Assembly: GCA_001871445.1 (NCBI GenBank)
Contig: MNVD01000025.1
Coordinates: 8,808 to 72,807, forward strand
DNA length: 64,000 bases
DNA from: Candidatus Magasanikbacteria bacterium CG1_02_41_34
Lineage (GTDB): Bacteria; Patescibacteriota; Patescibacteriia; Magasanikbacterales; UBA922
Direction: 5' to 3'
Numbering within the stretch: the stretch's first letter is position 1; each line of letters opens with the position of its first letter. The translations under genes and the position numbers were made by a program. This document shows, piece by piece, positions 1 to 64,000 of this stretch. The notes below the pieces were generated by a model, which was not told the DNA's origin, did no database searches, and was given only the letters and a program-made list of their open reading frames with translations.

Positions 1-403
1 ATCCTTTTTCAATCACAAACTTTTTCAGTTCTTCTGGCAGTTGAAATCTGTATACTCCATTCTCTTTTTTTTCGAGAAGAGTAGCAATACCGTGCACATG
101 TCCAGAGACGAGATGTCCTCCTATTTCATCACCAACTTTTATCGAGCACTCAATGTTCAAGCTATCGTTTGTTTCCAAATCGTAAAGCGTTGTCAAATTC
201 AGCGTTTCATTGGTCAAATCAAATGATACTGTGTCATCTTGAATGCTGACCACAGTCAAACACACACCAGCCACACACACGCTCGCTCCTATCTGAAGAT
301 TACGGAGAGATACATCACTAAAGAGAAGTGTGAGCATTGCCCCGTGTTCATGTTTTTTACATGATGCGACCGTCGCTGTTGATTGTATAATGCCGGAAAA
401 CAT
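1..403 (-). CDS. ribE: Riboflavin synthase alpha subunit, N-terminal part (gene runs off the window start)
   Basis: Minus-strand translation from the ATG at 403 gives MFSGIIQSTATVASCKKHEHGAMLTLLFSDVSLRNLQIGASVCVAGVCLTVVSIQDDTVSFDLTNETLNLTTLYDLETNDSLNIECSIKVGDEIGGHLVSGHVHG. This is the classic MFTGI(I/V)..G riboflavin synthase (lumazine-binding) N-terminus. There is no stop before position 1. It is absent from the ORF track because it runs off the edge. Confidence 0.72.
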   Translation of the reverse strand, partial: MFSGIIQSTATVASCKKHEHGAMLTLLFSDVSLRNLQIGASVCVAGVCLTVVSIQDDTVSFDLTNETLNLTTLYDLETNDSLNIECSIKVGDEIGGHLVSGHVHGIATLLEKKENGVYRFQLPEELKKFVIEKG

Positions 404-472
404 AAAGATAATTTTTAATTCCTCATTCTTTATTCATACCACCATACTACGTTTCTCATGCGCGTTCGTCAA

Positions 473-504
473 ATTGACAACGTATTTTTATGTATAGTAT
501 ACTC
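473..504 (+). promoter_or_regulatory. Sigma70-like promoter candidate upstream of the heptad-repeat gene
   Basis: TTGACA at 473-478, an 18-nt spacer, then TATACT at 499-504, in an AT-rich intergenic region. Confidence 0.3.
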
Positions 505-531
505 GATATGTATTCAATAAGAAGTAATACT

Positions 532-918
532 ATGGAGGAAAATATTACTCTCAAAGATGTATTCACTGCGGTGCAAGGCGTCAAGGATGAAGTGCGGGGT
601 CTGAAAAACGAGGTGCAAGGTGTGAAGGATGAGGTGCAAGGTGTGAAAGATGAAGTACAAGGTGTGAAGGATAAGGTGCAAAACCTCAAAGAACTTGTGC
701 TTGCAAACCAAGAAAGTATTGAATTTATCAAAGACAACGCTGTTACCAAAGATGAAATGAAAGAAGAACTTACGAAGGTTCGAAACGAAATCACAGAACA
801 TGTTGACGGTTTTGTTGGATTATACAAAGATCACGATACAGAGCTCGCCACTGTTATCTTACGTCAGCAAAGACAAGAGAAAAAGATAAAGAAAATTATG
901 GTGCATGTTGGTATGTAG
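532..918 (+). CDS. Hypothetical coiled-coil protein with heptad VKDEVQG tandem repeats
   Basis: ORF 490-918. The likely start is the MEENITLK ATG at 532. It contains 5-6 tandem 7-aa units (VKDEVRG/LKNEVQG/VKDEVQG...), then a K/E-rich helical tail. A terminator follows. Confidence 0.5.
   Translation: MEENITLKDVFTAVQGVKDEVRGLKNEVQGVKDEVQGVKDEVQGVKDKVQNLKELVLANQESIEFIKDNAVTKDEMKEELTKVRNEITEHVDGFVGLYKDHDTELATVILRQQRQEKKIKKIMVHVGM
571..696 (+). repeat. Six tandem 21-bp coding repeats (unit gtgcaaggtgtgaaggatgag)
   Basis: Directly visible tandem 21-nt units encoding V(K/Q)DEVQG heptads inside the 532-918 ORF. Confidence 0.8.
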
Positions 919-946
919 CCAGACATGGCGTGATTGAAGAAGGGAG

Positions 947-980
947 CAAAAAACCCACCGAATCAGTGGGTTTTTTGTTT
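947..980. terminator. Rho-independent terminator (bidirectional A-run/hairpin/T-run)
   Basis: aaaaaCCCACcgaatcaGTGGGtttttt located after the stop of the 532-918 ORF. Confidence 0.6.
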
Positions 981-1082
981 TCATCAGCCAGCCATATCGT
1001 CGTGAAGAAACAGTACAGAGGAGAGAGACTTCCACGAATGGAAGGAATCTGTTCCGTGCCTTTACAGATGTGACTGACTTGT

Positions 1083-1195
1083 GAGAGAGTAAACGACCGA
1101 AGTGCCCATGAAGGGCGATTCGATCGCCTTTGAAACAATCATGAAAACATCATTGCTTTAAAGGATCGACGAGGAGTGCTGCTCGTCGTCGATCA
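1083..1195. repeat. Bipartite structured repeat, copy 1. Module A is 1083-1143. Module B is the hairpin at 1164-1195.
   Basis: Module A: gagagagtaaacgaccgaagtgcccatgaagggcgattcgatcgcctttgaaacaat. Module B: gatcgacgaggagtgctgctcgtcgtcgatca. Both modules recur at 5224-5404 with about 90% identity. They lie 3' of the minus-strand high-GC gene. Confidence 0.65.
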
Positions 1196-1282
1196 TGCAA
1201 AATTACAAAGAACAATTGAGTGCATTGTGTCAGCTCCTGGCAGAGCACTCAGCGAGGCCAGGAACTTTTTTGCGTGGGTCTA

Positions 1283-2842
1283 TCAGCGGCTGACGCTGCC
1301 GTGCCCGTCGCACGCGGTGCACGAGAGATCGAGCGTGCCGCTGGCCAGGAAGGCCTTAGCGGTGCTCTTGTCCACGCGCACGGTGTTGCCGCAGCCACAC
1401 CGGAAGCACCGCCCGCCGATGTCGGTGAATGTAGTGACCTTTCCGACGATGACCTGCGGCTCGGGCTCCGTGGGGGCTTTCACCACCTCCACGACTTGTG
1501 GAACCTCTTCCACGCGCTCCCGCCAGCGCATGTGGAGGTTCCACCCACCGTACTTCTGAAAGGCCAGAAGTTCGAGGGCCCCACCGGCACAAGCGACCCG
1601 GTAGATAACCTGCGCCTCCGCGTTATCACACCGCTCCCCGAAGGGCCGAGAATGATTCACGCGAGACACGTACCGGCGGTCGTCATAGGCCTGGTACATC
1701 TGGACGCCATTCCGACCGGCGATTCGGCCGTACGTCCACGACGCTGCGTCATACGACGAGACGCTTTTCAGGTCATCCGGCAGCTGGCTATGCGCCAGCA
1801 TGATGGCCTGAAAACGGACGGCTTCGTCGAGCAGACGCTGTTGCTCGAGGATGGCTGCTGCCTGTCGCTCGACCTCCTTTTTCTTGGCGCTCTCAGCCCT
1901 CTCCGAGGAGAGATCAACAAACGTGTGGAGCCTCGCGAGATCGGCGAGAGTGTACAAGAAGCTCTCGGAGAACTGAGCATCTGGTGCCTTCGCACAGAGG
2001 CAATCCTCGTGATCATAAAAAACGATCCCGAGCACCTCCATGCGAGGCTTGAGCGCCTCGAACCCTGCCTCGAATTCCTTCTTTTCGGTATTCTTTGCTT
2101 CCTCTTCGAGCACCTCGGCCTCGGTCCTGTCGACCTCGGCTTCGGTGTACTCGCGAAGATCCCAGATGGACTCTCCATAGTGGAACGTCTCATCTTCGAG
2201 GGTGATCCCCTTGAGCCCGATCGCCATGCGACGCTCGGACATGGACAGGAGACGTGGCTCGAAGACCGGCTTTTGCGTGGCATTCGCCGTACGCTGCCGA
2301 GCAGCCTCTGCTTGCTCCTCCGCCTCACGAGCTTTGCGCGCTTCGATCTCGCGCCAAGCCCCTTCGACGAAGGTCGCATCAAACGTCCCGACTTCTCGCC
2401 CTGTCTCCCTATCGAATTTGGAGGGCACTCGTGTTGCCACGAGCGTCCGATCCTTGTTCGGTCGGGAGATGAGGTAGCACTCTACGTTCTTCGCCCTTCC
2501 GGCGGTGTGGACGTAGAGCACATCCCCGGGCAACAAGGCCCAGAGCGACTGTTGAAGCTCGCCGATCTGCTCCCACGAGCCGGCGAGTGTTTTTTTTACT
2601 CGCTCCCACAGAAGCTTCGGCTGCCCAGCACGTCGCTGAGCGGTCGCCCCTCCCATGGTCGTGCCGTGCGGTCCGTACGGCCGCACGTACACCACCACGG
2701 CACCCTGCGGTGCTGTGGCCGCGACCTCCCGTGCCACCTGAGGCACGGCAGTCTTGGCGAAATCCGCAACGAAAAATTCTCCAATCCCCTGCTCGGGGAC
2801 AAGGAGGGTCTCAACGGTCTTGTTGGTGTTCTGGTTCGCCAT
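1283..2842 (-). CDS. Hypothetical protein, high-GC ORF (about 519 aa). It is coiled-coil and E/R-rich with a C-terminal Cys cluster (CFRCGCG...CTACDGHG).
   Basis: ORF 1283-2890. The best start is the MANQNTNKT ATG at 2842, preceded by GGAGAGGAGG. GC is about 63% with GC3 strongly biased. The overlapping plus-strand ORF 1220-3001 is judged to be an antisense artefact of the high GC. Confidence 0.5.
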   Translation of the reverse strand: MANQNTNKTVETLLVPEQGIGEFFVADFAKTAVPQVAREVAATAPQGAVVVYVRPYGPHGTTMGGATAQRRAGQPKLLWERVKKTLAGSWEQIGELQQSLWALLPGDVLYVHTAGRAKNVECYLISRPNKDRTLVATRVPSKFDRETGREVGTFDATFVEGAWREIEARKAREAEEQAEAARQRTANATQKPVFEPRLLSMSERRMAIGLKGITLEDETFHYGESIWDLREYTEAEVDRTEAEVLEEEAKNTEKKEFEAGFEALKPRMEVLGIVFYDHEDCLCAKAPDAQFSESFLYTLADLARLHTFVDLSSERAESAKKKEVERQAAAILEQQRLLDEAVRFQAIMLAHSQLPDDLKSVSSYDAASWTYGRIAGRNGVQMYQAYDDRRYVSRVNHSRPFGERCDNAEAQVIYRVACAGGALELLAFQKYGGWNLHMRWRERVEEVPQVVEVVKAPTEPEPQVIVGKVTTFTDIGGRCFRCGCGNTVRVDKSTAKAFLASGTLDLSCTACDGHGSVSR

Positions 2843-3138
2843 GATATCCTCCTCTCCCGTACGCGGGAAGGTGATTTCTCTCTCACACATACCCCATGGC
2901 AGGAAGTACAGAGAAAATGTATTTGTATTGCAGTGGTGTGTGAGGTATCCACTACAATAGGAAAATCCCTTTTAAACCTTCAATCTTTATTAAAAATTTG
3001 AAAGGGATGGCGAGAGTGAATTAAATTCAACTCTCGCCAAAAAAAAACGAATGCAAAATTTCAAAGAACAAAGTGGAGTTGTTTCTTTATCCTCCCCTTC
3101 GTACTCCATGACGAAGGAGAGCAGATTTTAGGAGAAGT

Positions 3139-4971
3139 TTAGTTGCCCGGCTTCTCCTCGGGCTTGAGCGCCCCGCCGGCCACCTCGTCGAGCTTGCCGC
3201 CGTTGTTGCGGACGGCGATGCCCGAGTCGAGGTGGAGCTCCTCCCCCTCACCAATCAACGCGACCACCATGGTCTCGTTATGCTTGTTGGTGGAGGCCGA
3301 GAGGCTCCAGGCCGCCGCGGTCCCGGTGGACCGGTGCGAGATGGAGCTGCCGCTGCTGCGACGGCTCATCTGCACCCAGGAGGCGCCGCGCTTCCACGCG
3401 ATCATCCCCTGGCGGTTGCCCTCGTCCCACACCAGGTGCCCGCCCTTGTCCTTCTTTGACACGAGCCGCGCAGGGAGGTGCCAAACGCTCTCGGGGAACG
3501 GGACGTCCTCCGGGTCGGGGAGCTGCATGAGCAACTCGATCCGGTCCCGCAAGCGGTCGTCCACCGAGACGAACATCTGATCCCAGCTCGCACCACCCGG
3601 CTGCACGCGGAAGTAGAACCGTCCGAAACCCTTCTGCGGGTGACGGCCGAAGTTGGCCAGCCACGCGCGGGCGTCGAACGTCCCCTTCTCGCACCGCAGG
3701 GCGGTCTCGAGAGCGGAGAAGTTCACAGAGCTGTAGAGCGTCGCCTGGAGCTTGGTGCCGTTCCACTCCTTGACGGAGCGGATGGTCACCCAGCCGTCAG
3801 GATGCTGCGGGATCGTGGAGATGAGGTAGCCGGGCAGGACCGACCCCGCTCCCACTCGCCGGAAGCCCTCGCCGTTCCACTTGTACGTCTCGAGCTCGAT
3901 GATCTCACCCTTGTGGGTGATGACCAGCTTGCCCTTGATGTACGCGTGGGACTCGTCTGGCGTCTCCGGCAGCACCAGGAGGAGCTGCTCGCGGAAGAGC
4001 GGCCGGTAGTCGTACGTGTCACCGTACGTCTGGACCGCTTCGCGCGCGCACCGGATGAGGAACTCGATGTCCTCCTGCTCCTCGAGCCACTCCGTCGTCG
4101 GCGCCACCTTGGCCTGCGAGGGCTTCAGGTGTCCGTCGACGACGAGCTGCCAGGAGAACTTGGACTCACCGGCGATGTAGTCCGGCGAGCTGGCCGAGTT
4201 GAAACCCGTCCAGATCGTGCGCCCGAGCTGCTCGTACACCGCCGTGAGCGCGGCGTAGTCGCCGGTCTCGTGGAAGGCGTCGATGGCCTTGCGGCTCATC
4301 TCGACTTCATGCTGACGCTGAGCCGTCTCGCGCTTCTCCTGGACTCGGCGGCTGATCTCGTACGAGTCGAACCGCGCCGCCTTGAGCAGCTTCTCCGGCT
4401 TGTCGGCGGCCCAGGCGTCGAGGCGATCGCGGTAGGAATCCCCATCCTCGCCGTCCTCGATCTCGGGCCAGACCAGCTTGTCCGCCTGGAGCTGCGTCTT
4501 GCGCTGCTCCTCGGCGAACTGCTCAGCCGCGCCACTGGTGATGGCGTCCAGGACCTCTCTGGCCTGGCCACAGAACGTCGGGCAGCCCTTGCGGCCACCG
4601 AGATTCGGCAGCCGACTGCGCCAGCTCTCGGCCTGCGACCGCGGCATGGCCTCGATCTGCCGCTCGATGAGGTTGTCGAACGCGGTGCGAGCCCGGTTCG
4701 TCCCCTCCTGAGCGCGGTCGAGAGCCGCGACGAGCCGCTCCTTGCCGATGAGCTCGATGGCCGCCGCGGCCCACTCGAGCGCCGACTTCTCGAACTCGTC
4801 CATCGTGCGGGTCGACGGCGTGATGCCGCGCCCGCTTCCGTAGCTCTCCTCGTCACTGTGGGCGACCACCGCGGGGGTGGCGCCCTGGTTGTTGTCGATC
4901 TCGATGGCCGCCTTGACGGCCTGCTCCGGGGACACGAGTCCCTGCTTCAGGAGCTGCTCCAGGATGCTCAT
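3139..4971 (-). CDS. Hypothetical protein, high-GC ORF (610 aa)
   Basis: Long minus-strand ORF with protein-like composition (MSILEQLLKQGLVSPEQAVKAAIEID...). GC is about 64%. I recognised no domain. The plus-strand ORF 3478-5076 is an antisense artefact. Confidence 0.5.
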   Translation of the reverse strand: MSILEQLLKQGLVSPEQAVKAAIEIDNNQGATPAVVAHSDEESYGSGRGITPSTRTMDEFEKSALEWAAAAIELIGKERLVAALDRAQEGTNRARTAFDNLIERQIEAMPRSQAESWRSRLPNLGGRKGCPTFCGQAREVLDAITSGAAEQFAEEQRKTQLQADKLVWPEIEDGEDGDSYRDRLDAWAADKPEKLLKAARFDSYEISRRVQEKRETAQRQHEVEMSRKAIDAFHETGDYAALTAVYEQLGRTIWTGFNSASSPDYIAGESKFSWQLVVDGHLKPSQAKVAPTTEWLEEQEDIEFLIRCAREAVQTYGDTYDYRPLFREQLLLVLPETPDESHAYIKGKLVITHKGEIIELETYKWNGEGFRRVGAGSVLPGYLISTIPQHPDGWVTIRSVKEWNGTKLQATLYSSVNFSALETALRCEKGTFDARAWLANFGRHPQKGFGRFYFRVQPGGASWDQMFVSVDDRLRDRIELLMQLPDPEDVPFPESVWHLPARLVSKKDKGGHLVWDEGNRQGMIAWKRGASWVQMSRRSSGSSISHRSTGTAAAWSLSASTNKHNETMVVALIGEGEELHLDSGIAVRNNGGKLDEVAGGALKPEEKPGN

Positions 4972-5094
4972 TCCATTTCTCCAGGGCTTTCGCCCACATG
5001 CTCTTTCCCATTTGGAATGACCGAATGGTCTTCAGACGATGGTACGACGGTACCGTGTCTTATCCATCAGGATTGAGCAGATTCTAGGCACATC

Positions 5095-5158
5095 ACTGTG
5101 CCCTTCTTCCAATTTTTTTAACGCAAAAAAACTCCTGAAGGGCACAGTATTATTTTTT
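5095..5158. promoter_or_regulatory. Nested palindrome upstream of the 3139-4971 gene, which also forms a plus-strand terminator-like hairpin
   Basis: A 12-bp perfect inverted repeat, actgtgcccttc (5095-5106) against gaagggcacagt (5137-5148). It encloses an inner T7-aacgc-A7 palindrome and is followed by a T-run at 5151-5158. Confidence 0.4.
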
Positions 5159-5223
5159 ATTATGTAAAGAACATAATATATTCCCAATTCTAAAATCTGA
5201 ATTCATAATTCTTCATTCGAACT

Positions 5224-5404
5224 GAGAGAGTAAGCAACCGAAGTGCCCACGCGGGGCGATTCGGTCGCCTTTGGAAAAATGATTTTATGAAATCATTTCT
5301 CGGAAGGAACATCATATATACACATATTTTGTAATGAACCGTTGCCAAACCACAGAGTGATTTGGGCATCTTGGTCGACGAGGAGTGCTACTCGTCGTCG
5401 ATCA
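5224..5404. repeat. Bipartite structured repeat, copy 2. Module A is 5224-5285. Module B is the hairpin at 5373-5404.
   Basis: Module A: gagagagtaagcaaccgaagtgcccacgcggggcgattcggtcgcctttggaaaaat. Module B: ggtcgacgaggagtgctactcgtcgtcgatca. It lies 3' of the minus-strand high-GC gene 5454-5972. It contains small hairpins (ggcgattcgRtcgcc) and a larger imperfect hairpin. Confidence 0.65.
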
Positions 5405-5453
5405 AGTGCAATTTTGCCACAGTCTTCACCGCTGGGGCTCGGTTATATGTCGG

Positions 5454-5972
5454 CTAGAGAGGGAGGTACTCGTCCACCTCCTCGAAGCGGACCGGGGCGT
5501 GATTCACGCGCTCCGGGAACTTCGAGAGGATGGCCTCATCGTGGACGCGAACACCCACGACGTAATACACCCCGCGCTCTGCGCCGAACAGCTTCACGTG
5601 GTGGCGCCGAGCCACCGGGTTCACCGGCAACCGGGCCTCCTTCTGCGTCACGAACTTCCCCGTAAGCACCTGACCAAGCCATTGCTTGGTAAACTGCTCG
5701 AGGTCGTTCCCCGCGACACCGCGGGCCGCCGACCACACGCCCGCCACGTCCAGCCAATTGCTCCCATCGTGGGAGCAGACCGCCGTGTACCTGGGCAACA
5801 TCCACCACCAGAGGGCGGGGAGGCCGAAGAACAAGGCGGCGAGGCCCACGACCGAGTCGAGGCCGCTCTGGTCCCAGACGCCGTCGGCGGCGACGAGGAT
5901 GTCGTGCCCGAAGGCGGCGGCGATGGCGATGACGACGGCGCTGGCGATGACGACGGCGATGAGCTTCTTCAT
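5454..5972 (-). CDS. Hypothetical membrane-anchored protein, high-GC ORF (172 aa)
   Basis: MKKLIAVVIASAVVIAIAAAFGHD... is a hydrophobic N-terminal anchor with a W-rich region. The RBS is TAGGAGGT. GC is about 64%. Confidence 0.5.
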   Translation of the reverse strand: MKKLIAVVIASAVVIAIAAAFGHDILVAADGVWDQSGLDSVVGLAALFFGLPALWWWMLPRYTAVCSHDGSNWLDVAGVWSAARGVAGNDLEQFTKQWLGQVLTGKFVTQKEARLPVNPVARRHHVKLFGAERGVYYVVGVRVHDEAILSKFPERVNHAPVRFEEVDEYLPL

Positions 5973-6019
5973 GATGACCTCCTAAAAGGCAAAGCAAACT
6001 CACCAACATGGCGAGTTGC

Positions 6020-6069
6020 GAGAAGCAATCAAGTGACAGTACTCATTACTGTCAATTTCATTGCTTCTC
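6020..6069. promoter_or_regulatory. Nested palindrome upstream of the high-GC gene 5454-5972
   Basis: Outer 10-bp inverted repeat gagaagcaat (6020-6029) against attgcttctc (6060-6069). Inner 8-bp inverted repeat tgacagta/tactgtca (6034-6054). Confidence 0.35.
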
Positions 6070-7363
6070 ACAACTATTTTTTCTAGTCAATTTAAATGAA
6101 CAACTTTCAAAAAAGTTTTTTCTCCAAAACTCTCGGAAAGCTAGGCGCGCAGACCATCTCAACCATCACGAAAAGATGATCTGTCACCATAGCCTTCTGA
6201 AAATTCTGCTGCTGCGAATTTCTTTCATGCACTATCTAACTAAATATATTTTCTCAAGTGCAAATGCGAAGAAGTAACTTCCAAAATGGGATTATTTTAT
6301 ATGTACACCCCGTGCCGTCACACTCCGCACAGTCATTCCAAAACAGTGGTAATGAATGTTTACACGTTGTACACAATGTTCGAATACTCATACACACGTA
6401 TTTACTTGTCTACTTACTACTTGTTACTTAATGAACATTCATCGCAATATATGCAAATGATGTCGCGAGTGTAAGAAAAATAAATTGGATCATACCGTTG
6501 TAAATAGTTTTCTGTATTTTTTTTGTTTGAAAGAACAATCATCAGTCTTGTTTTGCCAAGCAAAACATATTCTTCAATCTTTCTCTGCGTAATACAGAGT
6601 GTTCCCACTTTCATACATCTTGCGATGTATGAAGGAGGAACGCACTCGGTACTACAGTTTCTGATGAGACTGTAGTCTGATCGAGAAGGAGTGCCTTACC
6701 AAATTTCTTTAGCAATCACTATCAACTCCCATCAGCATTCTCCGTAGCCAAAGCGTTGGAGAAGAAAACCAGATGTGTATCTCACATCGCCGGAAAGAAT
6801 CTCTCTCCATAAGTCACGTGGCGTGAGCTTTACGGGACCTTTCCTTTTCTCGGGCGATGCGGGATCAGACACTTGTAAAGATTTGTATGCGTCAGTAGCA
6901 GACTACAAACTTCCGCATCCTTGTTCGTCTCACAACAAGCGAGAGACGAACTCAGACGTTTTGGAAGGAACCTTGCTCCGACAGATATGGATGGCAGTAT
7001 GTGGTCGAACGATGAATCGGTGGTGTACTCTAGAAAGATGTACTGTGCCGTGTCGTTCTTTGTCCGCCTTGGGCGGATTATGACCTCTCTCCGTGTCATC
7101 CATGTCTGTAGAAACAAAAACACTCTCTTGGTGGAGAGAGTATTGAAAATTTTTAATTTCCTTGGGCTCTCTCCTTCCCTTGGATATCCGTATTTACATT
7201 ATAAGGTGGGGGTCAATCTCGCTTCCCCTTTTCTCATGTTGACGGAATACTATATCACGCAATGCGATATTTGTCAATACTGAGTGGATAGTTGTTGTGG
7301 ACATATCCATTTTTTTGCTTAATTAAAGCCTTTTTTTGTACAAAATAACCTGTCCAGATATAC

Positions 7364-7392
7364 TTGACAAATAATGCACGGTGTGCTATAAT
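7364..7392 (+). promoter_or_regulatory. Consensus sigma70 promoter (TTGACA, 17 nt, TATAAT)
   Basis: ttgaca at 7364-7369, an exact 17-nt spacer, tataat at 7387-7392. It would drive a leader containing the structured repeat at 7487-7640 and then the TrmB-family gene. Confidence 0.55.
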
Positions 7393-7486
7393 ACTGCTAT
7401 ATTAAGCCAAAAAATCCGTCTTTTCATTCCAAACAATTTAGCAGTATACACGAAAAAATGGCTTATTTTAGAGAAAAAATAAAGTT

Positions 7487-7640
7487 CTCCCCCTATCAAG
7501 GGGGGTTGGAGGGGGTCTTCGAAGTCAACATACCCTGAATTGCACGTCTTACGTACTAAAGACCCCTGCCCGCAATGCTTTCCCGATTCAATCGGGATTG
7601 CAGGCGGGCCGCCTCAATCACCCCCTTAGTAAGGGGTTTA
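7487..7640 (+). repeat. Multi-hairpin palindromic intergenic repeat, copy A (possible structured RNA leader)
   Basis: Hairpin ctccccctatcaagggggg. A 46-nt core cccctgcccgcaatgctttcccgattcaatcgggattgcaggcggg at 7564-7609, identical to the reverse complement of 15839-15884. Hairpin cccccttagtaagggg. Confidence 0.6.
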
Positions 7641-7773
7641 AGGCCCTAAAACTTATCCTCAAATAACTTTTTACTCACATTTTTCCCTTATTTTAGCCAA
7701 ATTCCCCATTTATCCCGCCTTTGGCAGGGATCCCGTCCAGGCGAAGCACTGGCGGGACTATTTACCAACCCAT

Positions 7774-8556
7774 ATGAACCAAACAACCCTCGACACCCTA
7801 AAAAAAGCAGGCATGGATGAAAAAACTGCCGAAATGTACCTTATTTTAGCAGAAAATGGGGAGAGCACCGTGCCTCAGATCCTAGAGCTTACACAGCTTT
7901 CTAGGGCCACCGTGTATGACGTGCTTCCACAGCTCCTCGCAGATGACTTTATTGAATATAGAAAGGATGGCCGAGTGGCCTACTATAGAGCCGTCCACCC
8001 CACAAAGCTCCTCGAGCTTCTGGATCAAAAAAAACGCCAACTCTCACTGCTCGAAGAAGAAATGACAGAGACTGTCCGCCAAGTAGTTGGAAGTTTTCAG
8101 CTGGCAAATAGTAAACCAGGAGTGAGGTTTTTTGAGGGAATTGAAGGCATTATGGAAGTCATAAATGATTCCCTGAGTGCAAAAGGAGACATCCTCACGT
8201 ATCTTGATGTCGAAGCAACTCAAAAGTATATATCAGGGCAAAATAAAGAGTATGTCAATAAACGTGTGGAGCTAGGCATTCACAAAAGAATGATCGCTCC
8301 CAACACACCAGCAACCAGAGAACGATACAGAAATTACAATCCAAATATTGAAGTGCGTCTCATGCCGCCAGATATAAAACCTTTTGAAACGAGTGTACAG
8401 ATGTACAACGACACAATTTCTTTTTCGTCACTCGATGAGGAAAAAATGATTGGAGTTCTTATTGAAGACAAGAAGATAGTCCAGCTACACAAATCTATTT
8501 TTGAATTCGTCTGGAAATCATTGCCAAAACTCACGTATTCTGACTCTGAGACCTAG
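7774..8556 (+). CDS. TrmB-family (sugar-specific-type) HTH transcriptional regulator
   Basis: The N-terminal winged helix (LILAENGESTVPQILELTQLSRATVYDVLPQLLADDFIEY) plus the C-terminal effector domain match TrmB-like regulator architecture. A paralog is at 59581-60306. Confidence 0.65.
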   Translation: MNQTTLDTLKKAGMDEKTAEMYLILAENGESTVPQILELTQLSRATVYDVLPQLLADDFIEYRKDGRVAYYRAVHPTKLLELLDQKKRQLSLLEEEMTETVRQVVGSFQLANSKPGVRFFEGIEGIMEVINDSLSAKGDILTYLDVEATQKYISGQNKEYVNKRVELGIHKRMIAPNTPATRERYRNYNPNIEVRLMPPDIKPFETSVQMYNDTISFSSLDEEKMIGVLIEDKKIVQLHKSIFEFVWKSLPKLTYSDSET

Positions 8557-10876
8557 GCAGTCTCACCATTCGTATGTATTCCTTGCCGGTTTTTTGATTC
8601 TCGTAAGGTGCTCCATCCACAACAAACTGAAGCTGATCGCGATAAAGCGCGACTGCATTTTTATTTTCAGTACGAACTACAAGTGAAATAGATTTCCGTG
8701 GATCTTGTCTATCAAGTATTTCTGAAAAAAATGCGCTTCCTATATGTAACCCCTGCACGCCCTTCATCGCATTTACAAAACCGGTGTACAAATTTCCATC
8801 TTCAGTGGTATCAAATCTTGCAAAGGCCACCACTGTGTCATCTTTTTTTAGCATATATATCATATGCCCTGATTCAGTCATCACAGGATCAAATTCTCCT
8901 TCTACTCGTTGCTTTGCAAATTCTGATGAGACATCAAGCCTGTTATCGTGAAACATTTTGCGAAGTTCCTCACGCTCAGACGAAGTAAGGTCTGCACTAT
9001 CTTTCTGAAGAATGTCTACTCCACGCATTGCTTCAAAATCTACTTTTTTCTGACTTGCTGTCATTTCTTTGAACAACACCCCAAAAGAAAAAACATTCGC
9101 ACGTAAACTCTGCAATTGAATCAAATATTGTTTCCTTTTTTTCTCATCTGCATGCAACAATGTATCAAGGAGTGCATACGCGCGAGAAGCAATCTGATCA
9201 GTAATCCTTGGAATATTTACTTCTTGGTCTCTCTGTCCATCCAGATAAAATTCTTTCACTCGCGCATCGACAACATCCAACTCAGCAATAATTTTATTAT
9301 ACAAAATAAATACTGTTTCTTTTGTATGTTCTTCTATGCCTTCATCTTCGGCAAAAGATACAATAGCAGCACCGATATTTGCATTTTTCTCTGATGCAAT
9401 AAACACACGGACCCCATAAATCCCATATGTCTCTTTCAATTTTTTTGCCTGTTTCCATTCTTCCGTAGTGGAATTTTTCCAATACTGAAACATCCACACC
9501 TGCTCTCGGAGCGTAAGATCACTCATCCTGATGCCACCAATTTCACCAAACACTTTTTCATAAAAATCTGTATAGTCTGCGAGAAATTGTTGACGAATAT
9601 CATCAGGAGTATCAGCATCAGAAAAAAGTAAATCTCTCGACACTTCTAGCAAGGCAGCATCTTGTTCGGACACAATATCAGCTAATTCCCCTAGCTTAAA
9701 ATAGGAAATAAGTCCACCTTGCTTATCAAAAATTCCAACTTTTCCATCCACTGTAATACGTCTTGCATTTTCCGCTTTTGAAATGTCTCCCTTTAAAACA
9801 AAACTTTTTTCCAAATATGTGACGACTCCTTTTTTGATTCCAATTTTACCAGCTTCAAGTCTGTGCCAAATTGCATTTGCCGCCGATCGAATAAATCTAT
9901 CCTCATGTGTCGCAAGTCCTTTTGTTTGCAATTGATCTATTGTATATTGGGAGTCTATCTGACTGCATGCCGTTGCTATCACAGGAATGAAATAGGCACT
10001 TTGCTTTTGCATAAATGACAAAAGAGCATCAACGCTTCGATGTGTACCCTGCTCACCTATTCTACGAATGAGTTGATAGATGCGATAAGAACTTACGTTA
10101 TCAAAATATCTATTTGCTGAGACATCCAAATCAGCATAGGCATCATTGCCTTTGAGGTCAACATCACTATAAAACATTCCCCCTGATCCTAACTCCAAAT
10201 TTTCACCTAAGACATCCAAGAGGTCAACAAAAACTTCTTCCCACTCTGAGGCATATTGTGGGTACTGCGTAGCTAATCTGTCAATTGTTTCAATCAATTG
10301 ATATTCAAAACGGTCTTCATCCGTCGGACTACTTATTGTCTCAATATTCTCATTCAAAAATTTCATTCCGCGATCCTCACCGACCTGTTGCAAAAAATCG
10401 CTTGCGGCTCTCCTTTTTAACTCTCTACTTTTATGAAAGTTCCCTAAAATAGGTTCAAGGTTGGATCCATATGGAGGCTCAACCAACATATTTTGTATAA
10501 CAACTTGAATCTCTGCAACCAGGGCACGTATATCTCCATTTTTCTTTTCCAAAATATATGACAACATTTCTGGACAGGGGATCTCTTCCTCGCTGGTCCG
10601 AATGTTACTCATTAAAAGAAACTGCAATGTGCCAAGATCTATATTGTTTAATGCCTCTTTTGCTTCACGAATCTTGTGATTTTCTGAATAGTCACCATAG
10701 CAAATGTCCCCCAATGTTTTTGGAGAGTATTCTCTTATTAATGTATTTCTCAACTGTCCAAACTCTTCATGCAACATATCCTGTTCTTCTGCGGAGTCAG
10801 TTACTTGGTCACTTGTTTGATCCATTGGATCTTCCAAATGCTGTGTAAATTGTGGATCATTATCCATACGATACAT
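8531..10876 (-). CDS. Large hypothetical protein (781 aa) with a C-terminal GNAT-like acetyltransferase fold
   Basis: The C-terminus (VVAFARFDT...GFVNAMKGVQGLHIGSAFFSEIL...ISLVVRTENKNAVALYRDQLQFVVDG) resembles GNAT motif A (Q/R-x-x-G-x-G/A). The N-terminal 600 aa are acidic with no recognised domain. Confidence 0.55.
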   Translation of the reverse strand: MYRMDNDPQFTQHLEDPMDQTSDQVTDSAEEQDMLHEEFGQLRNTLIREYSPKTLGDICYGDYSENHKIREAKEALNNIDLGTLQFLLMSNIRTSEEEIPCPEMLSYILEKKNGDIRALVAEIQVVIQNMLVEPPYGSNLEPILGNFHKSRELKRRAASDFLQQVGEDRGMKFLNENIETISSPTDEDRFEYQLIETIDRLATQYPQYASEWEEVFVDLLDVLGENLELGSGGMFYSDVDLKGNDAYADLDVSANRYFDNVSSYRIYQLIRRIGEQGTHRSVDALLSFMQKQSAYFIPVIATACSQIDSQYTIDQLQTKGLATHEDRFIRSAANAIWHRLEAGKIGIKKGVVTYLEKSFVLKGDISKAENARRITVDGKVGIFDKQGGLISYFKLGELADIVSEQDAALLEVSRDLLFSDADTPDDIRQQFLADYTDFYEKVFGEIGGIRMSDLTLREQVWMFQYWKNSTTEEWKQAKKLKETYGIYGVRVFIASEKNANIGAAIVSFAEDEGIEEHTKETVFILYNKIIAELDVVDARVKEFYLDGQRDQEVNIPRITDQIASRAYALLDTLLHADEKKRKQYLIQLQSLRANVFSFGVLFKEMTASQKKVDFEAMRGVDILQKDSADLTSSEREELRKMFHDNRLDVSSEFAKQRVEGEFDPVMTESGHMIYMLKKDDTVVAFARFDTTEDGNLYTGFVNAMKGVQGLHIGSAFFSEILDRQDPRKSISLVVRTENKNAVALYRDQLQFVVDGAPYENQKTGKEYIRMVRLPRSQSQNT

Positions 10877-10938
10877 CTATAAAAACAACCACCACAAAAT
10901 TTGTGATGGTTGTATTGTATCAAATTTTCCTAGTAAGT

Positions 10939-13155
10939 CTACCGTCCGCCGTATGGCTTTCGTGGTCCACGAGATCCACCGTTGCGATCACCCCCGGTTC
11001 TCGGTGGTCGAGGTGGCGGAGGCACATAGCCTTCTGGCTTTTCAGTGAGTTCCTTCATGGTGAGGTTCACACGTCCAAGATTGTCAATTTCTTTTACTTT
11101 TACCTTTACTTTGTCCCCAAGCTTCAATACATCGCTTGGTTTATCTGTTCGTCCCCATGAAATTTCACTCACATGGACAAGCCCGTCTTTATTTGGTGTG
11201 AGTGAGACAAAAGCTCCGAAGTCTTCGATACGAACGACTTCTCCGTCATAGATTTCTCCAGCTTCGACCGTCTTTGTAATCATCTCAATCTGACGAACTG
11301 CTTCTGCCATAGCATCTGCATCGTTTGATGTGAGGAGGACACGACCATCTTGTTCGATGTCGATCGTAACGCCTGTTTCAGCAGTAAGTTTTTTGATTGT
11401 CTTTCCACCAGGTCCGATAATATCTCCAATTTTCTCTGGATCGATCTGAATGGTCACGATGCGTGGCGCGTATTCAGACAATTCTGCTCGTGGCTCTGCA
11501 ATGACGGCTTTCATGCGTTCAAGAATTTCTCTTCGAGCGACCACAGACTGAACAAATGTTTGTTCCACAATGTCCCACGTGAGACCTTGTGTTTTTGTAT
11601 CCATCTGAACAGCGGTAATACCATCGTATGTTCCAGCGATTTTGAAATCCATACCACCTTTGCCATCTTCTACATCTTGTAAATCGGTAATCACTTTCCA
11701 TTTGCTAGACCCATCAAGATCAGATGCAAGTCCCATCGCAATACCAGCAACGGCTTTTTTCATCGGAACGCCTGCTGCCATGAGTGAGAGTGAAGACGCA
11801 CAAGTCGATGCCATAGAGCTCGATCCATTGGATCCGAGGACTTCACTGGTTGTACGAATAGCGTACGGGAATGATTCTTCGAGAGGGAGCATGGGTTCTA
11901 CTGCGCGCTCAGCGAGTGCACCGTGTCCAATAGCTCGTCGACTTGGTCCACGCATCCATCCTGTCTCACCATAGGTAAATGGCGCATCAGAATAATGGTG
12001 CATGTATCGCTTCAGCCCGTCTTCCATCATGTCGTCGAGAAGCTGGATGTCTCCAGGCGCACCGAGTGTGACCGTGGTCAAGACTTGTGTATCTCCACGC
12101 ATAAACATAGCCGAGCCATGCACGCGAGGAATCAAATCCACTTCAATATTGAGTGGGCGAACTTCTGTCAATGTACGTCCATCAAGTCGTTGATCTTTTT
12201 CTAAAATTCGTTTGGTAATTTCTGCACCGACAAGATACTGCACTTTTTTCAAGACAAGCTTTACAATATCTTCTTCAACGCCCTGTTCGAGCAAATGTGC
12301 ACTTGTGGCTTCTTCGATAGCACTTACCATCGCAACACGTTCTTTTCGTCCTGTTTTTACAGAATCAAACATCATCGTGTCAGCAACAGATACAAGAAAT
12401 GCCTCTGCTTTCTTTTTTGCGTCAGCGACGTCGGTTGATTCTCCGGCATCAGCAGACGGATATACTTTTTCTTGTCCAATCTCTGATTGGACTTGTTTGA
12501 TAAGCTCAATGACAGGTTGCAATTCATTGCAGCCCCACTTCATAGCATCTACAAAGTCAGTATCAGTGATTTCTGTTGCGCCTGCTTCTACCATGACAAG
12601 TTTTTCTGGTGAGCCGGCAACAATCATATCAAGATCTCCTTCTTTGACCATCTCGTCGGTTGGATTGAGAATAAATGCTCCATCCTTACGACCAACTGCG
12701 GCTCCACCGATAGGACCATTCCAAGGAATGTTTGACATGGTGAGTGCAGCTGAGGCAGCAATGAGTCCTACGGCTTGTGTTTCTGCGGTGCCATCAATAG
12801 AGAGTGGCGTCAGAATCACCTGGATTTCATTTCGCATGGTGTCATCAAACAGCGGTCTGATAGATCGATCGATAATACGACCAGAAAGGACCACCCAATC
12901 ACTTGGGCGTCCTTCTCGTTTCATAAAACGTGAGCCTTTGATTTTTCCTGCTGCAGAAAGTTTCTCTTGAAACTCGACAGAGAGAGGAAAAAAATCCATG
13001 TCACTCTTTCGACTCGACATGATGGCCGTTGCCAAAATCATCGTGTCTCCATAACGAACAGTACAGCTTGCATTCGCTTGGAGGGCAAGTTTGCCGACTT
13101 CTATCGTCAGCGTGCGGCCTCCCCATTGGGTTGACCATTGTTTTACATCGAGCAT
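10939..13155 (-). CDS. pnp: Polyribonucleotide nucleotidyltransferase (PNPase)
   Basis: Two RNase PH domains plus KH and S1 (...GDKVKVKVKEIDNLGRVNLTMKE). It has an unusual C-terminal P/RGG-rich tail (PPPPRPPRTGGDRNGGSRGPRKPYGGR). Confidence 0.95.
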   Translation of the reverse strand: MLDVKQWSTQWGGRTLTIEVGKLALQANASCTVRYGDTMILATAIMSSRKSDMDFFPLSVEFQEKLSAAGKIKGSRFMKREGRPSDWVVLSGRIIDRSIRPLFDDTMRNEIQVILTPLSIDGTAETQAVGLIAASAALTMSNIPWNGPIGGAAVGRKDGAFILNPTDEMVKEGDLDMIVAGSPEKLVMVEAGATEITDTDFVDAMKWGCNELQPVIELIKQVQSEIGQEKVYPSADAGESTDVADAKKKAEAFLVSVADTMMFDSVKTGRKERVAMVSAIEEATSAHLLEQGVEEDIVKLVLKKVQYLVGAEITKRILEKDQRLDGRTLTEVRPLNIEVDLIPRVHGSAMFMRGDTQVLTTVTLGAPGDIQLLDDMMEDGLKRYMHHYSDAPFTYGETGWMRGPSRRAIGHGALAERAVEPMLPLEESFPYAIRTTSEVLGSNGSSSMASTCASSLSLMAAGVPMKKAVAGIAMGLASDLDGSSKWKVITDLQDVEDGKGGMDFKIAGTYDGITAVQMDTKTQGLTWDIVEQTFVQSVVARREILERMKAVIAEPRAELSEYAPRIVTIQIDPEKIGDIIGPGGKTIKKLTAETGVTIDIEQDGRVLLTSNDADAMAEAVRQIEMITKTVEAGEIYDGEVVRIEDFGAFVSLTPNKDGLVHVSEISWGRTDKPSDVLKLGDKVKVKVKEIDNLGRVNLTMKELTEKPEGYVPPPPRPPRTGGDRNGGSRGPRKPYGGR

Positions 13156-13360
13156 AGATCAGCTTGATTTAGATGCTGATCTGGAAAAGATAGATCTTTA
13201 CCGTGCATCCATCTGGTGCACTGGCTTGAGACCTAGATTTCTCAAGATCAGCGTAAATAATGTACTACGTACTACGTAGAAACGTAAGAAGCAATCTACA
13301 TATTACTTATTACTTGCTACGTATTACTTCCATGAAGGAAGAACAAAATTGTTTTTCTCA

Positions 13361-13936
13361 TTACTTGGTTTTTTCTTCTGCTCTCCGTCGTTTTGCCGCC
13401 ATACGATCTGGAATGGTAAACTTTGCTTGGTCGTGTGAAAGGTCAATAAAGTCATCAGCGCTTTCGATCAACCACCCTGAGGTGGTCTCGCCAAACGCCA
13501 CAACTTCAACTTGCTTTCCAGAACTTTTTTGCAAATATTCCACCAGCGGCACATAATCTCCATCACCAGACACAATAATAACAGCATCGAGACTTGGCGC
13601 AAGACGGATAGCATCGACGGTAAGCCCCACATCCCAATCTGCTTTTTTGTTTCCAGAGCTAAAAATTTGCAAATCCTTTTCTCGTGTTTCAATACCAAGA
13701 TTGTACAGTGCTTCGAAGAATGGTTGTTCTTCCTGTGTCTCTGTACGGACAACGTATGCAATCGCACGAATAAGTTTTCTGCCTGCAACAGCTTCCTGTA
13801 CAATGTTGCCAAAATTGACTTTCTTGCCAAACAAATTTTTGGCAGAATAGTACATGTTTTGCACATCAATAAACACCCCGACACGTTGCTCGGGGTGTTT
13901 GAGTGGATTCTTATTTTTCTGTGGTTTCTGAGTCAT
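13361..13936 (-). CDS. NYN-domain (LabA/DUF88-like) protein, a predicted RNase
   Basis: VGVFIDVQNMYYSAKNL...AIAYVV...DAVIIVSGDGDYVPLVEYL shows the NYN/LabA signature. It is inserted between rpsO and pnp. Confidence 0.7.
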   Translation of the reverse strand: MTQKPQKNKNPLKHPEQRVGVFIDVQNMYYSAKNLFGKKVNFGNIVQEAVAGRKLIRAIAYVVRTETQEEQPFFEALYNLGIETREKDLQIFSSGNKKADWDVGLTVDAIRLAPSLDAVIIVSGDGDYVPLVEYLQKSSGKQVEVVAFGETTSGWLIESADDFIDLSHDQAKFTIPDRMAAKRRRAEEKTK

Positions 13937-14252
13937 CTGTAATATCTACGGTTTCTTCTTTTTTTACAGGCTTCGCAAGTTTTTTCGCTTGCTTGAGTTT
14001 GAGGTCAATGACCAATGCTTCGTAGCCTTTATTATCTTCTTTTTTCAAATAACGGAGGAGTCTTCGTCGTTCTCCTACTTTGCGGAGAAGTCCTCGTCGT
14101 GAAGAATGATCCTTGTGATGTTTTTTCAAATGATCGACCAATTCATCGATCTCTGTTGTCAAGATAGCAATCTGCACTTGACTTGATCCAGTGTCGCCTT
14201 CGTGGGTTTGATACTTTTTGATCACGTTCTGTTTTTTTCGCTTTGTAAGCAT
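13911..14252 (-). CDS. rpsO: 30S ribosomal protein S15 with a roughly 25-aa K/E-rich C-terminal extension
   Basis: MLTKRKKQNVIKKYQTHEGDTGSSQVQIAILTTEIDELVDHLKKHHKDHSSRRGLLRKVGERRRLLRYLKK... is the S15 signature. The start is taken at the MLTKRK ATG at 14252. The ORF-track start at 14417 is probably too long. The gene overlaps the NYN gene by 26 nt. Confidence 0.8.
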   Translation of the reverse strand: MLTKRKKQNVIKKYQTHEGDTGSSQVQIAILTTEIDELVDHLKKHHKDHSSRRGLLRKVGERRRLLRYLKKEDNKGYEALVIDLKLKQAKKLAKPVKKEETVDITDDSETTEK

Positions 14253-14456
14253 ACATGCATTATGGTTACTAGGCCGCTCTGGGGCATGTCCGAAGAGAGT
14301 CCAGTCCCGAGGTACTCGGGATATATTAAAAACAGGATTACTATAGCACATTTCAGCCTTCTTGTCAATGGCAGAAAAGATAGATTTGCTAATATTAGCC
14401 AAAAACACGAACGCCACCCCTCTTCCAGCAGGGTGGCGTGTTTCTCCTTGTTGACC

Positions 14457-15182
14457 TCATCCCATGATGGCGGCGTACGTCCCGTACGACGCCAGCGTGA
14501 TGAAGAAGTTGTCCCACCAAGGGACGTACGCTTCCGCAAGCCCTCCTGCCAGTACAGCAAAGTATTGAGTCATGAACGTTGACGCACCGAGCGTTAACGC
14601 ACCAGTTGCGACAAGACCAAGGTCCAAGAACAACACCATGAGTGATGCCACGAAGATGAAGCTCAAAAAACCTGCCCAGGTCTTCTTATCCTTGCGACCC
14701 GGCAAGTAAGCCCCTTCGATGCTCTTGCCACCGATTCGCGCTGCAGGATCGCCCCACGACAAGATCGTCATGATGAAGAGGGCTTCTATCATCGGTGCGT
14801 GAAACACCAGACGAATGACGACAAGCCCGAGCAGGTAGCTGGACATCGCTGTCAGCTTTCCGCGTTCCTTCGGTCGAATGAACCAACGAGCGATATGCTT
14901 GTAGAACCACTCATACCAATTCGCGTACCAGATGCCAGGCGCCCACTTCTTCGAAGTCCAGTAGCCGGTGATCATGAAGGTCTCCACGACCGGCACGGCG
15001 ATACCGAAACCGATGAGCGTTGCATCGATATCGGCGTCAGTCACCTGTGGCATGACGACGAGTACGAATGCTACAACGTTGAAGATGATGTGCAGGAATG
15101 CACGTCCGAGCTCGAGCTCAGGCTTCTCGTTCGTAGTCGACTTCTTCTCAACGAAATTCTTCGAGTTCACATTGCCCTCCAT
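14457..15182 (-). CDS. Polytopic membrane protein, possibly in the CTP-dependent polyprenol/dolichol kinase or CDS-like family
   Basis: Multiple TM helices. Motif LSWGDPAARIGGKSIEGAYLPGRKDKKTWAGFLSF. The family assignment is tentative. Confidence 0.5.
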   Translation of the reverse strand: MEGNVNSKNFVEKKSTTNEKPELELGRAFLHIIFNVVAFVLVVMPQVTDADIDATLIGFGIAVPVVETFMITGYWTSKKWAPGIWYANWYEWFYKHIARWFIRPKERGKLTAMSSYLLGLVVIRLVFHAPMIEALFIMTILSWGDPAARIGGKSIEGAYLPGRKDKKTWAGFLSFIFVASLMVLFLDLGLVATGALTLGASTFMTQYFAVLAGGLAEAYVPWWDNFFITLASYGTYAAIMG

Positions 15183-15309
15183 TTGGCAGAAAGTGATACA
15201 TGGTATGTATCATGTGGAGAAAAAAAATACAAGCAACTCAAGTAAGCAAGTAAACAAGTTAACAAGTATTTGTATAAAAAAACTAGTCACGAAATGACTA
15301 GCTTCCTTG

Positions 15310-15810
15310 CTACTCTTTCATCAAAAGTCCCGCTGTCAACGCCACACCCAGTGCATCAGCTGCATCATCCGGCGTTGGTCTTTTTTTGAGTTCTAGTTGT
15401 ATACGAATCATTTCTTGGAGTTGTCCTTTTTCTGCACGACCATACCCAACAATCGCTTGTTTCATTTGAAGTGGCGTAACTTCCTGCACAGGAATGCCGG
15501 CTTCGTGCAAGGTAAGAAGAATAACGCCACGAGCTTCACTTACTTTCATGCCTGTTGTTACATTTTTTGCAAAAAATAATTGTTCTATGCCTGCCTTTTC
15601 TGGCTGATATTTTTTTATTATTTCCAAAAGATCGTGTTTTAATTCCACAAGTCGCTCGGCAAAATCCGCTTTTGTATTTGTCTCGATACATCCATGTGCC
15701 ACATGTACCCACGCCCCACGTTCACCATCAATAACACCATAGCCAATACGTCCATAGCCGGGGTCAATTCCTAATATACGTTGTGATTTTTGAATTGACA
15801 TAAAAAACAT
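15310..15810 (-). CDS. ruvC: Holliday junction resolvase RuvC
   Basis: ILGIDPGYGRIGYGVIDGE... through the C-terminal DAADALGVAL is the RuvC catalytic signature. The RBS AAGGAGG sits 5 nt before the ATG. Confidence 0.9.
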   Translation of the reverse strand: MFFMSIQKSQRILGIDPGYGRIGYGVIDGERGAWVHVAHGCIETNTKADFAERLVELKHDLLEIIKKYQPEKAGIEQLFFAKNVTTGMKVSEARGVILLTLHEAGIPVQEVTPLQMKQAIVGYGRAEKGQLQEMIRIQLELKKRPTPDDAADALGVALTAGLLMKE

Positions 15811-15960
15811 ATTCCCCTCCTTACCAAGGAGGGGTTAGCCCGCCTGCAATCCCGATTGAATCGGGAAAGCATTGCGGGCAGGGGGAGGTTTCGCATTATC
15901 AGTGTTCTTCTTTCTGCACAACCCCACCTCAATCCTCCCCTTCGTAAGGGGAGGAAGCTT
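15811..15960 (-). repeat. Multi-hairpin palindromic intergenic repeat, copy B, between yebC and ruvC
   Basis: Core 15839-15884 is the reverse complement of 7564-7609 (46/46). Flanking hairpins are cctccccttcgtaaggggagg and cccctccttggtaaggagggg. The second hairpin contains the ruvC Shine-Dalgarno. Confidence 0.6.
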
Positions 15961-15962
15961 TG

Positions 15963-16700
15963 TTATTTTTCATTTGTATATATCTCATTCACATCGTCGA
16001 GCTCATCAAGTGCGTCGTAGAGTTTTTCCATTTTTTCTGCAGTGTCAGCATCCACAGCGACTTCTTCTTTTGCCACCCACTTGAGTCCTGCATCTTCTGG
16101 TTCTGTAATACCACATGTTTTCAATGCTTCAACAACAGATTGAAACTTATCCATTGGACAACGCGCTTCGAGATGTTCATCAAATTCAAGAATATCCGAT
16201 GCACCAGCATCTATCAAAGCAAGATCAAAATCATCTCGTACAGTATTGTTTGTCGCCAATTGATTATTGCTTATGGCAATAACACCAAGTCGTTCAAACT
16301 GCCATTGCACACTGCCTGGCCCTCCCACAGACCCATAATGTTTTGTGAATGCATTTTTTACTTCTGAAACCGTTCTATTTTTATTGTCTGTCAACGTCTC
16401 TACAAGAACCGCTATACCACCCGGTCCATATCCCTCGTAAATAATTTCTTGAATTTCCTCGCCATCCTTCAATTCACCTGTCCCTTTTTTAATAGATCGA
16501 TCAATATTATCTTTTGGAACATTGCCTGCTTTTGCTTTTTCTATCGCAAGACGAAGCGAAAAATTCATTTCAGAGTCTCCTCCATCTTCTTTTGCTGCCA
16601 TCGTGATGGCCTTGCACAATTTCGTAAACAAATTCCCCCGCTGTGCATCTGCCTTTCCTTTTTTGTGTTGAATTTTACTCCATCTTGAATGTCCTGACAT
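15963..16700 (-). CDS. yebC: YebC/PmpR-family DNA-binding transcriptional regulator
   Basis: MSGHSRWSKIQHKKGKADAQRGNLFTKL... is the YebC signature. It has the conserved yebC-ruvC synteny. Confidence 0.9.
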   Translation of the reverse strand: MSGHSRWSKIQHKKGKADAQRGNLFTKLCKAITMAAKEDGGDSEMNFSLRLAIEKAKAGNVPKDNIDRSIKKGTGELKDGEEIQEIIYEGYGPGGIAVLVETLTDNKNRTVSEVKNAFTKHYGSVGGPGSVQWQFERLGVIAISNNQLATNNTVRDDFDLALIDAGASDILEFDEHLEARCPMDKFQSVVEALKTCGITEPEDAGLKWVAKEEVAVDADTAEKMEKLYDALDELDDVNEIYTNEK

Positions 16701-16861
16701 AGATATTCATATAACATATAACATGCCATGCTGGCAGGTAGGTAGCCTATAACAATTACAGAACTGCACGTATATTATATTACAGTAAATTGAAAGGAAA
16801 TCAAGATCTTGCATAAAAAAACAAAAATCTCAGAAATCCATAAAACCCAAACAAAAAAACA

Positions 16862-16897
16862 GCCCCGATTCAATCGAGACTGCTTTTTGCTACTTGA
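16862..16897 (-). terminator. Intrinsic terminator of rpoC
   Basis: Minus-strand sense cagtctcgattgaatcggggctg plus a T7 run. The stem is a degenerate copy of the cccgattgaatcggg core. Confidence 0.5.
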
Positions 16898-16907
16898 TTC
16901 GTGTACT

Positions 16908-19900
16908 CTACTCTTGTTCTCGAAACCCAGTTCCCGCAGGAATGAGTCGTCCGATGATCACGTTTTCCTTGAGACCTTCGAGTGGATCCATCTTGCCAGT
17001 AATTGCGGCATTGATCAGGACTTTGCTCGTTTCTTGGAAAGATGCGGCAGAGAGGAAACTTTGTGTAGACAAAGAAATCTTTGACACACCGAGGAACAAT
17101 TCTCGTCCGGCTGCTTCTTTTCCTTTATTTTTCTTTGCCAATTCATTGGCACCGTGGAATTGCGCTTTTTCAACTGTTTCTCCAGGGAGAAGATCTGTAT
17201 CACCAGAATCTTCGACATACATACGGGAGAACATCTGTCGAACAATCAATTCTACATGTTTGTCATTAAGACGTTGTCCTTGTGATGCGTAGATGCTCTG
17301 AATTTCAGAAAGGATGTATCGCTGTACTGCGTCGCGTCCCTTGAGCTCAAAGAGTTCTTGGAGGTCAACACTTCCTTCGGTGAGTTGATCACCTTTTTCT
17401 ACGACATCGCCATTTTTTGCCCACAGTTTAAAGCCGATCTGAACAATGTATTCTTTTTTATGGCTTCCCTGATATCGGAGGGTCAATGATTTTGTACCAA
17501 GTGTAACCACCCCACCGTACTCTGCTTTGACTTCTTCTCCTGTAGTACCACTCACAAAGAGTACTTGATCTTTCTTTACTTTTTGTCCGTCTTCTACTTT
17601 GATATCATCGGCCTTTCGAATTTTCATTTCCACTTCATCCATTCCTTCAAAATGAACCTTGATAATTTTTTGTCCTTTTCGTCCTTCGAATACTTTTCGT
17701 CCAGTTGGACTAGTAATAACTTTTCCATCAGCATCTTCTATTTCAATCGTTCCTGCTACTTCGGAAAGTACTGCTTTTCGTTTTGGCTTGCGTGCTTCAA
17801 AGAGTTCTTCTACACGAGGAAGACCTTGGGTAATATCTCCTCCAGCGACTCCTCCAAGATGGAAGGTACGCATGGTAAGCTGTGTACCAGGTTCACCGAT
17901 AGACTGCGCAGCGATGATACCAACGGCAGTTCCTTTTTTTACAACATTGCTGTTGGAAAGATCGAGACCATAGCACGTCGCACAGACTCCCTTTGGCAAA
18001 TGACATTGGACCACACTGCGGACATGAACTTCTTCCACGCCTTCAGATTCAACCTGTCGAGCAATTTCTGCCGTAATAACCTCTCCTGCTTTTATCACTG
18101 TTTTTCGTCCAGCTTTGACATCAGAGAGGACAAATCGACCACCAACACGCTCTGACAATTTTTCACCAATTTGTTCTGAATTTTCTTTCGTAAATATTTC
18201 TCCAATCTCGTCTCCACAGTCATCCTGTGTGACCACGACATCTTGTGCAACGTCTACCAGACGACGCGTCAAGTATCCTGCATTTGCAGTACGAAGAGCC
18301 GTATCAGAAAGACCTTTTCGCGTACCGTGAGAAGAAATAAAAAATTCAAGTACATCAAATCCTTCTTTGAAGTTTCCTGTGACAGGAAGTTCGATGATGT
18401 CTCCACTCGGAGAAGCAACGAGTCCTTTCATACCAATAACCTGTCCGAGCTGTCCCCAAGATCCACGAGCACCAGAGTCAATCATAGCAAACACTGGACC
18501 TTCTTTATCGAGTGCTTGTTTGTTGAATGAGACAACACGATCTTTAACATCAGTCCAAATTTCGAGCACCTTTGCATGTCGCTCTGATCCAGTCAACAAT
18601 CCTTCTGCATATTGTTCTTCAACAAGTGCAACACTGTCTCCACCTTCTTCGAGAATGGCTTTCTTTTCATCGATACGACCAAAGTCATCCATGCCGAGAG
18701 AATATCCAGACTTTGTGACATATTTGAATCCAACCTCTTTGATTCTATCGAGGATTACCGCTGTTTCTGCTTGCCCATAAAACTCAAGCATCGACGCAAT
18801 GATCTTTGACAAATGTTTTTTGGTAATTGGTTCATTATAATATTCAATCTTTTCTGGATAGATTTCATTGAAGAACACACGTCCAATAGACGTTTCAACA
18901 ATATGATTTGTTCCTTCTGGGAATTTTTCCATGAAGGTTTTGCCAAAACGAATTTTTACTCGTTCTTGCACTTTGATCTCTCTTGTCTTGTAGGCATATT
19001 TTGCCTCAGTAACATTGGAAAAGAACTTCGTGACTTCACCGGTATCACCTTCTGCATATCGTGTCAGATAATATGAACCGAGTGTAATATCTTGTTGTGG
19101 GGTAATGATTGGCTGTCCAGTCGCAGGCTTCAACAGATTTTTTTCTGCCGCCATGATGTGTTCTGCTTCCCACTTTGCTTCTTCTGTCAGTGGGAGATGA
19201 ACTGCCATTTGGTCTCCATCAAAGTCGGCATTGAAGGCTGGGGTCACGAGTGGATGAAGCTGAATAGCTTTTCCTTCGATCAATTTTGGTCGGAATGCCT
19301 GAATACCAAGACGATGCAAGGTAGGAGCACGATTGAGAAAGACACGTGTTTTACTCGTCAATTCTTCGAGAATATCCCATACTTCTGGTGCATTGGATTC
19401 GATGTATCGTGATGCACTTCGGACATTGTGTGCGAGTTCACGCTTGATGATTTCACTCATGACAAATGGTTTGAACAGTTCAAGTGCCATACGTTTTGGC
19501 AAACCACATTCGTGAATTTTCAAATTTGGTCCGACAACGATAACAGAACGACCAGAATAGTCGACACGTTTTCCAAGCAAGTTTTGTCGGAAACGTCCTT
19601 GCTTTCCTTTCAAAATATCGGCAAGGGAACGCAATTTTCGTTTTTGTCCTGTTGAGGCAGTAACGGTCTTTGCAGAACGTGCATTGTTATCGATGAGCGC
19701 GTCGACAGCTTCTTGGAGCATGCGTCGTTCATTGCGACAGATGACTTCTGGCGCATTGAGAGCAAGGAGTCTTCCGAGGCGATTGTTTCGATTGATCACA
19801 CGTCGATACAGATCGTTCAAATCTGATGTTGCAAATCGTCCTCCATCAAGTGCAACCATAGGACGAAGGTCAGGTGGAATGACAGGAATTGTCGTGAGCA

Positions 19901-20741
19901 CCATCCATTCTGGTTTGATATTATTTTTATTGAGAGAAGAAAGCAATTTGACACGTCGGACCAGACGATCTCGTTTTGCGCCTTTACTTTTCACAATTTG
20001 CTTTTCTAGACTTTCAATTGTTTTTGGCAAGTTGAGTTTTTTCAAAAGATCGCGAATCGCCCCAGCACCAATACTTGCCTCAAACATGTGTCCATAACGG
20101 AACGACAATTCTTGGTAGCGATGTTCAGACACAATGTTCATCATCTTGAGATCTTTCAATTCTTCTTGCACCAAGGATACATCTTCATCAAGCGCGACAA
20201 TTTTTTCTTCAAGTACTTTTGGTTCTGCTGCAAATTGTTTTTCAAGTTCTTTGCGTGTTGCTTTGTACTCATCTTTCAATCCATCAAGCGCTGTCTTTTT
20301 TTCTTCTTCATTGACTGACGTAATAATGAATGACGCAAAGTAAATAACTTTTTCAAGATTTTGGATTGAGATATCGAGAACAAGTCCAATCTTTGATGGA
20401 ATAGATCGAAGGAACCAGATGTGGGCAACAGGACTTGAAAGTTCGATGTGTCCCATGCGTTCACGACGCACGAGTGAATGGGTGACTTCCACGCCACATT
20501 TGTCACACACAATTCCTTTGTACCGAATTTTCTTATACTTTCCACAATAACATTCCCAATCTTTTGTCGGTCCAAAAATTTCTTCAGCAAAGAGCCCAGC
20601 TTTTTCTGGTTTTTGCGTGCGGTAGTTGATGGTCTCAGGTTTGGTAACCTCTCCAAACGACCAATTTTTTATAACCTCAGGTGATGCAACAGAGAGCGCC
20701 AGCGCATCGAAAGCCATTGAGTGAAGGGTATCGCGTGACAT
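16908..20741 (-). CDS. rpoC: DNA-directed RNA polymerase subunit beta prime
   Basis: 1277 aa with the zinc-binding CYCGKYKKIRYKGIVCDKCGVEV, the NADFDGDQMAVH active site and the conserved C-terminal region. Confidence 0.97.
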   Translation of the reverse strand: MSRDTLHSMAFDALALSVASPEVIKNWSFGEVTKPETINYRTQKPEKAGLFAEEIFGPTKDWECYCGKYKKIRYKGIVCDKCGVEVTHSLVRRERMGHIELSSPVAHIWFLRSIPSKIGLVLDISIQNLEKVIYFASFIITSVNEEEKKTALDGLKDEYKATRKELEKQFAAEPKVLEEKIVALDEDVSLVQEELKDLKMMNIVSEHRYQELSFRYGHMFEASIGAGAIRDLLKKLNLPKTIESLEKQIVKSKGAKRDRLVRRVKLLSSLNKNNIKPEWMVLTTIPVIPPDLRPMVALDGGRFATSDLNDLYRRVINRNNRLGRLLALNAPEVICRNERRMLQEAVDALIDNNARSAKTVTASTGQKRKLRSLADILKGKQGRFRQNLLGKRVDYSGRSVIVVGPNLKIHECGLPKRMALELFKPFVMSEIIKRELAHNVRSASRYIESNAPEVWDILEELTSKTRVFLNRAPTLHRLGIQAFRPKLIEGKAIQLHPLVTPAFNADFDGDQMAVHLPLTEEAKWEAEHIMAAEKNLLKPATGQPIITPQQDITLGSYYLTRYAEGDTGEVTKFFSNVTEAKYAYKTREIKVQERVKIRFGKTFMEKFPEGTNHIVETSIGRVFFNEIYPEKIEYYNEPITKKHLSKIIASMLEFYGQAETAVILDRIKEVGFKYVTKSGYSLGMDDFGRIDEKKAILEEGGDSVALVEEQYAEGLLTGSERHAKVLEIWTDVKDRVVSFNKQALDKEGPVFAMIDSGARGSWGQLGQVIGMKGLVASPSGDIIELPVTGNFKEGFDVLEFFISSHGTRKGLSDTALRTANAGYLTRRLVDVAQDVVVTQDDCGDEIGEIFTKENSEQIGEKLSERVGGRFVLSDVKAGRKTVIKAGEVITAEIARQVESEGVEEVHVRSVVQCHLPKGVCATCYGLDLSNSNVVKKGTAVGIIAAQSIGEPGTQLTMRTFHLGGVAGGDITQGLPRVEELFEARKPKRKAVLSEVAGTIEIEDADGKVITSPTGRKVFEGRKGQKIIKVHFEGMDEVEMKIRKADDIKVEDGQKVKKDQVLFVSGTTGEEVKAEYGGVVTLGTKSLTLRYQGSHKKEYIVQIGFKLWAKNGDVVEKGDQLTEGSVDLQELFELKGRDAVQRYILSEIQSIYASQGQRLNDKHVELIVRQMFSRMYVEDSGDTDLLPGETVEKAQFHGANELAKKNKGKEAAGRELFLGVSKISLSTQSFLSAASFQETSKVLINAAITGKMDPLEGLKENVIIGRLIPAGTGFREQE

Positions 20742-20768
20742 ACGTAATAGAAATTAATGAGTACGAAC

Positions 20769-23700
20769 TTAGTATCGATCGCTACTCTCTGAGTCGTTTT
20801 CTGCTGACTCGACGGTTGGAATTTCGTCAGCAGGGATGTAATCATCACCGACTTTTTTCATAAGTTTGACATCAAGGGCAAGTCCTTTCAATTCTCGAAC
20901 AAGCACATTGAATGACTCTGGCAAATTGACGCGAGTAATTGGATTGCCTTTGATGATTGCTTCGTATGCTTTGCTTCGACCAGGCACATCATCTGATTTG
21001 ATGGTCAAAATTTCTTGGAGTGTGTGTGCAGCACCGTATGCTTCAAGTGCCCACACTTCCATTTCTCCAAAACGTTGTCCACCAAACTGCGCTTTTCCAC
21101 CAAGTGGCTGCTGTGTAATAAGACTGTATGGACCAATGGAACGTTGGTGCATTTTATCTTCGATCATGTGGTTGAGTTTCAACATGTAGCTGTATCCAAC
21201 CGTTGTTTTATGATCCATTGATTCACCCGTACGTCCATCATAGAGTTGAGACTGTGCATCTACTGGGAATCCAGCTTTTACAAGTTCTTCTTTGATTTGT
21301 TCTTCGGTAATACCATCCAACACTGGTGTTGCTGCACGATACCCAAGAGCATTTGCTGCAAGACCAAGATGTGTCTCAAGAAGCTGTCCAAGGTTCATAC
21401 GAGAAATAACTCCGAGTGGTGAAAGGATAATATCAACAGGCGTTCCATCTTCGAGGAACGGCATGTCTTCCACTGGAACAATACGTGAAATAACACCTTT
21501 GTTTCCGTGACGTCCTGCCATTTTATCTCCGACTTGCAATTTTCTCATGTCAGCAACAGTCACCTGGACTTGTTTGATCACACCTGGTTGCAACTTGTCT
21601 CCTTCATCGGCAGAAAAGACACGGATATCAGTCACTTTTCCATGTTCTCCATGCTCGAGATACAGTGATGAATCACGTACATCACGAGCTTTTTCTCCAA
21701 AGATCGCACGGAGAAGTCTCTCTTCTGGTGTCAATTCTGTTTCACCTTTTGGTGTAATTTTTCCTACCAAAATATCACCAGATTGGACTTCTGCACCAAT
21801 ACGGATCACACCTTCGGTATCAAGATTTTTGAGTTTTTCTTCACTCACGTTTGGGATATCACTGGTGACCACTTCTGGCCCAAGCTTTGTCTCGCGTACA
21901 TCTGTTGCATAATCTTCCACGTGAATAGAGGTATACCGATCCATCTGTACCAGTCGTTCTGAAATAATGATCGCGTCCTCATAGTTGTATCCATCCCATA
22001 CCATGTAGGCAACAAGTACGTTTTGTCCAAGTGCAAGTTCACCATTGTTAATACTCGGTCCATTACACAGTGGCTGACCTTTCTTTACTTTTTGGCCAAG
22101 AGTCACCATCGGGCGCTGGTTGATAGAACTCGATGCATTTGATCGAATAAATTTATTTAAGTTGTATGTATACAATTTTTTATTTTTGTCTGTAATCACG
22201 ATCTTGCTACTGTCTACTGCAGTAACTTCACCATCTGCGTCTGCAAAAAGCACATGTCCACTATTTTCTGCAGCAATTTTTTCCATACCTGTCCCTACGA
22301 GTGGTGCATCAGGCTGAATACATGGCACAGCTTGACGCTGCATGTTTGTTCCCATGAGTGCACGCGTCGCGTCGTCATGTTCGAGAAATGGAATCATGCT
22401 GGTAGCAACAGACAAAATTTGATTTGATGCTACATCGATATAATCAATGTCTGATGGCATGACTGTACTTGGTTCACCATGCACACGTGCAGGAAGACGT
22501 TCTCCAATGAGCACACCGTGTTCGTTCATAGGAGTCGTCGCACTTGCTGTTGTTACTTTTTCTTCTTGAAATGAATTGAGGTACACAATCTCATCCGTGA
22601 CACGTGGCATGACAGGGACTGTCTTGAGGTCTTTTTTTCCAGCCAATGTTTTTGCCATGTCTTTGGTAATCTGTTCCCCTGCCTTGCCTACACCAGAAAT
22701 ATCTTCAAGCAAATATTCTTCTACAGTGAAGCGTGCTTCATTTGGCACATTTTTTGCTACTTTTCTATATGGTGCTTCAACAAATCCAAACGTGTTAATT
22801 TTTGCATAGCAGGCAAGATGTCCAACAAGACCAATATTTGGTCCTTCCGGAGTTGCAATTGGACAAATACGTCCGTAATGAGTCGTATGTACATCACGAA
22901 CTTCAAATCCTGCACGATCTCGAGAAAGTCCACCAGGTCCAAGCGCTGAGACACGACGTTTGTGCTCCAGCTCGGCGAGTGGATTGACTTGGTCCATGAA
23001 CTGAGACAACTGTGAACTCATAAAGAATTCACGAATCGCACCAATAACTGGTCGTGCGTTGATCAGTTTGTTTGGCGCAAGACTTTCGAGTTCGTAGGTA
23101 CTCATACGATCTCGGATGATACGTTCCATACGAGCAAGTCCTACACGAAAACGATTTTGCACAAGTTCTCCTACCGCACGAATACGACGGTTTCCGAGGT
23201 GATCGATATCATCAGCATCTTCTTGTGTCACGTTGAGTCGAACAACTTCTTTCAACACAAGGAGTAGTTTTTCTGGTGACAACACGCGCTGTTCTTTTTG
23301 ATCATAATCATTTCCTGACAATCCCAGATCAAATTTCTTATCAAGTTTGTAAACACCTACACGACCAAAGTCATATCGATCGAAGTTGAAAAACATCGAG
23401 TGAATAAGACTCTTTGCATTATCAGACGTTGCAAGGTCACCTGGTCGAATACGTTTGTATACTTCGATGAGTCCTTCGTCTTCATTTTCTGCTGCATCTT
23501 TTTTTAATGTTGCTTCGACATAATCGATGTTTGGGTGTGTATTGACTGATTGAAATGCTTTGATAATCTCTTCTTCACTCGCCATACCAAACGCACGCAA
23601 GAGTGATGTTGCTGCAACCTTTCGCTTGCGATCTACTTTTATCCAAATAACATTGTTTTGATCGGTTTCTATTTCAATCCATGCTCCTCGGTTTGGAATA

Positions 23701-24185
23701 ATTTTTGCCCCATAATATTTTCTCCCTCGGACTGTACTCTCTGTAAAAAATGCACCTGCACTACGGATGAGCTGTGAAACCACAACACGCTCAATTCCAT
23801 TTACCATAAAGGTCCCTCGATCAGTCATGATAGGGACGTCACCAAGATAAATTTCTTGCACATCTTCTGTTTTTGTTCGCTTGTTTACAAGTCGAACTTT
23901 CACTCGAAGCGGTGCTTCGAATGTTACATTTTTTTCACGACACACGACTTCGTCAAACTTTGGCTCATCAATCGTATAGTCTTCAAAATAGAGTTCCAAA
24001 TCTCGACCAGTAAAATCCTTGATTGGTGAAATCTCTTCAAACAATTCTTTGATACCTACATCAAAGAACCAGCGATACGACGCTTTTTGCGTCTCAATGA
24101 GATCTGGTGCTTCGATAGCACTCTTGAGCGTGGTGAAGAACTTTCGTTCTGCCACCGTGGTCTTCTGTCGCTTGTAGATTGGCAT
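20769..24185 (-). CDS. rpoB: DNA-directed RNA polymerase subunit beta
   Basis: 1138 aa with conserved rpoB blocks (GRHGNKGVISRIVP, the QRFGEMEVWALEAYGAA region). Confidence 0.97.
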   Translation of the reverse strand: MPIYKRQKTTVAERKFFTTLKSAIEAPDLIETQKASYRWFFDVGIKELFEEISPIKDFTGRDLELYFEDYTIDEPKFDEVVCREKNVTFEAPLRVKVRLVNKRTKTEDVQEIYLGDVPIMTDRGTFMVNGIERVVVSQLIRSAGAFFTESTVRGRKYYGAKIIPNRGAWIEIETDQNNVIWIKVDRKRKVAATSLLRAFGMASEEEIIKAFQSVNTHPNIDYVEATLKKDAAENEDEGLIEVYKRIRPGDLATSDNAKSLIHSMFFNFDRYDFGRVGVYKLDKKFDLGLSGNDYDQKEQRVLSPEKLLLVLKEVVRLNVTQEDADDIDHLGNRRIRAVGELVQNRFRVGLARMERIIRDRMSTYELESLAPNKLINARPVIGAIREFFMSSQLSQFMDQVNPLAELEHKRRVSALGPGGLSRDRAGFEVRDVHTTHYGRICPIATPEGPNIGLVGHLACYAKINTFGFVEAPYRKVAKNVPNEARFTVEEYLLEDISGVGKAGEQITKDMAKTLAGKKDLKTVPVMPRVTDEIVYLNSFQEEKVTTASATTPMNEHGVLIGERLPARVHGEPSTVMPSDIDYIDVASNQILSVATSMIPFLEHDDATRALMGTNMQRQAVPCIQPDAPLVGTGMEKIAAENSGHVLFADADGEVTAVDSSKIVITDKNKKLYTYNLNKFIRSNASSSINQRPMVTLGQKVKKGQPLCNGPSINNGELALGQNVLVAYMVWDGYNYEDAIIISERLVQMDRYTSIHVEDYATDVRETKLGPEVVTSDIPNVSEEKLKNLDTEGVIRIGAEVQSGDILVGKITPKGETELTPEERLLRAIFGEKARDVRDSSLYLEHGEHGKVTDIRVFSADEGDKLQPGVIKQVQVTVADMRKLQVGDKMAGRHGNKGVISRIVPVEDMPFLEDGTPVDIILSPLGVISRMNLGQLLETHLGLAANALGYRAATPVLDGITEEQIKEELVKAGFPVDAQSQLYDGRTGESMDHKTTVGYSYMLKLNHMIEDKMHQRSIGPYSLITQQPLGGKAQFGGQRFGEMEVWALEAYGAAHTLQEILTIKSDDVPGRSKAYEAIIKGNPITRVNLPESFNVLVRELKGLALDVKLMKKVGDDYIPADEIPTVESAENDSESSDRY

Positions 24186-24376
24186 AGATGCAAGCTATTA
24201 AACGTACATTCGAATTATATGTATTCACTGCAGAGCAATGAACGCATCTAATCCGAATGTTTTGAGTACAAAAAATGGCAAACCGTGGTAGATTTGCTTT
24301 CTAATTTTTATTGTTTGTTCGTTTCGATGTGCATGTTTTGCGCGTGCACAGGTAACGAATAATCCAGTGAATGCAC

Positions 24377-24400
24377 CCCCACTACTCGCGAGTGGTGGGG
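24377..24400. promoter_or_regulatory. GC hairpin in the long rpoB 5' leader
   Basis: ccccactact cgcg agtggtgggg, a 10-bp stem with one mismatch, about 190 nt upstream of the rpoB start. Confidence 0.3.
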
Positions 24401-24727
24401 TCAGGTATCAGACACGTCGTCGAGAAGAAGGTAGATTCGCTCCGTGGTATTATTATAAACCAACGGTATTTTTCTCTTCCCTTAGGGAAAAAAGTAATAC
24501 CTTTGGCTCATTTGACGACTGCTACAATATACGTTGAAATAAGGGAAAAGTCAAGTACTGAACACGTGTATAACTATTTGTCAAGAACTGCACATTTTTG
24601 GCTTATTTTAGCAAAATAGTGTTTTTCTTACTAGGGCGACGTGGGGTGGTTATCCCTAGAGTTATCCACATTTCATGGGACATATAGCATGTTGCAGATA
24701 ACAAAACAGCTTTTGCACAGCCTTAGC

Positions 24728-24756
24728 TTGACAAAAAGGCTTATTTGTGATATATT
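24728..24756 (+). promoter_or_regulatory. Sigma70-like promoter for the high-GC lipoprotein gene
   Basis: TTGACA at 24728-24733, a 17-nt spacer, TATATT at 24751-24756. Confidence 0.5.
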
Positions 24757-24891
24757 CGGACGTCTTTCGTTGGAAACGAAACAAAAAGTGGGACATTCGT
24801 CCTCCTTTCTGCTCTTTTCCAAACCAAAAACACATACTTCGCTTTCCGGGGGTTCCGGGGGTGAATGTGTGTTTACATTGAGAGGTCTTGA

Positions 24892-26106
24892 ATGAACCAC
24901 CGCATCGACGCTCCCCGCGAGCACTCGTTCCTCGTCCGCTTCCTCCTGGTTCTCCCGTTCGGCGTGCTCCTGAGCACGCAGATCGGGTGCGCCGACGACG
25001 CGCAGCAGCCCGTCGTGACCGACGACTCCTCCATCACCGAGCGCCTCGATGCGCTCGAGGATCAGGTGGCGGGGCTCCAAGCGCAGGCCGATCGGGTCGA
25101 TCAGCTCGAGACCCGTGTGCACAGCCTCGAGCTGCAGCACCTGGTCGCAGTGGCCGACCAGCAGCGCCTCCAGCTGGAGCTGGACATGGCGAAGAGCCAG
25201 CTCGACCCGTTCGTGAAGACCTTCACTTTCGTCGGTGCCGAGACGCCGGATCCGTACGACACGATGGTCTACGTGAACGGATCGCTCAACCTCGGCATCA
25301 ACGACCTGCTCGTCCGCAACATCGGGGCGAGCAACGTCAACAGCGACCAGGCCACCTTCGGCGAAAGCTGGACACTCGGAGCACAGCACGTAGAGTCCTT
25401 GGCCTTCAAGCAGGACAACTACGAACGGTTCATGTACGGCTTCGACCTGGAGTGGATCCACCAGATCAGCCCGTTCACCCTGTCCAGTTACGACGAGAAC
25501 GGGGAGAGCGTGATCACGTTCACCAGCGGCCACGTCCGCGTGAACAACCTCCGCGCTTACAATCAGCTGCGCGGGGACACGTTGTACGTCGATACCTATG
25601 GCGCCATGCCCGAGCTCAACGTCTGGAATCGTCTCGTGACAGGGAACCTCGAGGCCTTCAGTGTCGAGGTCAAGGAGCTCCTGAACGTGCTCAACGAGGC
25701 CTCGTTTGGCTTCAACGACACGACGGGACCAGCGGTGACGATCACTCGAAATGGCCTCGCTAGCGGCATGCTGATCAGCTCACCAAGCCAGGTCAGTTAT
25801 TCTGAGAAGGCATGGCTCTTTCGCGCCAGCCAGCTCGTCTCGTTCGGCCAGTCCAACGGCGACGGAACCTGGAGCATGATGCTTGAGGACGCCAAGCTCG
25901 TAGCACGCAGAGGCATGTCAGTCTCGAACGAGAATGATAACTGGTTCAACCCAGGTGCCCTGGTGGTGCATGGAGACAGCAAGTTCAAACAGGCCAGCGA
26001 CGGCACGCCGGCAGATGTCACGATCGAGGGCAGCCTCAACGTGACCGGGGCGGCCGACACCGGCTGCTTGCAGACCGAGGTCGATTCCTGCATCGACCTG
26101 CAGTAG
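24892..26106 (+). CDS. Hypothetical secreted lipoprotein, high-GC ORF (404 aa)
   Basis: Signal peptide with a lipobox-like LSTQIGC. N-terminal coiled coil (LDALEDQVAGLQAQADRVDQLETRVHSLELQ). GC is about 64% and GC3 about 95%. The RBS is GAGAGG. Confidence 0.55.
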   Translation: MNHRIDAPREHSFLVRFLLVLPFGVLLSTQIGCADDAQQPVVTDDSSITERLDALEDQVAGLQAQADRVDQLETRVHSLELQHLVAVADQQRLQLELDMAKSQLDPFVKTFTFVGAETPDPYDTMVYVNGSLNLGINDLLVRNIGASNVNSDQATFGESWTLGAQHVESLAFKQDNYERFMYGFDLEWIHQISPFTLSSYDENGESVITFTSGHVRVNNLRAYNQLRGDTLYVDTYGAMPELNVWNRLVTGNLEAFSVEVKELLNVLNEASFGFNDTTGPAVTITRNGLASGMLISSPSQVSYSEKAWLFRASQLVSFGQSNGDGTWSMMLEDAKLVARRGMSVSNENDNWFNPGALVVHGDSKFKQASDGTPADVTIEGSLNVTGAADTGCLQTEVDSCIDLQ

Positions 26107-26135
26107 CCTCTCAACCGCCCTCACAGGCACAACCC

Positions 26136-26173
26136 GGGCGACGCAGCAGTGATCTTCACTGTTGCGTCGCCCC
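26136..26173 (+). terminator. GC-rich hairpin downstream of the lipoprotein gene
   Basis: gggcgacgcagcag tgatcttca ctgttgcgtcgccc, a 14-bp near-perfect stem. Confidence 0.4.
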
Positions 26174-26217
26174 TTCAACTGCGATCTCGAATTTCGAGAG
26201 TGCTGAGAAGAAATTTT

Positions 26218-26252
26218 GAAAAAGCACGTTGTATATCAATGTGCTTTTTTAT
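26218..26252 (+). terminator. Rho-independent terminator
   Basis: gcacgttg tatat caatgtgc followed by tttttt. Confidence 0.55.
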
Positions 26253-26536
26253 ATGCAACGAAAGATTTCGCTTCGCTAAGATTACATGTTGACTACGTCA
26301 ACATAAGACTGAAGATTATGCTACATTCATGCCTTCCTTTTTATATCCTAATCTTCTAATCTTTTTTGCGAAGCAAAAAGGAATCTTAATGGAGCGAAGC
26401 GAAATGCAATCTTCCGTGTACATACGAATGCCCGTGATCTAGCAACGTACAATCTTTCTCCGCAAGTCATCAAACACCCACAAGAAGCTTGTTATCGCTT
26501 CTCTCAAAATATGATACAATACACTGAACACAACCT

Positions 26537-29005
26537 ATGGCACGAAAAAAACAACAACCAGAACCAAACTTTGATCCTACACTTTCACGAGGGATCATCG
26601 CGATCCTTCTTGTGATCCTCGCACTCATTATTACCCTGAGCTTTTTTGGTGGTGCAAGTACTGTTGGCGTGGTACTCAATGAATGGATTCTTGCCTTTCT
26701 TTTTGGATCCATGCGATTTGCGACACCTATTATCTTACTGATATTTGCCTGGTTTATATTGAAAGATAATCGATACGACTATCACCCTACGCATGGCATC
26801 GGTGCGGTACTCTTTTTTCTCACACTTTCGAGTCTCATGCACATGGGCTTTCCGGCTGTTGATATGTGGCGAGAGGCGCTCGCAGGTGGCGGTGGCGGCG
26901 TTTTTGGTATGCTTGCCTGGCCACTAAAAACATACCTAGGGAGTATTGGCAGTATTATTCTTCTCATTGGTCTTGCCCTGGTATCACTTATTTTATTATT
27001 TAATACTGCCATTCTTCATTTCTTTTCTCTTCACAAAAAAATATTAGCAGGACTTGGATTTGTAGGGGAATTTATAAAACAACAAGTACATGCTGATGGC
27101 AATGATGATGAAACAGAAGATCCTTACATGGATGACGAAGAGGAAACATCACCACAAGCTCGAAGATTTTCTGCAAGACATATTGCAGGTGATGAAGAAG
27201 AGGAAAAGAATACTGATGATGCAGATACTGAAGATGAAGAGGGGGATAACACAGAAGAAGAACCTATACATCGTGCACCAAAAACGCATGTTGTTGCAGC
27301 AGAGGATGAAATCCCCGACTGGGCAAAACATGTAGTTATCAAAGCACCCCCAAAAATTACATTACTCAAAACAAGCAAATCAAAACCAACGAGTGGTGAT
27401 ATAAAAGCTAATGAAGCAACAATCCGGGATACACTTGCTGAGTTTAATATTGAGGTAGACATGGGTGAGGTCCGTGTAGGACCGACAGTCACACAGTATT
27501 CACTCAAACCTTCTAAGGGGGTAAAAATTTCTCGCATCACAGCACTGTCAAATGATCTTGCACTCGCACTTGCTGCACATCCTATTCGTATTGAAGCACC
27601 AATCCCTGGAAAATCTCTTGTTGGTATAGAAGTACCGAATGAAAAAGCAGCGATGGTGACCTTCAAAGAACTGCTCGAATCAAAAGAATATGCAACTCGT
27701 CCACATGACATGATGTTTGCACTGGGAAAAGATGTTGGTGGAAAAATTTGGGTAGCAGATTTGCCAAAGATGCCACATCTCTTGGTAGCAGGTGCGACAG
27801 GATCTGGAAAGACTGTCTGTGTCAATACGATCATCATGTCACTGTTGTTTCAGAATACTGCAGAAACATTGCGCTTTATCATGGTAGATCCAAAACGTGT
27901 AGAATTGACACTCTACAATGGCATTCCACATCTTCTCACTCCTGTTATTACCAATTCACAAGATACTGTGAATGCACTCAAGTGGACGATCTCAGAAATG
28001 GATAGACGCTTTGAATTACTCTCAAAAGCAGGCAATCGCGATATCGGGACATACAATGAAGCTCATCCACACACAAAAATTCCATATCTTGTCTTTGTTA
28101 TAGACGAGCTGGCCGATCTCATGGCAACAGCGGGCAATGAAGTCGAAGCAGGAATTATTCGTATTGCACAGATGGCACGTGCTGTAGGTATTCATCTTAT
28201 TGTTGCAACACAGCGACCAAGTGTCGATGTCATTACTGGACTCATGAAAGCAAACATTCCTGGTCGTATTGCTTTTTCCGTTGCTTCTGTCACAGACTCA
28301 CGAACAATTCTCGATGCAGCAGGTGCTGATAAACTTCTTGGCCGTGGAGATATGCTTTTTTCTACAGCATCACTCAGTAAACCTGTTCGTATCCAGGGCG
28401 CATTCATTACAGAAGAAGAAATGAAGAATGTCGTGTCATATTTGAAAGGTGGCACAAAACCAACATATGACGAATCCATTATTCAAAGACAAAAAAATGG
28501 TACTGCGAGCATGTTTGGTGGTCCAGCAGATGACCAAGATCCATTGTTTAACGATGCTCAGGAAATAATATTGCAAGCTGGCAAAGCAAGCGCATCTTTT
28601 CTCCAACGACACCTTCGCGTAGGATATGCTCGAGCTGCTCGGATTCTGGATGAACTCGAAGAAGCTGGTATCATAGGTCCAGCCGATGGATCAAAACCTC
28701 GTGAAGTTCTCGTGACAGAAAAGCAAGTTCCGAGTACTATGGGTATGGGACAAGAATTCAACGTTTTTGAAGATGATACTGAGACAGATGAGGGTAGTGA
28801 TGAAGAAGAAACCGATGCAACGTTTGTTGAATATGAAGATGAAGAAGAAACAGAAGAAGAAATAGATGACAAGGCAAATCCAGATGAAGAAACCAATGAG
28901 GCGGATAGTGAAGAAGAAGAAGATAGCAATGAAGATGATGAGACAGATGAGGAACTTCTCGAGGAAGAATTGGAGGAAGATGCTGATCAAAAATTCTTTA
29001 AATAA
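26537..29005 (+). CDS. ftsK: DNA translocase FtsK/SpoIIIE with a roughly 90-aa poly-acidic C-terminal tail
   Basis: N-terminal TM helices. Motor domain with Walker A LVAGATGSGKTVCVN. The gamma-domain-like region is followed by a D/E-rich tail. Confidence 0.9.
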   Translation: MARKKQQPEPNFDPTLSRGIIAILLVILALIITLSFFGGASTVGVVLNEWILAFLFGSMRFATPIILLIFAWFILKDNRYDYHPTHGIGAVLFFLTLSSLMHMGFPAVDMWREALAGGGGGVFGMLAWPLKTYLGSIGSIILLIGLALVSLILLFNTAILHFFSLHKKILAGLGFVGEFIKQQVHADGNDDETEDPYMDDEEETSPQARRFSARHIAGDEEEEKNTDDADTEDEEGDNTEEEPIHRAPKTHVVAAEDEIPDWAKHVVIKAPPKITLLKTSKSKPTSGDIKANEATIRDTLAEFNIEVDMGEVRVGPTVTQYSLKPSKGVKISRITALSNDLALALAAHPIRIEAPIPGKSLVGIEVPNEKAAMVTFKELLESKEYATRPHDMMFALGKDVGGKIWVADLPKMPHLLVAGATGSGKTVCVNTIIMSLLFQNTAETLRFIMVDPKRVELTLYNGIPHLLTPVITNSQDTVNALKWTISEMDRRFELLSKAGNRDIGTYNEAHPHTKIPYLVFVIDELADLMATAGNEVEAGIIRIAQMARAVGIHLIVATQRPSVDVITGLMKANIPGRIAFSVASVTDSRTILDAAGADKLLGRGDMLFSTASLSKPVRIQGAFITEEEMKNVVSYLKGGTKPTYDESIIQRQKNGTASMFGGPADDQDPLFNDAQEIILQAGKASASFLQRHLRVGYARAARILDELEEAGIIGPADGSKPREVLVTEKQVPSTMGMGQEFNVFEDDTETDEGSDEEETDATFVEYEDEEETEEEIDDKANPDEETNEADSEEEEDSNEDDETDEELLEEELEEDADQKFFK

Positions 29006-29043
29006 AAGAATACTGAACCCAGATAACGAAGAAGGAAAGGTGT

Positions 29044-29766
29044 ATGACTGCATTCACAAGAAAAAAAATAGAAGATACACATCGTGTTTGTTTCCGCCTC
29101 AAAGAGGCGCGCGAAGCAGCAGGTTTTTCTATTGAACAAATGTCTGAAAAAACAAAATTGAGTAAGACCTACATCAAGGCTCTTGAGACATGTGAATTCC
29201 AGAATCTTCCAACTGGCACAGTGTACCAAAAAAACTTTATCAAAAGATATTTGTCGGTGCTCGATATTCCATCGACATCATATATACAACAATTTCTCAT
29301 CGAGGAAGGGTATGAACAAACAAAACATGAACCACAACTCCAAGCACATCCACACAAACCAAAATCTTTTCTTGCATTTCATGCATTACCCGGTGTAATG
29401 AAATATCTTGGTATAGCCTTTGTGTTACTTTCTGTTTTGGGATATCTCGGATGGCAAGTAAACCGTATTTTGGAACCACCACAACTCACACTCATCTCAC
29501 CTGAAGATGGCCATATCACGAGTGATGAACAAATCACTATCCGTGGACTTTCTGACCCAGAGACTGATATTACTATCAATGGCAAAGGTGTGTCATATAC
29601 AAAAGAAGGACAATTTGAGCAAGCGCTCGACCTGGTTGAAGGCGTCAATACTATCGTCGTAGAAGCGACAAAAAAACATGGGCAAAAAACCACAGAAACT
29701 CGCTATGTCACCCAAAGAAAAATTCAACAAATTTCTGTGGAAACCTCTGGAGAAACAAGGAGTTGA
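29044..29766 (+). CDS. RodZ-like HTH (XRE) membrane protein
   Basis: N-terminal HTH (FRLKEAREAAGFSIEQMSEKTKLSKTYIKALE), a single TM (LGIAFVLLSVLGYLGW) and an extracytoplasmic C-terminal domain. Confidence 0.55.
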   Translation: MTAFTRKKIEDTHRVCFRLKEAREAAGFSIEQMSEKTKLSKTYIKALETCEFQNLPTGTVYQKNFIKRYLSVLDIPSTSYIQQFLIEEGYEQTKHEPQLQAHPHKPKSFLAFHALPGVMKYLGIAFVLLSVLGYLGWQVNRILEPPQLTLISPEDGHITSDEQITIRGLSDPETDITINGKGVSYTKEGQFEQALDLVEGVNTIVVEATKKHGQKTTETRYVTQRKIQQISVETSGETRS

Positions 29767-29795
29767 CCAAGCGGTAAAAACCCAGTATTCTACCA

Positions 29796-29818
29796 GTAGA
29801 GCATAAAGCTCTATTTTT
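29796..29818 (+). terminator. Small terminator-like hairpin plus T-run
   Basis: tagagc ataaa gctcta ttttt. Confidence 0.4.
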
Positions 29819-29863
29819 AGACCCTCACACGCCTGTCATGATAACACTTAACATTCCAAAGGT

Positions 29864-30928
29864 ATGGCAAAGACAACCGAAGAAATGCAAGGAAAAATGA
29901 AAGCTGCGGAAAGTGCAATAGAACAAATAAAACAAAAATATGGAGAGAGTGCCATTATGAAATTTGGCGAAGCTCCATCCTCCGATGTAGATGTAGTATC
30001 CACAGGATCTATTTCTCTCGATATTGCCCTTGGTATTGGGGGTGTACCACGTGGACGTATTATTGAAATTTTTGGGCCAGAAGCAAGTGGAAAGACAACA
30101 CTCGCACAACACATTATTGCGGAGGTACAAAAAGAAGGTGGTATTGCAGCCTTTATCGATGCAGAGCATGCACTCGATCCAGAGTATGCAAAAAAAATCG
30201 GTGTCCAAGTAAAAGACATGCTCATCTCACAACCAGACAATGGAGAGCAAGCACTCGAAATTCTTGAAACACTTGTCCGTTCAAATGCTGTAGACGTCGT
30301 CGTCATCGATTCTGTCGCAGCACTCGTACCAAGAGCAGAAATCGAAGGAGAAATGGGTGATTCACACATGGGACTTCAAGCCAGACTTATGAGTCAGGCA
30401 CTTCGAAAGCTCACGGGTATTGTGAGTAAGAGTAAAACGATCGTAGTGTTCATCAATCAAACGCGTGTAAAGATTGGTGTATTTTTTGGCAATCCAGAAA
30501 CAACGACTGGAGGAAATGCGTTGAAATTTTACAGTTCTATTCGTATCGAAGTCCGTCGTAGTGCACAAATAAAGCAAGGAGAGACGGTGATCGGCAATAG
30601 AGTCAAAGCAAAAATTGTAAAAAATAAAGTTGCGGCTCCATTTCGTACGACGGTTTTTGACATTATGTATAATGAAGGAATTTCTGTGTCAGGAGACCTC
30701 ATCGATACAGGTATCGAATACAAAGTCGTCAATAAATCTGGCAACAGCTATAGTTACAAAGAAGAGAAATTTGGCGTTGGTCGTGAAAAAGCAAAGCAAT
30801 ATCTGAGAGAAAATCCAAAACTCATGAAACAAATTGAAAAAGATATTTGGGTAGCAGTAAAACGTGGGACAGCACCAGATGAAGAAGAAAAAAAATCTGG
30901 CGAAAAGGTGGAAGTGAATGAAGAATAG
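29864..30928 (+). CDS. recA: Recombinase RecA
   Basis: [44 protein letters not shown] is the classic RecA core. Confidence 0.96.
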
Positions 30929-30943
30929 ATGAGGAAGCATGTA

Positions 30944-30980
30944 ACAAAAAACAACCCGATGATACGGGTTGTTTTTTTGA
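30944..30980. terminator. Bidirectional rho-independent terminator
   Basis: aaaaaa CAACCCG atgat ACGGGTTG ttttttt. Confidence 0.7.
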
Positions 30981-30987
30981 TCATACG

Positions 30988-31617
30988 TTATGCAGCCGAC
31001 TGTTCAAATTCGGAAAGAACTTTTAATATGATATTCAATGTTTCTTTATGTCTTTGCAAATCAGTCAACACATGAGGAAAATAATTACTGTACATAACCG
31101 TTTCATCATCACCATGTGCAGGCATTTTAGGAAATTGTGTTTCAAGTTCATTCATATGAGTAAGCGCAGGAGAATTAATCGCGGTATCAACATCTCCTAT
31201 GCACACTTCTATTTTTTGACGTATTTGTTCTATTATTTGTTTTTGAATTTTTTCTATAACGTCGGCAGATACATATTCCCCAGCAGCTTCCTTAATTTTT
31301 AACGTAACAGCTGACACGACAGCTTCTCTAGTAGGTATAAGTGTTCTACTTACATCTGTTCTTGGTACAAGACTATTCAATTCACTTAATACATCTAGGA
31401 TAGCAATCCTATGATTGTTCTCTATGTCAGACTTTTTTGCAGTCAACTGACCACGTTGCTTTTCATATTCACTAAACGAAATTTTTTCCGCTGGAGTTTC
31501 TTCTGAGCCATCTAACATTGCGATAGCAGCGATAGCATTTCTTTGTTCAGGAGTTAATGTTATGTTATTACTCAAAAACGGTTTTTTCTTTGCGTCTCCA
31601 TATGCCTGCTGTTCCAA
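30988..31617 (-). CDS. Hypothetical protein (209 aa)
   Basis: Protein-like ORF with no recognised domain. It is probably co-transcribed with 31653-33248. Confidence 0.5.
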   Translation of the reverse strand: MEQQAYGDAKKKPFLSNNITLTPEQRNAIAAIAMLDGSEETPAEKISFSEYEKQRGQLTAKKSDIENNHRIAILDVLSELNSLVPRTDVSRTLIPTREAVVSAVTLKIKEAAGEYVSADVIEKIQKQIIEQIRQKIEVCIGDVDTAINSPALTHMNELETQFPKMPAHGDDETVMYSNYFPHVLTDLQRHKETLNIILKVLSEFEQSAA

Positions 31618-31652
31618 TACATAACGTTCTATGGTTCTCGTTAGAGTACTAA

Positions 31653-33248
31653 CTAAGGTATCAAGTTCAATATGGACGTTTTAATGTCTCTATTTTGGAT
31701 GGAATCCTCTGTGTTTTTTTTAGCAGTTTTACCTACTTCAGCAGCAACTACACCGATTGCAGTGTTGATTTCCATTTCCCTTTTCTTTTGTACTTCTGCT
31801 TGACGCTCTTGGTGTTGATGCAAACGAACGGCATCATCTACTGTAGAAGAGTAAGTTTTTGATGATCTTTCTTTAAGTCTAAGTATTGGATATGAAATAG
31901 ATTCTGTAATCTTTTGAATAAATTGGTTGACATCAGGATGTTGCCCATCCGAAGATGTTTTAATTTGTTCTATTATATCAAGGAAATCCTTTTGCGTGTT
32001 TTCTGGAAATACGTCAACATCTGTCGCAGGAGCATAACTATCTTTCAATGATTCTATTGCTGCTGCAAACCTCTGTAATTCCCTTACCAATACATCACGA
32101 CCACTATTCCCTTCTGGATCTTTTTGCCAATCATCACACAATTTTCTCATCCTTTGAAACCCATCAGACCCTGAAAAAAAGTCAACGGTTTCGAGTGCAC
32201 CTCTGCCTCTTTTTTTTGACTCATCTGATCTTTCTTTATATGGTTTACTCGCGTATATAAAAGAAACTTGTTTTTTTTCTTTCACAACATCAGACATCTC
32301 TCGCATAGTCTTCCACATTTCCTCATCAGACATCTCGTCTACAATAGCCTTTATAACTTCTTCTGGCAGTTCTTCTAATACATCATTGCTTATTCCCTTA
32401 AGAGAAAAAGCCTTCTCACGAATTTGTTCTGCTATGAGTGATACAGCTCTTTTTGTATCAAATCCTTTTTTGGCAAATACTGTATCCAATGTTCTAGTAT
32501 CAAGAGCAGTACGGATACTATCCAACAATGCACTGTCTTCTGGATCTCTACCATGCTCGTTATCCCAGGCAGTTTGCTCTTTCTGTTCTAGGGCTCGTAA
32601 CTTTTCTGTTGCTTTGGCCAAAATATCTGGACGAAGATTTGACTGCTGTGCATTTTCAAAAGCTGCTTGTTGTCTTAGCAACGCTTCTGAGGGAACAAGT
32701 GGGGGAATGGGAGGTACTGTTATCTGTGAACTTTCCAGGTTAGCCCTTGTTATTTCGCGTGCGAGAGTAACTCTCTGTTGTTTTTGATATCCTTCATTTC
32801 GTTTTTCCCATGTGATATGTGACAATTCACTACTTACTTGTGTCATCAGGGTAGTCATCTTATCTCGAAAGGCAACTAATTCTTCAGGATCTGTCTCAGA
32901 TACTTCTTCCTGCGAGAGAAGACCTGTTTCAACCAATTCCTGGGTTTTTTGAATATCATTCAACTGTGCTTGTACTTTTTCTGCAAGTGCTTTCAGCTCA
33001 TCCACGATCCCATTCATAGCCTTATCAAACGCTGAAATATCCTCAGCACTGAGATCAACGGACCTAGCTCTTTCTACCATCTGAGAAATTATATTCTTTG
33101 TTTCCTCTACTTCAGTACGAAAGGCATCGGGAACAGAGAGTAACAACTCCTCCACTTGCTGATAGGTAGTATCTGGAGTTGGGAGGCTTTCTGTGTTGGG
33201 TATATGTTCTTCGGGTATACCTGGGGCATCGTGGTTTGCTCTAGTCAT
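31653..33248 (-). CDS. Hypothetical coiled-coil protein (531 aa)
   Basis: Long E/K/Q-rich helical ORF with no recognised domain. Confidence 0.5.
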   Translation of the reverse strand: MTRANHDAPGIPEEHIPNTESLPTPDTTYQQVEELLLSVPDAFRTEVEETKNIISQMVERARSVDLSAEDISAFDKAMNGIVDELKALAEKVQAQLNDIQKTQELVETGLLSQEEVSETDPEELVAFRDKMTTLMTQVSSELSHITWEKRNEGYQKQQRVTLAREITRANLESSQITVPPIPPLVPSEALLRQQAAFENAQQSNLRPDILAKATEKLRALEQKEQTAWDNEHGRDPEDSALLDSIRTALDTRTLDTVFAKKGFDTKRAVSLIAEQIREKAFSLKGISNDVLEELPEEVIKAIVDEMSDEEMWKTMREMSDVVKEKKQVSFIYASKPYKERSDESKKRGRGALETVDFFSGSDGFQRMRKLCDDWQKDPEGNSGRDVLVRELQRFAAAIESLKDSYAPATDVDVFPENTQKDFLDIIEQIKTSSDGQHPDVNQFIQKITESISYPILRLKERSSKTYSSTVDDAVRLHQHQERQAEVQKKREMEINTAIGVVAAEVGKTAKKNTEDSIQNRDIKTSILNLIP

Positions 33249-33270
33249 ATATGTATATTCAAAAACGAAA

Positions 33271-33435
33271 TTATTCCATGTCTATTATTTTCTTTTGTAT
33301 CTGTTTTTTTTCAGCTTCTTCGATCTTTTTCTTAAACGCATTTAGAGTCTTTGTTCTTTTTGTTTTTAACGAAGACATGTTTTTTTTGAAATCTGCGAGT
33401 ATGCCTGTGAGTGTTTGTTGCGTATTTTTTGCCAT
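33271..33435 (-). CDS. Possible small basic protein (54 aa, MAKNTQQTLTGILADFKKNMSSLKTKRTK...)
   Basis: A sub-60-aa ORF immediately upstream of the 531-aa gene on the same strand. It is not in the ORF track and is speculative. Confidence 0.2.
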   Translation of the reverse strand: MAKNTQQTLTGILADFKKNMSSLKTKRTKTLNAFKKKIEEAEKKQIQKKIIDME

Positions 33436-33540
33436 ATAACAAAGAATTTATGTAAAAAATATTGGAACGAATATACATTGTATGATAGCAATATATTGTT
33501 TATTTAGCAAAAAAACACGCCCGTAGGCGTACTTTTTTGC

Positions 33541-35403
33541 TTATTTATACATGAGCGCAATCCCCACCCCAGTATAGTAATATTTCAATAATGCTTTGTA
33601 ATCCAACCCTTCTTCTTTTGCACGGATATTTGCATCTCGCTGACTCATCCCCACCCCATGTCCAAACTGCAACTTTCCATCGCGAAGATCGTACGTTGCT
33701 TTGACTGGCACGAGCCATGGCTTTTCACTTCCACCCCAGACACTTTTCCAACTCTTGGTGTATCCACTACTATTTCCAAAGTATGGTGTCGTGACAACTT
33801 GTCCGTCATACATCACCATACGCCCACGAGATGCCGCTGACGCTTCTGCAATTTGCGGATTGTAGACTTCAACATTGTATCCAAGGTACAGCTGATCGTA
33901 TGTGCTTGCAAGGACATCAAAGAAAGAATACTTTCCTTTGCTGAGATACGCGTATGTTCGGGCTGCTGTAAGATTTGCTTTTACAAATTCAAATTGATTT
34001 CCTTTTCCAGTTTCAGAAATTCCTTTGACATAATCTTCAAGAAACAAATCATTCACAGCATACAACACATTATCCTTTTCTCCTTTTCGATATTCAAGTA
34101 TACCACGATATTTATTGAAATCTCCCGGACCAACCCAACTCATAGGACGTGACACATCCATGAGGGTAAAAACTGCGTGAGGATTATTCACGGGTTCAAG
34201 ACGGAGCACGCCGGTGGTCTGAAATAGAACATCACTCCCATCAAATGAGTACACTCCATCAAGATAGGTCATGATAGCAATTTTTTTCTGAGGCAATATA
34301 CCAACTTCTGCGCCGTCATTCAACACTCGATAGTCATCTTCGTATGACACAAACTGGAGTGTCTGATCATCTGTACTGATCCCAACACGAATCCGTGGCT
34401 CTTCGGCAAGTCGTGGCGTTTCTATATCAACAATTTCTACACTATTCCCAAATGAAGGTGCAACATAATTGAGCGGAGCATTTTCTGTGACATGCACACT
34501 AATATCAAATGTGTCGAGACGTTGCCCCTCAACTTGAAGACCTGCAGTGAAAGTGTAATCACCTTTTGTCTTTGGTGCTCGAAAGGTAAATGTGTGTCGA
34601 ACAATTCCACTCTGATCAACAGCATCATTTGCCGCCAGAATCACACTCCCATTTGTCCAGCTGTGATCAACAAAGCTTGTTCCTGCAGTTGCAAGTGATG
34701 TCGCTGCACCAGATGTCAATTGATAACCCTGCCATGCATTGCCGCCAGTATTTTGGTAAATCGCCACTACACTTATAGGATCTCCACCAACAGCATCTAC
34801 AGATTTTTTTGAAAGACCGATACGTTTTGCTTCGTACGTTGTAGTTGCAACAATATCTTCTGAAGTATTTTCCACAACGGTGTCCGATATTTTCACTACG
34901 TTCTTTACAACCTCTGCAGGCACTACTTGTATATCCAGATAAAAATACCCATCGCCTACCCAAGACCAATTTTCTATTGCAAGATGAAATTCTTCTTTAT
35001 AAGAACCTGTTTTCTCTGGTGCATGAAGAAAGACACCAAGCTCGCCTATCTCTCCTGGCTTTACTGTCCCTGCCATACGACCAATTTGCTTTGGTGTGTT
35101 CCAGCCAGTCCCAAAAAATACTGAATCTCTATCACGAGGCCCCATAGTATAGGCAGAAATATAATTTTTCCCTTCATTTACCCAAGATTTTGTTCCTGTA
35201 TTTTTAAACTTGATCTTTACCAACTTTGTCTCGCCTGCTTCGATGGTGAGAGGATCTGATTCTGATTGAGATACAAATGTTGCACTATATGCACTATCAC
35301 GAATACTGAGATCAGGATCAGCAGCATCAACTCGTGTTGCTGAGAGCCCCAATAGGGTTAGGGTCATGACAAAAGAAAGGAGAAAAGCAAAATATTTATT
35401 CAT
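33541..35403 (-). CDS. Secreted SpoIID/LytB-domain protein (amidase enhancer-like) with N-terminal beta-rich repeats
   Basis: Signal peptide (MNKYFAFLLSFVMTLTLLGLSATRVDAA). C-terminal motifs TAARTYAYL...TPYFGNSSGYTKSW are typical of SpoIID/LytB. Confidence 0.7.
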   Translation of the reverse strand: MNKYFAFLLSFVMTLTLLGLSATRVDAADPDLSIRDSAYSATFVSQSESDPLTIEAGETKLVKIKFKNTGTKSWVNEGKNYISAYTMGPRDRDSVFFGTGWNTPKQIGRMAGTVKPGEIGELGVFLHAPEKTGSYKEEFHLAIENWSWVGDGYFYLDIQVVPAEVVKNVVKISDTVVENTSEDIVATTTYEAKRIGLSKKSVDAVGGDPISVVAIYQNTGGNAWQGYQLTSGAATSLATAGTSFVDHSWTNGSVILAANDAVDQSGIVRHTFTFRAPKTKGDYTFTAGLQVEGQRLDTFDISVHVTENAPLNYVAPSFGNSVEIVDIETPRLAEEPRIRVGISTDDQTLQFVSYEDDYRVLNDGAEVGILPQKKIAIMTYLDGVYSFDGSDVLFQTTGVLRLEPVNNPHAVFTLMDVSRPMSWVGPGDFNKYRGILEYRKGEKDNVLYAVNDLFLEDYVKGISETGKGNQFEFVKANLTAARTYAYLSKGKYSFFDVLASTYDQLYLGYNVEVYNPQIAEASAASRGRMVMYDGQVVTTPYFGNSSGYTKSWKSVWGGSEKPWLVPVKATYDLRDGKLQFGHGVGMSQRDANIRAKEEGLDYKALLKYYYTGVGIALMYK

Positions 35404-35530
35404 AAAAAGTATTATCTTAGATATATCAGTATATCAAATTTTCAAAGAGCTTTCCAATTGCGAAAATGCGTAGAAAAAGGTAGAGTGTATATGATTCCCT
35501 CCTACAAAGGAGGAAAATTCTTCTCTTTCT

Positions 35531-36949
35531 ATGTCTACCACAAGACAAATTGCTCACAACACGGCTGCACAATTCGTAGGTAAGATCGTTTCCACAGGTC
35601 TCGGCCTTTTTGCGATCGGCATGATGACACGCTATCTTGGTACAGAACGATTTGGGTGGTATGTCACCACTATCGCATTTTTGCAATTTCTCGCCATTCT
35701 TATCGACTTTGGACTCATCCCTGTCACCGCGCAGATGATGGGAGAGAAAAAAATAGAAGAACAAACGCTCCTCCAAAATCTCCTCGGCTACCGATTTGTG
35801 ACAGCCTTTCTCTTTCTTGCACTCGCTCCTGCTCTTGCGCTTCTTTTTCCCTACCCAATCGAAGTAAAGATCGCAATCAGCTTTACCACGATCAATATGC
35901 TCGCAGTTGCCATGAATCAAATTTTTGTAGGCTACTATCAGAGCAAATTGAACATGCATTTGCAAGCAATTGGTGAAGTGATTGGGCGTATTGTCCTCGT
36001 GGGTGGACTGGCACTCATGCTCTATACCGATGCAGGATTTCTGCCTGTCATGATCGTACTCACACTTGCCAGCATTGCCTACACGGCATACATGTGGATT
36101 TCAGCATTCAGGATTGCAAAACCTGTGTTTGCGTTTGACACGAATATATGGAAAGCAATTACAAAAAAAATGTGGCCGATTGCGATTTCTATTATTTTTA
36201 ATGTCATGTATCTCAAAGGAGATACCGTTATTTTATCTCTCTATCAATCGCAGGCAGAGGTTGGTATCTATGGAGCTGCATATCGTGTCATTGATATCCT
36301 TGCGCAGATGGCAATGATGATGATGGGGCTCATGCTCCCACTCCTAGCAGGAGCGTGGGCACAAAAAAATAGCAAACGCATGCACCAGCTATATCAACAG
36401 AGCTTTGATATAATGATGCTCTTTGCTGTGCCACTGGTTCTTGGTGGTGTGATGCTTGCGACGCCCATCATGACACTCGTCGCTGGGCCAGGATATGAAC
36501 ATGCAGGCCCGATCTTGTCATTCTTACTCATCAGTACGTTTTTTCTTTATGTCGGGGCGATCTACGGGCATCTTGCTGTGGCTATTGATAAACAAAAACA
36601 AACCATGTGGATCTATATCAGCAATGCCATCATTACGGTGATTGGGTATTTTTATTTCATCCCTCGCTATGGTCTCTGGGGTGCTGCGGGCATGACACTC
36701 TTTAGCGAGGCATATGCGGGTATCATGTTATTGTTCACAGTGCGACACTATGTGAAATTGAAACTCAACATACAAACATTTGGAAAAATACTTTTTTCTG
36801 CTGTGGTCATGGCTGCTGCGATATATATATTTAGAGGTTGGCATGTCTTGATTCTCTTACCTCTCGGAGGCACTATTTATCTCGCATTTTTGTATGGGCT
36901 AGGTGCAGTGTCAAAGGAAACGATGCGAGAAATATTACACAGAAAATAA
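35531..36949 (+). CDS. MOP/Wzx-type polysaccharide (oligosaccharide) flippase
   Basis: 472 aa with about 12-14 TM helices and a polysaccharide-biosynthesis-protein-like N-terminus (AAQFVGKIVSTGLGLFAIGMMTRYLG). Confidence 0.7.
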   Translation: MSTTRQIAHNTAAQFVGKIVSTGLGLFAIGMMTRYLGTERFGWYVTTIAFLQFLAILIDFGLIPVTAQMMGEKKIEEQTLLQNLLGYRFVTAFLFLALAPALALLFPYPIEVKIAISFTTINMLAVAMNQIFVGYYQSKLNMHLQAIGEVIGRIVLVGGLALMLYTDAGFLPVMIVLTLASIAYTAYMWISAFRIAKPVFAFDTNIWKAITKKMWPIAISIIFNVMYLKGDTVILSLYQSQAEVGIYGAAYRVIDILAQMAMMMMGLMLPLLAGAWAQKNSKRMHQLYQQSFDIMMLFAVPLVLGGVMLATPIMTLVAGPGYEHAGPILSFLLISTFFLYVGAIYGHLAVAIDKQKQTMWIYISNAIITVIGYFYFIPRYGLWGAAGMTLFSEAYAGIMLLFTVRHYVKLKLNIQTFGKILFSAVVMAAAIYIFRGWHVLILLPLGGTIYLAFLYGLGAVSKETMREILHRK

Positions 36950-36952
36950 CGT

Positions 36953-37636
36953 ATGGCAAACAACATACAATATACCTGTCTTATTCCTTTTTTTAATGAG
37001 GGCAACCGCATTCTCGATACACTTTTGATCGCAACCAAAGCTCATTCATTTGCACATATTATTTGTGTCGATGACGGATCTACTGACAACATGTCAGAAA
37101 CTATCATTTCACAATTTCCGCAAGTAGAACTCATTTCTCTGTCTCAAAACAAAGGGAAAAGTTATGCAATTTTTTCAGGTCTTGAAGCTTCACATACTTC
37201 TCATGTATTCCTTCTCGATGCTGATCTTAAAGGACTCACTCCAGAGGAATTGGATCTCGCAATTACACGCTATGAAGAGCATCATCTCGACATGCTCATC
37301 CTAGGGAGAAAGGACAGTAATCTTTTTGTTCGATTAAATCGTGGAGACGTTCTTTTTTCAGGGCAAAGAATTATGAAAGCAACGGATCTTCATACTATTT
37401 TTTTGAAACAACCATCCGACTACCAACTTGAAATTGCTATCAACATGTTTATGAGACAACACAAAAAATCTGTAGCATGGATGACATCGGCAATACTCAA
37501 TACCTACAAATCACACAAATGGGGATTTATTCAGGGTGTCAAACAAGAGATAGCAATGGCATGGGATCTAGTCCATTATGCAGGTATCCGAGAATATGTG
37601 GTGCAAATCCTCACATTTTCAAAACAACAAGTATGA
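36953..37636 (+). CDS. Family 2 glycosyltransferase
   Basis: LIPFFNE...CVDDGSTD...NKGKSYA are GT2 signatures. Its stop overlaps the next start (ATGA). Confidence 0.8.
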   Translation: MANNIQYTCLIPFFNEGNRILDTLLIATKAHSFAHIICVDDGSTDNMSETIISQFPQVELISLSQNKGKSYAIFSGLEASHTSHVFLLDADLKGLTPEELDLAITRYEEHHLDMLILGRKDSNLFVRLNRGDVLFSGQRIMKATDLHTIFLKQPSDYQLEIAINMFMRQHKKSVAWMTSAILNTYKSHKWGFIQGVKQEIAMAWDLVHYAGIREYVVQILTFSKQQV

Positions 37637-38907
37637 TCGCTTTCTACATTCTCTACGCAGCATTCTATTTTCTGATCACGTGGCAACGCTTTTCCTACGG
37701 TGTTTTTTTGCTGTTTCTTCTTCTACCGACATACTTACTTCGATTCTCTATAGGCCCACTCCCAATGACGATTCTTGAAATCATGATTTTGGTAGTATGT
37801 ATAATAGGGATTCTGAAACACGCAAGGCACATTGAAGAATCTCTTCTTACCCTTTTTAAAAAACATAGGCTGTTCACACTAGGAACAATACTTTTTCTCA
37901 TTGCAGCAACAGTATCAATCTTTACTGCTGTCGATATGCGTGCTGCTCTTGGTGAATGGAAGGCATTTTACATAGAACCGTTTGCACTTTTCCTTATTCT
38001 CTACTTTGCAAGAGATCGTATAGAGATAAAAACAGATATTCTTCTTCCACTCGTACTTTCTGGACTTGCAACATCGCTCTTTGCAATAATTCAACACTTC
38101 ACAGGATGGATGGTGCCCTGGGATTTTTGGCAGAATAATGCGACATATCGCGTGACCACGTGGTATGGCTTTCCAAATGGTGTAGGATTATTCATTGCGC
38201 CGCTCGTTGTACTAGCGGTAGCAATCGTGTGGCAACGTCTCTTCCAAAAACAAAAAGATGATTGGGCAACTGGGCAATTTGTGAGCTGGATATTGTTGGT
38301 TTCTTGTTTTTCATTACTTCTTATCGGACCTCTCGCTATATATTATGCAAAATCAACTGGTGGACTTATTGGTGTTGCGGCTGGTATCGGAATGATATTG
38401 CTTTTACATAAAAAAACTCGTTGGTCAGCTGTTGCCGTTGGTATTGTTGGACTGATAAGTCTTCTGAGCATTCCAAGACTTCATAGCCTTCGAGCAGAAC
38501 TCTTCTTCCAAGATCGTTCCGGACAAATTCGTCTGTCGATGTGGCAAGACACAATAAACTTACTCCAAGATCGTCCGCTCCTCGGTGCAGGATTGGCATC
38601 GTATGATGAACGTATTGCCCCCTATCACACGATGGTCAATGGTGAAGGTATAGAAATTTTTCATCATCCACACAATATCTTTCTCACAATGTATGTGAAT
38701 CTTGGTGTGTTTGGTCTTATCGGATTTATCCTAATGATTATTGGATTGTTTTTTTCTGCTACAAGGAAATATGGCTTATGGATCATGGTACTTGCACTTA
38801 TCACCACGTTCGTAGTGACAGGTCTTGTGGATTCACCATATATAAAGAATGATTTGGCAGTGTTGTTTTGGGTGTTTCCATTGATGCTAGTGGCTAGACA
38901 AGACTGA
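37633..38907 (+). CDS. O-antigen ligase/polymerase-like (Wzy/RfaL-type) membrane protein
   Basis: Polytopic. The LLGAGLASYDERIAPYH...HHPHNIFL loop is typical of O-antigen ligase. The start is taken at the ATG at 37633 rather than 37477. Confidence 0.6.
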   Translation: MIAFYILYAAFYFLITWQRFSYGVFLLFLLLPTYLLRFSIGPLPMTILEIMILVVCIIGILKHARHIEESLLTLFKKHRLFTLGTILFLIAATVSIFTAVDMRAALGEWKAFYIEPFALFLILYFARDRIEIKTDILLPLVLSGLATSLFAIIQHFTGWMVPWDFWQNNATYRVTTWYGFPNGVGLFIAPLVVLAVAIVWQRLFQKQKDDWATGQFVSWILLVSCFSLLLIGPLAIYYAKSTGGLIGVAAGIGMILLLHKKTRWSAVAVGIVGLISLLSIPRLHSLRAELFFQDRSGQIRLSMWQDTINLLQDRPLLGAGLASYDERIAPYHTMVNGEGIEIFHHPHNIFLTMYVNLGVFGLIGFILMIIGLFFSATRKYGLWIMVLALITTFVVTGLVDSPYIKNDLAVLFWVFPLMLVARQD

Positions 38908-38933
38908 CTTCTTGGCGTACAATCCGAGACCAT

Positions 38934-39023
38934 GGAGAGGTGTCAGAGTGGTCGAATGTGCCGCTTTCGAAAAGCGGTGTTCGGGAAACCGAACCGCGGG
39001 TTCAAATCCCGCCCTCTCCGCCA
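38934..39023 (+). tRNA. tRNA-Ser (anticodon CGA), long variable arm, CCA encoded
   Basis: GGAGAGG acceptor pairing with CCTCTCC. Anticodon stem CCGCT/AGCGG with loop TTCGAAA. T-loop GGTTCAAATCC. A small hairpin (gaggtgtggtcacctc) follows. Confidence 0.85.
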
Positions 39024-39205
39024 ATTTTCAGAATTTTCGGAAGTTTTACGCACCTGAGGTGTGGTCACCTCGCCTGAGGGAGAGGCTGAAAGGGCTGATT
39101 TTATCATGCTCGCAGACGGGAGTTGCTCCAGCAGCTTCTATATATTTTTGGATATACAGCAATACAAAAATACGGTATGATATAAAAGTATTTTGTAAAT
39201 TTTTT

Positions 39206-39826
39206 ATGAAAAAACGCTCAACCAATCTACAGCATTACTTCCTTCAAGATATCAATCCCGTTATTCGATTTCTTATTCTTTCAGATACCATTGTTATGGG
39301 ATCTGTGGGATTGTTGGGGCCAATTTTTGCACTCTTTATTACAGATTTTATTACTGGTGGAAATGAAGCTGTCGCAGGACTTGCAGCGGGCATTTATCTT
39401 TTTACAAAAAGCGTTCTTCAAATTCCTATTGCACATTTTATCGACAAAATACGCGGAGAAAAAGATGACTTTTGGCTCTTGTTTATTTTTACCCTACTCA
39501 TGGCGTTTGTTCCTCTACTCTATCTTATCATTCATACCCCAGCCCAACTGTACCTAGTTCAATTTTTATTAGGTTTTTTTACTGCGTTTACATTCCCTAC
39601 ATACATGGCAATTTTTACTCGTCATATCGATAAAAAAAAGGAAGGGACAGAATGGGGTGTGTATTTCACACTCACAGATTTGACAAGTGCAGCACTTGCA
39701 GCACTTGGTGGATTTATCGCCACATATAGTGGATTTCCGATTCTTATCGTATCGGTTGTGGTTGTATCATTTATTGGAGCGCTCCTCCTCTGGCCTATCA
39801 AACCGTATCTTAAAATGTCTTCATAA
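39206..39826 (+). CDS. Hypothetical polytopic membrane protein (MFS-like half transporter?)
   Basis: Start taken at the ATG at 39206 (MKKRSTN...). The ORF-track start at 38912 overlaps the tRNA and is rejected. Six predicted TM helices. Confidence 0.45.
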   Translation: MKKRSTNLQHYFLQDINPVIRFLILSDTIVMGSVGLLGPIFALFITDFITGGNEAVAGLAAGIYLFTKSVLQIPIAHFIDKIRGEKDDFWLLFIFTLLMAFVPLLYLIIHTPAQLYLVQFLLGFFTAFTFPTYMAIFTRHIDKKKEGTEWGVYFTLTDLTSAALAALGGFIATYSGFPILIVSVVVVSFIGALLLWPIKPYLKMSS

Positions 39827-39837
39827 CCACATTATAT

Positions 39838-40236
39838 ATGAAAAAACTCTTCAACATACTTTTCGTCACACTTGGTATCATCTTCTTCCTCCTGATTCTT
39901 GCGGGTGTGTATCTCTACGTCGCCGATCCGTATGGGATAAAGCCACTCATCCAGCAACTCTCTGGACAAGCAACTCCTATGTCTCCAACTCCAACCTCAC
40001 CAACAACACCGACGGAACAAAAAAACACGACTGCCAGTACAAATCCCCTTTTGTCACCAACACAAGAACAAACATTAGAAAAATTGGGGATAGATACTGC
40101 GACGTTGCCGACAAGCATCACACCAGCAATGGAAGCATGTTTCTATACAAAGCTCGGCATCACTCGTGCAGATGAAATCAAACATGGTGCAACACCTACT
40201 GCAGGTGATTATTTCGCAGCTCGTTCTTGTCTTTAA
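39838..40236 (+). CDS. Hypothetical membrane-anchored protein with a T/P-rich linker
   Basis: N-terminal TM helix, then a PTPTSPTTPTEQ linker and a small C-terminal domain. Confidence 0.45.
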   Translation: MKKLFNILFVTLGIIFFLLILAGVYLYVADPYGIKPLIQQLSGQATPMSPTPTSPTTPTEQKNTTASTNPLLSPTQEQTLEKLGIDTATLPTSITPAMEACFYTKLGITRADEIKHGATPTAGDYFAARSCL

Positions 40237-40250
40237 AATATATTCTGTAT

Positions 40251-40290
40251 AAAAAACATCCCCGTCACTTCGACGGGGATGTTTTTATTT
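40251..40290. terminator. Bidirectional rho-independent terminator
   Basis: aaaaaa CATCCCCGTC acttc GACGGGGATG ttttt, a 10-bp perfect stem. Confidence 0.75.
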
Positions 40291-40291
40291 C

Positions 40292-40948
40292 TCAAAACTT
40301 TTCATGAATATGCAAATGCTTCCGCATGTGCCACTTCCACGATTGAAAACTTTCTACGAGCACAATAAATCCAAGTATCACCATCACCGTCACAACTGGT
40401 TGTGTGTGATACAACGGCACATGAATACTTGTAGGCAACGATCCAGACACTCCTCTCAACAAAAGCCATAGGAGCCAACCAAACACACCGGCAACCAAAA
40501 ACTTCACCAGAAAAAAATCAAAATTCAAAAAATTCTGAATAAATTTTCCATCCATTTTTCTAATCCACTTGATATATTTCCGAGACACAGGATGTTTGCG
40601 GGTATACAACACCAACAATTTTCCAATAAAAATGAGTACCGCAAGTACCACAATAGAAAGAACAATATCCCTCATCACATGCCACCATGTTGGGTATTCT
40701 CCTCGAAGTGTCATCACGAGCGGGGTATCCATCAGCTGGAGACCTTTTGGGAGGGTAAGAGTGGCATAGAGAAAGATAAGGCCCGCAATACGCTGAATCC
40801 AGAGCAGCCATGAGCTATATTTTTTTTGCTGTGGGTAGAATATTTTTTCCATAGGGTGGAACTCTTTACAAGATCGTTTTCTTACGCTATTGTACCACGG
40901 CTCGACAGCTTGACAAAATAACAGTTTTGTGCTACATTGAGCCATCAA
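40292..40948 (-). CDS. Hypothetical membrane protein
   Basis: Several TM helices. The start is uncertain. An internal MEKIFYPQ ATG at 40852 is an alternative start. Confidence 0.45.
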   Translation of the reverse strand: MMAQCSTKLLFCQAVEPWYNSVRKRSCKEFHPMEKIFYPQQKKYSSWLLWIQRIAGLIFLYATLTLPKGLQLMDTPLVMTLRGEYPTWWHVMRDIVLSIVVLAVLIFIGKLLVLYTRKHPVSRKYIKWIRKMDGKFIQNFLNFDFFLVKFLVAGVFGWLLWLLLRGVSGSLPTSIHVPLYHTQPVVTVMVILGFIVLVESFQSWKWHMRKHLHIHEKF

Positions 40949-40986
40949 TCTTATTTATACTATAATTGTATTAATAACACATATCT

Positions 40987-43284
40987 ATGAAAAAAAACTT
41001 TTTCGCTAAAATCGGTCATTTTGCCGTAGTGGGGGCACTTTTATTCAATACGTTTGGTGTGGCGTTAGTGCATGCTGAAGTATCCACAGTAGGGTTTAAA
41101 ACTGCTTCTGCTGGAGTTACTGAAGGTGATGGTACCTATACAATCCCATTTGTACTTTCTCAACCTGTGACTGCAGACGCTGGTCTGGATGTCTGTTTTG
41201 GTGCAGGTGGGACAGCCTCGACAACTGATGATTATTTGTTTGATATATCTAATGGTGGTACATACTGCCAAGTAGCCGGCCAATACACTTACACAGTTCA
41301 TCTTGTCAAAGGAGAATCTCGTGGTTCTATTGGAGTTGTGGTACAAGATGATCAGATAGTAGAAGGTGATGAGGCCTTGGTTTTAACGATGCTTGATGTT
41401 CAAGCAAATGCCACTGTAAATTCAGATCCAAGTCCCGAAGCAAGTGTCGATGCTAACAATAACACATTTACACTTACTATTCATGATAATGATATCTATG
41501 CTCCTACAGTAAGTGAAACTCACAATACTGTTATGGAAGGAGAACAAGCTAGTGAACAAACAGTGAGTGCGCCTGGTGTCGAAGTAGCGACATTAACAAA
41601 TAACAGTGACACTGATTTGGATTATATATTAGATTTTTCTGGTACTGCGACAATGTCCAATGATTATGACGTTGCTTGGTTTGAAACTCCAGAAATCTTA
41701 TCTATTATGTCGAATCAAACTAACAATTTTCTAACAATACGAAGCCATTCATCTGTGACATTGTATGTATACGCTTCAGGTGCGCAAGACGATACAGCAT
41801 ATGAAGGAACAGAGTCAGCTACGTTTAGTATAAAAAAAGCTGTTGACCCAAATGATGAAACAAATATTATTGCAGACTTTTCTAACAATCCGATAGAGTT
41901 TAGTGTCAATATATTGGATAATGATACAAATGTCGCTTTTGGCACATCCAGTTCTTTGGTACCTCCTACTTCTGGAAATGCAAATGTAGCAAAGATTGTA
42001 AATAATAGTGACCTCGACGTTGCCGTTTCATTTACACTCGAAGGAACTGCGGGACTTGGTACAGATTATGATCTGAGAAATGAAGCCCCTCTTCTTAATT
42101 TTGGAAGTGAAGCAATAAAGTGGCTTGTCCCTGCGAACAGTAGTTCTAGTCTTCCTATTACAATCAATGACAATATTGGTGTTGAAAAAAAGATTGTAGT
42201 TTCTATTACTGGTATTGAATATCAAGATGGAGAAAGCATTCTTCCATTGAATCCCGTTTCTGAGCAACTATCTCATACAGTATTTCTAAACACATCGCCA
42301 GTACTAACGGAAGCCACATTACAAAATCAAAGTATCGATCTCTATACAACAACGACAGCTACGATAAGCAATGAAATTATCAAAGCCGCTTTCAATGACC
42401 CTGATGAAAATAGGCTCATGTTTAGTGTTTCTGGAAATACAAATGAGTCAGCGGTAACAGCAAATTTTGATGATGTTTCAAATCTGACTCTAACGGGATT
42501 ACATGTTGGTACAAGTACTATCGAAGTCACTGCAGACGATCAATACAATGGAATAGTTACCACAACATTTGATGTTGTTGTTACAGATTCTACTCCTACT
42601 AACAATGGTGGTGGAACATTCCTCCCAAATACACCTCCAACGGCAGCATTTACGACTGGACAAGAAGTAACGATAGCAGTCAATACAGAAGTTACGTTTG
42701 ATGCAAGCGATAGCACAGACAAAGAAGGAAATATTCAATTTTACTTCTGGAACTTTGGAGACGAAAGTGCTGAAGAATACTACACAGCTCCAACCGTCAC
42801 TCATACGTATACAACAATCGGTACATACACACTTGCTGTGCGAGTCCGAGATTCACATGGTGCAGAAAGTACAGCAACAGTTGCAGTACATGTAGTAAAA
42901 GAAAATGGCAGTACACCAACCACAGAAACCGGAAACTCAGGAACACCTTCAACGAGCACACCAAGTACAGATAACGGAACACCTACAGACAATGGAAATA
43001 CGCCAGAAGAAACAAGAGAGACAACAGTCCCTCCAACAAGAGAAACTACAACTCCAGGTACTCCTACTGAAGCAACCCCTTCAGGAGAAGAGGTTACTGA
43101 AGAACCGACTACAGACAATACAGAGCAAAAGACAACAAATGATAATGGTGAAGAAGTTGAAACACCTACCACCGAAGAAAAACAAGGACTTCCAACGTGG
43201 ATCCGTATCTTCTTTGGCAGTGGTGCCGTGGCAGCAATCGCTGGTGCTGGTATCGCAATCAACCGAGCACGCAAAGCTCTCTAA
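40987..43284 (+). CDS. Cell-surface protein with a PKD domain and a C-terminal membrane anchor
   Basis: Signal peptide. PKD-like block (TFDASDSTDKEGNIQFYFWNFGDES...VTHTYTTIGTYTLAVRVRDSHGAEST). T/P/E-rich stalk. C-terminal TM plus RARKAL. Confidence 0.65.
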   Translation: MKKNFFAKIGHFAVVGALLFNTFGVALVHAEVSTVGFKTASAGVTEGDGTYTIPFVLSQPVTADAGLDVCFGAGGTASTTDDYLFDISNGGTYCQVAGQYTYTVHLVKGESRGSIGVVVQDDQIVEGDEALVLTMLDVQANATVNSDPSPEASVDANNNTFTLTIHDNDIYAPTVSETHNTVMEGEQASEQTVSAPGVEVATLTNNSDTDLDYILDFSGTATMSNDYDVAWFETPEILSIMSNQTNNFLTIRSHSSVTLYVYASGAQDDTAYEGTESATFSIKKAVDPNDETNIIADFSNNPIEFSVNILDNDTNVAFGTSSSLVPPTSGNANVAKIVNNSDLDVAVSFTLEGTAGLGTDYDLRNEAPLLNFGSEAIKWLVPANSSSSLPITINDNIGVEKKIVVSITGIEYQDGESILPLNPVSEQLSHTVFLNTSPVLTEATLQNQSIDLYTTTTATISNEIIKAAFNDPDENRLMFSVSGNTNESAVTANFDDVSNLTLTGLHVGTSTIEVTADDQYNGIVTTTFDVVVTDSTPTNNGGGTFLPNTPPTAAFTTGQEVTIAVNTEVTFDASDSTDKEGNIQFYFWNFGDESAEEYYTAPTVTHTYTTIGTYTLAVRVRDSHGAESTATVAVHVVKENGSTPTTETGNSGTPSTSTPSTDNGTPTDNGNTPEETRETTVPPTRETTTPGTPTEATPSGEEVTEEPTTDNTEQKTTNDNGEEVETPTTEEKQGLPTWIRIFFGSGAVAAIAGAGIAINRARKAL

Positions 43285-43832
43285 TACAAATAACGAACAC
43301 AGAAAACACTACAGAGGCATCGATAACACCAAACACCCTCCGTGATATTCTGGCATCTGGCAAAAGTCTCACCTGTACCTTTTCTCAAGATGATGGATAT
43401 GGCATACAACAAGGAACAACCTATATCGATACTGGACGAGTTCGTGGCGACATTATGGTCACAGAACAAGATGGCACGACAAAAGAATCACATGTCATCC
43501 TCAACGATGGATGGGCATACACCTGGGGCGCAGCATTTGATGCCAAAGAAGGGCTAAAAATGAAAACAGTTATAACGGCAACCTCGACAGCAGACAGTAA
43601 TAACTTTCTGGACCCAGATCAACACATTGAGTATCACTGTACACCATGGCATGCAGACAACAGCATATTTGAAACACCAAAAGATATTACATTCAAAGAA
43701 TTTTCTCTTGGAAGCCAAATGTTCCAAACCACCACTGACGCATCAAACACAGCAGTAGACTGCAGTATCTGTGACCAAGCACCTGGCCCAGATGCACAGG
43801 CGCAATGTCGTACAGCACTAGGGTGCGAATAA
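43197..43832 (+). CDS. Hypothetical Cys-rich protein with an uncertain start (overlaps the previous gene by 88 nt in another frame)
   Basis: Protein-like ORF continuing to 43832 (…CTPWHADNS…CSICDQAPGPDAQAQCRTALGCE). The only ATG in frame lies inside the upstream gene. A non-ATG start or a frameshift is possible. Confidence 0.3.
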   Translation: MDPYLLWQWCRGSNRWCWYRNQPSTQSSLIQITNTENTTEASITPNTLRDILASGKSLTCTFSQDDGYGIQQGTTYIDTGRVRGDIMVTEQDGTTKESHVILNDGWAYTWGAAFDAKEGLKMKTVITATSTADSNNFLDPDQHIEYHCTPWHADNSIFETPKDITFKEFSLGSQMFQTTTDASNTAVDCSICDQAPGPDAQAQCRTALGCE

Positions 43833-43855
43833 CATAAAAAATCCAAACAACAAAT

Positions 43856-43886
43856 AAAAATCGCCTACCTGGCGATTTTTATCATG
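43856..43886. terminator. Bidirectional rho-independent terminator
   Basis: aaaaa TCGCC tacct GGCGA ttttt. Confidence 0.6.
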
Positions 43887-43900
43887 ATATAATCGCGCAC

Positions 43901-44104
43901 TTACACGATATCATCACTATTTTTATTTTTCGAAAAATATCTCATTGCAAAAATAACACCAACAAGTACGACCGCCAAAATACCTACAGCAAGAGGATGA
44001 CCAAATATACCAAGTGCATTGTGGAGATCACTGTCCGTATGCGCAAATACAACACTAGGGAAGAAGAAAAACAAAGCTGCTGGGAAAGAATATATATAGT
44101 TCAT
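43901..44104 (-). CDS. Possible small membrane protein (about 67 aa)
   Basis: MNYIYSFPAALFFFFPSVVFA...GILAVVLVGVIFAMRYF has two hydrophobic segments. It ends at the bidirectional terminator. Confidence 0.3.
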   Translation of the reverse strand: MNYIYSFPAALFFFFPSVVFAHTDSDLHNALGIFGHPLAVGILAVVLVGVIFAMRYFSKNKNSDDIV

Positions 44105-44145
44105 ACCAACAATACAATGAATAAGCATGATATACTGTATGATAT

Positions 44146-44844
44146 ATGAATCATACAGCAATCACAAGAGCCATACACCAACAAGCAGACACTGCGCGTG
44201 CGATACATTCGATGCGTTTTTTTAAAACTGGCACAAGAGAGTATGGGGAAGGAGACATATTCCTCGGTCTGACCGTCCCTATGCAACGAACCATCGCAAA
44301 AACATTCCGAGACCTGCCGATGCCTACTATATTGAAATTGTTACACAGTACCTATCACGAATATCGCCAGATTGCACTTTTTATTTTGGTATTACAATTT
44401 GAACGAGGCGATACACGTATACAAAAACAGATCGTCGACATCTATCTTTCAAATACTGCATGCATTAATAATTGGGATCTGGTTGACCTCAGCGCTCACA
44501 AAATTCTTGGCGTGTGGCTTCGAACACGAAATAGGAAAATACTCGCTCGTTTGGCAACATCAAAAAGTTTGTGGGAGCGACGTATTGCGATTATTTCCAC
44601 TTTTGCCTTCATTGCCGAAAGACAATTTGAAGATACCATTGCGCTCAGTACCATCTTGCTTCAAGATACACATGATCTTATACACAAAGCAGTCGGATGG
44701 GCACTCAGAGAAGTAGGGAAAAAAGATATCAACGTACTAAAACATTTTTTGAATGTGCATGCAAAGACAATGCCCCGAACCATGCTCCGTTACGCTATAG
44801 AAAAATTTCCAGAATCAAAAAGAAAACAATATCTTACTATGTAA
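44146..44844 (+). CDS. DNA alkylation repair enzyme (AlkD-like HEAT-repeat glycosylase family)
   Basis: RFFKTGTREYGEGDIFLGLTVPMQR...WDLVDLSAHKILG...LWERRIAIIST is the DNA_alkylation family signature. Confidence 0.7.
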   Translation: MNHTAITRAIHQQADTARAIHSMRFFKTGTREYGEGDIFLGLTVPMQRTIAKTFRDLPMPTILKLLHSTYHEYRQIALFILVLQFERGDTRIQKQIVDIYLSNTACINNWDLVDLSAHKILGVWLRTRNRKILARLATSKSLWERRIAIISTFAFIAERQFEDTIALSTILLQDTHDLIHKAVGWALREVGKKDINVLKHFLNVHAKTMPRTMLRYAIEKFPESKRKQYLTM

Positions 44845-44853
44845 CCCTTTTAC

Positions 44854-45849
44854 ATGAACTCACGAATCATCTTCTCTATAAAACATACTGTTCTCGTTTT
44901 TTTTGGCACGTGTGTATTGGCTCTGCCTACACACGCCGCAACAATACTTTCAGTACCCTTTACCTCGCAAGCACCTGATGGCATATGGATACAACCATGG
45001 CTCGATGCTTGTGAGGAAACAAGTGTCCTTATGGTACATAGATATTACATTGGCACAGATATACAAAATAGTACCGATGCAAAAAAAGGGATTCTTGAAA
45101 TGTTTGACATGAAACATGTACTTTTTGAAGAAAGTTTGGACGAATCAATACGTACTATGACTGACGTCATTAATAATTTTCTTCCATGGAGCGCGCACGT
45201 TGTAGAATATCCTACACTCGACGCAATAAAAGCTGAAATAGACGCCGGACGCCCGGTCATTATTCCAGCATATGCTTCCGCACTTCACAATGAGTATTTT
45301 CGTGGATTTTTTCCTTATCATATGTTTGTCATTTCTGGATATGACGATAGGGATCAGACTTTCATTGCCGAAGATCCAGGGAGCCACTATGGACACGCAT
45401 ACCGCTATAAATATGATACTGTGCTGAGTGCCATGCATGATTTTCTCCCCAACAACATACAGAATGGTTCAAAACTTGCCATGTTTACTAATCCAGAACT
45501 CGGAAACACAGCAAACCTTGATGGTGACCAAGATGGTCTGACAAAAGCAGAGGAATTTTCAAATGGAACAGTCTCTTATTTGTTTGATTCTGATGGCGAT
45601 GGTTTTAGTGACGGCATAGAAGTGAAGTATGGGTATCTTCCAACAAAAAATGAACAGACTGCTGTAACACAAGGAGCTCTTCTTATCGCCCAGGGATCAC
45701 CACATGTCTATTATATGGATGCTGGGACAAAACGACATGTTTCAAATGAAACTGTTTTTTATCGTCATGACTGGAGTTGGGGTATGCTTGAATGGATCAG
45801 CGATGCCATAATGAAAACAATTCCAGAAGGAACACCATTGACTTCATAG
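44854..45849 (+). CDS. Secreted protein with a papain-like (C39-like) peptidase domain, putative
   Basis: Signal peptide. SVPFTSQAPDGIWIQPWLDACEETSVLMV with a candidate catalytic Cys. C-terminal D-rich repeats (DGDQDG, DSDGDGFSDG). Confidence 0.45.
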   Translation: MNSRIIFSIKHTVLVFFGTCVLALPTHAATILSVPFTSQAPDGIWIQPWLDACEETSVLMVHRYYIGTDIQNSTDAKKGILEMFDMKHVLFEESLDESIRTMTDVINNFLPWSAHVVEYPTLDAIKAEIDAGRPVIIPAYASALHNEYFRGFFPYHMFVISGYDDRDQTFIAEDPGSHYGHAYRYKYDTVLSAMHDFLPNNIQNGSKLAMFTNPELGNTANLDGDQDGLTKAEEFSNGTVSYLFDSDGDGFSDGIEVKYGYLPTKNEQTAVTQGALLIAQGSPHVYYMDAGTKRHVSNETVFYRHDWSWGMLEWISDAIMKTIPEGTPLTS

Positions 45850-45861
45850 ACAATACAGCCT

Positions 45862-47196
45862 ATGATAAGGGCCGTTTTGTCGTATGCATCTATGAAAGAG
45901 CGCTATACCGTCACAATTGAAAAGCTCATCTTTGGTGGTCAAGGTTTGGCACGACTTGGTGATGTAGGGAATCCAAGATTCAATGGCAAAACAGTCTTTG
46001 TGTGGAATGCATTGCCTGGAGAAGTCTTGGAGATAGATATTGTAAAAAATAAAAAAACATATCTTGAAGCCATTGCCGTGAATATTCTCGAGCCATCACC
46101 AGAACGAATTACACCAAAAGAGGATCATTTTCTTTCTACCAGCCCTTGGCAAATTATTTCGTTTGACCGAGAACAATATTGGAAAAAAGCAATTGCCGCT
46201 GAAACATATAGTAAAATTGGAGATCTTATTCTCAACGATACATCACTTGATATTACGACAGATGGTAACACTGGTGGATATCGCAACAAAATGGAATTTA
46301 GTTTTACAGAAGAGCATGGAAAAATTCATTTGGCTTTTTTTGAACGAGGAGGAAAGGAACGTTTTGTTGTAGAACAATCTTCTCTCGCTATGCCAGTCAT
46401 CAATACGGTTTCTACACACATCCTCGATTGGATACGAGACAAACACATTCCGCTTCGCAGTTTGAAAACGTTGATCGTCCGGGCAAATACTGCTGGCGAA
46501 ACAATTGCGGCATTGTTTATCAAAGACAAATTAACTTTTGAAACATATCCCGCTCTTTTAGAAAAACAACGTGGGTTTCAACTTTATTATTCTACACATA
46601 AAAGCCCTGCTGCCGTCCCTACAAAACTTCTCTATACGGTAGGAAAAAACACATTGACACAAGATATACTCGGTACCTCACTTGCGTATGGTATATTTAG
46701 TTTTTTTCAAATCAATCCACCCATATTTGAAATGGCATTGAAAGACATGGCGGCATTTCTTGATCCAAAAAAACCACTCTTAGATTTTTATGCTGGCGTT
46801 GGAGCTATTTCGCTTCCGATAGCCATGAACCGAGAAGAAACAATACTGGTAGAAAGCAACAAAGATGCAGCGGCATTCGCACGAGAAAACATTGCCCTCA
46901 ATCATACGCCACATGCAGAAGTGTATGATATGCCAGCAGAGCATATGACAGATGTCATAGATAGCAACAAACAAATAATTCTTGATCCACCAAGAGCTGG
47001 CCTACATGTATCGGTCATCCAAAAGTTATTGTCAACAAAACCAGAACGCATTATCTATCTTTCATGCAATCTGTCTACCCAAGCACGCGATATGAAGATG
47101 CTGAGCGAACACTACAAACCAATGTTTTTCAAACTTTACAACTTCTTTCCACGTACACCACATATAGAAGGATTGGTAGTATTGGAAAAAGTATAA
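45862..47196 (+). CDS. TrmA/RlmD-family RNA (uracil-5-)-methyltransferase with an N-terminal TRAM domain
   Basis: TRAM-like N-terminus (VTIEKLIFGGQGLARL...). Class I SAM MTase motifs (LLDFYAGVGAISL, ILDPPRAG). Confidence 0.8.
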   Translation: MIRAVLSYASMKERYTVTIEKLIFGGQGLARLGDVGNPRFNGKTVFVWNALPGEVLEIDIVKNKKTYLEAIAVNILEPSPERITPKEDHFLSTSPWQIISFDREQYWKKAIAAETYSKIGDLILNDTSLDITTDGNTGGYRNKMEFSFTEEHGKIHLAFFERGGKERFVVEQSSLAMPVINTVSTHILDWIRDKHIPLRSLKTLIVRANTAGETIAALFIKDKLTFETYPALLEKQRGFQLYYSTHKSPAAVPTKLLYTVGKNTLTQDILGTSLAYGIFSFFQINPPIFEMALKDMAAFLDPKKPLLDFYAGVGAISLPIAMNREETILVESNKDAAAFARENIALNHTPHAEVYDMPAEHMTDVIDSNKQIILDPPRAGLHVSVIQKLLSTKPERIIYLSCNLSTQARDMKMLSEHYKPMFFKLYNFFPRTPHIEGLVVLEKV

Positions 47197-47229
47197 CGAT
47201 GACATTTGCTAAAAAAACTACACCATGTG

Positions 47230-47600
47230 TATACTATATCTATGAAGAGGGGGCACGGTGCCACCTTTTTTTTGTCTCTAGCCAGAGGAGAGCCGCCATG
47301 CTTCCCGTCTCGAAGCACAGCCAGCCCCGCCGATCCCACCAGCACCTCACCGGCGGGCGCGTGAAGAACTGTCGGCTCCTCCGACCAAACAATCGCGCGG
47401 GATAGGCGCGACCCCCTCCTGCGTGCGAGATGCACTCAGATGAACGGCGCCACGCCGTGTGATGCGCGGGTGTTGAGTCGCTGAGGCGACTTCACCCATG
47501 ACAAGCGTCACGAAACCAAGGTCCGGACGGGAGCACACCGGCTCACTGTACATGAGCACTGTGTCACCCGTCCGGACCGCGGTGCATTCTAAAAAAGAAT
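47230..47600. other. GC-rich (~60%) non-coding block with no intact ORF. Contains a 12-bp perfect inverted repeat ggtccggacggg/cccgtccggacc.
   Basis: Composition matches the high-GC ORFs, but only short overlapping ORFs in different frames are present. It could be a decayed high-GC gene or an ncRNA. Confidence 0.3.
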
Positions 47601-47603
47601 ATA

Positions 47604-47636
47604 CAAAAAAACATCCCATTCAGGGATGTTTTTTTA
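47604..47636. terminator. Bidirectional rho-independent terminator (rpsR end)
   Basis: acaaaaaaa CATCCC attca GGGATG ttttttt. Confidence 0.7.
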
Positions 47637-47645
47637 TATGAATAT

Positions 47646-47894
47646 TTACTTTGCTGTAAATCCGAGGAGTCCTGCAATACGTGCCTGCTTGATTGCCTTG
47701 GCAACCTTGCGTTGATACTTTGCAGACAAACCAGTCTTTCGTCGAGGTTTGATCTTCATATTTGAAGAAAGAAATCGACGAAGTGTTTCGATATCTTTAT
47801 AATCAACGTCTTCGATATCGTGCGCCTTGAAAAAACAGTATCTTTTTTCCTGTTTCTTTGGAGTGTTATTTCGTTGTTGTTGTCTTCGTTCCAT
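47646..47894 (-). CDS. rpsR: 30S ribosomal protein S18
   Basis: YCFFKAHDIEDVDYKDIETLRRFLSSNMKIKPRRKTGLSAKYQRKVAKAIKQARIAGLL is the S18 signature. Confidence 0.9.
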   Translation of the reverse strand: MERRQQQRNNTPKKQEKRYCFFKAHDIEDVDYKDIETLRRFLSSNMKIKPRRKTGLSAKYQRKVAKAIKQARIAGLLGFTAK

Positions 47895-47901
47895 AAAAAG
47901 C

Positions 47902-48336
47902 TTAGAATGGGATGTCTTCTACTTTGATCTCATCGTCGCCAGTATTATCATCCATTGGAGGCATACTGTCATCGCCGCTGCCTGCTGCTGGAGCACTTCC
48001 AGTACCACGTGGGCCATCGAGCATAATCAGATTGTCAGCAACGAGCTCAGTGCGATATTTTTTTACACCATCAGCACCTACCCAGTCACGTGTCTGAATT
48101 CGTCCTTCGACGTACACACGGCGTCCTTTACTGAGGTATTGTCCTGCAATGTCTGCAAGTTTTCCCCAAAGAACACAATTGTGAAATTCAGATTGTTCCT
48201 GCTTTTGACCAGATTGATCTGACCAAACACGATTGGTTGCCACACTGAGTGTAGCGACTGTTTTTCCACTCGTGGTAGAGCGAAGTTCTGGGTCTCGGGT
48301 GAGTCGCCCGAGGATGGTTGCGCGATTGAGATCCAT
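47902..48336 (-). CDS. ssb: Single-stranded DNA-binding protein
   Basis: OB-fold N-terminus (MDLNRATILGRLTRDPELR...), a Gly/Asp-rich tail and the C-terminal DIPF. Confidence 0.9.
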   Translation of the reverse strand: MDLNRATILGRLTRDPELRSTTSGKTVATLSVATNRVWSDQSGQKQEQSEFHNCVLWGKLADIAGQYLSKGRRVYVEGRIQTRDWVGADGVKKYRTELVADNLIMLDGPRGTGSAPAAGSGDDSMPPMDDNTGDDEIKVEDIPF

Positions 48337-48369
48337 AGAGACGTGGATTAAGAGAATAGTGTCTATATA

Positions 48370-48972
48370 TTACACTTGCTTGAGATCATCTTCAAGTAGC
48401 TGATCCAATTTTTTGTCGATATCTTCCATTGCGATTGGCGTAGCTTCTTCTGCTTCAGGTTCGCTTTTCTCCACAGGTACTTCTAGAGCATTGGTTGCTA
48501 TTGGTACTACTGTTTCTTCCTTTGTCTCACTTGTTGGTATGTCTCTTGGGGTCCGCTTCTTTTCGTCCACCATAGGTTCAGGACCTTTTGTTTCTCCACC
48601 AAATCGTTCAAATACGCTTGCAAGGGTCTTCATAGGACCTTCTTCTGTGCGTCCAAGTTTTTTTTGTGTCTCAGCACGCATCTTTGGATCAAATGTAGTG
48701 ATAATCGCACGCAAGATATCTCGGATCAAAGACAATTCTTGTTGCATCTGAGTAATTTTTGACCCATCTTCTGCTGTGAAATGAACAATATGGAAATATC
48801 CATATCGGATATGCTTGATTGGGTATGCGAGTCTACTTTTTCCCCTATCTTGCATGGTAATGTTTTCTCCACCGTGCTTTTCAACAATGGTTTTCACCTG
48901 CTGGACCATGTCAGAAACAATAGTTTCTTCCATAGTTCCAGGAAGTACGACTAGGAGTTCGTACTGCTTCAT
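48370..48972 (-). CDS. rpsF: 30S ribosomal protein S6 with a long acidic C-terminal extension
   Basis: MKQYELLVVLPGTMEETIVSDMVQQVKTIVEKHGGENITMQDRGKSRLAYPIK is the S6 signature. The extension is about 100 aa. Gene order is rpsF-ssb-rpsR. Confidence 0.85.
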   Translation of the reverse strand: MKQYELLVVLPGTMEETIVSDMVQQVKTIVEKHGGENITMQDRGKSRLAYPIKHIRYGYFHIVHFTAEDGSKITQMQQELSLIRDILRAIITTFDPKMRAETQKKLGRTEEGPMKTLASVFERFGGETKGPEPMVDEKKRTPRDIPTSETKEETVVPIATNALEVPVEKSEPEAEEATPIAMEDIDKKLDQLLEDDLKQV

Positions 48973-49204
48973 AGTATGTTATATAAGAATTTATCCCATC
49001 TCCTCCGACGTCAGGGTCGACCTCCCGACAGACAGGTGCGCTATATCATTTGTAGTAGGGTGCACTATAGCAGGACAAGGTCGTATTGTCAAGGTTTTGC
49101 CTGTACAGAGCGCTGTTCTTTCAATATAGGTCATCGACATCCTCAATCACTCGTCATATATATAGTTTATATGCTATGATACGTATATCATCTATACTAT
49201 ATAT

Positions 49205-50932
49205 ATGTTCCCAAAAAACATTATAACAACGTATCTTACGGAGGATCAAAAATTGAAGCCAGCAAAAGTAGAGGATCTTATAGCTGCATCAAAAGAGTCA
49301 GAAAAAAGACTTGAACTTTTTTTGGTAGACGAAGGAATTGTCAAAGAAAAGGATCTCTATAAGTACATGAGCAAAAAAATGGATGTTCCGCTTGTTGACC
49401 TTAGCGAGATGGAAATTCCTCGAGAAACCCTTTCTATCGTACCTCAACCTCTTGCCGAGACACACTATATTATTGCATTTGAAAAAACAAAAGATACCAT
49501 TCATCTGGCAATGCTCGATCCACTCGATATCCAGACAATTGAATTCATGCGACGAAAAACTGGACTCGTACCAGCAGTTTCACTCGCAACACCGAGTGGT
49601 ATAAAACATTCACTGCGTCTGTATCATGCAGATCTTGAAGAAGAACTCAAACAAGTTGGCGTTTCAAATAAAAAAAATTACAACCCAGAAGAATTAAAAA
49701 AAGTTGCAGCGGAATTGCCTATTATCAACATTGTAAAAAGTATTTTGGAACATGCTATTTTTCAAGACGCCAGTGATATTCATATAGAACCAACCGAAAA
49801 AGACGTCTCTGTTCGATATCGTGTCGACGGCATTCTCCATTCAGTCATGCATCTACCAAAACAAGTACAAAACGGTATCATGGCACGTATAAAAATACTT
49901 GCGAATTTGAAAATTGATGAACATATGGTACCTCAAGATGGACGATTTAAAATCGTAGTCAACGAGGAAGAACTTGCCTTTCGTGTTTCAGTTATTCCAG
50001 TGTATGATGGAGAAAAAATAGTCATGCGCGTCTTGCACGAAGGACAAAAGCCACTCACACTGGATCAGCTAGGCTTTCTTCCTGGAGCAAGAAAACTTGT
50101 AGACGCTGCTATCAAAAAACCACATGGTATGGTCCTTGTCACAGGACCAACAGGGAGTGGAAAAACAACGACACTCTATTCGTTGTTGGGTATTCTCAAT
50201 CAGCCAGGGGTAAATATCTCAACAATAGAAGATCCTATCGAGTACCATGTGGGTGGCATCAATCAAAGTCAGATCAATCCACGTGTTGGCTTTGATTTTG
50301 CTTTAGGACTTCGTGCATTTTTACGTCAAGATCCAGACATTATCATGGTGGGAGAAATCCGTGACCAAGAAACAGCCGAAATTGCTATGCACGCAGCCAT
50401 GACTGGACATCTGGTGCTCTCCACACTGCATACCAACGATGCTCCGACCACGCTGCCTCGTCTTATGGACATGGGAATTCCACCTTTTTTGATTGCATTT
50501 ACTGCAAATATTATTGTTGCCCAACGTCTTGTACGACGCCTTTGTGAACATTGTCGTACGTCATACAAACTTGATGGACCGGCTGTGAAAGAACTACAAA
50601 AATTGGTCGATGTCAAAACGATTTTATCACTCTTCCAGGCACATGATATCACACTCAAATCGGCAGAAAAAAAACTTGCCTCCATGGAATTTTTTAGATC
50701 GCCTGGCTGCCGCAAATGCGACAAGAGTGGCTACAAAGGACGTATTGGTATTTATGAAGTCCTCGAAGTGGATGATGGCATTTCAGAACTGATCAACAAT
50801 CGTGGCACTGCTCCACAAATTCATGACTACGCAGTAAAACATGGCATGGTCACCATGCTCGAAGATGGACTTGTTAAAGCTAAACAAGGCATGACAAGCA
50901 TGGAAGAAGTACTGCGCGTAACGAGAGAATAA
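49205..50932 (+). CDS. pilB: Type IV pilus/T2SS assembly ATPase (PilB/GspE family)
   Basis: N-terminal T2SE_Nter domain, Walker A LVTGPTGSGKTTTLYS, and the tetracysteine CEHCR...CRKCDKSGYKGRIGIYE. Confidence 0.9.
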   Translation: MFPKNIITTYLTEDQKLKPAKVEDLIAASKESEKRLELFLVDEGIVKEKDLYKYMSKKMDVPLVDLSEMEIPRETLSIVPQPLAETHYIIAFEKTKDTIHLAMLDPLDIQTIEFMRRKTGLVPAVSLATPSGIKHSLRLYHADLEEELKQVGVSNKKNYNPEELKKVAAELPIINIVKSILEHAIFQDASDIHIEPTEKDVSVRYRVDGILHSVMHLPKQVQNGIMARIKILANLKIDEHMVPQDGRFKIVVNEEELAFRVSVIPVYDGEKIVMRVLHEGQKPLTLDQLGFLPGARKLVDAAIKKPHGMVLVTGPTGSGKTTTLYSLLGILNQPGVNISTIEDPIEYHVGGINQSQINPRVGFDFALGLRAFLRQDPDIIMVGEIRDQETAEIAMHAAMTGHLVLSTLHTNDAPTTLPRLMDMGIPPFLIAFTANIIVAQRLVRRLCEHCRTSYKLDGPAVKELQKLVDVKTILSLFQAHDITLKSAEKKLASMEFFRSPGCRKCDKSGYKGRIGIYEVLEVDDGISELINNRGTAPQIHDYAVKHGMVTMLEDGLVKAKQGMTSMEEVLRVTRE

Positions 50933-51035
50933 TAATGATGGAAGATATTCTCTCTTGTACATCTTGAACACGTAGAACAATTACAACATTTAGAACATAC
51001 TATGATATACTACAGGCGAAAATCACGCCTGTTTT

Positions 51036-52160
51036 ATGTTTGGAAAAAAGAAACAACCACGAAAGCTTTCTTCATTTGAAATAAAAATGAATGATTGGTT
51101 TGCAAAGCATCTCACAAGAATTTCTTTTACAGAAAAAATGTTTTTTGTGGACCATTTAAAGATCATGATCCATGCAGGATTGTCACTTGTAGAAGCACTC
51201 GAAATTCTTGCAAAAGAAACTGGCAACAAAGCACTTAAAATGACGATCGCAGACATTACAAAGGATGTCAGTGGTGGAAAACAACTGAGCGATGTCCTCC
51301 AAAAACATCCAAAAGTTTTTCCAAGCATCTATGTCAAAATGATTGAGGCTGGCGAAGTCAGTGGCAAGCTGGAAGAAGCACTTACACAGATTGCTATCCA
51401 GATGAAAAAAACACACGATTTAACATCAAGCATTCGTGGTGCTATGATTTACCCTTCGGTTGTCATGACAGCAATGATAGGAATTGGATTTCTCATGACA
51501 ACCGTTATATTGCCAAAATTATTAACTATTTTTGATGAATTTGATAGTGAACTTCCTCTTCCTACACGCATATTGATTGTGATTACAAACTTCATGAGTA
51601 AACCATTCAATCTTACCATGATGGCAGTGCTCACTGTCTCCAGCATTGCAGGTTTCATTTATATGATGAAAAAATCAATGCGCTTCCGTTTTGCCGTTCA
51701 TACCATAAATCTGCATTTACCGATTGTAGGAGGTGTTATAAAAAAAATAAATTTGGCACGTTTTTCATTGACACTTTCGTCTCTCATGAAAAGTGCTATC
51801 CCTATTGTAGATGCAGTCACTATCACCGCGGATACCTGTAGCAATCTCAATTACCGTATCTCACTCATGAAAAGTTCAAAAGATTTAGAAAAAGGAGTAC
51901 CACTTTCAGAATCACTTCGTAATTATCCACACCTATACTCCCCCCTCGTCACTGAAATGATCATGGTTGGCGAACGCACAGGAGAGATTGACACACTTCT
52001 TACAGAGCTTGCATCGTTTTATAATGAAGATGTCGACAAAACAATGAAAAATTTCACTACTATTATGGAGCCGGTACTTATTGTTTTTCTTGGTCTTGGT
52101 GTCGGTGGTGTAGCTGTATCTGTTATTATGCCGATGTATTCTCTTGTACAAAATTTTTAA
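51036..52160 (+). CDS. pilC: Type IV pilus inner-membrane platform protein (PilC/GspF family)
   Basis: Duplicated T2SSF domains with 3-4 TM helices. Confidence 0.85.
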   Translation: MFGKKKQPRKLSSFEIKMNDWFAKHLTRISFTEKMFFVDHLKIMIHAGLSLVEALEILAKETGNKALKMTIADITKDVSGGKQLSDVLQKHPKVFPSIYVKMIEAGEVSGKLEEALTQIAIQMKKTHDLTSSIRGAMIYPSVVMTAMIGIGFLMTTVILPKLLTIFDEFDSELPLPTRILIVITNFMSKPFNLTMMAVLTVSSIAGFIYMMKKSMRFRFAVHTINLHLPIVGGVIKKINLARFSLTLSSLMKSAIPIVDAVTITADTCSNLNYRISLMKSSKDLEKGVPLSESLRNYPHLYSPLVTEMIMVGERTGEIDTLLTELASFYNEDVDKTMKNFTTIMEPVLIVFLGLGVGGVAVSVIMPMYSLVQNF

Positions 52161-53259
52161 TATGTTATTTCATCCATATCCAAATGCATTTGGGCTCGAC
52201 ATTGGCGACTTGTCTATCAAGATCGTTCAGCTTGAAAATAAAACTGGTCACAAACGAACACCTTCATTTCGCCTTAAAACAGTACGGCAAATTTCACTTC
52301 CACCAGGACTCATTGTCAACGGGGAAATTCAAGAACCCGAAAAAATCCGAAAATACATTCAACATCTTCTCGAAGGGAAAAAAGGGACAAAACCCATCGA
52401 AGGGAAATGGGTAGTGGCAACCTTGCCTGAAATTCATAGCTTTATCAAAGTCATTCATCTTTCAAAAGAGGCAAAAGATGTTATTGAAGATGATATATTG
52501 TTTTTAGCAAAACAACATATTCCATTTGATGAAGAAAGTTATTATCTCGATTGGCAAATCTTACCGGAAGTAGATGCGGGTGCAACGCGCATTCTAATTG
52601 GCGCCGCCCCAAAATATATTGTAGACATGTATACCTATCTGATAGAAAGCCTTGGGCTTGGTATTTTATCTCTTGAAATTGAGGCACTTGCCATAGCACG
52701 ATCACTTGTCACTTCAAGCAAACTCTATGAAGGCGAGGCACGTGCAATCCTGGATGTTGGGGCAACACAAAGTAGTCTTATTATGTATGACCATGAAACT
52801 ATTCAATTTAGCAAAACTCTTCCGTTTTCCGGAGAACTCCTAACCACTGCTATCATGCAGAGTCTCCAAGTATCCCAGGCAGAGGCAGAAAATATAAAGA
52901 AAACATACGGTGTCATGTACACAAAAAAATATGGCAAAGCTCTTGGTATAATAAAAGAAAGTCTTGATATGTTCATAGAGACAATAGAGCAATCTTTTCA
53001 GTTTTATTATTCCCACTTTCCGCATACCAATACTGTCACACATGTGACGATGTCTGGCGGGGCAACTAATACGCTGCATCTCGCTGAACTTCTTACCGAG
53101 CGCCTCGGTGTCAAGTGTGCACCAGGAAAAGTATGGAAAAATCTTGGGAGCAATCCGGGGGCAGTGCCCAACGAAACATCCTCTCTAGGATTGGCAACAG
53201 CGATTGGTCTTGCACTCAGGGCTGCAGAAAATCCTTTCCATGCTCACGATATGATATAA
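52144..53259 (+). CDS. pilM: Type IV pilus assembly protein PilM (actin-like ATPase fold)
   Basis: FGLDIGDLSIKIVQL...ILDVGATQSSLIMY is the actin/FtsA-like PilM signature. The start is uncertain between 52144 and 52162. Confidence 0.8.
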   Translation: MYKIFNMLFHPYPNAFGLDIGDLSIKIVQLENKTGHKRTPSFRLKTVRQISLPPGLIVNGEIQEPEKIRKYIQHLLEGKKGTKPIEGKWVVATLPEIHSFIKVIHLSKEAKDVIEDDILFLAKQHIPFDEESYYLDWQILPEVDAGATRILIGAAPKYIVDMYTYLIESLGLGILSLEIEALAIARSLVTSSKLYEGEARAILDVGATQSSLIMYDHETIQFSKTLPFSGELLTTAIMQSLQVSQAEAENIKKTYGVMYTKKYGKALGIIKESLDMFIETIEQSFQFYYSHFPHTNTVTHVTMSGGATNTLHLAELLTERLGVKCAPGKVWKNLGSNPGAVPNETSSLGLATAIGLALRAAENPFHAHDMI

Positions 53260-53266
53260 CGTTCAT

Positions 53267-53797
53267 ATGTATCCAATCAGACTCAACCTCATGTCAAAAA
53301 AAAAACAGCAATACGCAAAGCGTATTATGACGATGGGCTTTATCAAAAATACGCTCGCAATTATCTTCATTATGCTTTCTTGTTTTGCTGTTTTTGCTAT
53401 TCTTTCACAACTGTTTTTGCAAACACAATTTGCAGATATTGCACTACAGAGTCTTCGCGTACATACATCCGTAGGAAAAACAAATGCACGTATTCAAAAA
53501 ATAAATACGATAACAAAACAGGCGTCAGCAATACAGATACAATATAAAGAGTGGTCATCATATATTCTCCTCATTGCACAAATCATTCCACATGAGACCA
53601 CGATTTCACAAATTTCATTTCGAGCAAATGACAACATACTTGAGATTGTTGGTTCGTCTCCTTCACGAGAAGCTTTTCTTACACTCAAAGAAAAGCTTGA
53701 GTCACTCGATCAGATTGAAAAAGTCACCATTCCACTCAGTGATCTTACAAAACAAGACAAAATAGATTTTACACTTTCTATCCCGTTTACTTTTTGA
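53267..53797 (+). CDS. pilN: PilN-like pilus assembly protein
   Basis: INLLP-like N-terminus (IRLNLM), a single TM and a periplasmic coiled coil. It sits immediately after pilM. Confidence 0.55.
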   Translation: MYPIRLNLMSKKKQQYAKRIMTMGFIKNTLAIIFIMLSCFAVFAILSQLFLQTQFADIALQSLRVHTSVGKTNARIQKINTITKQASAIQIQYKEWSSYILLIAQIIPHETTISQISFRANDNILEIVGSSPSREAFLTLKEKLESLDQIEKVTIPLSDLTKQDKIDFTLSIPFTF

Positions 53798-53800
53798 TCT

Positions 53801-54352
53801 ATGTTTCATAAGTTGAATCTCAAAAAACAGTTTTATTTGGTCTCCGGTGCGCTTTTGATCGGTTCTATATTTCTTGGTGTCTTTATTATTTATCCAACGT
53901 TAAAAAAAATGTTTTTAGTTAGTGACGATATCAAACAAATTCAGCAAGATCTGGAGAATCAATACAATGACACACAGACAATGCGACGGACGATACGTGA
54001 GCTAGATGCTATAAGCGAAGAAGTGCAACAATACAAAGCCCTTGCCATGCCAAACGGAGACGAACTTACGATTATTGAGGAGCTGGAGTCTTTGGCAGCA
54101 ATACACCACCTTAGCCAGACGCTCGGTGCAACATTTAGCAATACACCAGATCCTGCAGTAGGACTTCCCTACTATACTTTTTCTTTTGTCCTCAATGGAC
54201 CATTTCAAGATATTTTTTCGTATGTAAAAACACTTGAATCCCAATCGTACTACGTACTCATACCAGGCATGACATTACAAAAAACCGGCGATCCTGGACA
54301 TGCAACCCTCAAGTTTGAGGCACGTATTTACGCGCGCCCTACCTCAGCATAA
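53801..54352 (+). CDS. pilO: PilO-like pilus assembly protein
   Basis: N-terminal TM plus coiled coil (QIQQDLENQYNDTQTMRRTIRELDAISEEVQQYK), with operon position after pilN. Confidence 0.5.
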   Translation: MFHKLNLKKQFYLVSGALLIGSIFLGVFIIYPTLKKMFLVSDDIKQIQQDLENQYNDTQTMRRTIRELDAISEEVQQYKALAMPNGDELTIIEELESLAAIHHLSQTLGATFSNTPDPAVGLPYYTFSFVLNGPFQDIFSYVKTLESQSYYVLIPGMTLQKTGDPGHATLKFEARIYARPTSA

Positions 54353-54363
54353 CCGTTCTTCCT

Positions 54364-54849
54364 ATGTCAACAAAAAAGAAAACAACATCTGTTATGTCTC
54401 CACCACCAGCTATTCAGGCAACACCAGATCCAACACCTGAGTCTGCCTCACAAATGCAAAAATCACAAAAAAAACTGAAATTTGCAGAAGCGCATGCTGC
54501 GTCCAAACAACGTCAAGCTTACTCACAAACGGTATATACCAGTCGATTTGCCCAATTTCGTGTATTACGTGTTATCTCATGGAGCATAGGGATCTTTATA
54601 CTCGTAATTTTGTGTTTTGGTCTATGGCGACTCTACAGAACAGTCTTTGACACCATAGAACAAACACAAAATCTTTTTTTTACACAACAGACAAAACGTA
54701 CAGATATTATAAATTTTTCTACGCTTGAAGAGGTGCGAGATGCATGGCAAACAAAATATAACATCATATCAACATCAACTCCGAGAGAAATTTTTGGCGA
54801 AGTAACACCAGTTATACTTGACACAGCAGGTACAGAAGTGAAAGAATAG
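54364..54849 (+). CDS. Hypothetical membrane-anchored protein at the end of the pilus operon
   Basis: S/T/P-rich N-terminus, a single TM (ISWSIGIFILVILCFGLW) and a small C-terminal domain. Confidence 0.45.
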   Translation: MSTKKKTTSVMSPPPAIQATPDPTPESASQMQKSQKKLKFAEAHAASKQRQAYSQTVYTSRFAQFRVLRVISWSIGIFILVILCFGLWRLYRTVFDTIEQTQNLFFTQQTKRTDIINFSTLEEVRDAWQTKYNIISTSTPREIFGEVTPVILDTAGTEVKE

Positions 54850-54855
54850 CCATCT

Positions 54856-55992
54856 ATGCATACTTATGCCTTTCAACTCGGACGTTTGCGAGATCTTTCA
54901 CAGGAAGAAATAGTGACTGTTTTTGCACAAAAACGCATTCTTATTGTACACACTCGCTTGGTAGGCGAACATCTTTTGATATCTGTTGAAACACCTATCG
55001 ATGCCGCAGCAATGATGCATCAGTTGGGTGGAACAAAGCTCATTGGGGAAAAATTGAATCCAAAAGGAAATGCAGAGGAAACTACGTTTTCGTATTTATC
55101 TGAATTACCATCAGATCAAAAACTTCATTTTTCGATCAGTGGCGGCACGCATGCTGCACGACTTGCTGTTGCTGTGAAAAAAAAGTTAAAAAAAATTGGT
55201 CGCTCTGTCAGATATGTAGAGACAAAAAATACTGCAACTATTTTACACAACAATTTGGTGGGGAAAGGATCACATCTTACCATTATTGATAATGTAGTGT
55301 ATGTCACACGAGCCATCCAACCAATCGAAGAAATGAGTGAGCGTGATTACGGACGCCCAAGTATTGACAACAAAAGCGGCATGCTCCCTCCAAAACTTGC
55401 CCGCATGATGATCAATCTTACCATGCCAAACAAAGGAGAAACAATTCTTGATCCATTTTGTGGATCAGGAACACTTCTCGGTGAAGCAATGTCACTCGGT
55501 ATAGAACATATCATTGGGAGTGATATTTCTGAGAGAGCTACCGCAGATGCGCAAGCAAATGCAACATGGTTTCAAGAAAAATTTAACATTCAGCACTCAA
55601 CATTTAGGATTTTTACTTCTGACATCCGAACACTTTCAACAGAAATCGAAAACAAAACGATTGACATCATCGCAACGGAACCTTTACTTGGAGTACCTAG
55701 AACAGGACGAGAACAAAAAGTATTTTTACAAAAACAAGCAGAGGAATTAAAACAACTGTATATTGATGCCTTCAGTGTTTTTAAAAAAATCATGAAACCC
55801 GATGGTCGTATCGTATTTGTTGTACCGCGCTTTCGATACAAAGAAGAATGGATAACCATAGACTGTCAAAAACAAATTGAACAACTTGGTTTTGAATTAC
55901 TCCCGTACGAACTATCGGACATGCCACTTGTTTATGCCAGAGATGAACAATTTGTTGCACGAGAAATTTGGCGTTGGAAGCTTGCTTCATAA
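54856..55992 (+). CDS. THUMP-domain class I SAM-dependent RNA methyltransferase (RlmL/Trm14-like)
   Basis: N-terminal THUMP-like region, MTase motif I ILDPFCGSGTLLGEA and the IIATEPLLG motif. Confidence 0.7.
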   Translation: MHTYAFQLGRLRDLSQEEIVTVFAQKRILIVHTRLVGEHLLISVETPIDAAAMMHQLGGTKLIGEKLNPKGNAEETTFSYLSELPSDQKLHFSISGGTHAARLAVAVKKKLKKIGRSVRYVETKNTATILHNNLVGKGSHLTIIDNVVYVTRAIQPIEEMSERDYGRPSIDNKSGMLPPKLARMMINLTMPNKGETILDPFCGSGTLLGEAMSLGIEHIIGSDISERATADAQANATWFQEKFNIQHSTFRIFTSDIRTLSTEIENKTIDIIATEPLLGVPRTGREQKVFLQKQAEELKQLYIDAFSVFKKIMKPDGRIVFVVPRFRYKEEWITIDCQKQIEQLGFELLPYELSDMPLVYARDEQFVAREIWRWKLAS

Positions 55993-56009
55993 AAATTACC
56001 ATTAACACC

Positions 56010-56042
56010 AAAAAAAGAATCTTATATAAGATTCTTTTTTTG
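56010..56042. terminator. Bidirectional rho-independent terminator
   Basis: aaaaaaa GAATCTTATATAAGATTC tttttttt. Confidence 0.7.
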
Positions 56043-56108
56043 GAATACATCTACTTAGTTTCAAATTCCCAACGTAACAGCATTGAACATGTTAAAAAAA
56101 GAACAATT

Positions 56109-57191
56109 TTACGCACCAATGTGAAAATATGCGACATCACCATCTTGAACAACATATTCCTTACCAACTAATTGCATTTTTCCTTTTTCTTTCACACCAT
56201 TCCAACCACCTGCTTCTACAAAATCTTGCCAATTTGCAATGTCAGCTTTGATAAACTTTTTTATAAAATCTGTATGGATAACACCCGCTGCCAGCTGTGC
56301 GGGTGTGTGTCGCTTCACGGTCCATGCGCGAGTTTCCTGGACGCCAGAAGTAAAGTATGTGACAAGATCAAGGAGCTTGTATCCAGCGGTGATAATTTTA
56401 TCAAGTCCAGAACTGTCCATACCAAGTTCCTTCATAAATTCTACAGCATCGACCTCTGAAAGTTCTGCAATTTCAGCTTCTATTTTTGCTGATACCCGAA
56501 CAACAACAGCACCTTCTTCAAAAAAATTAGCATCTTGTTCTTTGAAATTTGTATCTTCCTCTTCGGTATTGAGAATGTACATCATTGGTTTCATCGTAAT
56601 GAGGTGCAATTCTTTCAGGATCTCCATTTCATCTTCGGTGTACTCAAGTGTACGCGCTGGTTTTCCCTGTTCAAACTGTGCCATCAATTTTTCAAGAAGA
56701 GCCAACTCCACGGCAAGTTCTTTTGCTCGAACTCCTTTGGCATCCTTTGAAACTTTCGCCAATCGAGAAGAAACCGACTGCATATCAGCCAATACAAGTT
56801 CTAAATTTATAACATCAGCATCATCTTTTGGATCTATTTTATTATGAACGTGCGTTACATTTCCATCAGCAAAGGATCGAACTACTTGTGCAATGGCATC
56901 CACATTTCGAATGTGTGACAGAAATTTGTTCCCAAGTCCTTCTCCTTCTGACGCACCTTTGACAAGTCCTGCAATATCAACAAATTCAATCGCAGTGGGG
57001 ACAGCTTTGAGCGATACTGAGGTTGATGTAAGTTTTGCAATACGCTTATCAGGTACCTCAACAATACCAATATTTGGCTCAATCGTACAAAATGGATAAT
57101 TTTGTGCATCAGCCTGTTTACTTTTTGTAAGTGCATTAAAAAGTGTTGATTTTCCAACATTTGGGAGACCAACGATTCCAATTGCTAACAT
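56109..57191 (-). CDS. ychF: Ribosome-binding ATPase YchF (Obg-family GTPase)
   Basis: [22 protein letters not shown]...[10 protein letters not shown] plus the C-terminal TGS domain. Confidence 0.93.
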
Positions 57192-57209
57192 AAAATAAAT
57201 TCTAAATTA

Positions 57210-57662
57210 CTACTCAAGGGTCTGTTCCAAGGATTCTCTTAAACTATTTTTTATTTTGATCAATTCATTCTCAGAGGGTCTTGCTGTATCATTAAATCGT
57301 TCTTTTGAATTACCATACCATACTGGCAATGCTGGCTCTTCATCATCTTCATATCGTGGAATGATCTACCAATGCATATGCATATCTTTATTTCCAAGCA
57401 ATTCATAATTCAATTTCCTTGGCTGAAATGCTTTGAATACTCCTTCTGCAACAATACTCATTTCTTCCAAAAACTTCTTTTTAAACTCTACATCCAATTG
57501 AAACAGCTCTGCTTTATCTTCTTTACAGAGAAATATAGTAGTTCCTCGATAATACTGGAAGTCTGCGATGACAGCATATCCAGTTTCGTACTCCTTTACA
57601 AAGTATGAATTTGTACCATCTATAATTTGTTGTATCCTGTCGCAACAAAAGCAATCTAACAT
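57210..57662 (-). pseudogene. HIT-family hydrolase gene interrupted by an in-frame TAG at 57366-57368
   Basis: The 98-aa ORF ends ...GNKDMHMHW then TAG. The same frame continues IIPRYEDDEEPALPVWYGNSKERF... to a stop at 57210. This completes the HxHxH...PR histidine-triad motif across the stop codon. The N-terminus has a CFCC zinc motif. Confidence 0.6.
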
Positions 57663-57758
57663 ATTAGTACTTAGCGACTACACGAATAATCTATTCATAT
57701 ACAAATGTTTCGCTATACTACTCTCCTTTTTGTAGTTTTGTAAAGGGGCAACACGCCA

Positions 57759-58913
57759 TTATGCTTTGACATGCTTCCCCCACTTTGAAAAAAGAAATGC
57801 AAACAAAATCGGTACGGCAATAGTAAATATAATTGTCGAAGCAACAATCACAGAATATACTTGTGTATCGATAATGCCATGATCAAGAAAAAATTTCATA
57901 ATGATAATCCCAGTACTAAAACGTACCAATAATCCTACCCCAAGCAAAACTGAACCTCGTCCACCCAGTTCTTTTCGAGACGCAATAAATGAAGCAAGAA
58001 GTTTTGCTATGCTGGAGACAATCACAATAGCAAGAATAAGCAGTGGTGCACTCGCCATATACTCAAGATCCAAACTTGTTCCCACCCAAAAGAAAAATAG
58101 TGGTGCAAACAATCCATACGTCATGGTCCTGACTTCACTGTCTATCGCCTTCAAACGACTCGGTGGCAAGAAAATACGTACGACAACACCAGCAAGAATA
58201 GCACCAAGTGGAGCAACATCAGCAATATTTCCTATTCCAATAAACAAAAAGAAGACAAACAAGATAAAAATAAACAATGTTTCAATCTTTGTAAATCGAA
58301 ACAATTCACGCTCAGATTTTATCACAATCAAACCAGTTGCGAGCACGCACAACAAAATAAGTGATCCAAATACTACAAAGGTATGTCCAGGCTCGAGTGT
58401 CCCGACCACAATACTTGCGATGACGAGCAGTACTACCTCTACAATGTCATCCATCGTCCCAATTGCAATGATTGACTGTCCAAGTTTTGAATTGATAATG
58501 CCATAATCATCCAGAATAGGAATAAGCACTGCCTCCCCTACTGTAGCAAATGACATTGCAATCAATGCAGAAATAAGCCATGAATATGAAAACATCATGT
58601 GAATCAAAAGGGTACCAAGTATTCCTTCAAACGAAATAATCGCAATTGTCGTCGTCAAAATATATGTTTTTCTCTTACGAAGCATCGTCGTATTCATTTC
58701 AAACCCTACAAAAAAAAGCAACAGGTACATGCCAAGCTGCGCAAAAAATGTAAATGTTGCTTGATCTTGGAGGGGAACATGCCATCCAAAAAGTGTCGCC
58801 ACTATGCCCAAAAGCAATGCTGCAAAAATCCACGGAATACGTATGCGTTCAATGTATCTTCCGCTGACAAACGTAATAAGAAAAATAATGGCAAATACGA
58901 AGAAAAGATTCAT
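57759..58913 (-). CDS. Cation/proton antiporter (CPA family Na+/H+ exchanger)
   Basis: 384 aa with about 11-12 TM helices and a Na_H_Exchanger-like composition (GFEMNTTMLRKRK...AIGTMDDIVEVVLL). Confidence 0.75.
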   Translation of the reverse strand: MNLFFVFAIIFLITFVSGRYIERIRIPWIFAALLLGIVATLFGWHVPLQDQATFTFFAQLGMYLLLFFVGFEMNTTMLRKRKTYILTTTIAIISFEGILGTLLIHMMFSYSWLISALIAMSFATVGEAVLIPILDDYGIINSKLGQSIIAIGTMDDIVEVVLLVIASIVVGTLEPGHTFVVFGSLILLCVLATGLIVIKSERELFRFTKIETLFIFILFVFFLFIGIGNIADVAPLGAILAGVVVRIFLPPSRLKAIDSEVRTMTYGLFAPLFFFWVGTSLDLEYMASAPLLILAIVIVSSIAKLLASFIASRKELGGRGSVLLGVGLLVRFSTGIIIMKFFLDHGIIDTQVYSVIVASTIIFTIAVPILFAFLFSKWGKHVKA

Positions 58914-59400
58914 ATATATATTTATATTACGGGAAGTATATCATACACCCCCCAACTATCCACATAGCTCTTTATATTTGCTTTTCACCATACTTGAAAA
59001 ATAATCAGAGATAAAAAATGGAGCATGTGGACGTAAAATTATTTATATTTACTTGTTTTTTGTTTCATTTAGGCTATTTTATCATGTCGTACAATAATAT
59101 TCTTTTGGTAAAAATTAAAAGCTTATTTAAATATAAAATTTGCACTTCTCCTATTTTATAGATAACATTACCTATAATCTGAAAACTCACAAATCTATAA
59201 CATACTATGTATATTTAATTTTTTGTTTAACGTACACAACACTGCCACCTACACATATTTTATGTTCTACATGAAAATACTATTTGCTAAAAAACTTACT
59301 GCATGGAAATCATCATTTTGTTCCATGTGAAACAAAACACGCTGCTTGTTTGCAACGTGTTTGTATAGAATACTGTGCACTTTGTAACATGAAAACTTGT

Positions 59401-59472
59401 GACCCCACCACGACTTGAACGTAGATCTAGACGTTAGGAGTGTCTTGTTCTATCCAGTTGAACTATGGGGTC
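59401..59472 (-). tRNA. tRNA-Arg (anticodon CCT), no encoded CCA
   Basis: Minus-strand GACCCCA...TGGGGTC acceptor, D-arm GTTC/GAAC, anticodon loop CTCCTAA, T-loop TTCAAGT. There is one A-C mismatch at the base of the anticodon stem. Confidence 0.6.
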
Positions 59473-59580
59473 TTTTTGTAAGTCTGCTTCAAGCCAAAGG
59501 ATCATTCACCTTAGGTAGAAACTATATGGCCAGTTGTTTCACATGAAACACTGCCACTCTACTTAAAATAACACATGCTG

Positions 59581-60306
59581 TCAACCTACAATATTCCACA
59601 TTACATCAAAAACCGCTTTGAACACATCCCTCATAACCGGAATTTCAATCAAAACTGCCATGGAACTAAGCTCGGAACTGACTATGAGAATTTTATCATC
59701 AAAAATATCAATAGTACTTTTAAAACTATATTGTTCTGATAAATAATGTACATGTCGTAGCAAAGAAGGATCTTCAGGATTTAATAGTTTTGACTCATCT
59801 GTCAAAATAAGTTGAGTGTGTATGTTATTTCTTGCACGATCAATCCTATATTGATGAAACCACTCACTATCTGCACCTTCCCATCCTTGTGCACTACCTA
59901 TAATGACATACTGCTTATCTCTATATTCGTAAAGAATACCTGTATAAAATTCCTTCAATTCATCCAGTGTCTCTATAAATCTCAATCCTGGTGTTTGCAT
60001 TTCCTTTTTTTCAAGCGATTGGAGCTGAGGAAGAATAGCATATAGATTATCGAGTTTTTTGCTATACAACGCAGCAAGTCTATTTGGCTTCTGAGCATAA
60101 AAATATCGCTTGTTTTTTCGAAAGTATACATGTACGTACCCTTTTGATGCCATTTGTTTGAGAGTATGATAAACAGTTGTACGCTTCACACCAGTACTTT
60201 TTGCTACTGCGCTTGCTTGGGACCCTCCCAGTTGTAAAAGTGACAAATAAATGTCAACTTCTGGCTCTGTAAAGCCTAGTTGTTTTAAAATTGCTATGTT
60301 TTCCAC
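59581..60306 (-). CDS. TrmB-family HTH transcriptional regulator (paralog of 7774-8556)
   Basis: N-terminal wHTH (IYLSLLQLGGSQASAVAKSTGVKRTTVYHTLKQMASKGYV) plus a C-terminal domain. It is divergently oriented to the high-GC gene at 60470. Confidence 0.65.
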   Translation of the reverse strand: MENIAILKQLGFTEPEVDIYLSLLQLGGSQASAVAKSTGVKRTTVYHTLKQMASKGYVHVYFRKNKRYFYAQKPNRLAALYSKKLDNLYAILPQLQSLEKKEMQTPGLRFIETLDELKEFYTGILYEYRDKQYVIIGSAQGWEGADSEWFHQYRIDRARNNIHTQLILTDESKLLNPEDPSLLRHVHYLSEQYSFKSTIDIFDDKILIVSSELSSMAVLIEIPVMRDVFKAVFDVMWNIVG

Positions 60307-60469
60307 AGTTTTGAGTGTTAAAATTTTTAGACAGTTAAATTATATACTATTTTTTTATTTAAATCAAGCTATTTTTATTACAAATATGTTTACAATCATT
60401 GACGTGACGACAAAAAAGAACTATTGTGTACTATCCGAAGCAAGTTGCTAGGGTACACAAGGAGATAGT

Positions 60470-61063
60470 ATGTCCCACAAGATCGTTGGACTGTTGATCG
60501 TTCTTTTCTCCATCGTCTCACCTCACGACACCCACGCCAAACCGCAGAACTACGTCGTAAGCGAATTCAAGGCTGACTCGAAGGTCTTCAAGCCGACCGT
60601 GAAAGGTGGTCTGGGTGGTGAAATCTCAGACCTCATCGGTATCAAGACCTTCTTCCTCATCACAGGAGGGTGGGCAGAAGCATACATTGGACCAACCATC
60701 TCGCTCGGTGAGCATCTGACACTCGGTCTGAGCTGCGGGATCGAGAGCACAGATGGTCGTCTCGAACCTCGGTTCGAGACATCGGTGAAGGTCATTGTTG
60801 ACGACTTTTCTTTCACTGGAATTCTGGAGTGGGGCACTGACGGAGACAAGGATCTCTGGTACAAAGTCATCAGTACCTACAAACTGACGCCGTGGCTCAA
60901 GGTCGGTGTGGAAGGTCGTCGGTTCGCAGGTTTAAGCCCGCATGTCTCTGTCGCTATACCAGAAATACCAGTTCATCTCTGGGCAAGCTGGATTCCATGG
61001 AATGTTGCGACAGGGGAGATCACGATCGAACGCACAATGTTTGGTATCACGCTCATACTCTAA
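60470..61063 (+). CDS. Hypothetical secreted protein, high-GC ORF (197 aa)
   Basis: Signal peptide MSHKIVGLLIVLFSIVSPHDTHA. Beta-rich mature region ending ...FGITLIL. GC is about 60%. RBS AAGGAGAT. A gtgtac...gtacac hairpin lies just upstream. Confidence 0.5.
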   Translation: MSHKIVGLLIVLFSIVSPHDTHAKPQNYVVSEFKADSKVFKPTVKGGLGGEISDLIGIKTFFLITGGWAEAYIGPTISLGEHLTLGLSCGIESTDGRLEPRFETSVKVIVDDFSFTGILEWGTDGDKDLWYKVISTYKLTPWLKVGVEGRRFAGLSPHVSVAIPEIPVHLWASWIPWNVATGEITIERTMFGITLIL

Positions 61064-61358
61064 CAGGCTTTATTGGGTGCTTACGAACACCATATCTGAC
61101 TCTGTAGATGAACAAGGGATTCTGGATTCGTCACCCAGCGCCCGCTCGAGCGATATCGAGCACCTTCATTCTTTCAAGAAAGTGCCTTACATTGCTTTTT
61201 TTTATTTTTCCGATTAACCTGCTATACTGCATACACATAAACGTATGCAACATATTTTCCTGTCATTTATCATAGCAGTCGCTACCTTCCTTGCAATGGG
61301 TATTATAGGATGTCTTTTTTCAAGACTCCGACGGTAGCATATTCTATACATTTTCTTT

Positions 61359-62483
61359 ATGGAGCACGCTCTCGTTATATTTCTTAGTGCCCTCCTTATC
61401 GCAACATTCGCTGCGATGTTTTTTCTGTACAAAAAACTGCATGATGCTGCACAACCTCAAAATCGTGATGAAGACAAACAACTGTTCATGATGCTCCAAC
61501 AACAAATTCAAGAACTGAATAAAACAGTGGATCAAAAATTGTCAGAGACACACAAAGTCATGAATGACTCACAACTTAATCTCAATAAAACAATTCAAGA
61601 TCAATTTGGACAAAACACAAAAATCATGCAAGGAATCACAGGACAAAGTACGAAGATGATCGCAGATATTACAGAAAAACTCACAACGCTCGACAAAACA
61701 AATCAGCAAGTGATCGGATTTTCAGAGCAACTTGGCAACCTCGAAAAAGTGTTAACAAATCAAAAGAAGCGAGGAAACCTTGGGGAAGCAGGCTTGCAAC
61801 TTGTGCTGGAAAATATTTTACCTCCAACAGCATTTCAACTTCAATATAATTTCCCTGATGGAGATATTGTTGATGCCATTATTTTTACCAAAGAAGGAAA
61901 TATTTGTATCGATGCAAAGTTTTCTCTGGATAATTATCAACGCATTCTTGACTGTATTGATGACAAACAAAAAGAACAACTGGAAAAAGAATTCAAAAAT
62001 GATTTGAAAAAACGAATAGACGAAACCAGTAAATACATAAAACCAAAAGAAAACACCCTCGACTTTGCTTTCATGTTTATTCCGTCAGAAGCAATTTATT
62101 ATGATTTGCTCGTGAATGAAGTGGGGGCAGTAAAAGTAAATACACGAAATTTGATTGATTACGCTTTCAGAGAAAAAAAAGTAATTATTGTATCGCCAAC
62201 AACATTTGCAGCGTATTTGCAAACAGTATTGCAGGGACTCCGCGCACTGAACATTGAAGAAGGAGCAAAAGAAATACGAAAGAATGTAGAGAAACTTGGG
62301 AAACATATTCTTGCGTATGAAGACTACATGAAAAAGTTGGGGAACAGTATGACAACGACAGTGAACCATTACAATACGGCGTATAAAGAACTAGGCAAAG
62401 TCGAAAAAGATGTGGTAAAAATTACAGACGGAGAACAAGAAATGGAGCCGTTGCTTCTCGAAAAACCCAAAATGGAAGAATAA
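61359..62483 (+). CDS. rmuC: DNA recombination protein RmuC
   Basis: N-terminal TM, long coiled coil and the C-terminal RmuC nuclease-like domain (FAFMFIPSEAIYYDLL...VIIVSPTTFAAYLQTV). Confidence 0.85.
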   Translation: MEHALVIFLSALLIATFAAMFFLYKKLHDAAQPQNRDEDKQLFMMLQQQIQELNKTVDQKLSETHKVMNDSQLNLNKTIQDQFGQNTKIMQGITGQSTKMIADITEKLTTLDKTNQQVIGFSEQLGNLEKVLTNQKKRGNLGEAGLQLVLENILPPTAFQLQYNFPDGDIVDAIIFTKEGNICIDAKFSLDNYQRILDCIDDKQKEQLEKEFKNDLKKRIDETSKYIKPKENTLDFAFMFIPSEAIYYDLLVNEVGAVKVNTRNLIDYAFREKKVIIVSPTTFAAYLQTVLQGLRALNIEEGAKEIRKNVEKLGKHILAYEDYMKKLGNSMTTTVNHYNTAYKELGKVEKDVVKITDGEQEMEPLLLEKPKMEE

Positions 62484-62503
62484 TAAGATTTTCTTTCACA
62501 TAT

Positions 62504-62532
62504 TGACAAAAATACTTTTTTCGCTTACTGTG
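62504..62532 (+). promoter_or_regulatory. Sigma70-like promoter candidate (TTGACA, 17 nt, TACTGT) upstream of the high-GC gene
   Basis: ttgaca at 62504-62509 and tactgt at 62527-62532. Confidence 0.35.
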
Positions 62533-62551
62533 TTTTCCAGTGGGCAAAGAC

Positions 62552-62578
62552 AAGCCACCACAATGGTGGTTTTTTCTT
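62552..62578 (+). terminator. Rho-independent terminator after rmuC
   Basis: CCACCA caa TGGTGG tttttt. Confidence 0.55.
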
Positions 62579-62634
62579 ACTCATGCTCGTGTATCAAAAA
62601 ATTTATATATGGGCAGGAGGAAGAATATATCTGT

Positions 62635-62687
62635 GTTTGAGTGCGTACAGAGTATCGGTGTTCTCGATATTATGTACGCACTCAAAC
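62635..62687. promoter_or_regulatory. 15-bp perfect inverted repeat (operator-like) immediately upstream of the high-GC gene 62714-63331
   Basis: gtttgagtgcgtaca, 23 nt, then tgtacgcactcaaac. It ends 26 nt before the ATG and RBS AGGAG. Confidence 0.4.
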
Positions 62688-62713
62688 CACAACCAAGCAA
62701 CAGGAGACTCGTC

Positions 62714-63331
62714 ATGAGAACTCAAGAAGAACTGCAACGACTCACACACGAAGTGCTCGGCGATGACTACTCCGTGTACTTCGTCTCGAAGTACACCCTG
62801 ACCGAGGACATCGAGGCCGGCACGGCCTGGATCGTCTGCCAGCTCGCACAGGTCGGCAAGAACCCGCTCTTCGCCGTCGAGGGCAAGGGCGTCGGCTTCA
62901 TCGACGCACTGTTCAATGGCCTCAAGCAAGGGCTCGTCGGGGAATACCCGTCGCTCGGACACATCCACTTTGTCGACTTCGTCGTCAGCGGCAACTTCCC
63001 GAAGGCCTCGCACTACAACAGCTCACACAGCGAGGTTCCGAGCACGGTGCGTCTCGTCATCAAGAACGACACCGGCCGCGAGTTCACCTTCGAGCACACG
63101 TCGACGTCGATCTCGGGCAGCTCGGTCGCCGCTGTCGTCCAGGGCGTTCAGCACTTCGTAAACGCCGAGATGGCGGTGCTCAGGGTCGTCAGCTGGATCG
63201 ACTACCACCAGAAGGACGGACGCCCAGACCTCGTCGAGAAATACACCCACGACAAGCTCGTTCCACTCAACCAAAACTCGAGCTACAGCGAGACGGTCGA
63301 GCGTGCGAGGCAGAACGCTAGGATCGCATGA
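62714..63331 (+). CDS. Hypothetical cytoplasmic protein, high-GC ORF (206 aa)
   Basis: Start at MRTQEEL (ATG 62714) with RBS AGGAG. GC rises from about 35% to about 63% exactly at the start codon. No recognised domain. A 10-bp inverted repeat hairpin tctacacgtc...gacgtgtaga follows the stop. Confidence 0.5.
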   Translation: MRTQEELQRLTHEVLGDDYSVYFVSKYTLTEDIEAGTAWIVCQLAQVGKNPLFAVEGKGVGFIDALFNGLKQGLVGEYPSLGHIHFVDFVVSGNFPKASHYNSSHSEVPSTVRLVIKNDTGREFTFEHTSTSISGSSVAAVVQGVQHFVNAEMAVLRVVSWIDYHQKDGRPDLVEKYTHDKLVPLNQNSSYSETVERARQNARIA

Positions 63332-63483
63332 CTTCGCCATGACGACAGAGACTCTACACGTCGGTACCTCTCGGTGCTGACGTGTAGATCTCTACACAAT
63401 TTATTATCAAATTCTCATATCACACTCGTGATATTTTTTTATGCTATACTATTTTTATTATTTTTCTTCATAATAAAGGAGGT

Positions 63484-64000
63484 ATGTTTACAAAAATACA
63501 TTCAGCAGCAGTACTCGGACTCGATTGTACACCTATTACTGTCGAAGTCGACATCTCTGGCTCATGGCCTGGCTACAATATTGTAGGTCTTCCAGACACC
63601 GCAATTCAAGAAGCAAAAGAACGTATCAGAACTGCATGGAAAAATACTGGTCTACAATTTCCAAACAACGGAAGAATTGTCATTAATCTCGCACCAGCAG
63701 ATGTCAGAAAAGAAGGAAGCATGTATGATCTCCCAATGGCAGTTGGCATGTACGTAGCAACAGAAAAGCGAGATGATATTGATTTATCAAAAGCACTGTT
63801 TGTCGGCGAGCTCGCACTCGACGGGTCGCTTCGTCATACCAATGGCATGTTGCCACTTGCTATTTTTGCTCGTGACCACGGCTATACAGATCTGTTTGTT
63901 CCTGCTATCAATGCACATGAAGCAAGCTTGATTCAAGACATCAATATTTTTCCTGTAGAAACATTTGGGCAAGTATTGGCACATATTACAGGAAAACAAT
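63484..64000 (+). CDS. comM: YifB/ComM-family Mg-chelatase-like ATPase, N-terminal part (runs off the window end)
   Basis: MFTKIHSAAVLGLDCTPITVEVDISGSWPGYNIVGLPDTAIQEAKERIRTAWKNTGLQFPNNGRIVINLAPADVRKEGSMYDLPMAVGM is the ComM N-terminal domain. Confidence 0.8.
   Translation, partial: MFTKIHSAAVLGLDCTPITVEVDISGSWPGYNIVGLPDTAIQEAKERIRTAWKNTGLQFPNNGRIVINLAPADVRKEGSMYDLPMAVGMYVATEKRDDIDLSKALFVGELALDGSLRHTNGMLPLAIFARDHGYTDLFVPAINAHEASLIQDINIFPVETFGQVLAHITGKQ

Follow-up and report, generated by a model that had tools for sequence, protein, structure and literature searches.

Islands of atypical base composition are routinely attributed to recent horizontal transfer. The vls surface-lipoprotein locus of Borrelia is GC-rich in an AT-rich genome. 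Separating selection from biased gene conversion is a long-standing question in bacterial genome evolution. The subtelomeres of Cryptosporidium canis are reported to be GC-rich (PMC10438818). The window analyzed here, i.e., the whole stretch of 64,000 nucleotides, originates from a tiny groundwater Candidatus Magasanikbacteria bacterium with an A/T-rich genome.

One gene of this window forms a compositional island to which this routine reading does not apply. The deviation is kept at the same place in lineages whose synonymous sites have mostly turned over, no donor of it is visible in the protein sets described below, and its direction is unusual: GC-rich genes in an AT-rich genome. The gene probably encodes a surface protein that evolves fast and has long resided in a variable slot. 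It is restricted to the lineage of Candidatus Magasanikbacteria (Candidate Phyla Radiation, CPR), and its GC-ending codons appear to be maintained.

The open reading frame (ORF) begins with ATG and lies in the gap between rpoB and ftsK, which were identified by Pfam (Table 1). An earlier reading of the DNA made without database searches (hereafter the sequence-only reading) was right on the extent and length of the ORF and on its placement between these two genes, divergent from rpoB. It had also called for a check of the junctions. The identical gene and both junctions were found in six independent assemblies (NCBI, JGI, ENA, Logan); therefore the gene is not an assembly artefact, and a chimera is ruled out. 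An upstream ORF of 68-84 aa (24641/24689-24895), listed as a gene in one public annotation, is spurious: it overlaps the promoter and the leader, and conservation in L001, a locus of a congeneric Magasanikbacteria species, does not extend to its N-terminal half. Long ORFs inside the gene (24673-25533, minus strand, antisense; 24888-25763, plus strand, out of frame) are an expected by-product of a GC3-rich coding sequence. The ORF 24892-26106 is a genuine gene, and its promoter and terminator signals predict that it is expressed monocistronically.

Table 1. Positions of the gene, its parts and its two neighbours in the window
Feature	Positions	Strand	Description
rpoB	20769-24185	-	divergent neighbour
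Sigma70-type promoter	24728-24756	+	TTGACA, 17-nt spacer, TG-n-TATATT (extended -10); 11/12 matches
5' leader	24763-24891	+	about 130 nt; putative transcription start
Small leader hairpin	24790-24803	+	
Leader pyrimidine block CCTCCTTTC	24801-24809	+	conserved
Longer leader hairpin	about 24828-24875	+	
Shine-Dalgarno sequence GAGAGG	24880-24885	+	6 nt ahead of ATG
Coding sequence	24892-26106	+	404 aa, GC 0.62, GC3 0.86; predicted secreted or membrane-tethered protein, uncharacterised family
N-terminal signal/anchor, residues 1-33	24892-24990	+	charged n-region, hydrophobic core 13-28, Cys33
Predicted coiled-coil stalk, residues 46-108	25027-25215	+	heptad periodicity; AF2 helix
Hypervariable beta-rich head	25216-25803	+	ortholog nucleotide identity 34-50%, indels
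C-terminal module	25804-26103	+	family-wide conservation; terminal Cys pair C392, C400
3' hairpin 1, GC-rich	26136-26172	+	17-bp stem, 3-nt loop, no T-run
3' hairpin 2	26173-26211	+	nested within outer stem CUUC...GAAG
Intrinsic terminator	26218-26250	+	stem and T-run, from the fold; conserved in relatives
ftsK	26537-29005	+	neighbour

The consensus sigma70 promoter proposed by the sequence-only reading is present and carries the TG of an extended -10 element. Its -35 to -10 block is kept in the ortholog locus of L001, where homology with the window starts just upstream of the -35 box. Members of the family in the loci L015 and L017 have similar consensus promoters upstream. In the leader, a block of about 70 nt is almost identical in L001, and the fold has z = -2.7. 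RNAalifold pairs CCUUUC with the Shine-Dalgarno sequence GAGAGG in both species in an alignment without covariation, and the CCUCCUUUC block of the leader may be a candidate element sequestering the Shine-Dalgarno sequence. Rfam covariance models run over 24150-26600 (leader and 3'UTR) gave nothing at gathering score or with E < 0.08.

Downstream of the gene, both the GC hairpin and the intrinsic terminator expected from the sequence-only reading were found; a simple terminator scan missed the latter due to its limits on stem and loop. The 17-nt arms of hairpin 1 are 94% complementary. At the base of its stem L001 has a compensatory change from G-C to U-A, and there are further compensatory changes in the family. 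The pattern of hairpin 2 occurs once in the window according to a pattern search, and its inner stem has both-sided changes in 7 of 11 pairs across six sequences. The fold of the entire 3'UTR has z = -9.4. In its covariation analysis 91% of cells are paired and 14 of 30 pairs show a compensatory change; the observed value was reached by none of 500 shuffles, and slid controls were 44-52% paired. The structured UTRs of the gene are thus conserved. The idea of the 3' module as a dispersed REP-like or attC-like repeat was rejected, as the covariance model R1 matched only its six training copies.

The encoded protein would be tethered by a Sec-type signal/anchor with a conserved, probably lipid-modified Cys, followed by a coiled-coil stalk of about 60 residues, which would carry the beta-rich head and the conserved C-terminal module closed by the Cys pair. 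The n-region has two to three K/R in the first 12 positions, the top 15-residue hydropathy is 2.5 at residue 13, and a low-confidence AF2 model has a helix at residues 10-28. Cys33 is part of the conserved motif [IL]-G-C-A-D-[DE] and is invariant in three orthologs. According to the PROSITE-type rule (PS51257; [LVI][ASTVI][GAS]C with Cys at position 15-35), positions -1 and -2 of the lipobox fit and position -3 (Q/D/N) fails; the lipobox of the window protein is Q-I-G-C. P0006 and P0007, two relatives, instead carry signal peptides of the classical kind, with ASA sites of signal-peptidase-I type. No lgt or lspA was found among roughly 40 ORFs scanned within the 64-kb window. A lipoprotein status of the protein is plausible.

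The N-terminal coiled coil of the sequence-only reading has two lines of support. These are heptad periodicity, with hydrophobic residues at 68% of a/d positions vs 30% of the others (residues 44-108, both orthologs), and one long helix in the low-confidence AF2 model (pLDDT 58-70 as far as about residue 100 and lower after it). AlphaFold2 models of the full-length protein (five sequences, pLDDT 37) and of the C-terminal module (pLDDT 42) are unusable. The module has the consensus W..AS.F..FQSP.DG.W.IQVEGA...GF.A.G...A..V.GD.F..G....P....I.G, and W327, E332, A334, G341, A356, V359, G361, D362, F365 and G380 are invariant in family alignments. It is the module that pulls in P0006 and P0007 in an exhaustive search. 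Sequence and profile searches of the window protein and its family against Pfam, NCBIfam, PHROG and PDB gave no match beyond coiled-coil noise. We infer a surface location, lipid anchoring and an interaction function of the protein.

The gene has a GC content of 0.620, and its GC1, GC2 and GC3 are 0.61, 0.39 and 0.86, respectively. The adjoining genes have GC3 of 0.29-0.34 (about 0.30 for both rpoB and ftsK), and the window without its GC-rich islands has 41% GC. Thus the 64% GC of the sequence-only reading was close, and its GC3 of about 95% was too high. Its description of an atypical GC3-rich gene with AT-rich, native-looking promoter and terminator signals holds. The foreign composition had also been called ORF-precise, which is correct for the 5' end: the 5'UTR has 0.45 GC, the first 35 codons have GC3 of 0.94, and the boundary is at codon 2. 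It is not correct for the 3' end, where high GC (0.65) runs about 65 nt beyond the stop codon, through hairpin 1.

The likeness to other GC-rich islands of the window was borne out, as the genes at 1283-2890, 3139-4971 and 5454-5972 (minus strand) have the same codon usage. A single codon usage is common to unrelated GC-rich genes of the window, L001 and L015: CTC is used more than CTG, ATC is close to 1.0, and AAG, GAG and CAG are preferred. The amino-acid composition of these genes is shifted, with K replaced by R and fewer Lys and Ile; their K/(K+R) is 0.32-0.45 vs the native median of 0.61. This shift and the GC-rich 3' extension would also be expected from a foreign or a regional (conversion) origin. 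The window also has genes with intermediate GC3 (0.60-0.75), which could be read as amelioration in progress. A surface location fails to explain the GC-rich composition, since native surface proteins lack such a composition, an example being the PKD-domain protein at 40987-43284. The GC-rich class also includes cytosolic housekeeping-type genes such as purine nucleoside phosphorylase (PNP). Full-text literature searches gave no account of a class of GC3-rich genes in CPR bacteria or in Magasanikbacteria.

An HMMER search of 1.84 billion representative proteins gave eight matches, six of which belong to this family (two of the six are short fragments). The family members are P0001, P0003, P0005, P0006 and P0007. 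All five members with DNA have GC3 of 0.82-0.88 in AT-rich flanks. The ortholog in L001 is P0001, which immediately precedes ftsK-rodZ-recA, has GC3 of 0.85 with flanks of 0.36-0.39, and has its promoter, leader and 3'UTR in common with the window gene. Synteny of this locus is shown on the ftsK side alone, since the rpoB side has an IS30-like transposase instead, at the contig end. A more distant relative, L015 (ftsK 76-79% identical), has the order rpoB / P0006 / lipoprotein / PNP / ftsK, with GC3 of 0.80-0.88 in all three inserts. In a fourth lineage (a 140-kb JGI contig, sample 3300072015), known at the level of gene order, the order is rpoB / 361-aa gene / PNP (P0010) / ftsK, so that the site is probably occupied by the family there too. 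The PNP genes of the slot group together (57% identity among themselves, 37-49% to everything else), and therefore they are old residents too.

Scans of GTDB representatives and JGI metagenomes returned just the known ortholog. No relatives of the protein or of two large island proteins were found in phage and plasmid collections by tblastn or in IMG/VR viral contigs; likewise, high-GC genomes, phages and plasmids yielded no homolog. No donor lineage is visible among the 1.84 billion representative and 5.8 billion clustered proteins, both of which come from a collection of about 15 billion predicted proteins with the Crystal Geyser metagenomes included. The gene borders in the window have no tRNA, integrase, mobility genes or direct repeats. 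Taken as a whole, the gap between the core genes rpoB and ftsK is a variable accessory slot with one to three GC3-rich genes in at least three lineages, and the gene is inherited in this slot, not recently inserted. The sequence-only reading had proposed recent foreign acquisition and had suggested comparing the rpoB-ftsK synteny in related genomes. The ortholog of similar GC at the same position in L001, with the same promoter, leader and 3'UTR, and the occupied slots of L015 and the fourth lineage contradict this proposal.

The divergence of the gene is uneven. From residue 106 to the end the amino-acid identity between the species is 26% vs 92-96% for ftsK, rodZ and recA. The nucleotide identity of the head to its ortholog (Table 1) is at the random level and its synonymous sites are saturated (0.53 observed vs 0.48 expected by chance); the GC3 of the head stays at about 0.86 in both species. 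In the stalk, 62 compared codons (residues 44-105) include 21 non-synonymous and 7 synonymous codon changes relative to L001. The gene is a mosaic, in which the 5'UTR, N-terminus, C-terminus and 3'UTR have 82-90% nucleotide identity and flank an unalignable middle; P0003 is like the window allele in the middle and like the L001 allele at the C-terminus. The N-terminus, which is common by descent, has GC3 of 0.89-0.94. Its synonymous changes (9 of 60) are fewer than in the flanks (36%; binomial p = 3e-4), and this low divergence could instead result from a recent inter-species recombination of the segment. There were zero SNPs in the ORF across six assemblies and zero differences in the ortholog across its six assemblies. 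Partial copies of the gene were not found in the 64 kb by blastn or tblastn. A silent-cassette or DGR-type variation system within the 64 kb was rejected, there being no intragenomic copies and no population variation.

Between congeneric species the head has diverged past alignability and the stalk has a dN/dS near 1, while the structured UTRs, the anchor and the C-terminal module are kept. Such a pattern would be a signature of diversifying selection or allele replacement in a protein that interacts with a partner, host or phage.

About 65% of the synonymous-codon signal is lost in the flanking genes between the window and L001, and about 75% between the window and L015. A neutral amelioration toy model, which is a rough model, predicts GC3 of 0.63-0.70 even from a start at 0.96. 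Since the flanks have largely turned over synonymously and GC3 is still 0.80-0.88, the gene is not recent and its GC3 appears to have been held. The GC-ending codon usage appears to be actively maintained; it would be a maintained property of a discrete gene class and not a fading imprint of horizontal transfer. In our view, the most likely cause of the maintenance would be a bias in fixation at the level of the coding mRNA, namely selection in favour of a set of GC-ending codons or of GC-rich, stable mRNA.

GC-biased gene conversion would be the main alternative to such selection. The slot would be a recombination hot spot, where G/C-biased repair of heteroduplexes drives GC up and holds it regardless of codon function. 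Signs of recombination are present at the locus (mosaic alleles, variable slot content, an adjacent IS), the GC pressure reaches non-synonymous sites (K to R, fewer Ile) and the first 65 nt or so of the 3'UTR, and Borrelia vls and the C. canis subtelomeres are precedents, although leads only. However, composition switches at an exact codon on the 5' side, AT-rich elements of the same tract (promoter, leader and terminators) are untouched, a cytosolic housekeeping-type PNP is in the same class, and the populations are clonal, with the ORF free of SNPs. The reported effects of biased conversion in bacteria are also far below a difference of 0.30 to 0.86. We consider this explanation unlikely.

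It is also rather improbable that the gene has an ancient foreign origin and is repeatedly re-imported from a GC-rich pool that has escaped sampling, be it in a host lineage, a phage or a plasmid of these bacteria. Homologous recombination via the conserved UTRs and gene ends would then swap genes into the slot, and they would never ameliorate. The mosaic structure with conserved ends, the mixed resemblance of P0003 and the different content of the slot among lineages agree with this, as do a 7.7-kb block with the other GC-rich island that is 100% identical between two otherwise diverged contigs and the presence of uniformly 70%-GC genomes among the nearest non-CPR relatives of PNP. On the other hand, such a pool is not visible in IMG/VR, the phage collection, plasmids or either protein set, the PNP copies cluster together and not with high-GC taxa, GC3 is as high in the vertically conserved N-terminus as in the head, and the 5' composition boundary is at codon 2 and not at a recombination arm.

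Recent insertion of a high-GC donor gene that captured native regulatory DNA is highly improbable: the GC3 contrast with the neighbours and the distinct codon usage, the GC-rich type of amino-acid composition, the high GC through hairpin 1 and the IS30-like transposase next to the L001 ortholog speak for it, but an ortholog of equal GC3 with the same promoter and UTRs exists in a species with about 35% flanking synonymous codon differences, family members fill the same gap in a relative with ftsK just 76-79% identical, the 1.84 billion representatives hold no homolog from high-GC genomes, and the window borders have no mobility genes, tRNA or direct repeats.

Long residence with maintained GC-ending codons, our preferred reading, has a possible extension, which we put forward as tentative and rather doubtful. 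Magasanikbacteria might keep a discrete subset of resident genes (surface proteins, a nucleoside phosphorylase, several orphans) in G/C-ending codons against the AT bias. Each gene of the subset would have a consensus promoter to itself and a long, structured leader, and a GC hairpin would follow its stop codon. The subset might be a post-transcriptional regulon of unusually stable mRNAs, or it might serve translation via CNN-anticodon tRNAs at times of a limiting or attacked A/U-decoding pool; alternatively, GC-biased conversion that is unusually strong and gene-targeted could produce it. If true, a persistently bimodal GC3 (0.30 vs 0.86) in a symbiont genome of about 1 Mb without a donor would be a phenomenon new to the evolution of bacterial genomes. 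If GC3 is held, these tiny genomes would allow selection on GC or codons to be told apart from biased gene conversion in a clean natural system.

The gene itself is a candidate for a surface protein facing a host, partner or phage and diverging extremely fast between co-occurring species, and the rpoB-ftsK gap is a defined place to seek interaction genes of CPR. Filters against horizontal transfer or contamination that are based on composition would wrongly remove such genes from metagenome-assembled genomes.

Among described systems, vls/VlsE and OspC of Borrelia are also genes of surface-tethered (lipo)proteins in an AT-rich, reduced genome. The coding region of vls is much GC-richer than the genome, and OspC has conserved ends, a highly divergent middle and alleles far apart between lineages. 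Unlike these genes, the window gene has no silent cassettes or paralogs within 64 kb and no within-population variation, its GC enrichment is much stronger (GC3 0.86 vs 0.30), and the enrichment is common to unrelated, partly cytosolic genes, e.g., purine nucleoside phosphorylase. The window protein has no sequence homology to VlsE or OspC.

Classical genomic islands resemble the slot in their core-gene borders (here rpoB and ftsK), in a content of one to three genes depending on the lineage, in atypical composition and in the IS element of one lineage (L001). In contrast to them, a single family persists in the slot across lineages with ftsK 76-92% identical, there is no donor, integrase, tRNA or repeats, and the composition deviates toward GC and not toward the usual AT, apparently without ameliorating (according to the rough model).

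Coiled-coil envelope proteins of Lpp type and CpoB/YbgF type likewise have an N-terminal signal with Cys and then a heptad-repeat helix, and PF16331 TolA_bind_tri matches P0006 below the threshold (E = 1.4e-5, 25.5 bits, cut-off 30.1). The window protein differs from them in having no Pfam match and in its beta-rich C-terminal region of about 300 residues without a known homolog.

Finally, REP elements and integron attC hairpins are similar to hairpin 1, a GC-rich imperfect palindrome that directly follows the stop codon, precedes the true terminator and has the base of its stem conserved (GGNCGAC...GTCGNCC). In contrast to both, the palindrome is not dispersed, as its covariance model matches only behind genes of this slot and the window has a single occurrence of the pattern, and the R''/R' core sites of attC were not seen by eye. 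It belongs to a unit of three hairpins with covariation support, as would fit an element of the mRNA 3' end.

The ORF under study encodes a protein of 404 aa and has a GC content of 0.62 (0.61, 0.39 and 0.86 at the first, second and third codon positions, respectively). The GC content of the window is 43% overall and 41% after removing four GC-rich stretches, and the neighbouring genes have 0.29-0.34 G+C at third codon positions (GC3). The sequence-only reading had given a GC content of about 64%, which was about right, and a GC3 of about 95%, which was too high. Its placement of the gene between rpoB and ftsK was confirmed by Pfam identification of both neighbours, and the promoter (TTGACA-17-TATATT with an extended -10 TG, score 11/12), the GC hairpin and the intrinsic terminator are all present. 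The change in composition coincides with the ORF only at the 5' end, where it is codon-precise (leader GC 0.45, GC3 of the first 35 codons 0.94). At the 3' end high GC overshoots the stop codon by ~65 nt, through hairpin 1. The folding of the 3'UTR has z = -9.4. Six independent assemblies, from NCBI (two MAGs), JGI, ENA and Logan, contain the gene with both junctions; they differ by 0-1 per 2 kb and by 0 inside the ORF, and an assembly chimera is therefore rejected.

Features of the window discussed in the text
Feature	Position	Strand	Remarks
Hairpin-associated repeat	about 1075-1135; 5230-5300		~60-nt block after two island genes
Three-gene GC-rich island	1151-6075	-	ORFs 1283-2890, 3139-4971, 5454-5972 (GC3 0.74, 0.92, 0.91); AT-rich spacers
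GC-rich hairpins of island genes	1157-1201; about 5385-5420		GATCGACGACGAG...CTCCTCGTCGATC
Intermediate-GC3 gene	14457-15182	-	GC3 0.70; multi-pass membrane protein, native-type amino-acid composition; between rpsO and ruvC
rpoB	20769-24185	-	Pfam; rpoC behind it
Target promoter	24728-24756		
Leader pyrimidine block	24801-24809		CCUCCUUUC
Shine-Dalgarno GAGAGG	24880-24885	+	6 nt 5' of target ATG
Target ORF	24892-26106	+	
3' hairpin 1	26136-26172	+	GC-rich, 17-bp; after target stop codon
3' hairpin 2	26173-26211	+	nested; target 3'UTR
Terminator	26218-26250	+	T-run; target 3'UTR
ftsK	26537-29005	+	Pfam; then RodZ-like HTH protein and recA
tRNA-Ser(CGA)	38934-39023		
GC-rich stretch	47200-47640		GC 0.57
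Type IV pilus cluster	49205-53259		native GC
tRNA-Arg(CCU)	59399-59472		
Intermediate-GC3 gene	60470-61063	+	GC3 0.60
Intermediate-GC3 gene	62540-63331	+	GC3 0.75; then GC hairpin 63353-63388

The sequence-only reading took the gene for a recent foreign acquisition. The only full-length homolog of its product, P0001 (378 aa, E = 9e-37), carries the label 'hypothetical protein' and is assigned by its source to Candidatus Magasanikbacteria of the Crystal Geyser aquifer. The gene order in its locus, L001, is IS30-like transposase (contig end), P0001, ftsK, RodZ-like, recA. The flanking proteins are 92-96% identical to those of the window, hence the two species are congeneric. The GC3 is 0.85 in P0001 and 0.36-0.39 in its flanks. 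Recent horizontal transfer is thus contradicted by an ortholog of similar GC at the same position, the very finding that the reading itself had named as speaking against it. Homology between the window and L001 begins just upstream of the -35 box and takes in the promoter, a ~70-nt near-identical leader block, the Shine-Dalgarno sequence and the whole 3'UTR (88-90% identity). A fragment of an IS30-like DDE transposase (L001 1-825, minus strand) lies immediately upstream of the ortholog promoter, where the window has rpoB-side sequence.

When 1.84 billion representative proteins were searched exhaustively with a profile, eight matched, six of which belong to the family (P0001 and P0003-P0007). 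Of the other two, P0002 matched only the coiled-coil part of the profile, and P0008 is a marginally matching repeat protein. P0004 is a fragment whose sequence is that of the C-terminus of the window protein. P0005 (47 aa) is the remnant of an allele, with the conserved signal/Cys N-terminus joined straight to the conserved C-terminal '...CNAQP'; some lineage has thus lost the entire stalk and head. The searches, including this one, found no family member in high-GC genomes, phages, plasmids or viral contigs.

The gap between rpoB and ftsK is also occupied in other lineages. In L015, from a more distant relative whose rpoB N-terminus is 89% and ftsK 76-79% identical to those of the window, the order is rpoB, P0006, then a protein of 229 aa whose signal is of the lipoprotein type, then purine nucleoside phosphorylase (PNP) with an AT-rich promoter of its own, and ftsK. 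The three inserted genes (L015 1220-4207) have GC3 of 0.80-0.88, and their neighbours are of native GC, i.e., resemble the ordinary AT-rich genes of the genome. P0003 and P0007, from loci L016 and L017, have GC3 of 0.82 between AT-rich flanks. The L015 phosphorylase has its closest relative, P0010, in a fourth lineage with the order rpoC-rpoB, a 361-aa unknown protein, PNP, ftsK-RodZ-recA. The two phosphorylases of this slot are each other's closest relatives (57% identity vs 37-49% to all others, uniformly 70%-GC genomes included), so they are old residents and no fresh imports. That the target is no recent insertion is well supported. On the positive side, it encodes a secreted protein that evolves fast and is resident in a conserved accessory slot.

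The GC3 of the target appears to be held high. At identical amino acids the flanking genes use the same codon in 63-65% (window vs L001) and 55-58% (window vs L015) of cases, and codon usage alone would give 41-49%; thus ~65% and ~75%, respectively, of the synonymous signal of the flanks has been lost. A simple neutral model of amelioration, with GC3 relaxing from 0.96 to 0.31, gives expected values of 0.70 and 0.63 for genes that were already there at the two splits. The GC3 of five family members is 0.82-0.88, which by this rough model would exceed neutral decay. The head is a stronger argument. Between the window and L001 its synonymous sites are saturated (0.53 observed, 0.48 expected) and protein identity is only 26%, yet GC3 is ~0.86 in both, i.e., the process behind the divergence kept GC-ending codons. 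The shared N-terminus (GC3 0.89-0.94) has synonymous differences at 9/60 vs 36% in the flanks (binomial p = 3e-4). This is in line with synonymous-site constraint, but would equally follow from a more recent exchange of the segment.

The untranslated regions are conserved too. The three-hairpin 3'UTR unit is kept after every family member and, in L015, after the unrelated lipoprotein gene as well. In six sequences, 91% of cells pair and both sides have changed in 14/30 pairs. The observed value was not attained in any of 500 shuffles, and pairing in slid controls was 44-52%. A covariance model found no further copy in the window or the other loci searched, so the unit is a locus-specific mRNA 3' element, and its reading as a dispersed repeat was rejected. 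In the leader, a pyrimidine block is fully conserved in both species and is paired by RNAalifold with the Shine-Dalgarno sequence in both, an invariant pairing and hence one that shows no covariation. Translation might be controlled by sequestration of this site.

The protein starts with a charged n-region and a hydrophobic core followed by an invariant Cys33 in [IL]-G-C-A-D-[DE]. Lipidation is plausible, although the residue at -3 (Q, D or N) departs from the PROSITE-type lipobox rule. In the distant members P0006 and P0007 the signal peptide is an ordinary one of the ASA type. A long helix with heptad periodicity, the stalk, is predicted at residues 46-108; it differs from that of L001 by 21 non-synonymous and 7 synonymous codon changes in 62 codons, and we estimate its dN/dS as near 1. 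The remainder is predicted to be beta-rich. The only motif common to the whole family lies, with a terminal Cys pair, in the last ~100 residues. P0003 is like the window allele in the middle but like the L001 allele at the C-terminus, a pattern suggestive of modular exchange. The 64-kb window contained neither paralogs nor partial copies, and there was no variation within the sampled populations; therefore the diversity lies between lineages and is not programmed within a cell line. The product would be a surface protein with a tether and a stalk, and its distal head would be subject to diversifying selection or to replacement of alleles. Its most plausible role would be in interactions, either with a host or partner or as the receptor of a phage.

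One codon usage is common to the target, the three island ORFs, P0001 and the three L015 genes: CTC over CTG, ATC about 1.0, AAG, GAG and CAG 0.65-1.0, and third positions with C ~0.5 and G ~0.35. Their proteins lean toward amino acids of the GC type, with K/(K+R) of 0.32-0.45 vs a native median of 0.61, and less Ile. The class includes secreted proteins, orphans and one cytosolic enzyme, and the GC3 of a native surface protein with a PKD domain is ordinary; thus function alone does not define it. In several class genes, including the target, and also in 62540-63331, a GC-rich hairpin without a T-run precedes the true terminator; two island genes share the same hairpin. The island ORFs had no match in Pfam, NCBIfam or PHROG and no relative in viral contigs. 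Two loci with ORF 3139-4971, L020 and L021, are 100% identical across 7.7 kb of GC-rich island and AT-rich flanks, beyond which identity falls from 0.97 to 0.80 and alignment is then lost; this reflects either a recombination tract that related species came to share recently or chimerism of a metagenome contig. The three intermediate-GC3 genes could be a graded part of the class or amelioration intermediates.

The only two tRNAs of the window decode codons with a final G whose frequency in native genes is low (4%). In the class, the share of UCG among Ser codons is 15-67% and that of AGG among Arg codons 0-21%. The tRNAs are compatible with the class but are no evidence for it. As mechanically listed, ORF 38912-39826 overlaps at its 5' end with the tRNA-Ser gene, and its true start is therefore probably further downstream. 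The ~400-nt stretch at 47200-47640 contains no credible ORF; on one side of it is a tRNA (U5) methyltransferase gene and on the other a small ORF, 47646-47894, that looks like ribosomal protein S18. Its minus strand folds with z = -7.7; Rfam gave no match at gathering score or useful E-value, and ARAGORN no tmRNA. It may be a structured RNA outside the assigned families. The type IV pilus cluster, typical of CPR genomes, encodes PilB-like T2SSE ATPase, PilC-like T2SSF and PilM, followed by three small ORFs without family match.

We rank first selection on the coding mRNA, which would hold GC3 through a GC-ending codon set or mRNA stability. It fits the codon-precise onset, the lowered synonymous divergence, the distinctive layout of the UTRs and a codon usage common to unrelated genes, but requires unusually strong selection for a small-genome symbiont. 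GC-biased gene conversion comes second, and the present data do not separate the two: conversion suits the 3' overshoot, the shift in amino acids and a slot prone to recombination, but misfits the codon-precise onset, the untouched AT-rich leader and a housekeeping enzyme as class member. Re-import from an unsampled GC-rich pool explains why the gene is mosaic and the slot variable. It leaves the codon-precise 5' boundary unexplained, however, and a search of ~15 billion predicted proteins, metagenomes of this aquifer included, did not reveal such a reservoir.

We found no description in the literature of a persistent class of GC3-rich genes in CPR genomes. The nearest analogues of the locus are the GC-rich vls locus of Borrelia and the allele-diverse OspC, and classical integration hot spots are also similar; the target locus differs from each of them in the respects tested.

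Follow-up and report, generated by a model that had tools for sequence, protein, structure and literature searches.

The window, the whole stretch of DNA that was analysed, comprises 64,000 nucleotides of Candidatus Magasanikbacteria bacterium CG1_02_41_34 (contig MNVD01000025.1, positions 8,808 to 72,807), and all positions below refer to it. An exact match to Magasanikbacteria CG_4_9 agrees with this source, a lineage of the AT-rich, ultra-small CPR bacteria (Patescibacteria). Near its end, two GC-rich genes, here called A and B, lie on either side of rmuC. Both are real open reading frames at the positions given in a preliminary description of this DNA, and the neighbours that it had named, rmuC and a divergent TrmB-like gene beside A, are confirmed by their Pfam matches. 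The features of the locus are:

59399..59472, minus strand: tRNA-Arg(CCT), from ARAGORN and Rfam; left edge of the variable TrmB/A segment
59581..60306, minus strand: TrmB-domain winged-HTH regulator gene, 241 aa, divergent from A; native GC3 of ~0.26; PF01978, 57.7 bits against a gathering score of 25.6
60399..60427, plus strand: candidate sigma-70-like promoter of A, TTGACG-17-TATTGT; 9/12 in a consensus scan, a pattern match only
60424..60460, plus strand: 8-bp perfect inverted repeat TTGTGTAC-N21-GTACACAA, arms 60424-60431 and 60453-60460
60460-65, plus strand: Shine-Dalgarno sequence of A, AGGAGA, adjoining the 8-bp repeat
60470..61063, plus strand: gene A, 197 aa, GC 0.52, GC3 0.60; signal peptide and predicted 12-stranded transmembrane beta-barrel
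61064..61170, plus strand: 3′ tail of A, 50% GC, defined by composition
61359..62483, plus strand: rmuC, native, GC3 0.33; PF02646, 178.7 bits; dN/dS 0.05
62552..62580, plus strand: intrinsic-terminator-like hairpin and T-run past rmuC, kept in 3/3 genomes
62632..62690, plus strand: putative 5′-UTR RNA hairpin of B, arms 62635-62657 and 62665-62687, including a 15-bp perfect repeat
62702..62707, plus strand: Shine-Dalgarno sequence of B, AGGAGA, read from the sequence
62714..63331, plus strand: gene B, 205 aa, GC 0.60, GC3 0.84; predicted LeuA/citramalate-synthase-type allosteric domain and C-terminal helical hairpin
63347..63393, plus strand: putative 3′ hairpin of B, placed alike in three genomes whose inner-stem sequences differ
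63417..63440, plus strand: small terminator-like hairpin ATATCAC-ACTC-GTGATAT with T-run, conserved; precedes the ChlI/ComM-like gene
from 63484: start of the ChlI/ComM-like gene, ChlI domain PF13541

The GC3 of genes across the window is bimodal, with native genes at 0.22–0.46 (rpoB/C 0.33) and A and B well above them, so that the foreign-type composition previously ascribed to both is borne out. In 200-nt windows the GC content rises from 0.29–0.31 upstream to 0.49–0.54 inside A, and from 0.37–0.39 to 0.60–0.64 at B. Both genes had been described as becoming GC-rich at the start codon; for A the rise is indeed ATG-precise, the 100 nt upstream being 33% GC, while at B it sets in ~80 nt upstream, within the hairpin region (47% GC). 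A GC-rich 3′ tail (50–56% GC) follows each gene, extending 60–110 nt past the stop codon. Where six GC-rich ORFs had been counted in the window we find seven, the seventh being 14457-15182 on the minus strand. B and the ORFs at 1283-2890, 3139-4971, 5454-5972 and 24892-26106 have a common codon signature with a Myxococcota homologue of B (RSCU r 0.74–0.93), all preferring C over G at four-fold sites. The codon usage of A differs from that of the other GC-rich ORFs (RSCU r ~0.5, GC4 0.51) and glycine is encoded by GGT rather than GGC. The idea of one donor signature for all the GC-rich ORFs thus survives for B and the four others and is lost for A.

No match to A was obtained in Pfam, NCBIfam, PHROG or PADLOC. 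The AF2 model (pLDDT 92) has 12 strands, in which hydrophobic and polar faces alternate (mean 3.3 Kyte-Doolittle units). In Foldseek it matches NanC, KdgM, the invasin/intimin beta-domain and designed 12-strand TMBs, with matches to OMPs down to E 1e-5. The antiparallel closed barrel with alternating faces and a Sec signal peptide, as seen in the predicted structure, has the features of an outer-membrane beta-barrel. A family of 203 representatives was assembled; the closest named ones are from Magasanikbacteria, and most are without taxonomy, so that high-GC members could hide among the CPR alleles. An N-terminal hydrophobic segment is present in 92% of the family. Phenylalanine is the last residue in 48% and an aromatic lies within the final three positions in 74%; A of the window ends in leucine (...GITLIL). 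On the basis of the model, A is a predicted Sec-exported, outer-membrane-type, 12-stranded beta-barrel, which may make a channel in an envelope.

The closest known systems are the 12-stranded specific porins of the KdgM/NanC type, along with further small OMP barrels, among them the intimin/invasin beta-domain and PcoB. Like these, A combines a signal peptide with ~200 aa and 12 predicted antiparallel strands, its strand residues would face lipid and lumen alternately, and many members of its family, though not A itself, have an aromatic last residue. KdgM/NanC-type porins lie beside the genes of their regulators, KdgR and NanR, and A likewise adjoins a gene of a repressor-type, small-molecule-responsive class. 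Membership of the KdgM/NanC family itself was rejected, as there is no Pfam or NCBIfam match at E ≤ 0.1 and the likeness is structural only (TM 0.54). A also differs from these porins in its TM-scores of 0.5–0.6 to them, in the TrmB type of its partner regulator, in persistent GC-richness and in ORF-precise swapping. Moreover, the porins belong to Gram-negative bacteria whereas the A family is found almost solely in AT-rich, CPR-type genomes, and CPR bacteria are regarded as monoderms (10.1101/2021.05.31.446380; PMC8871954).

At 16 of the 20 informative loci, almost all of them on AT-rich CPR-type contigs, the A-family gene is preceded by a divergent TrmB-domain gene. The gene that had been noted beside A is therefore a genuine recurrent partner, and the pair makes up a module found repeatedly in AT-rich genomes, nearly all CPR-type. 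The gene order suggests that the regulator may control the A promoter from the shared intergenic region. It has the N-terminal winged-HTH (PF01978) of the archaeal sugar-sensing regulators TrmB and TrmBL1, and NCBIfam matches only N-terminal stretches, residues 2–68 (TrmBL1) and 4–136 (TrmB), at 34 bits against cutoffs of 600–650. A C-terminal sugar-binding effector domain as in TrmB/TrmBL1 was not found in its product by Pfam or NCBIfam. A further likeness to the TrmB family is the presence of promoter-adjacent palindromes in related A loci: TGTCAC-N9-GTGACA at the −35 box is conserved in several other TrmB/A intergenic regions. Unlike TrmB/TrmBL1, the CPR regulators have an unrecognisable sensor domain at the C-terminus and range from 241 to 674 aa; they are bacterial, and their putative target is a gene for a barrel protein.

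This module is variable between relatives. The DNA of the sister genome L001 is homologous to the window up to ~59570 and again from 61199; between these points its TrmB paralogue is only 23% identical and the ORF at the position of A has no detectable homology to A. Its rmuC protein is 92% identical to that of the window. In the near-identical genomes L014 and L015, flanks, promoter and 5′UTR are 85–98% identical up to the ATG; past it the ORFs are 44% identical in amino acids and differ at 76% of four-fold sites, a saturated level. The Magasanikbacteria alleles form one clade, with the L015 allele grouping with that of L016, and the swapped segment of A coincides with the GC-rich segment. 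The ORF of A in Magasanikbacteria thus behaves like a hypervariable allele open to exchange. Hypervariable surface-protein loci of pathogens (porin, flagellin, capsule) are known to replace alleles between flanks that stay conserved; there, as here, the drop in identity between near-identical genomes is limited to one gene and the phylogenies of allele and flank conflict. At the A locus, by contrast, the break coincides exactly with the start codon, following a conserved structured 5′UTR, and the variable segment is the GC-rich one.

Almost all the A-family loci recovered have an AT-rich, CPR-type context, and the gene exceeds its neighbours in GC at nearly every locus and its genome, nearly always, by a wide margin. 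The Magasanikbacteria alleles have a GC4 of 0.65–0.83 against a native GC4 of 0.11–0.24; L021, L034 and L038, which evolve at the rate of their flanks, are only mildly GC-enriched. A recent one-off import of A from a single donor was rejected, since its codon usage differs and its family, with the partner gene conserved, resides in many CPR-type genomes that are AT-rich. GC-richness is a lasting property of the A family rather than the trace of one recent import, and together with the swapping of the whole ORF between relatives it goes beyond what ordinary gene transfer explains.

Gene B matches PF08502, the LeuA/citramalate synthase regulatory domain, with 24.4 bits (E 2.9e-5), just under the gathering threshold of 24.9, and precomputed Pfam matches to PF08502 exist for some of its homologues. 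While the sequence likeness is weak, the AF2 model (pLDDT 90.4) gives Foldseek hits to 3fig, 1sr9, 3f6g and 3f6h (E 3e-6 to 6e-5), the N-terminal ~130 aa having a common fold with this domain at TM-scores on the target, the isolated LiCMS domain, of 0.63–0.72. B is not an alpha-isopropylmalate or citramalate synthase because the catalytic HMGL-like TIM-barrel is absent; its 205 aa cover only profile positions 401–515 of the citramalate-synthase model. It would seem instead to be a stand-alone, ligand-binding, dimerising LeuA/citramalate-synthase regulatory domain with a helical tail, and may sense a small molecule, perhaps a branched-chain amino acid. Besides the missing barrel and the additional C-terminal helical hairpin, B differs from LeuA in belonging to a conserved free-standing Myxococcota family with an unrelated gene neighbourhood.

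Sixteen homologues of B are from Myxococcota or on high-GC contigs and two are from other Magasanikbacteria. The Myxococcota proteins are 59–75% identical to B and have a conserved synteny, rluA-B-HAD-MFS, at 66–77% GC. All homologues begin with MRTQ. In the tree the CPR copies form a clade nested within the diversity of Myxococcota, and the alignment shows two residues, at SGNF and xTGREF, that are present in 3/3 CPR copies and not in the others. With this nesting, the conserved native high-GC donor neighbourhood and the atypical composition in the recipient, the horizontal acquisition of B, as originally proposed, is demonstrable. B lies between rmuC and the ChlI/ComM-like gene with both junctions identical in the window, L001 and L022. 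As the junctions are the same in three genomes, B would have entered once, from a Myxococcota lineage, in the ancestor of at least three Magasanikbacteria.

The GC4 of the CPR copies (0.78–0.91) lies between that of the donors (0.93–1.00) and of the flanking genes (0.36). Their dN/dS is 0.34–0.55 against 0.05–0.06 for rmuC and ChlI, some 6–10 times less constrained, but four-fold differences are fewer, 0.33 against 0.48 in the native neighbours. B appears to retain donor codon usage, only partly ameliorated, under relaxed constraint. However, the low synonymous change and a GC4 above the simple neutral expectation of ~0.70 mean that plain amelioration is not the whole story. A composition anomaly, a place in the tree inside a donor phylum and patchiness among recipients are shared with the host-to-episymbiont or inter-phylum transfers into Patescibacteria surveyed in PMC12455944, from which B differs in having persisted through speciation, its synonymous sites little decayed and its protein evolving fast. 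A term search of that paper found no mention of Myxococcota.

Perfect inverted repeats had been reported upstream of both genes. Both are present, though only that of B is beyond chance. The left arm of the 8-bp repeat of A overlaps the −10 box of the promoter candidate; shuffling the 163-nt intergenic region yields an 8-bp repeat 15% of the time, and the fold z is −1.0 to −2.2. Small hairpins directly ahead of the Shine-Dalgarno sequence can be read from the folds of ~8–12 of 20 A-family loci. The 15-bp repeat of B (62635-62687) was seen in 0/200 shuffles and lengthens to 23-nt arms with 91% complementarity around a 7-nt loop. The fold z upstream of B is −5.8 to −6.9, and RNAalifold on the three genomes gives 28 pairs, three of them kept through two-sided changes; for the 3′ hairpin the fold z values are −6.5, −6.8 and −5.3. 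Rfam covariance searches gave tRNAs alone and no family for the hairpins; next best came mir-466 (22 bits, E 0.77). From these sequence patterns, the 15-bp repeat behaves as a sense-strand RNA hairpin, and the mRNA of B is probably flanked by a conserved 5′-UTR stem-loop and a 3′ stem-loop, which may stabilise or gate the transcript. An integron gene cassette was considered and rejected: the hairpin is 5′ of B and its ends, GTTTGAG...CTCAAAC, are in the reverse of the attC core order RYYYAAC...GTTRRRY, the genes are single and between native genes, and no integrase was found among the Pfam-scanned neighbours.

The question had been raised whether the 15-bp repeat is bound by the TrmB-like regulator; in its full form this reading would make both repeats operators through which the regulator co-regulates A and B. 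The repeats do share a GTAC core (GTGTAC at A, GCGTAC at B, the latter being GTGTAC in L022), that of A overlaps the predicted −10 box and transcription start, and GTGTAC-N(10–35)-GTACAC occurs twice in the window where 0.02 are expected, though this test was picked after the motif had been seen. However, we consider this improbable. Known TrmB sites are TACT-N3-AGTA and TATCAC-N5-GTGATA. The arm spacing of 21–23 nt resembles neither these nor the TGTCAC-N9-GTGACA palindromes of related modules. The B repeat lies 2.3 kb away from the TrmB gene, and its arms stay paired by way of compensatory and G-U changes, a sign of RNA; in L001 its hairpin is conserved although the TrmB paralogue is only 23% identical; the repeat of A is within chance. 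That the GC-rich ORFs come from an assembly chimera or bin contamination could be argued from the sharp composition switches in a metagenome-assembled genome, but is hardly credible. Independent assemblies that differ in study and source (NCBI LCEK01, ENA ERZ27254726/7, Logan SRR5487657) show the same junctions, the exact A protein is present on 14 contigs, and the pattern recurs in more than 20 loci.

The remaining alternatives concern the source of the GC-richness. If all the GC-rich ORFs of the window were recent arrivals from one high-GC donor awaiting amelioration, the codon signature and C>G bias common to B, the four other ORFs and the Myxococcota homologue would be explained, and A and 14457-15182 might belong to the same series but have arrived earlier and ameliorated further (GC4 0.51 and 0.59). 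A single recent donor fits B and these four; B, however, is older than the split of the three genomes. For A this view failed on the codon usage, a differing signature having been named beforehand as grounds for refuting it. More than 20 independent loci of AT-rich, CPR-type context also have a GC-rich A-family gene beside an AT-rich TrmB partner, the Magasanikbacteria alleles form one clade that still has high GC4 at saturated synonymous sites, and illegitimate foreign import would not give ATG-precise replacement behind a conserved native 5′UTR. As an account of all the ORFs we therefore regard it as unlikely. A better case, though one we would still not bet on, can be made for active maintenance of GC in A, and partly in B, within an AT-rich CPR genome by synonymous-site selection or GC-biased gene conversion. 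This could act on mRNA stability or structure, through deliberately rare codons for a possibly toxic pore, or by conversion where alleles recombine. Saturated four-fold sites must be near equilibrium, yet those of A far exceed native GC4; the swapped and GC-rich segments coincide; the clade members evolving at the flank rate are only mildly enriched; and the four-fold sites of B have changed less than those of its neighbours and exceed the neutral expectation. On the other hand, rpoB/C show no G-ending preference, which argues against ordinary codon adaptation, conversion requires heteroduplex, impossible for alleles 50% identical, and hidden high-GC donors are possible.

A and B are unrelated genes with separate histories. 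We favour, as the probable account of the whole, a one-time import of B from Myxococcota, and for A a TrmB-paired barrel that is an exchangeable allele of a family GC-rich throughout. A tentative and rather doubtful extension is that AT-rich CPR bacteria have a gene class, with the TrmB-linked 12-strand barrel as its type, held GC-rich in situ by a gene-specific force (synonymous-site selection or recombination-linked GC-biased conversion) with the ORF swapped as an ATG-precise cassette behind a conserved structured 5′UTR. The barrel could then be a pore that an episymbiont puts in the outer membrane of a diderm host, and the Myxococcota origin of B would hint at the identity of that host.

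If the favoured account is correct, calls of recent HGT based on composition would be unreliable in CPR genomes, the A family being GC-rich through saturated divergence. CPR bacteria, thought to be without an outer membrane, would carry a widespread, regulated, hypervariable barrel of outer-membrane type, a candidate for the symbiont-host interface or for a phage receptor. From the Myxococcota-derived genes, B and perhaps four more in the window, a testable prediction would follow as to the host or partner of an uncultured lineage of Magasanikbacteria. The conserved 5′UTR structures and the TrmB/barrel pair would be cloneable parts that open regulation to testing in organisms lacking a genetic system.

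A preliminary description of the window had drawn attention to two GC-rich ORFs, genes A and B, each with an inverted repeat upstream, and both ORFs and both repeats are found where it placed them. Pfam identified the neighbouring protein-coding genes, which also include a Na+/H+ exchanger:

59399-59472, tRNA-Arg
59581-60306 (-), TrmB-HTH gene (PF01978, 57.7 bits)
60424-60431/60453-60460, 8-bp inverted repeat
60470-61063 (+), gene A, 12-stranded beta-barrel protein
61359-62483, rmuC (PF02646)
within 62635-62687, 15-bp inverted repeat
62714-63331 (+), gene B, stand-alone LeuA/citramalate-synthase-type allosteric domain
from 63484, ChlI/ComM-like gene

Candidatus Magasanikbacteria bacterium CG_4_9_14_0_2_um has a hypothetical protein with exactly the 197-residue sequence encoded by gene A, which places the window in a CPR/Patescibacteria genome. 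A word-indexed protein search returned only A itself, wrongly suggesting an orphan, and a profile search of a word-indexed database with the A alignment added almost nothing; exhaustive phmmer against 1.8 billion representatives turned up 203 relatives, about 180-210 aa long, the nearest of the few bearing names being from Magasanikbacteria. No model in Pfam, NCBIfam, PHROG or PADLOC matched the protein. A phage or defence origin is ruled out by the empty PHROG and PADLOC searches and the lack of relatives on IMG/VR contigs. The AlphaFold model, based on a 37-sequence alignment (pLDDT 92), consists of a signal helix and 12 strands, the strand residues alternating between a hydrophobic face and a polar or charged one. 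Its best Foldseek matches are NanC, designed 12-strand transmembrane barrels, invasin/intimin beta-domains, OMPLA, KdgM and PcoB. A signal-like N-terminal segment is present in 92% of the family and a terminal Phe, as in OMP beta-signals, in 48%; the window protein ends in Leu. In the literature CPR bacteria count as monoderms (10.1101/2021.05.31.446380; PMC8871954).

We compared 27 more loci of the A family, drawn from GTDB genomes, JGI metagenomes and Logan assemblies. Those with names belong to Magasanikbacteria, other Patescibacteria, Berkelbacteria, Saccharibacteria and one AT-rich MAG labelled Gammaproteobacteria, and one contig is high-GC. The TrmB gene already described as divergent from A proves to be a true partner: of 20 loci that could be read upstream, 16 have a TrmB-HTH gene on the opposite strand, immediately or closely upstream. 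The C-terminal regions of these TrmB-HTH proteins vary, and the whole proteins measure 241-674 aa. In several of the intergenic regions TGTCAC-N9-GTGACA palindromes sit at the start of the regulator gene and right against the -35 box of the barrel promoter; there are none in the window. The divergent arrangement and the palindromes support a regulator that would be coupled to its target. The 8-bp repeat upstream of A, which overlaps the predicted -10 box, is not significant: 15% of the shuffled intergenic regions had such a repeat, and the z of its fold is no lower than -1.0 to -2.2. A full-text search of a library of papers found the TrmB/barrel module nowhere described.

Several loci carry further elements around the barrel gene. 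In one Magasanikbacteria group a conserved structured 5′UTR of ~130 nt precedes it (L014 3860-3994, L015 3860-3991, L016 about 3870-4000, L046 about 1840-1970), with a long hairpin, GGGAAGAAGTG...CTACTTCTTCCC, and a second hairpin; nothing in Rfam matches it, so it is a candidate new cis-regulatory RNA. At the Berkelbacteria-type locus L037 (2875-3916) a hairpin-plus-SD unit, GAGGTGCAGAT...CGACCTCTGGAGAA, occurs three times, before two small membrane-protein ORFs and the barrel gene. Relative to L015, L014 has a 290-nt insertion (3570-3860) that holds a GC-rich 35-aa membrane mini-ORF and ends in a copy of the terminator motif closing the barrel gene 3′UTR. Another small GC-rich ORF directly follows the barrel gene at L046 (2642-2800) and L047 (5705-5956), where the GC-rich unit may comprise two genes.

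At almost every locus no neighbour reaches the GC3 of the barrel gene, and the TrmB gene beside it is AT-rich like the rest of the genome.

GC3 of the barrel gene and its neighbours at A-family loci
L014: barrel gene 0.71, neighbours 0.19-0.35
L016: barrel gene 0.84, neighbours 0.26-0.38
L019: barrel gene 0.85, neighbours 0.29-0.41
L029: barrel gene 0.67, neighbours 0.23-0.28
L046: barrel gene 0.69, neighbours 0.31

In the window the GC step of gene A begins at the ATG, the 100 nt before it being 33% GC; for gene B the GC climbs from ~80 nt upstream, within a hairpin region of 47% GC. For both, a GC-rich tail persists 60-110 nt past the stop codon. L014 and L015 come from near-identical genomes, with flanking proteins 78-98% identical, and their promoter and 5′UTR are 85-97% identical as far as the ATG. 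From the second codon the identity of the A ORF falls to ~50% (nucleotide) and 44% (amino acid), with 76% of four-fold sites differing, which amounts to saturation, and identity is back ~100 nt past the stop. The Magasanikbacteria alleles fall into a single clade of the tree, in which the L015 allele groups with that of L016, not L014. Between the window and L001, a Magasanikbacteria locus carrying B, there is no DNA homology over the whole tRNA-to-rmuC segment (59570-61199), and homology to A is not detectable in the L001 ORF at this position. The break at A, the allele tree and the replaced segment thus mark the A ORF as an exchangeable, hypervariable allele. The L001 ORF 3744-4340 is unsupported as an A orthologue (BLASTP E 0.06, hhalign aligning the signal peptide only). 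Elsewhere in L001 (1661-1756) a SAM riboswitch (RF00162, 51.9 bits) lies near another moderately GC-rich ORF.

Alleles saturated at synonymous sites must be near equilibrium in composition, which here means a GC4 of 0.65-0.83, compared with a native 0.11-0.24 in their genomes. This rules out one recent import as the cause of the GC-richness of A. Ordinary codon adaptation is likewise ruled out by rpoB/C, which have a GC3 of 0.33 without a preference for G-ending codons. This leaves two readings: a force specific to the gene and at work in situ, be it synonymous selection or recombination-linked GC-biased conversion, or repeated replenishment from unseen high-GC carriers. It is this module, rather than gene B, that deserves follow-up, as it places an outer-membrane-type barrel in a monoderm-type lineage, and both its GC-richness and the swapping of its alleles persist and keep exactly to the ORF.

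Gene B scores 24.4 bits against PF08502, the LeuA allosteric/dimerisation domain, slightly below the 24.9 threshold. In its AlphaFold model (16 homologues, pLDDT 90) a double beta-beta-beta-alpha repeat leads into three long helices, and the only Foldseek matches at E <= 0.001 are regulatory domains, those of LeuA from M. tuberculosis and of citramalate synthase from Leptospira. Having no catalytic domain, the protein is not the enzyme itself; it would be a free-standing ligand-binding module. The 16 homologues found are all 201-239 aa. Those with names are from Myxococcales or Myxococcota and the others whose contigs were read lie on contigs of 71-73% GC, which keep the order sigma-54 activator, RluA-type pseudouridine synthase, B, HAD hydrolase, MFS transporter, DivIC; B is native there. 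The other carriers are Magasanikbacteria only: GW2011_GWE2_42 (L001-L003) and the Logan contig L022, on which the rmuC fragment upstream of B matches the window rmuC at 96% identity. Neighbour-joining puts the three CPR copies in a clade of their own, long-branched and inside the Myxococcota sequences, and two residues read from the alignment (SGNF, xTGREF) are present in all three and in no other homologue. Taken alone, B is an ordinary inter-phylum transfer. Both junctions align across the window, L001 and L022:

5′ junction: rmuC stop codon, conserved terminator-like hairpin, long 5′ hairpin, CCACAACC, SD, ATG
3′ junction: stop, conserved CATGACGACAGAGAC, stable hairpin, conserved small terminator

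Hence B was acquired once, before the three genomes split. The 3′ hairpin (fold z = -5.3 to -6.8) has a wholly different inner stem in each of them.

The 15-bp repeat upstream of B had been proposed as a possible operator for the TrmB-like regulator. It lengthens to 23-nt arms; 200 shuffles yielded no 15-bp repeat, and the z of the fold lies at -5.8 to -6.9. RNAalifold, with three sequences only, gives 28 pairs, of which 3 are kept despite changes on both sides, and further changes are of G-U type. Since G-U pairs are workable in sense-strand RNA only, the element is best read as a 5′-UTR stem-loop of B, not a protein-binding palindrome, and the operator proposal falls. A known riboswitch or leader is ruled out for the hairpins, with no match in Rfam, as is an integron cassette/attC (wrong ORF side, wrong core order, no array). 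A short GTGTGTTGA motif is common to the Myxococcota upstream regions and the left arm of the B hairpin, which is only suggestive of a donor promoter region having travelled with the gene. Right after the rmuC stop, 62505-62580 holds a promoter-like TTGACA-17-TACTGT and then a terminator-like hairpin, kept in the three genomes with an insertion of ~100 nt between the two in L001; this could be a leader/attenuator of B or merely the rmuC terminator.

Divergence and composition of B and its flanking genes
Protein identity, window vs L001: rmuC 92%, ChlI 95%, B 73% (B 60% vs L022)
dN/dS, window vs L001: rmuC/ChlI 0.05-0.06, B 0.34-0.55
Four-fold sites differing, window vs L001: rmuC/ChlI 48%, B 33%
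GC4: rmuC/ChlI 0.36, B 0.78-0.91, donors 0.93-1.00

Calibrated on the flanks, a two-state neutral model gives B an expected GC4 of about 0.70 for the time since the split alone; amelioration is thus in progress and slower than the neutral expectation.

Across the window GC3 per gene is bimodal, at 0.22-0.46 for native genes and 0.60-0.92 for seven ORFs:

1283-2890 (-), 535 aa
3139-4971 (-), 610 aa
5454-5972 (-), 172 aa
14457-15182 (-), 241 aa, GC3 0.70
24892-26106 (+)
60470-61063 (+), gene A, GC3 0.60
62714-63331 (+), gene B, GC3 0.84

The suggestion that the GC-rich ORFs share one donor holds in part. Codon usage of B, 1283-2890, 3139-4971, 5454-5972 and 24892-26106 correlates with that of a Myxococcota homologue of B (r = 0.74-0.93), with which these five also share a C>G bias at four-fold sites. 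One donor of Myxococcota-like type, possibly the host, is therefore tenable for them, B and probably the four others being horizontally acquired; A, with intermediate codon usage, has a different history. The 14457-15182 ORF, also intermediate and perhaps absent from the six ORFs counted in the preliminary description, encodes a multi-pass membrane protein without a Pfam match, between the S15/NYN genes and ruvC. One motif upstream of all the GC-rich ORFs is ruled out, GTGTAC...GTACAC being found only upstream of A and inside B, where it forms the ends of a 10-bp perfect inverted repeat (62774-62796, GTGTACTTCG/CGAAGTACAC). Upstream folds of the GC-rich set are only modestly more stable than those of native genes (Mann-Whitney p about 0.02), several of which have equally strong folds.

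The three successive ORFs of 1283-5972 (GC3 0.74-0.92, codon usage near the Myxococcota homologue of B) match nothing in Pfam, PHROG or PADLOC. Each has a hairpin upstream, and 5973-6090 holds a 10-bp perfect repeat, GAGAAGCAAT/ATTGCTTCTC. A further ~340 nt at 63% GC (47260-47600), after the tRNA (U5) methyltransferase gene, matched no Rfam family; with only a short ORF (47299-47405) and a terminator-like hairpin at its end, it may represent a structured RNA or what is left of a GC-rich gene.
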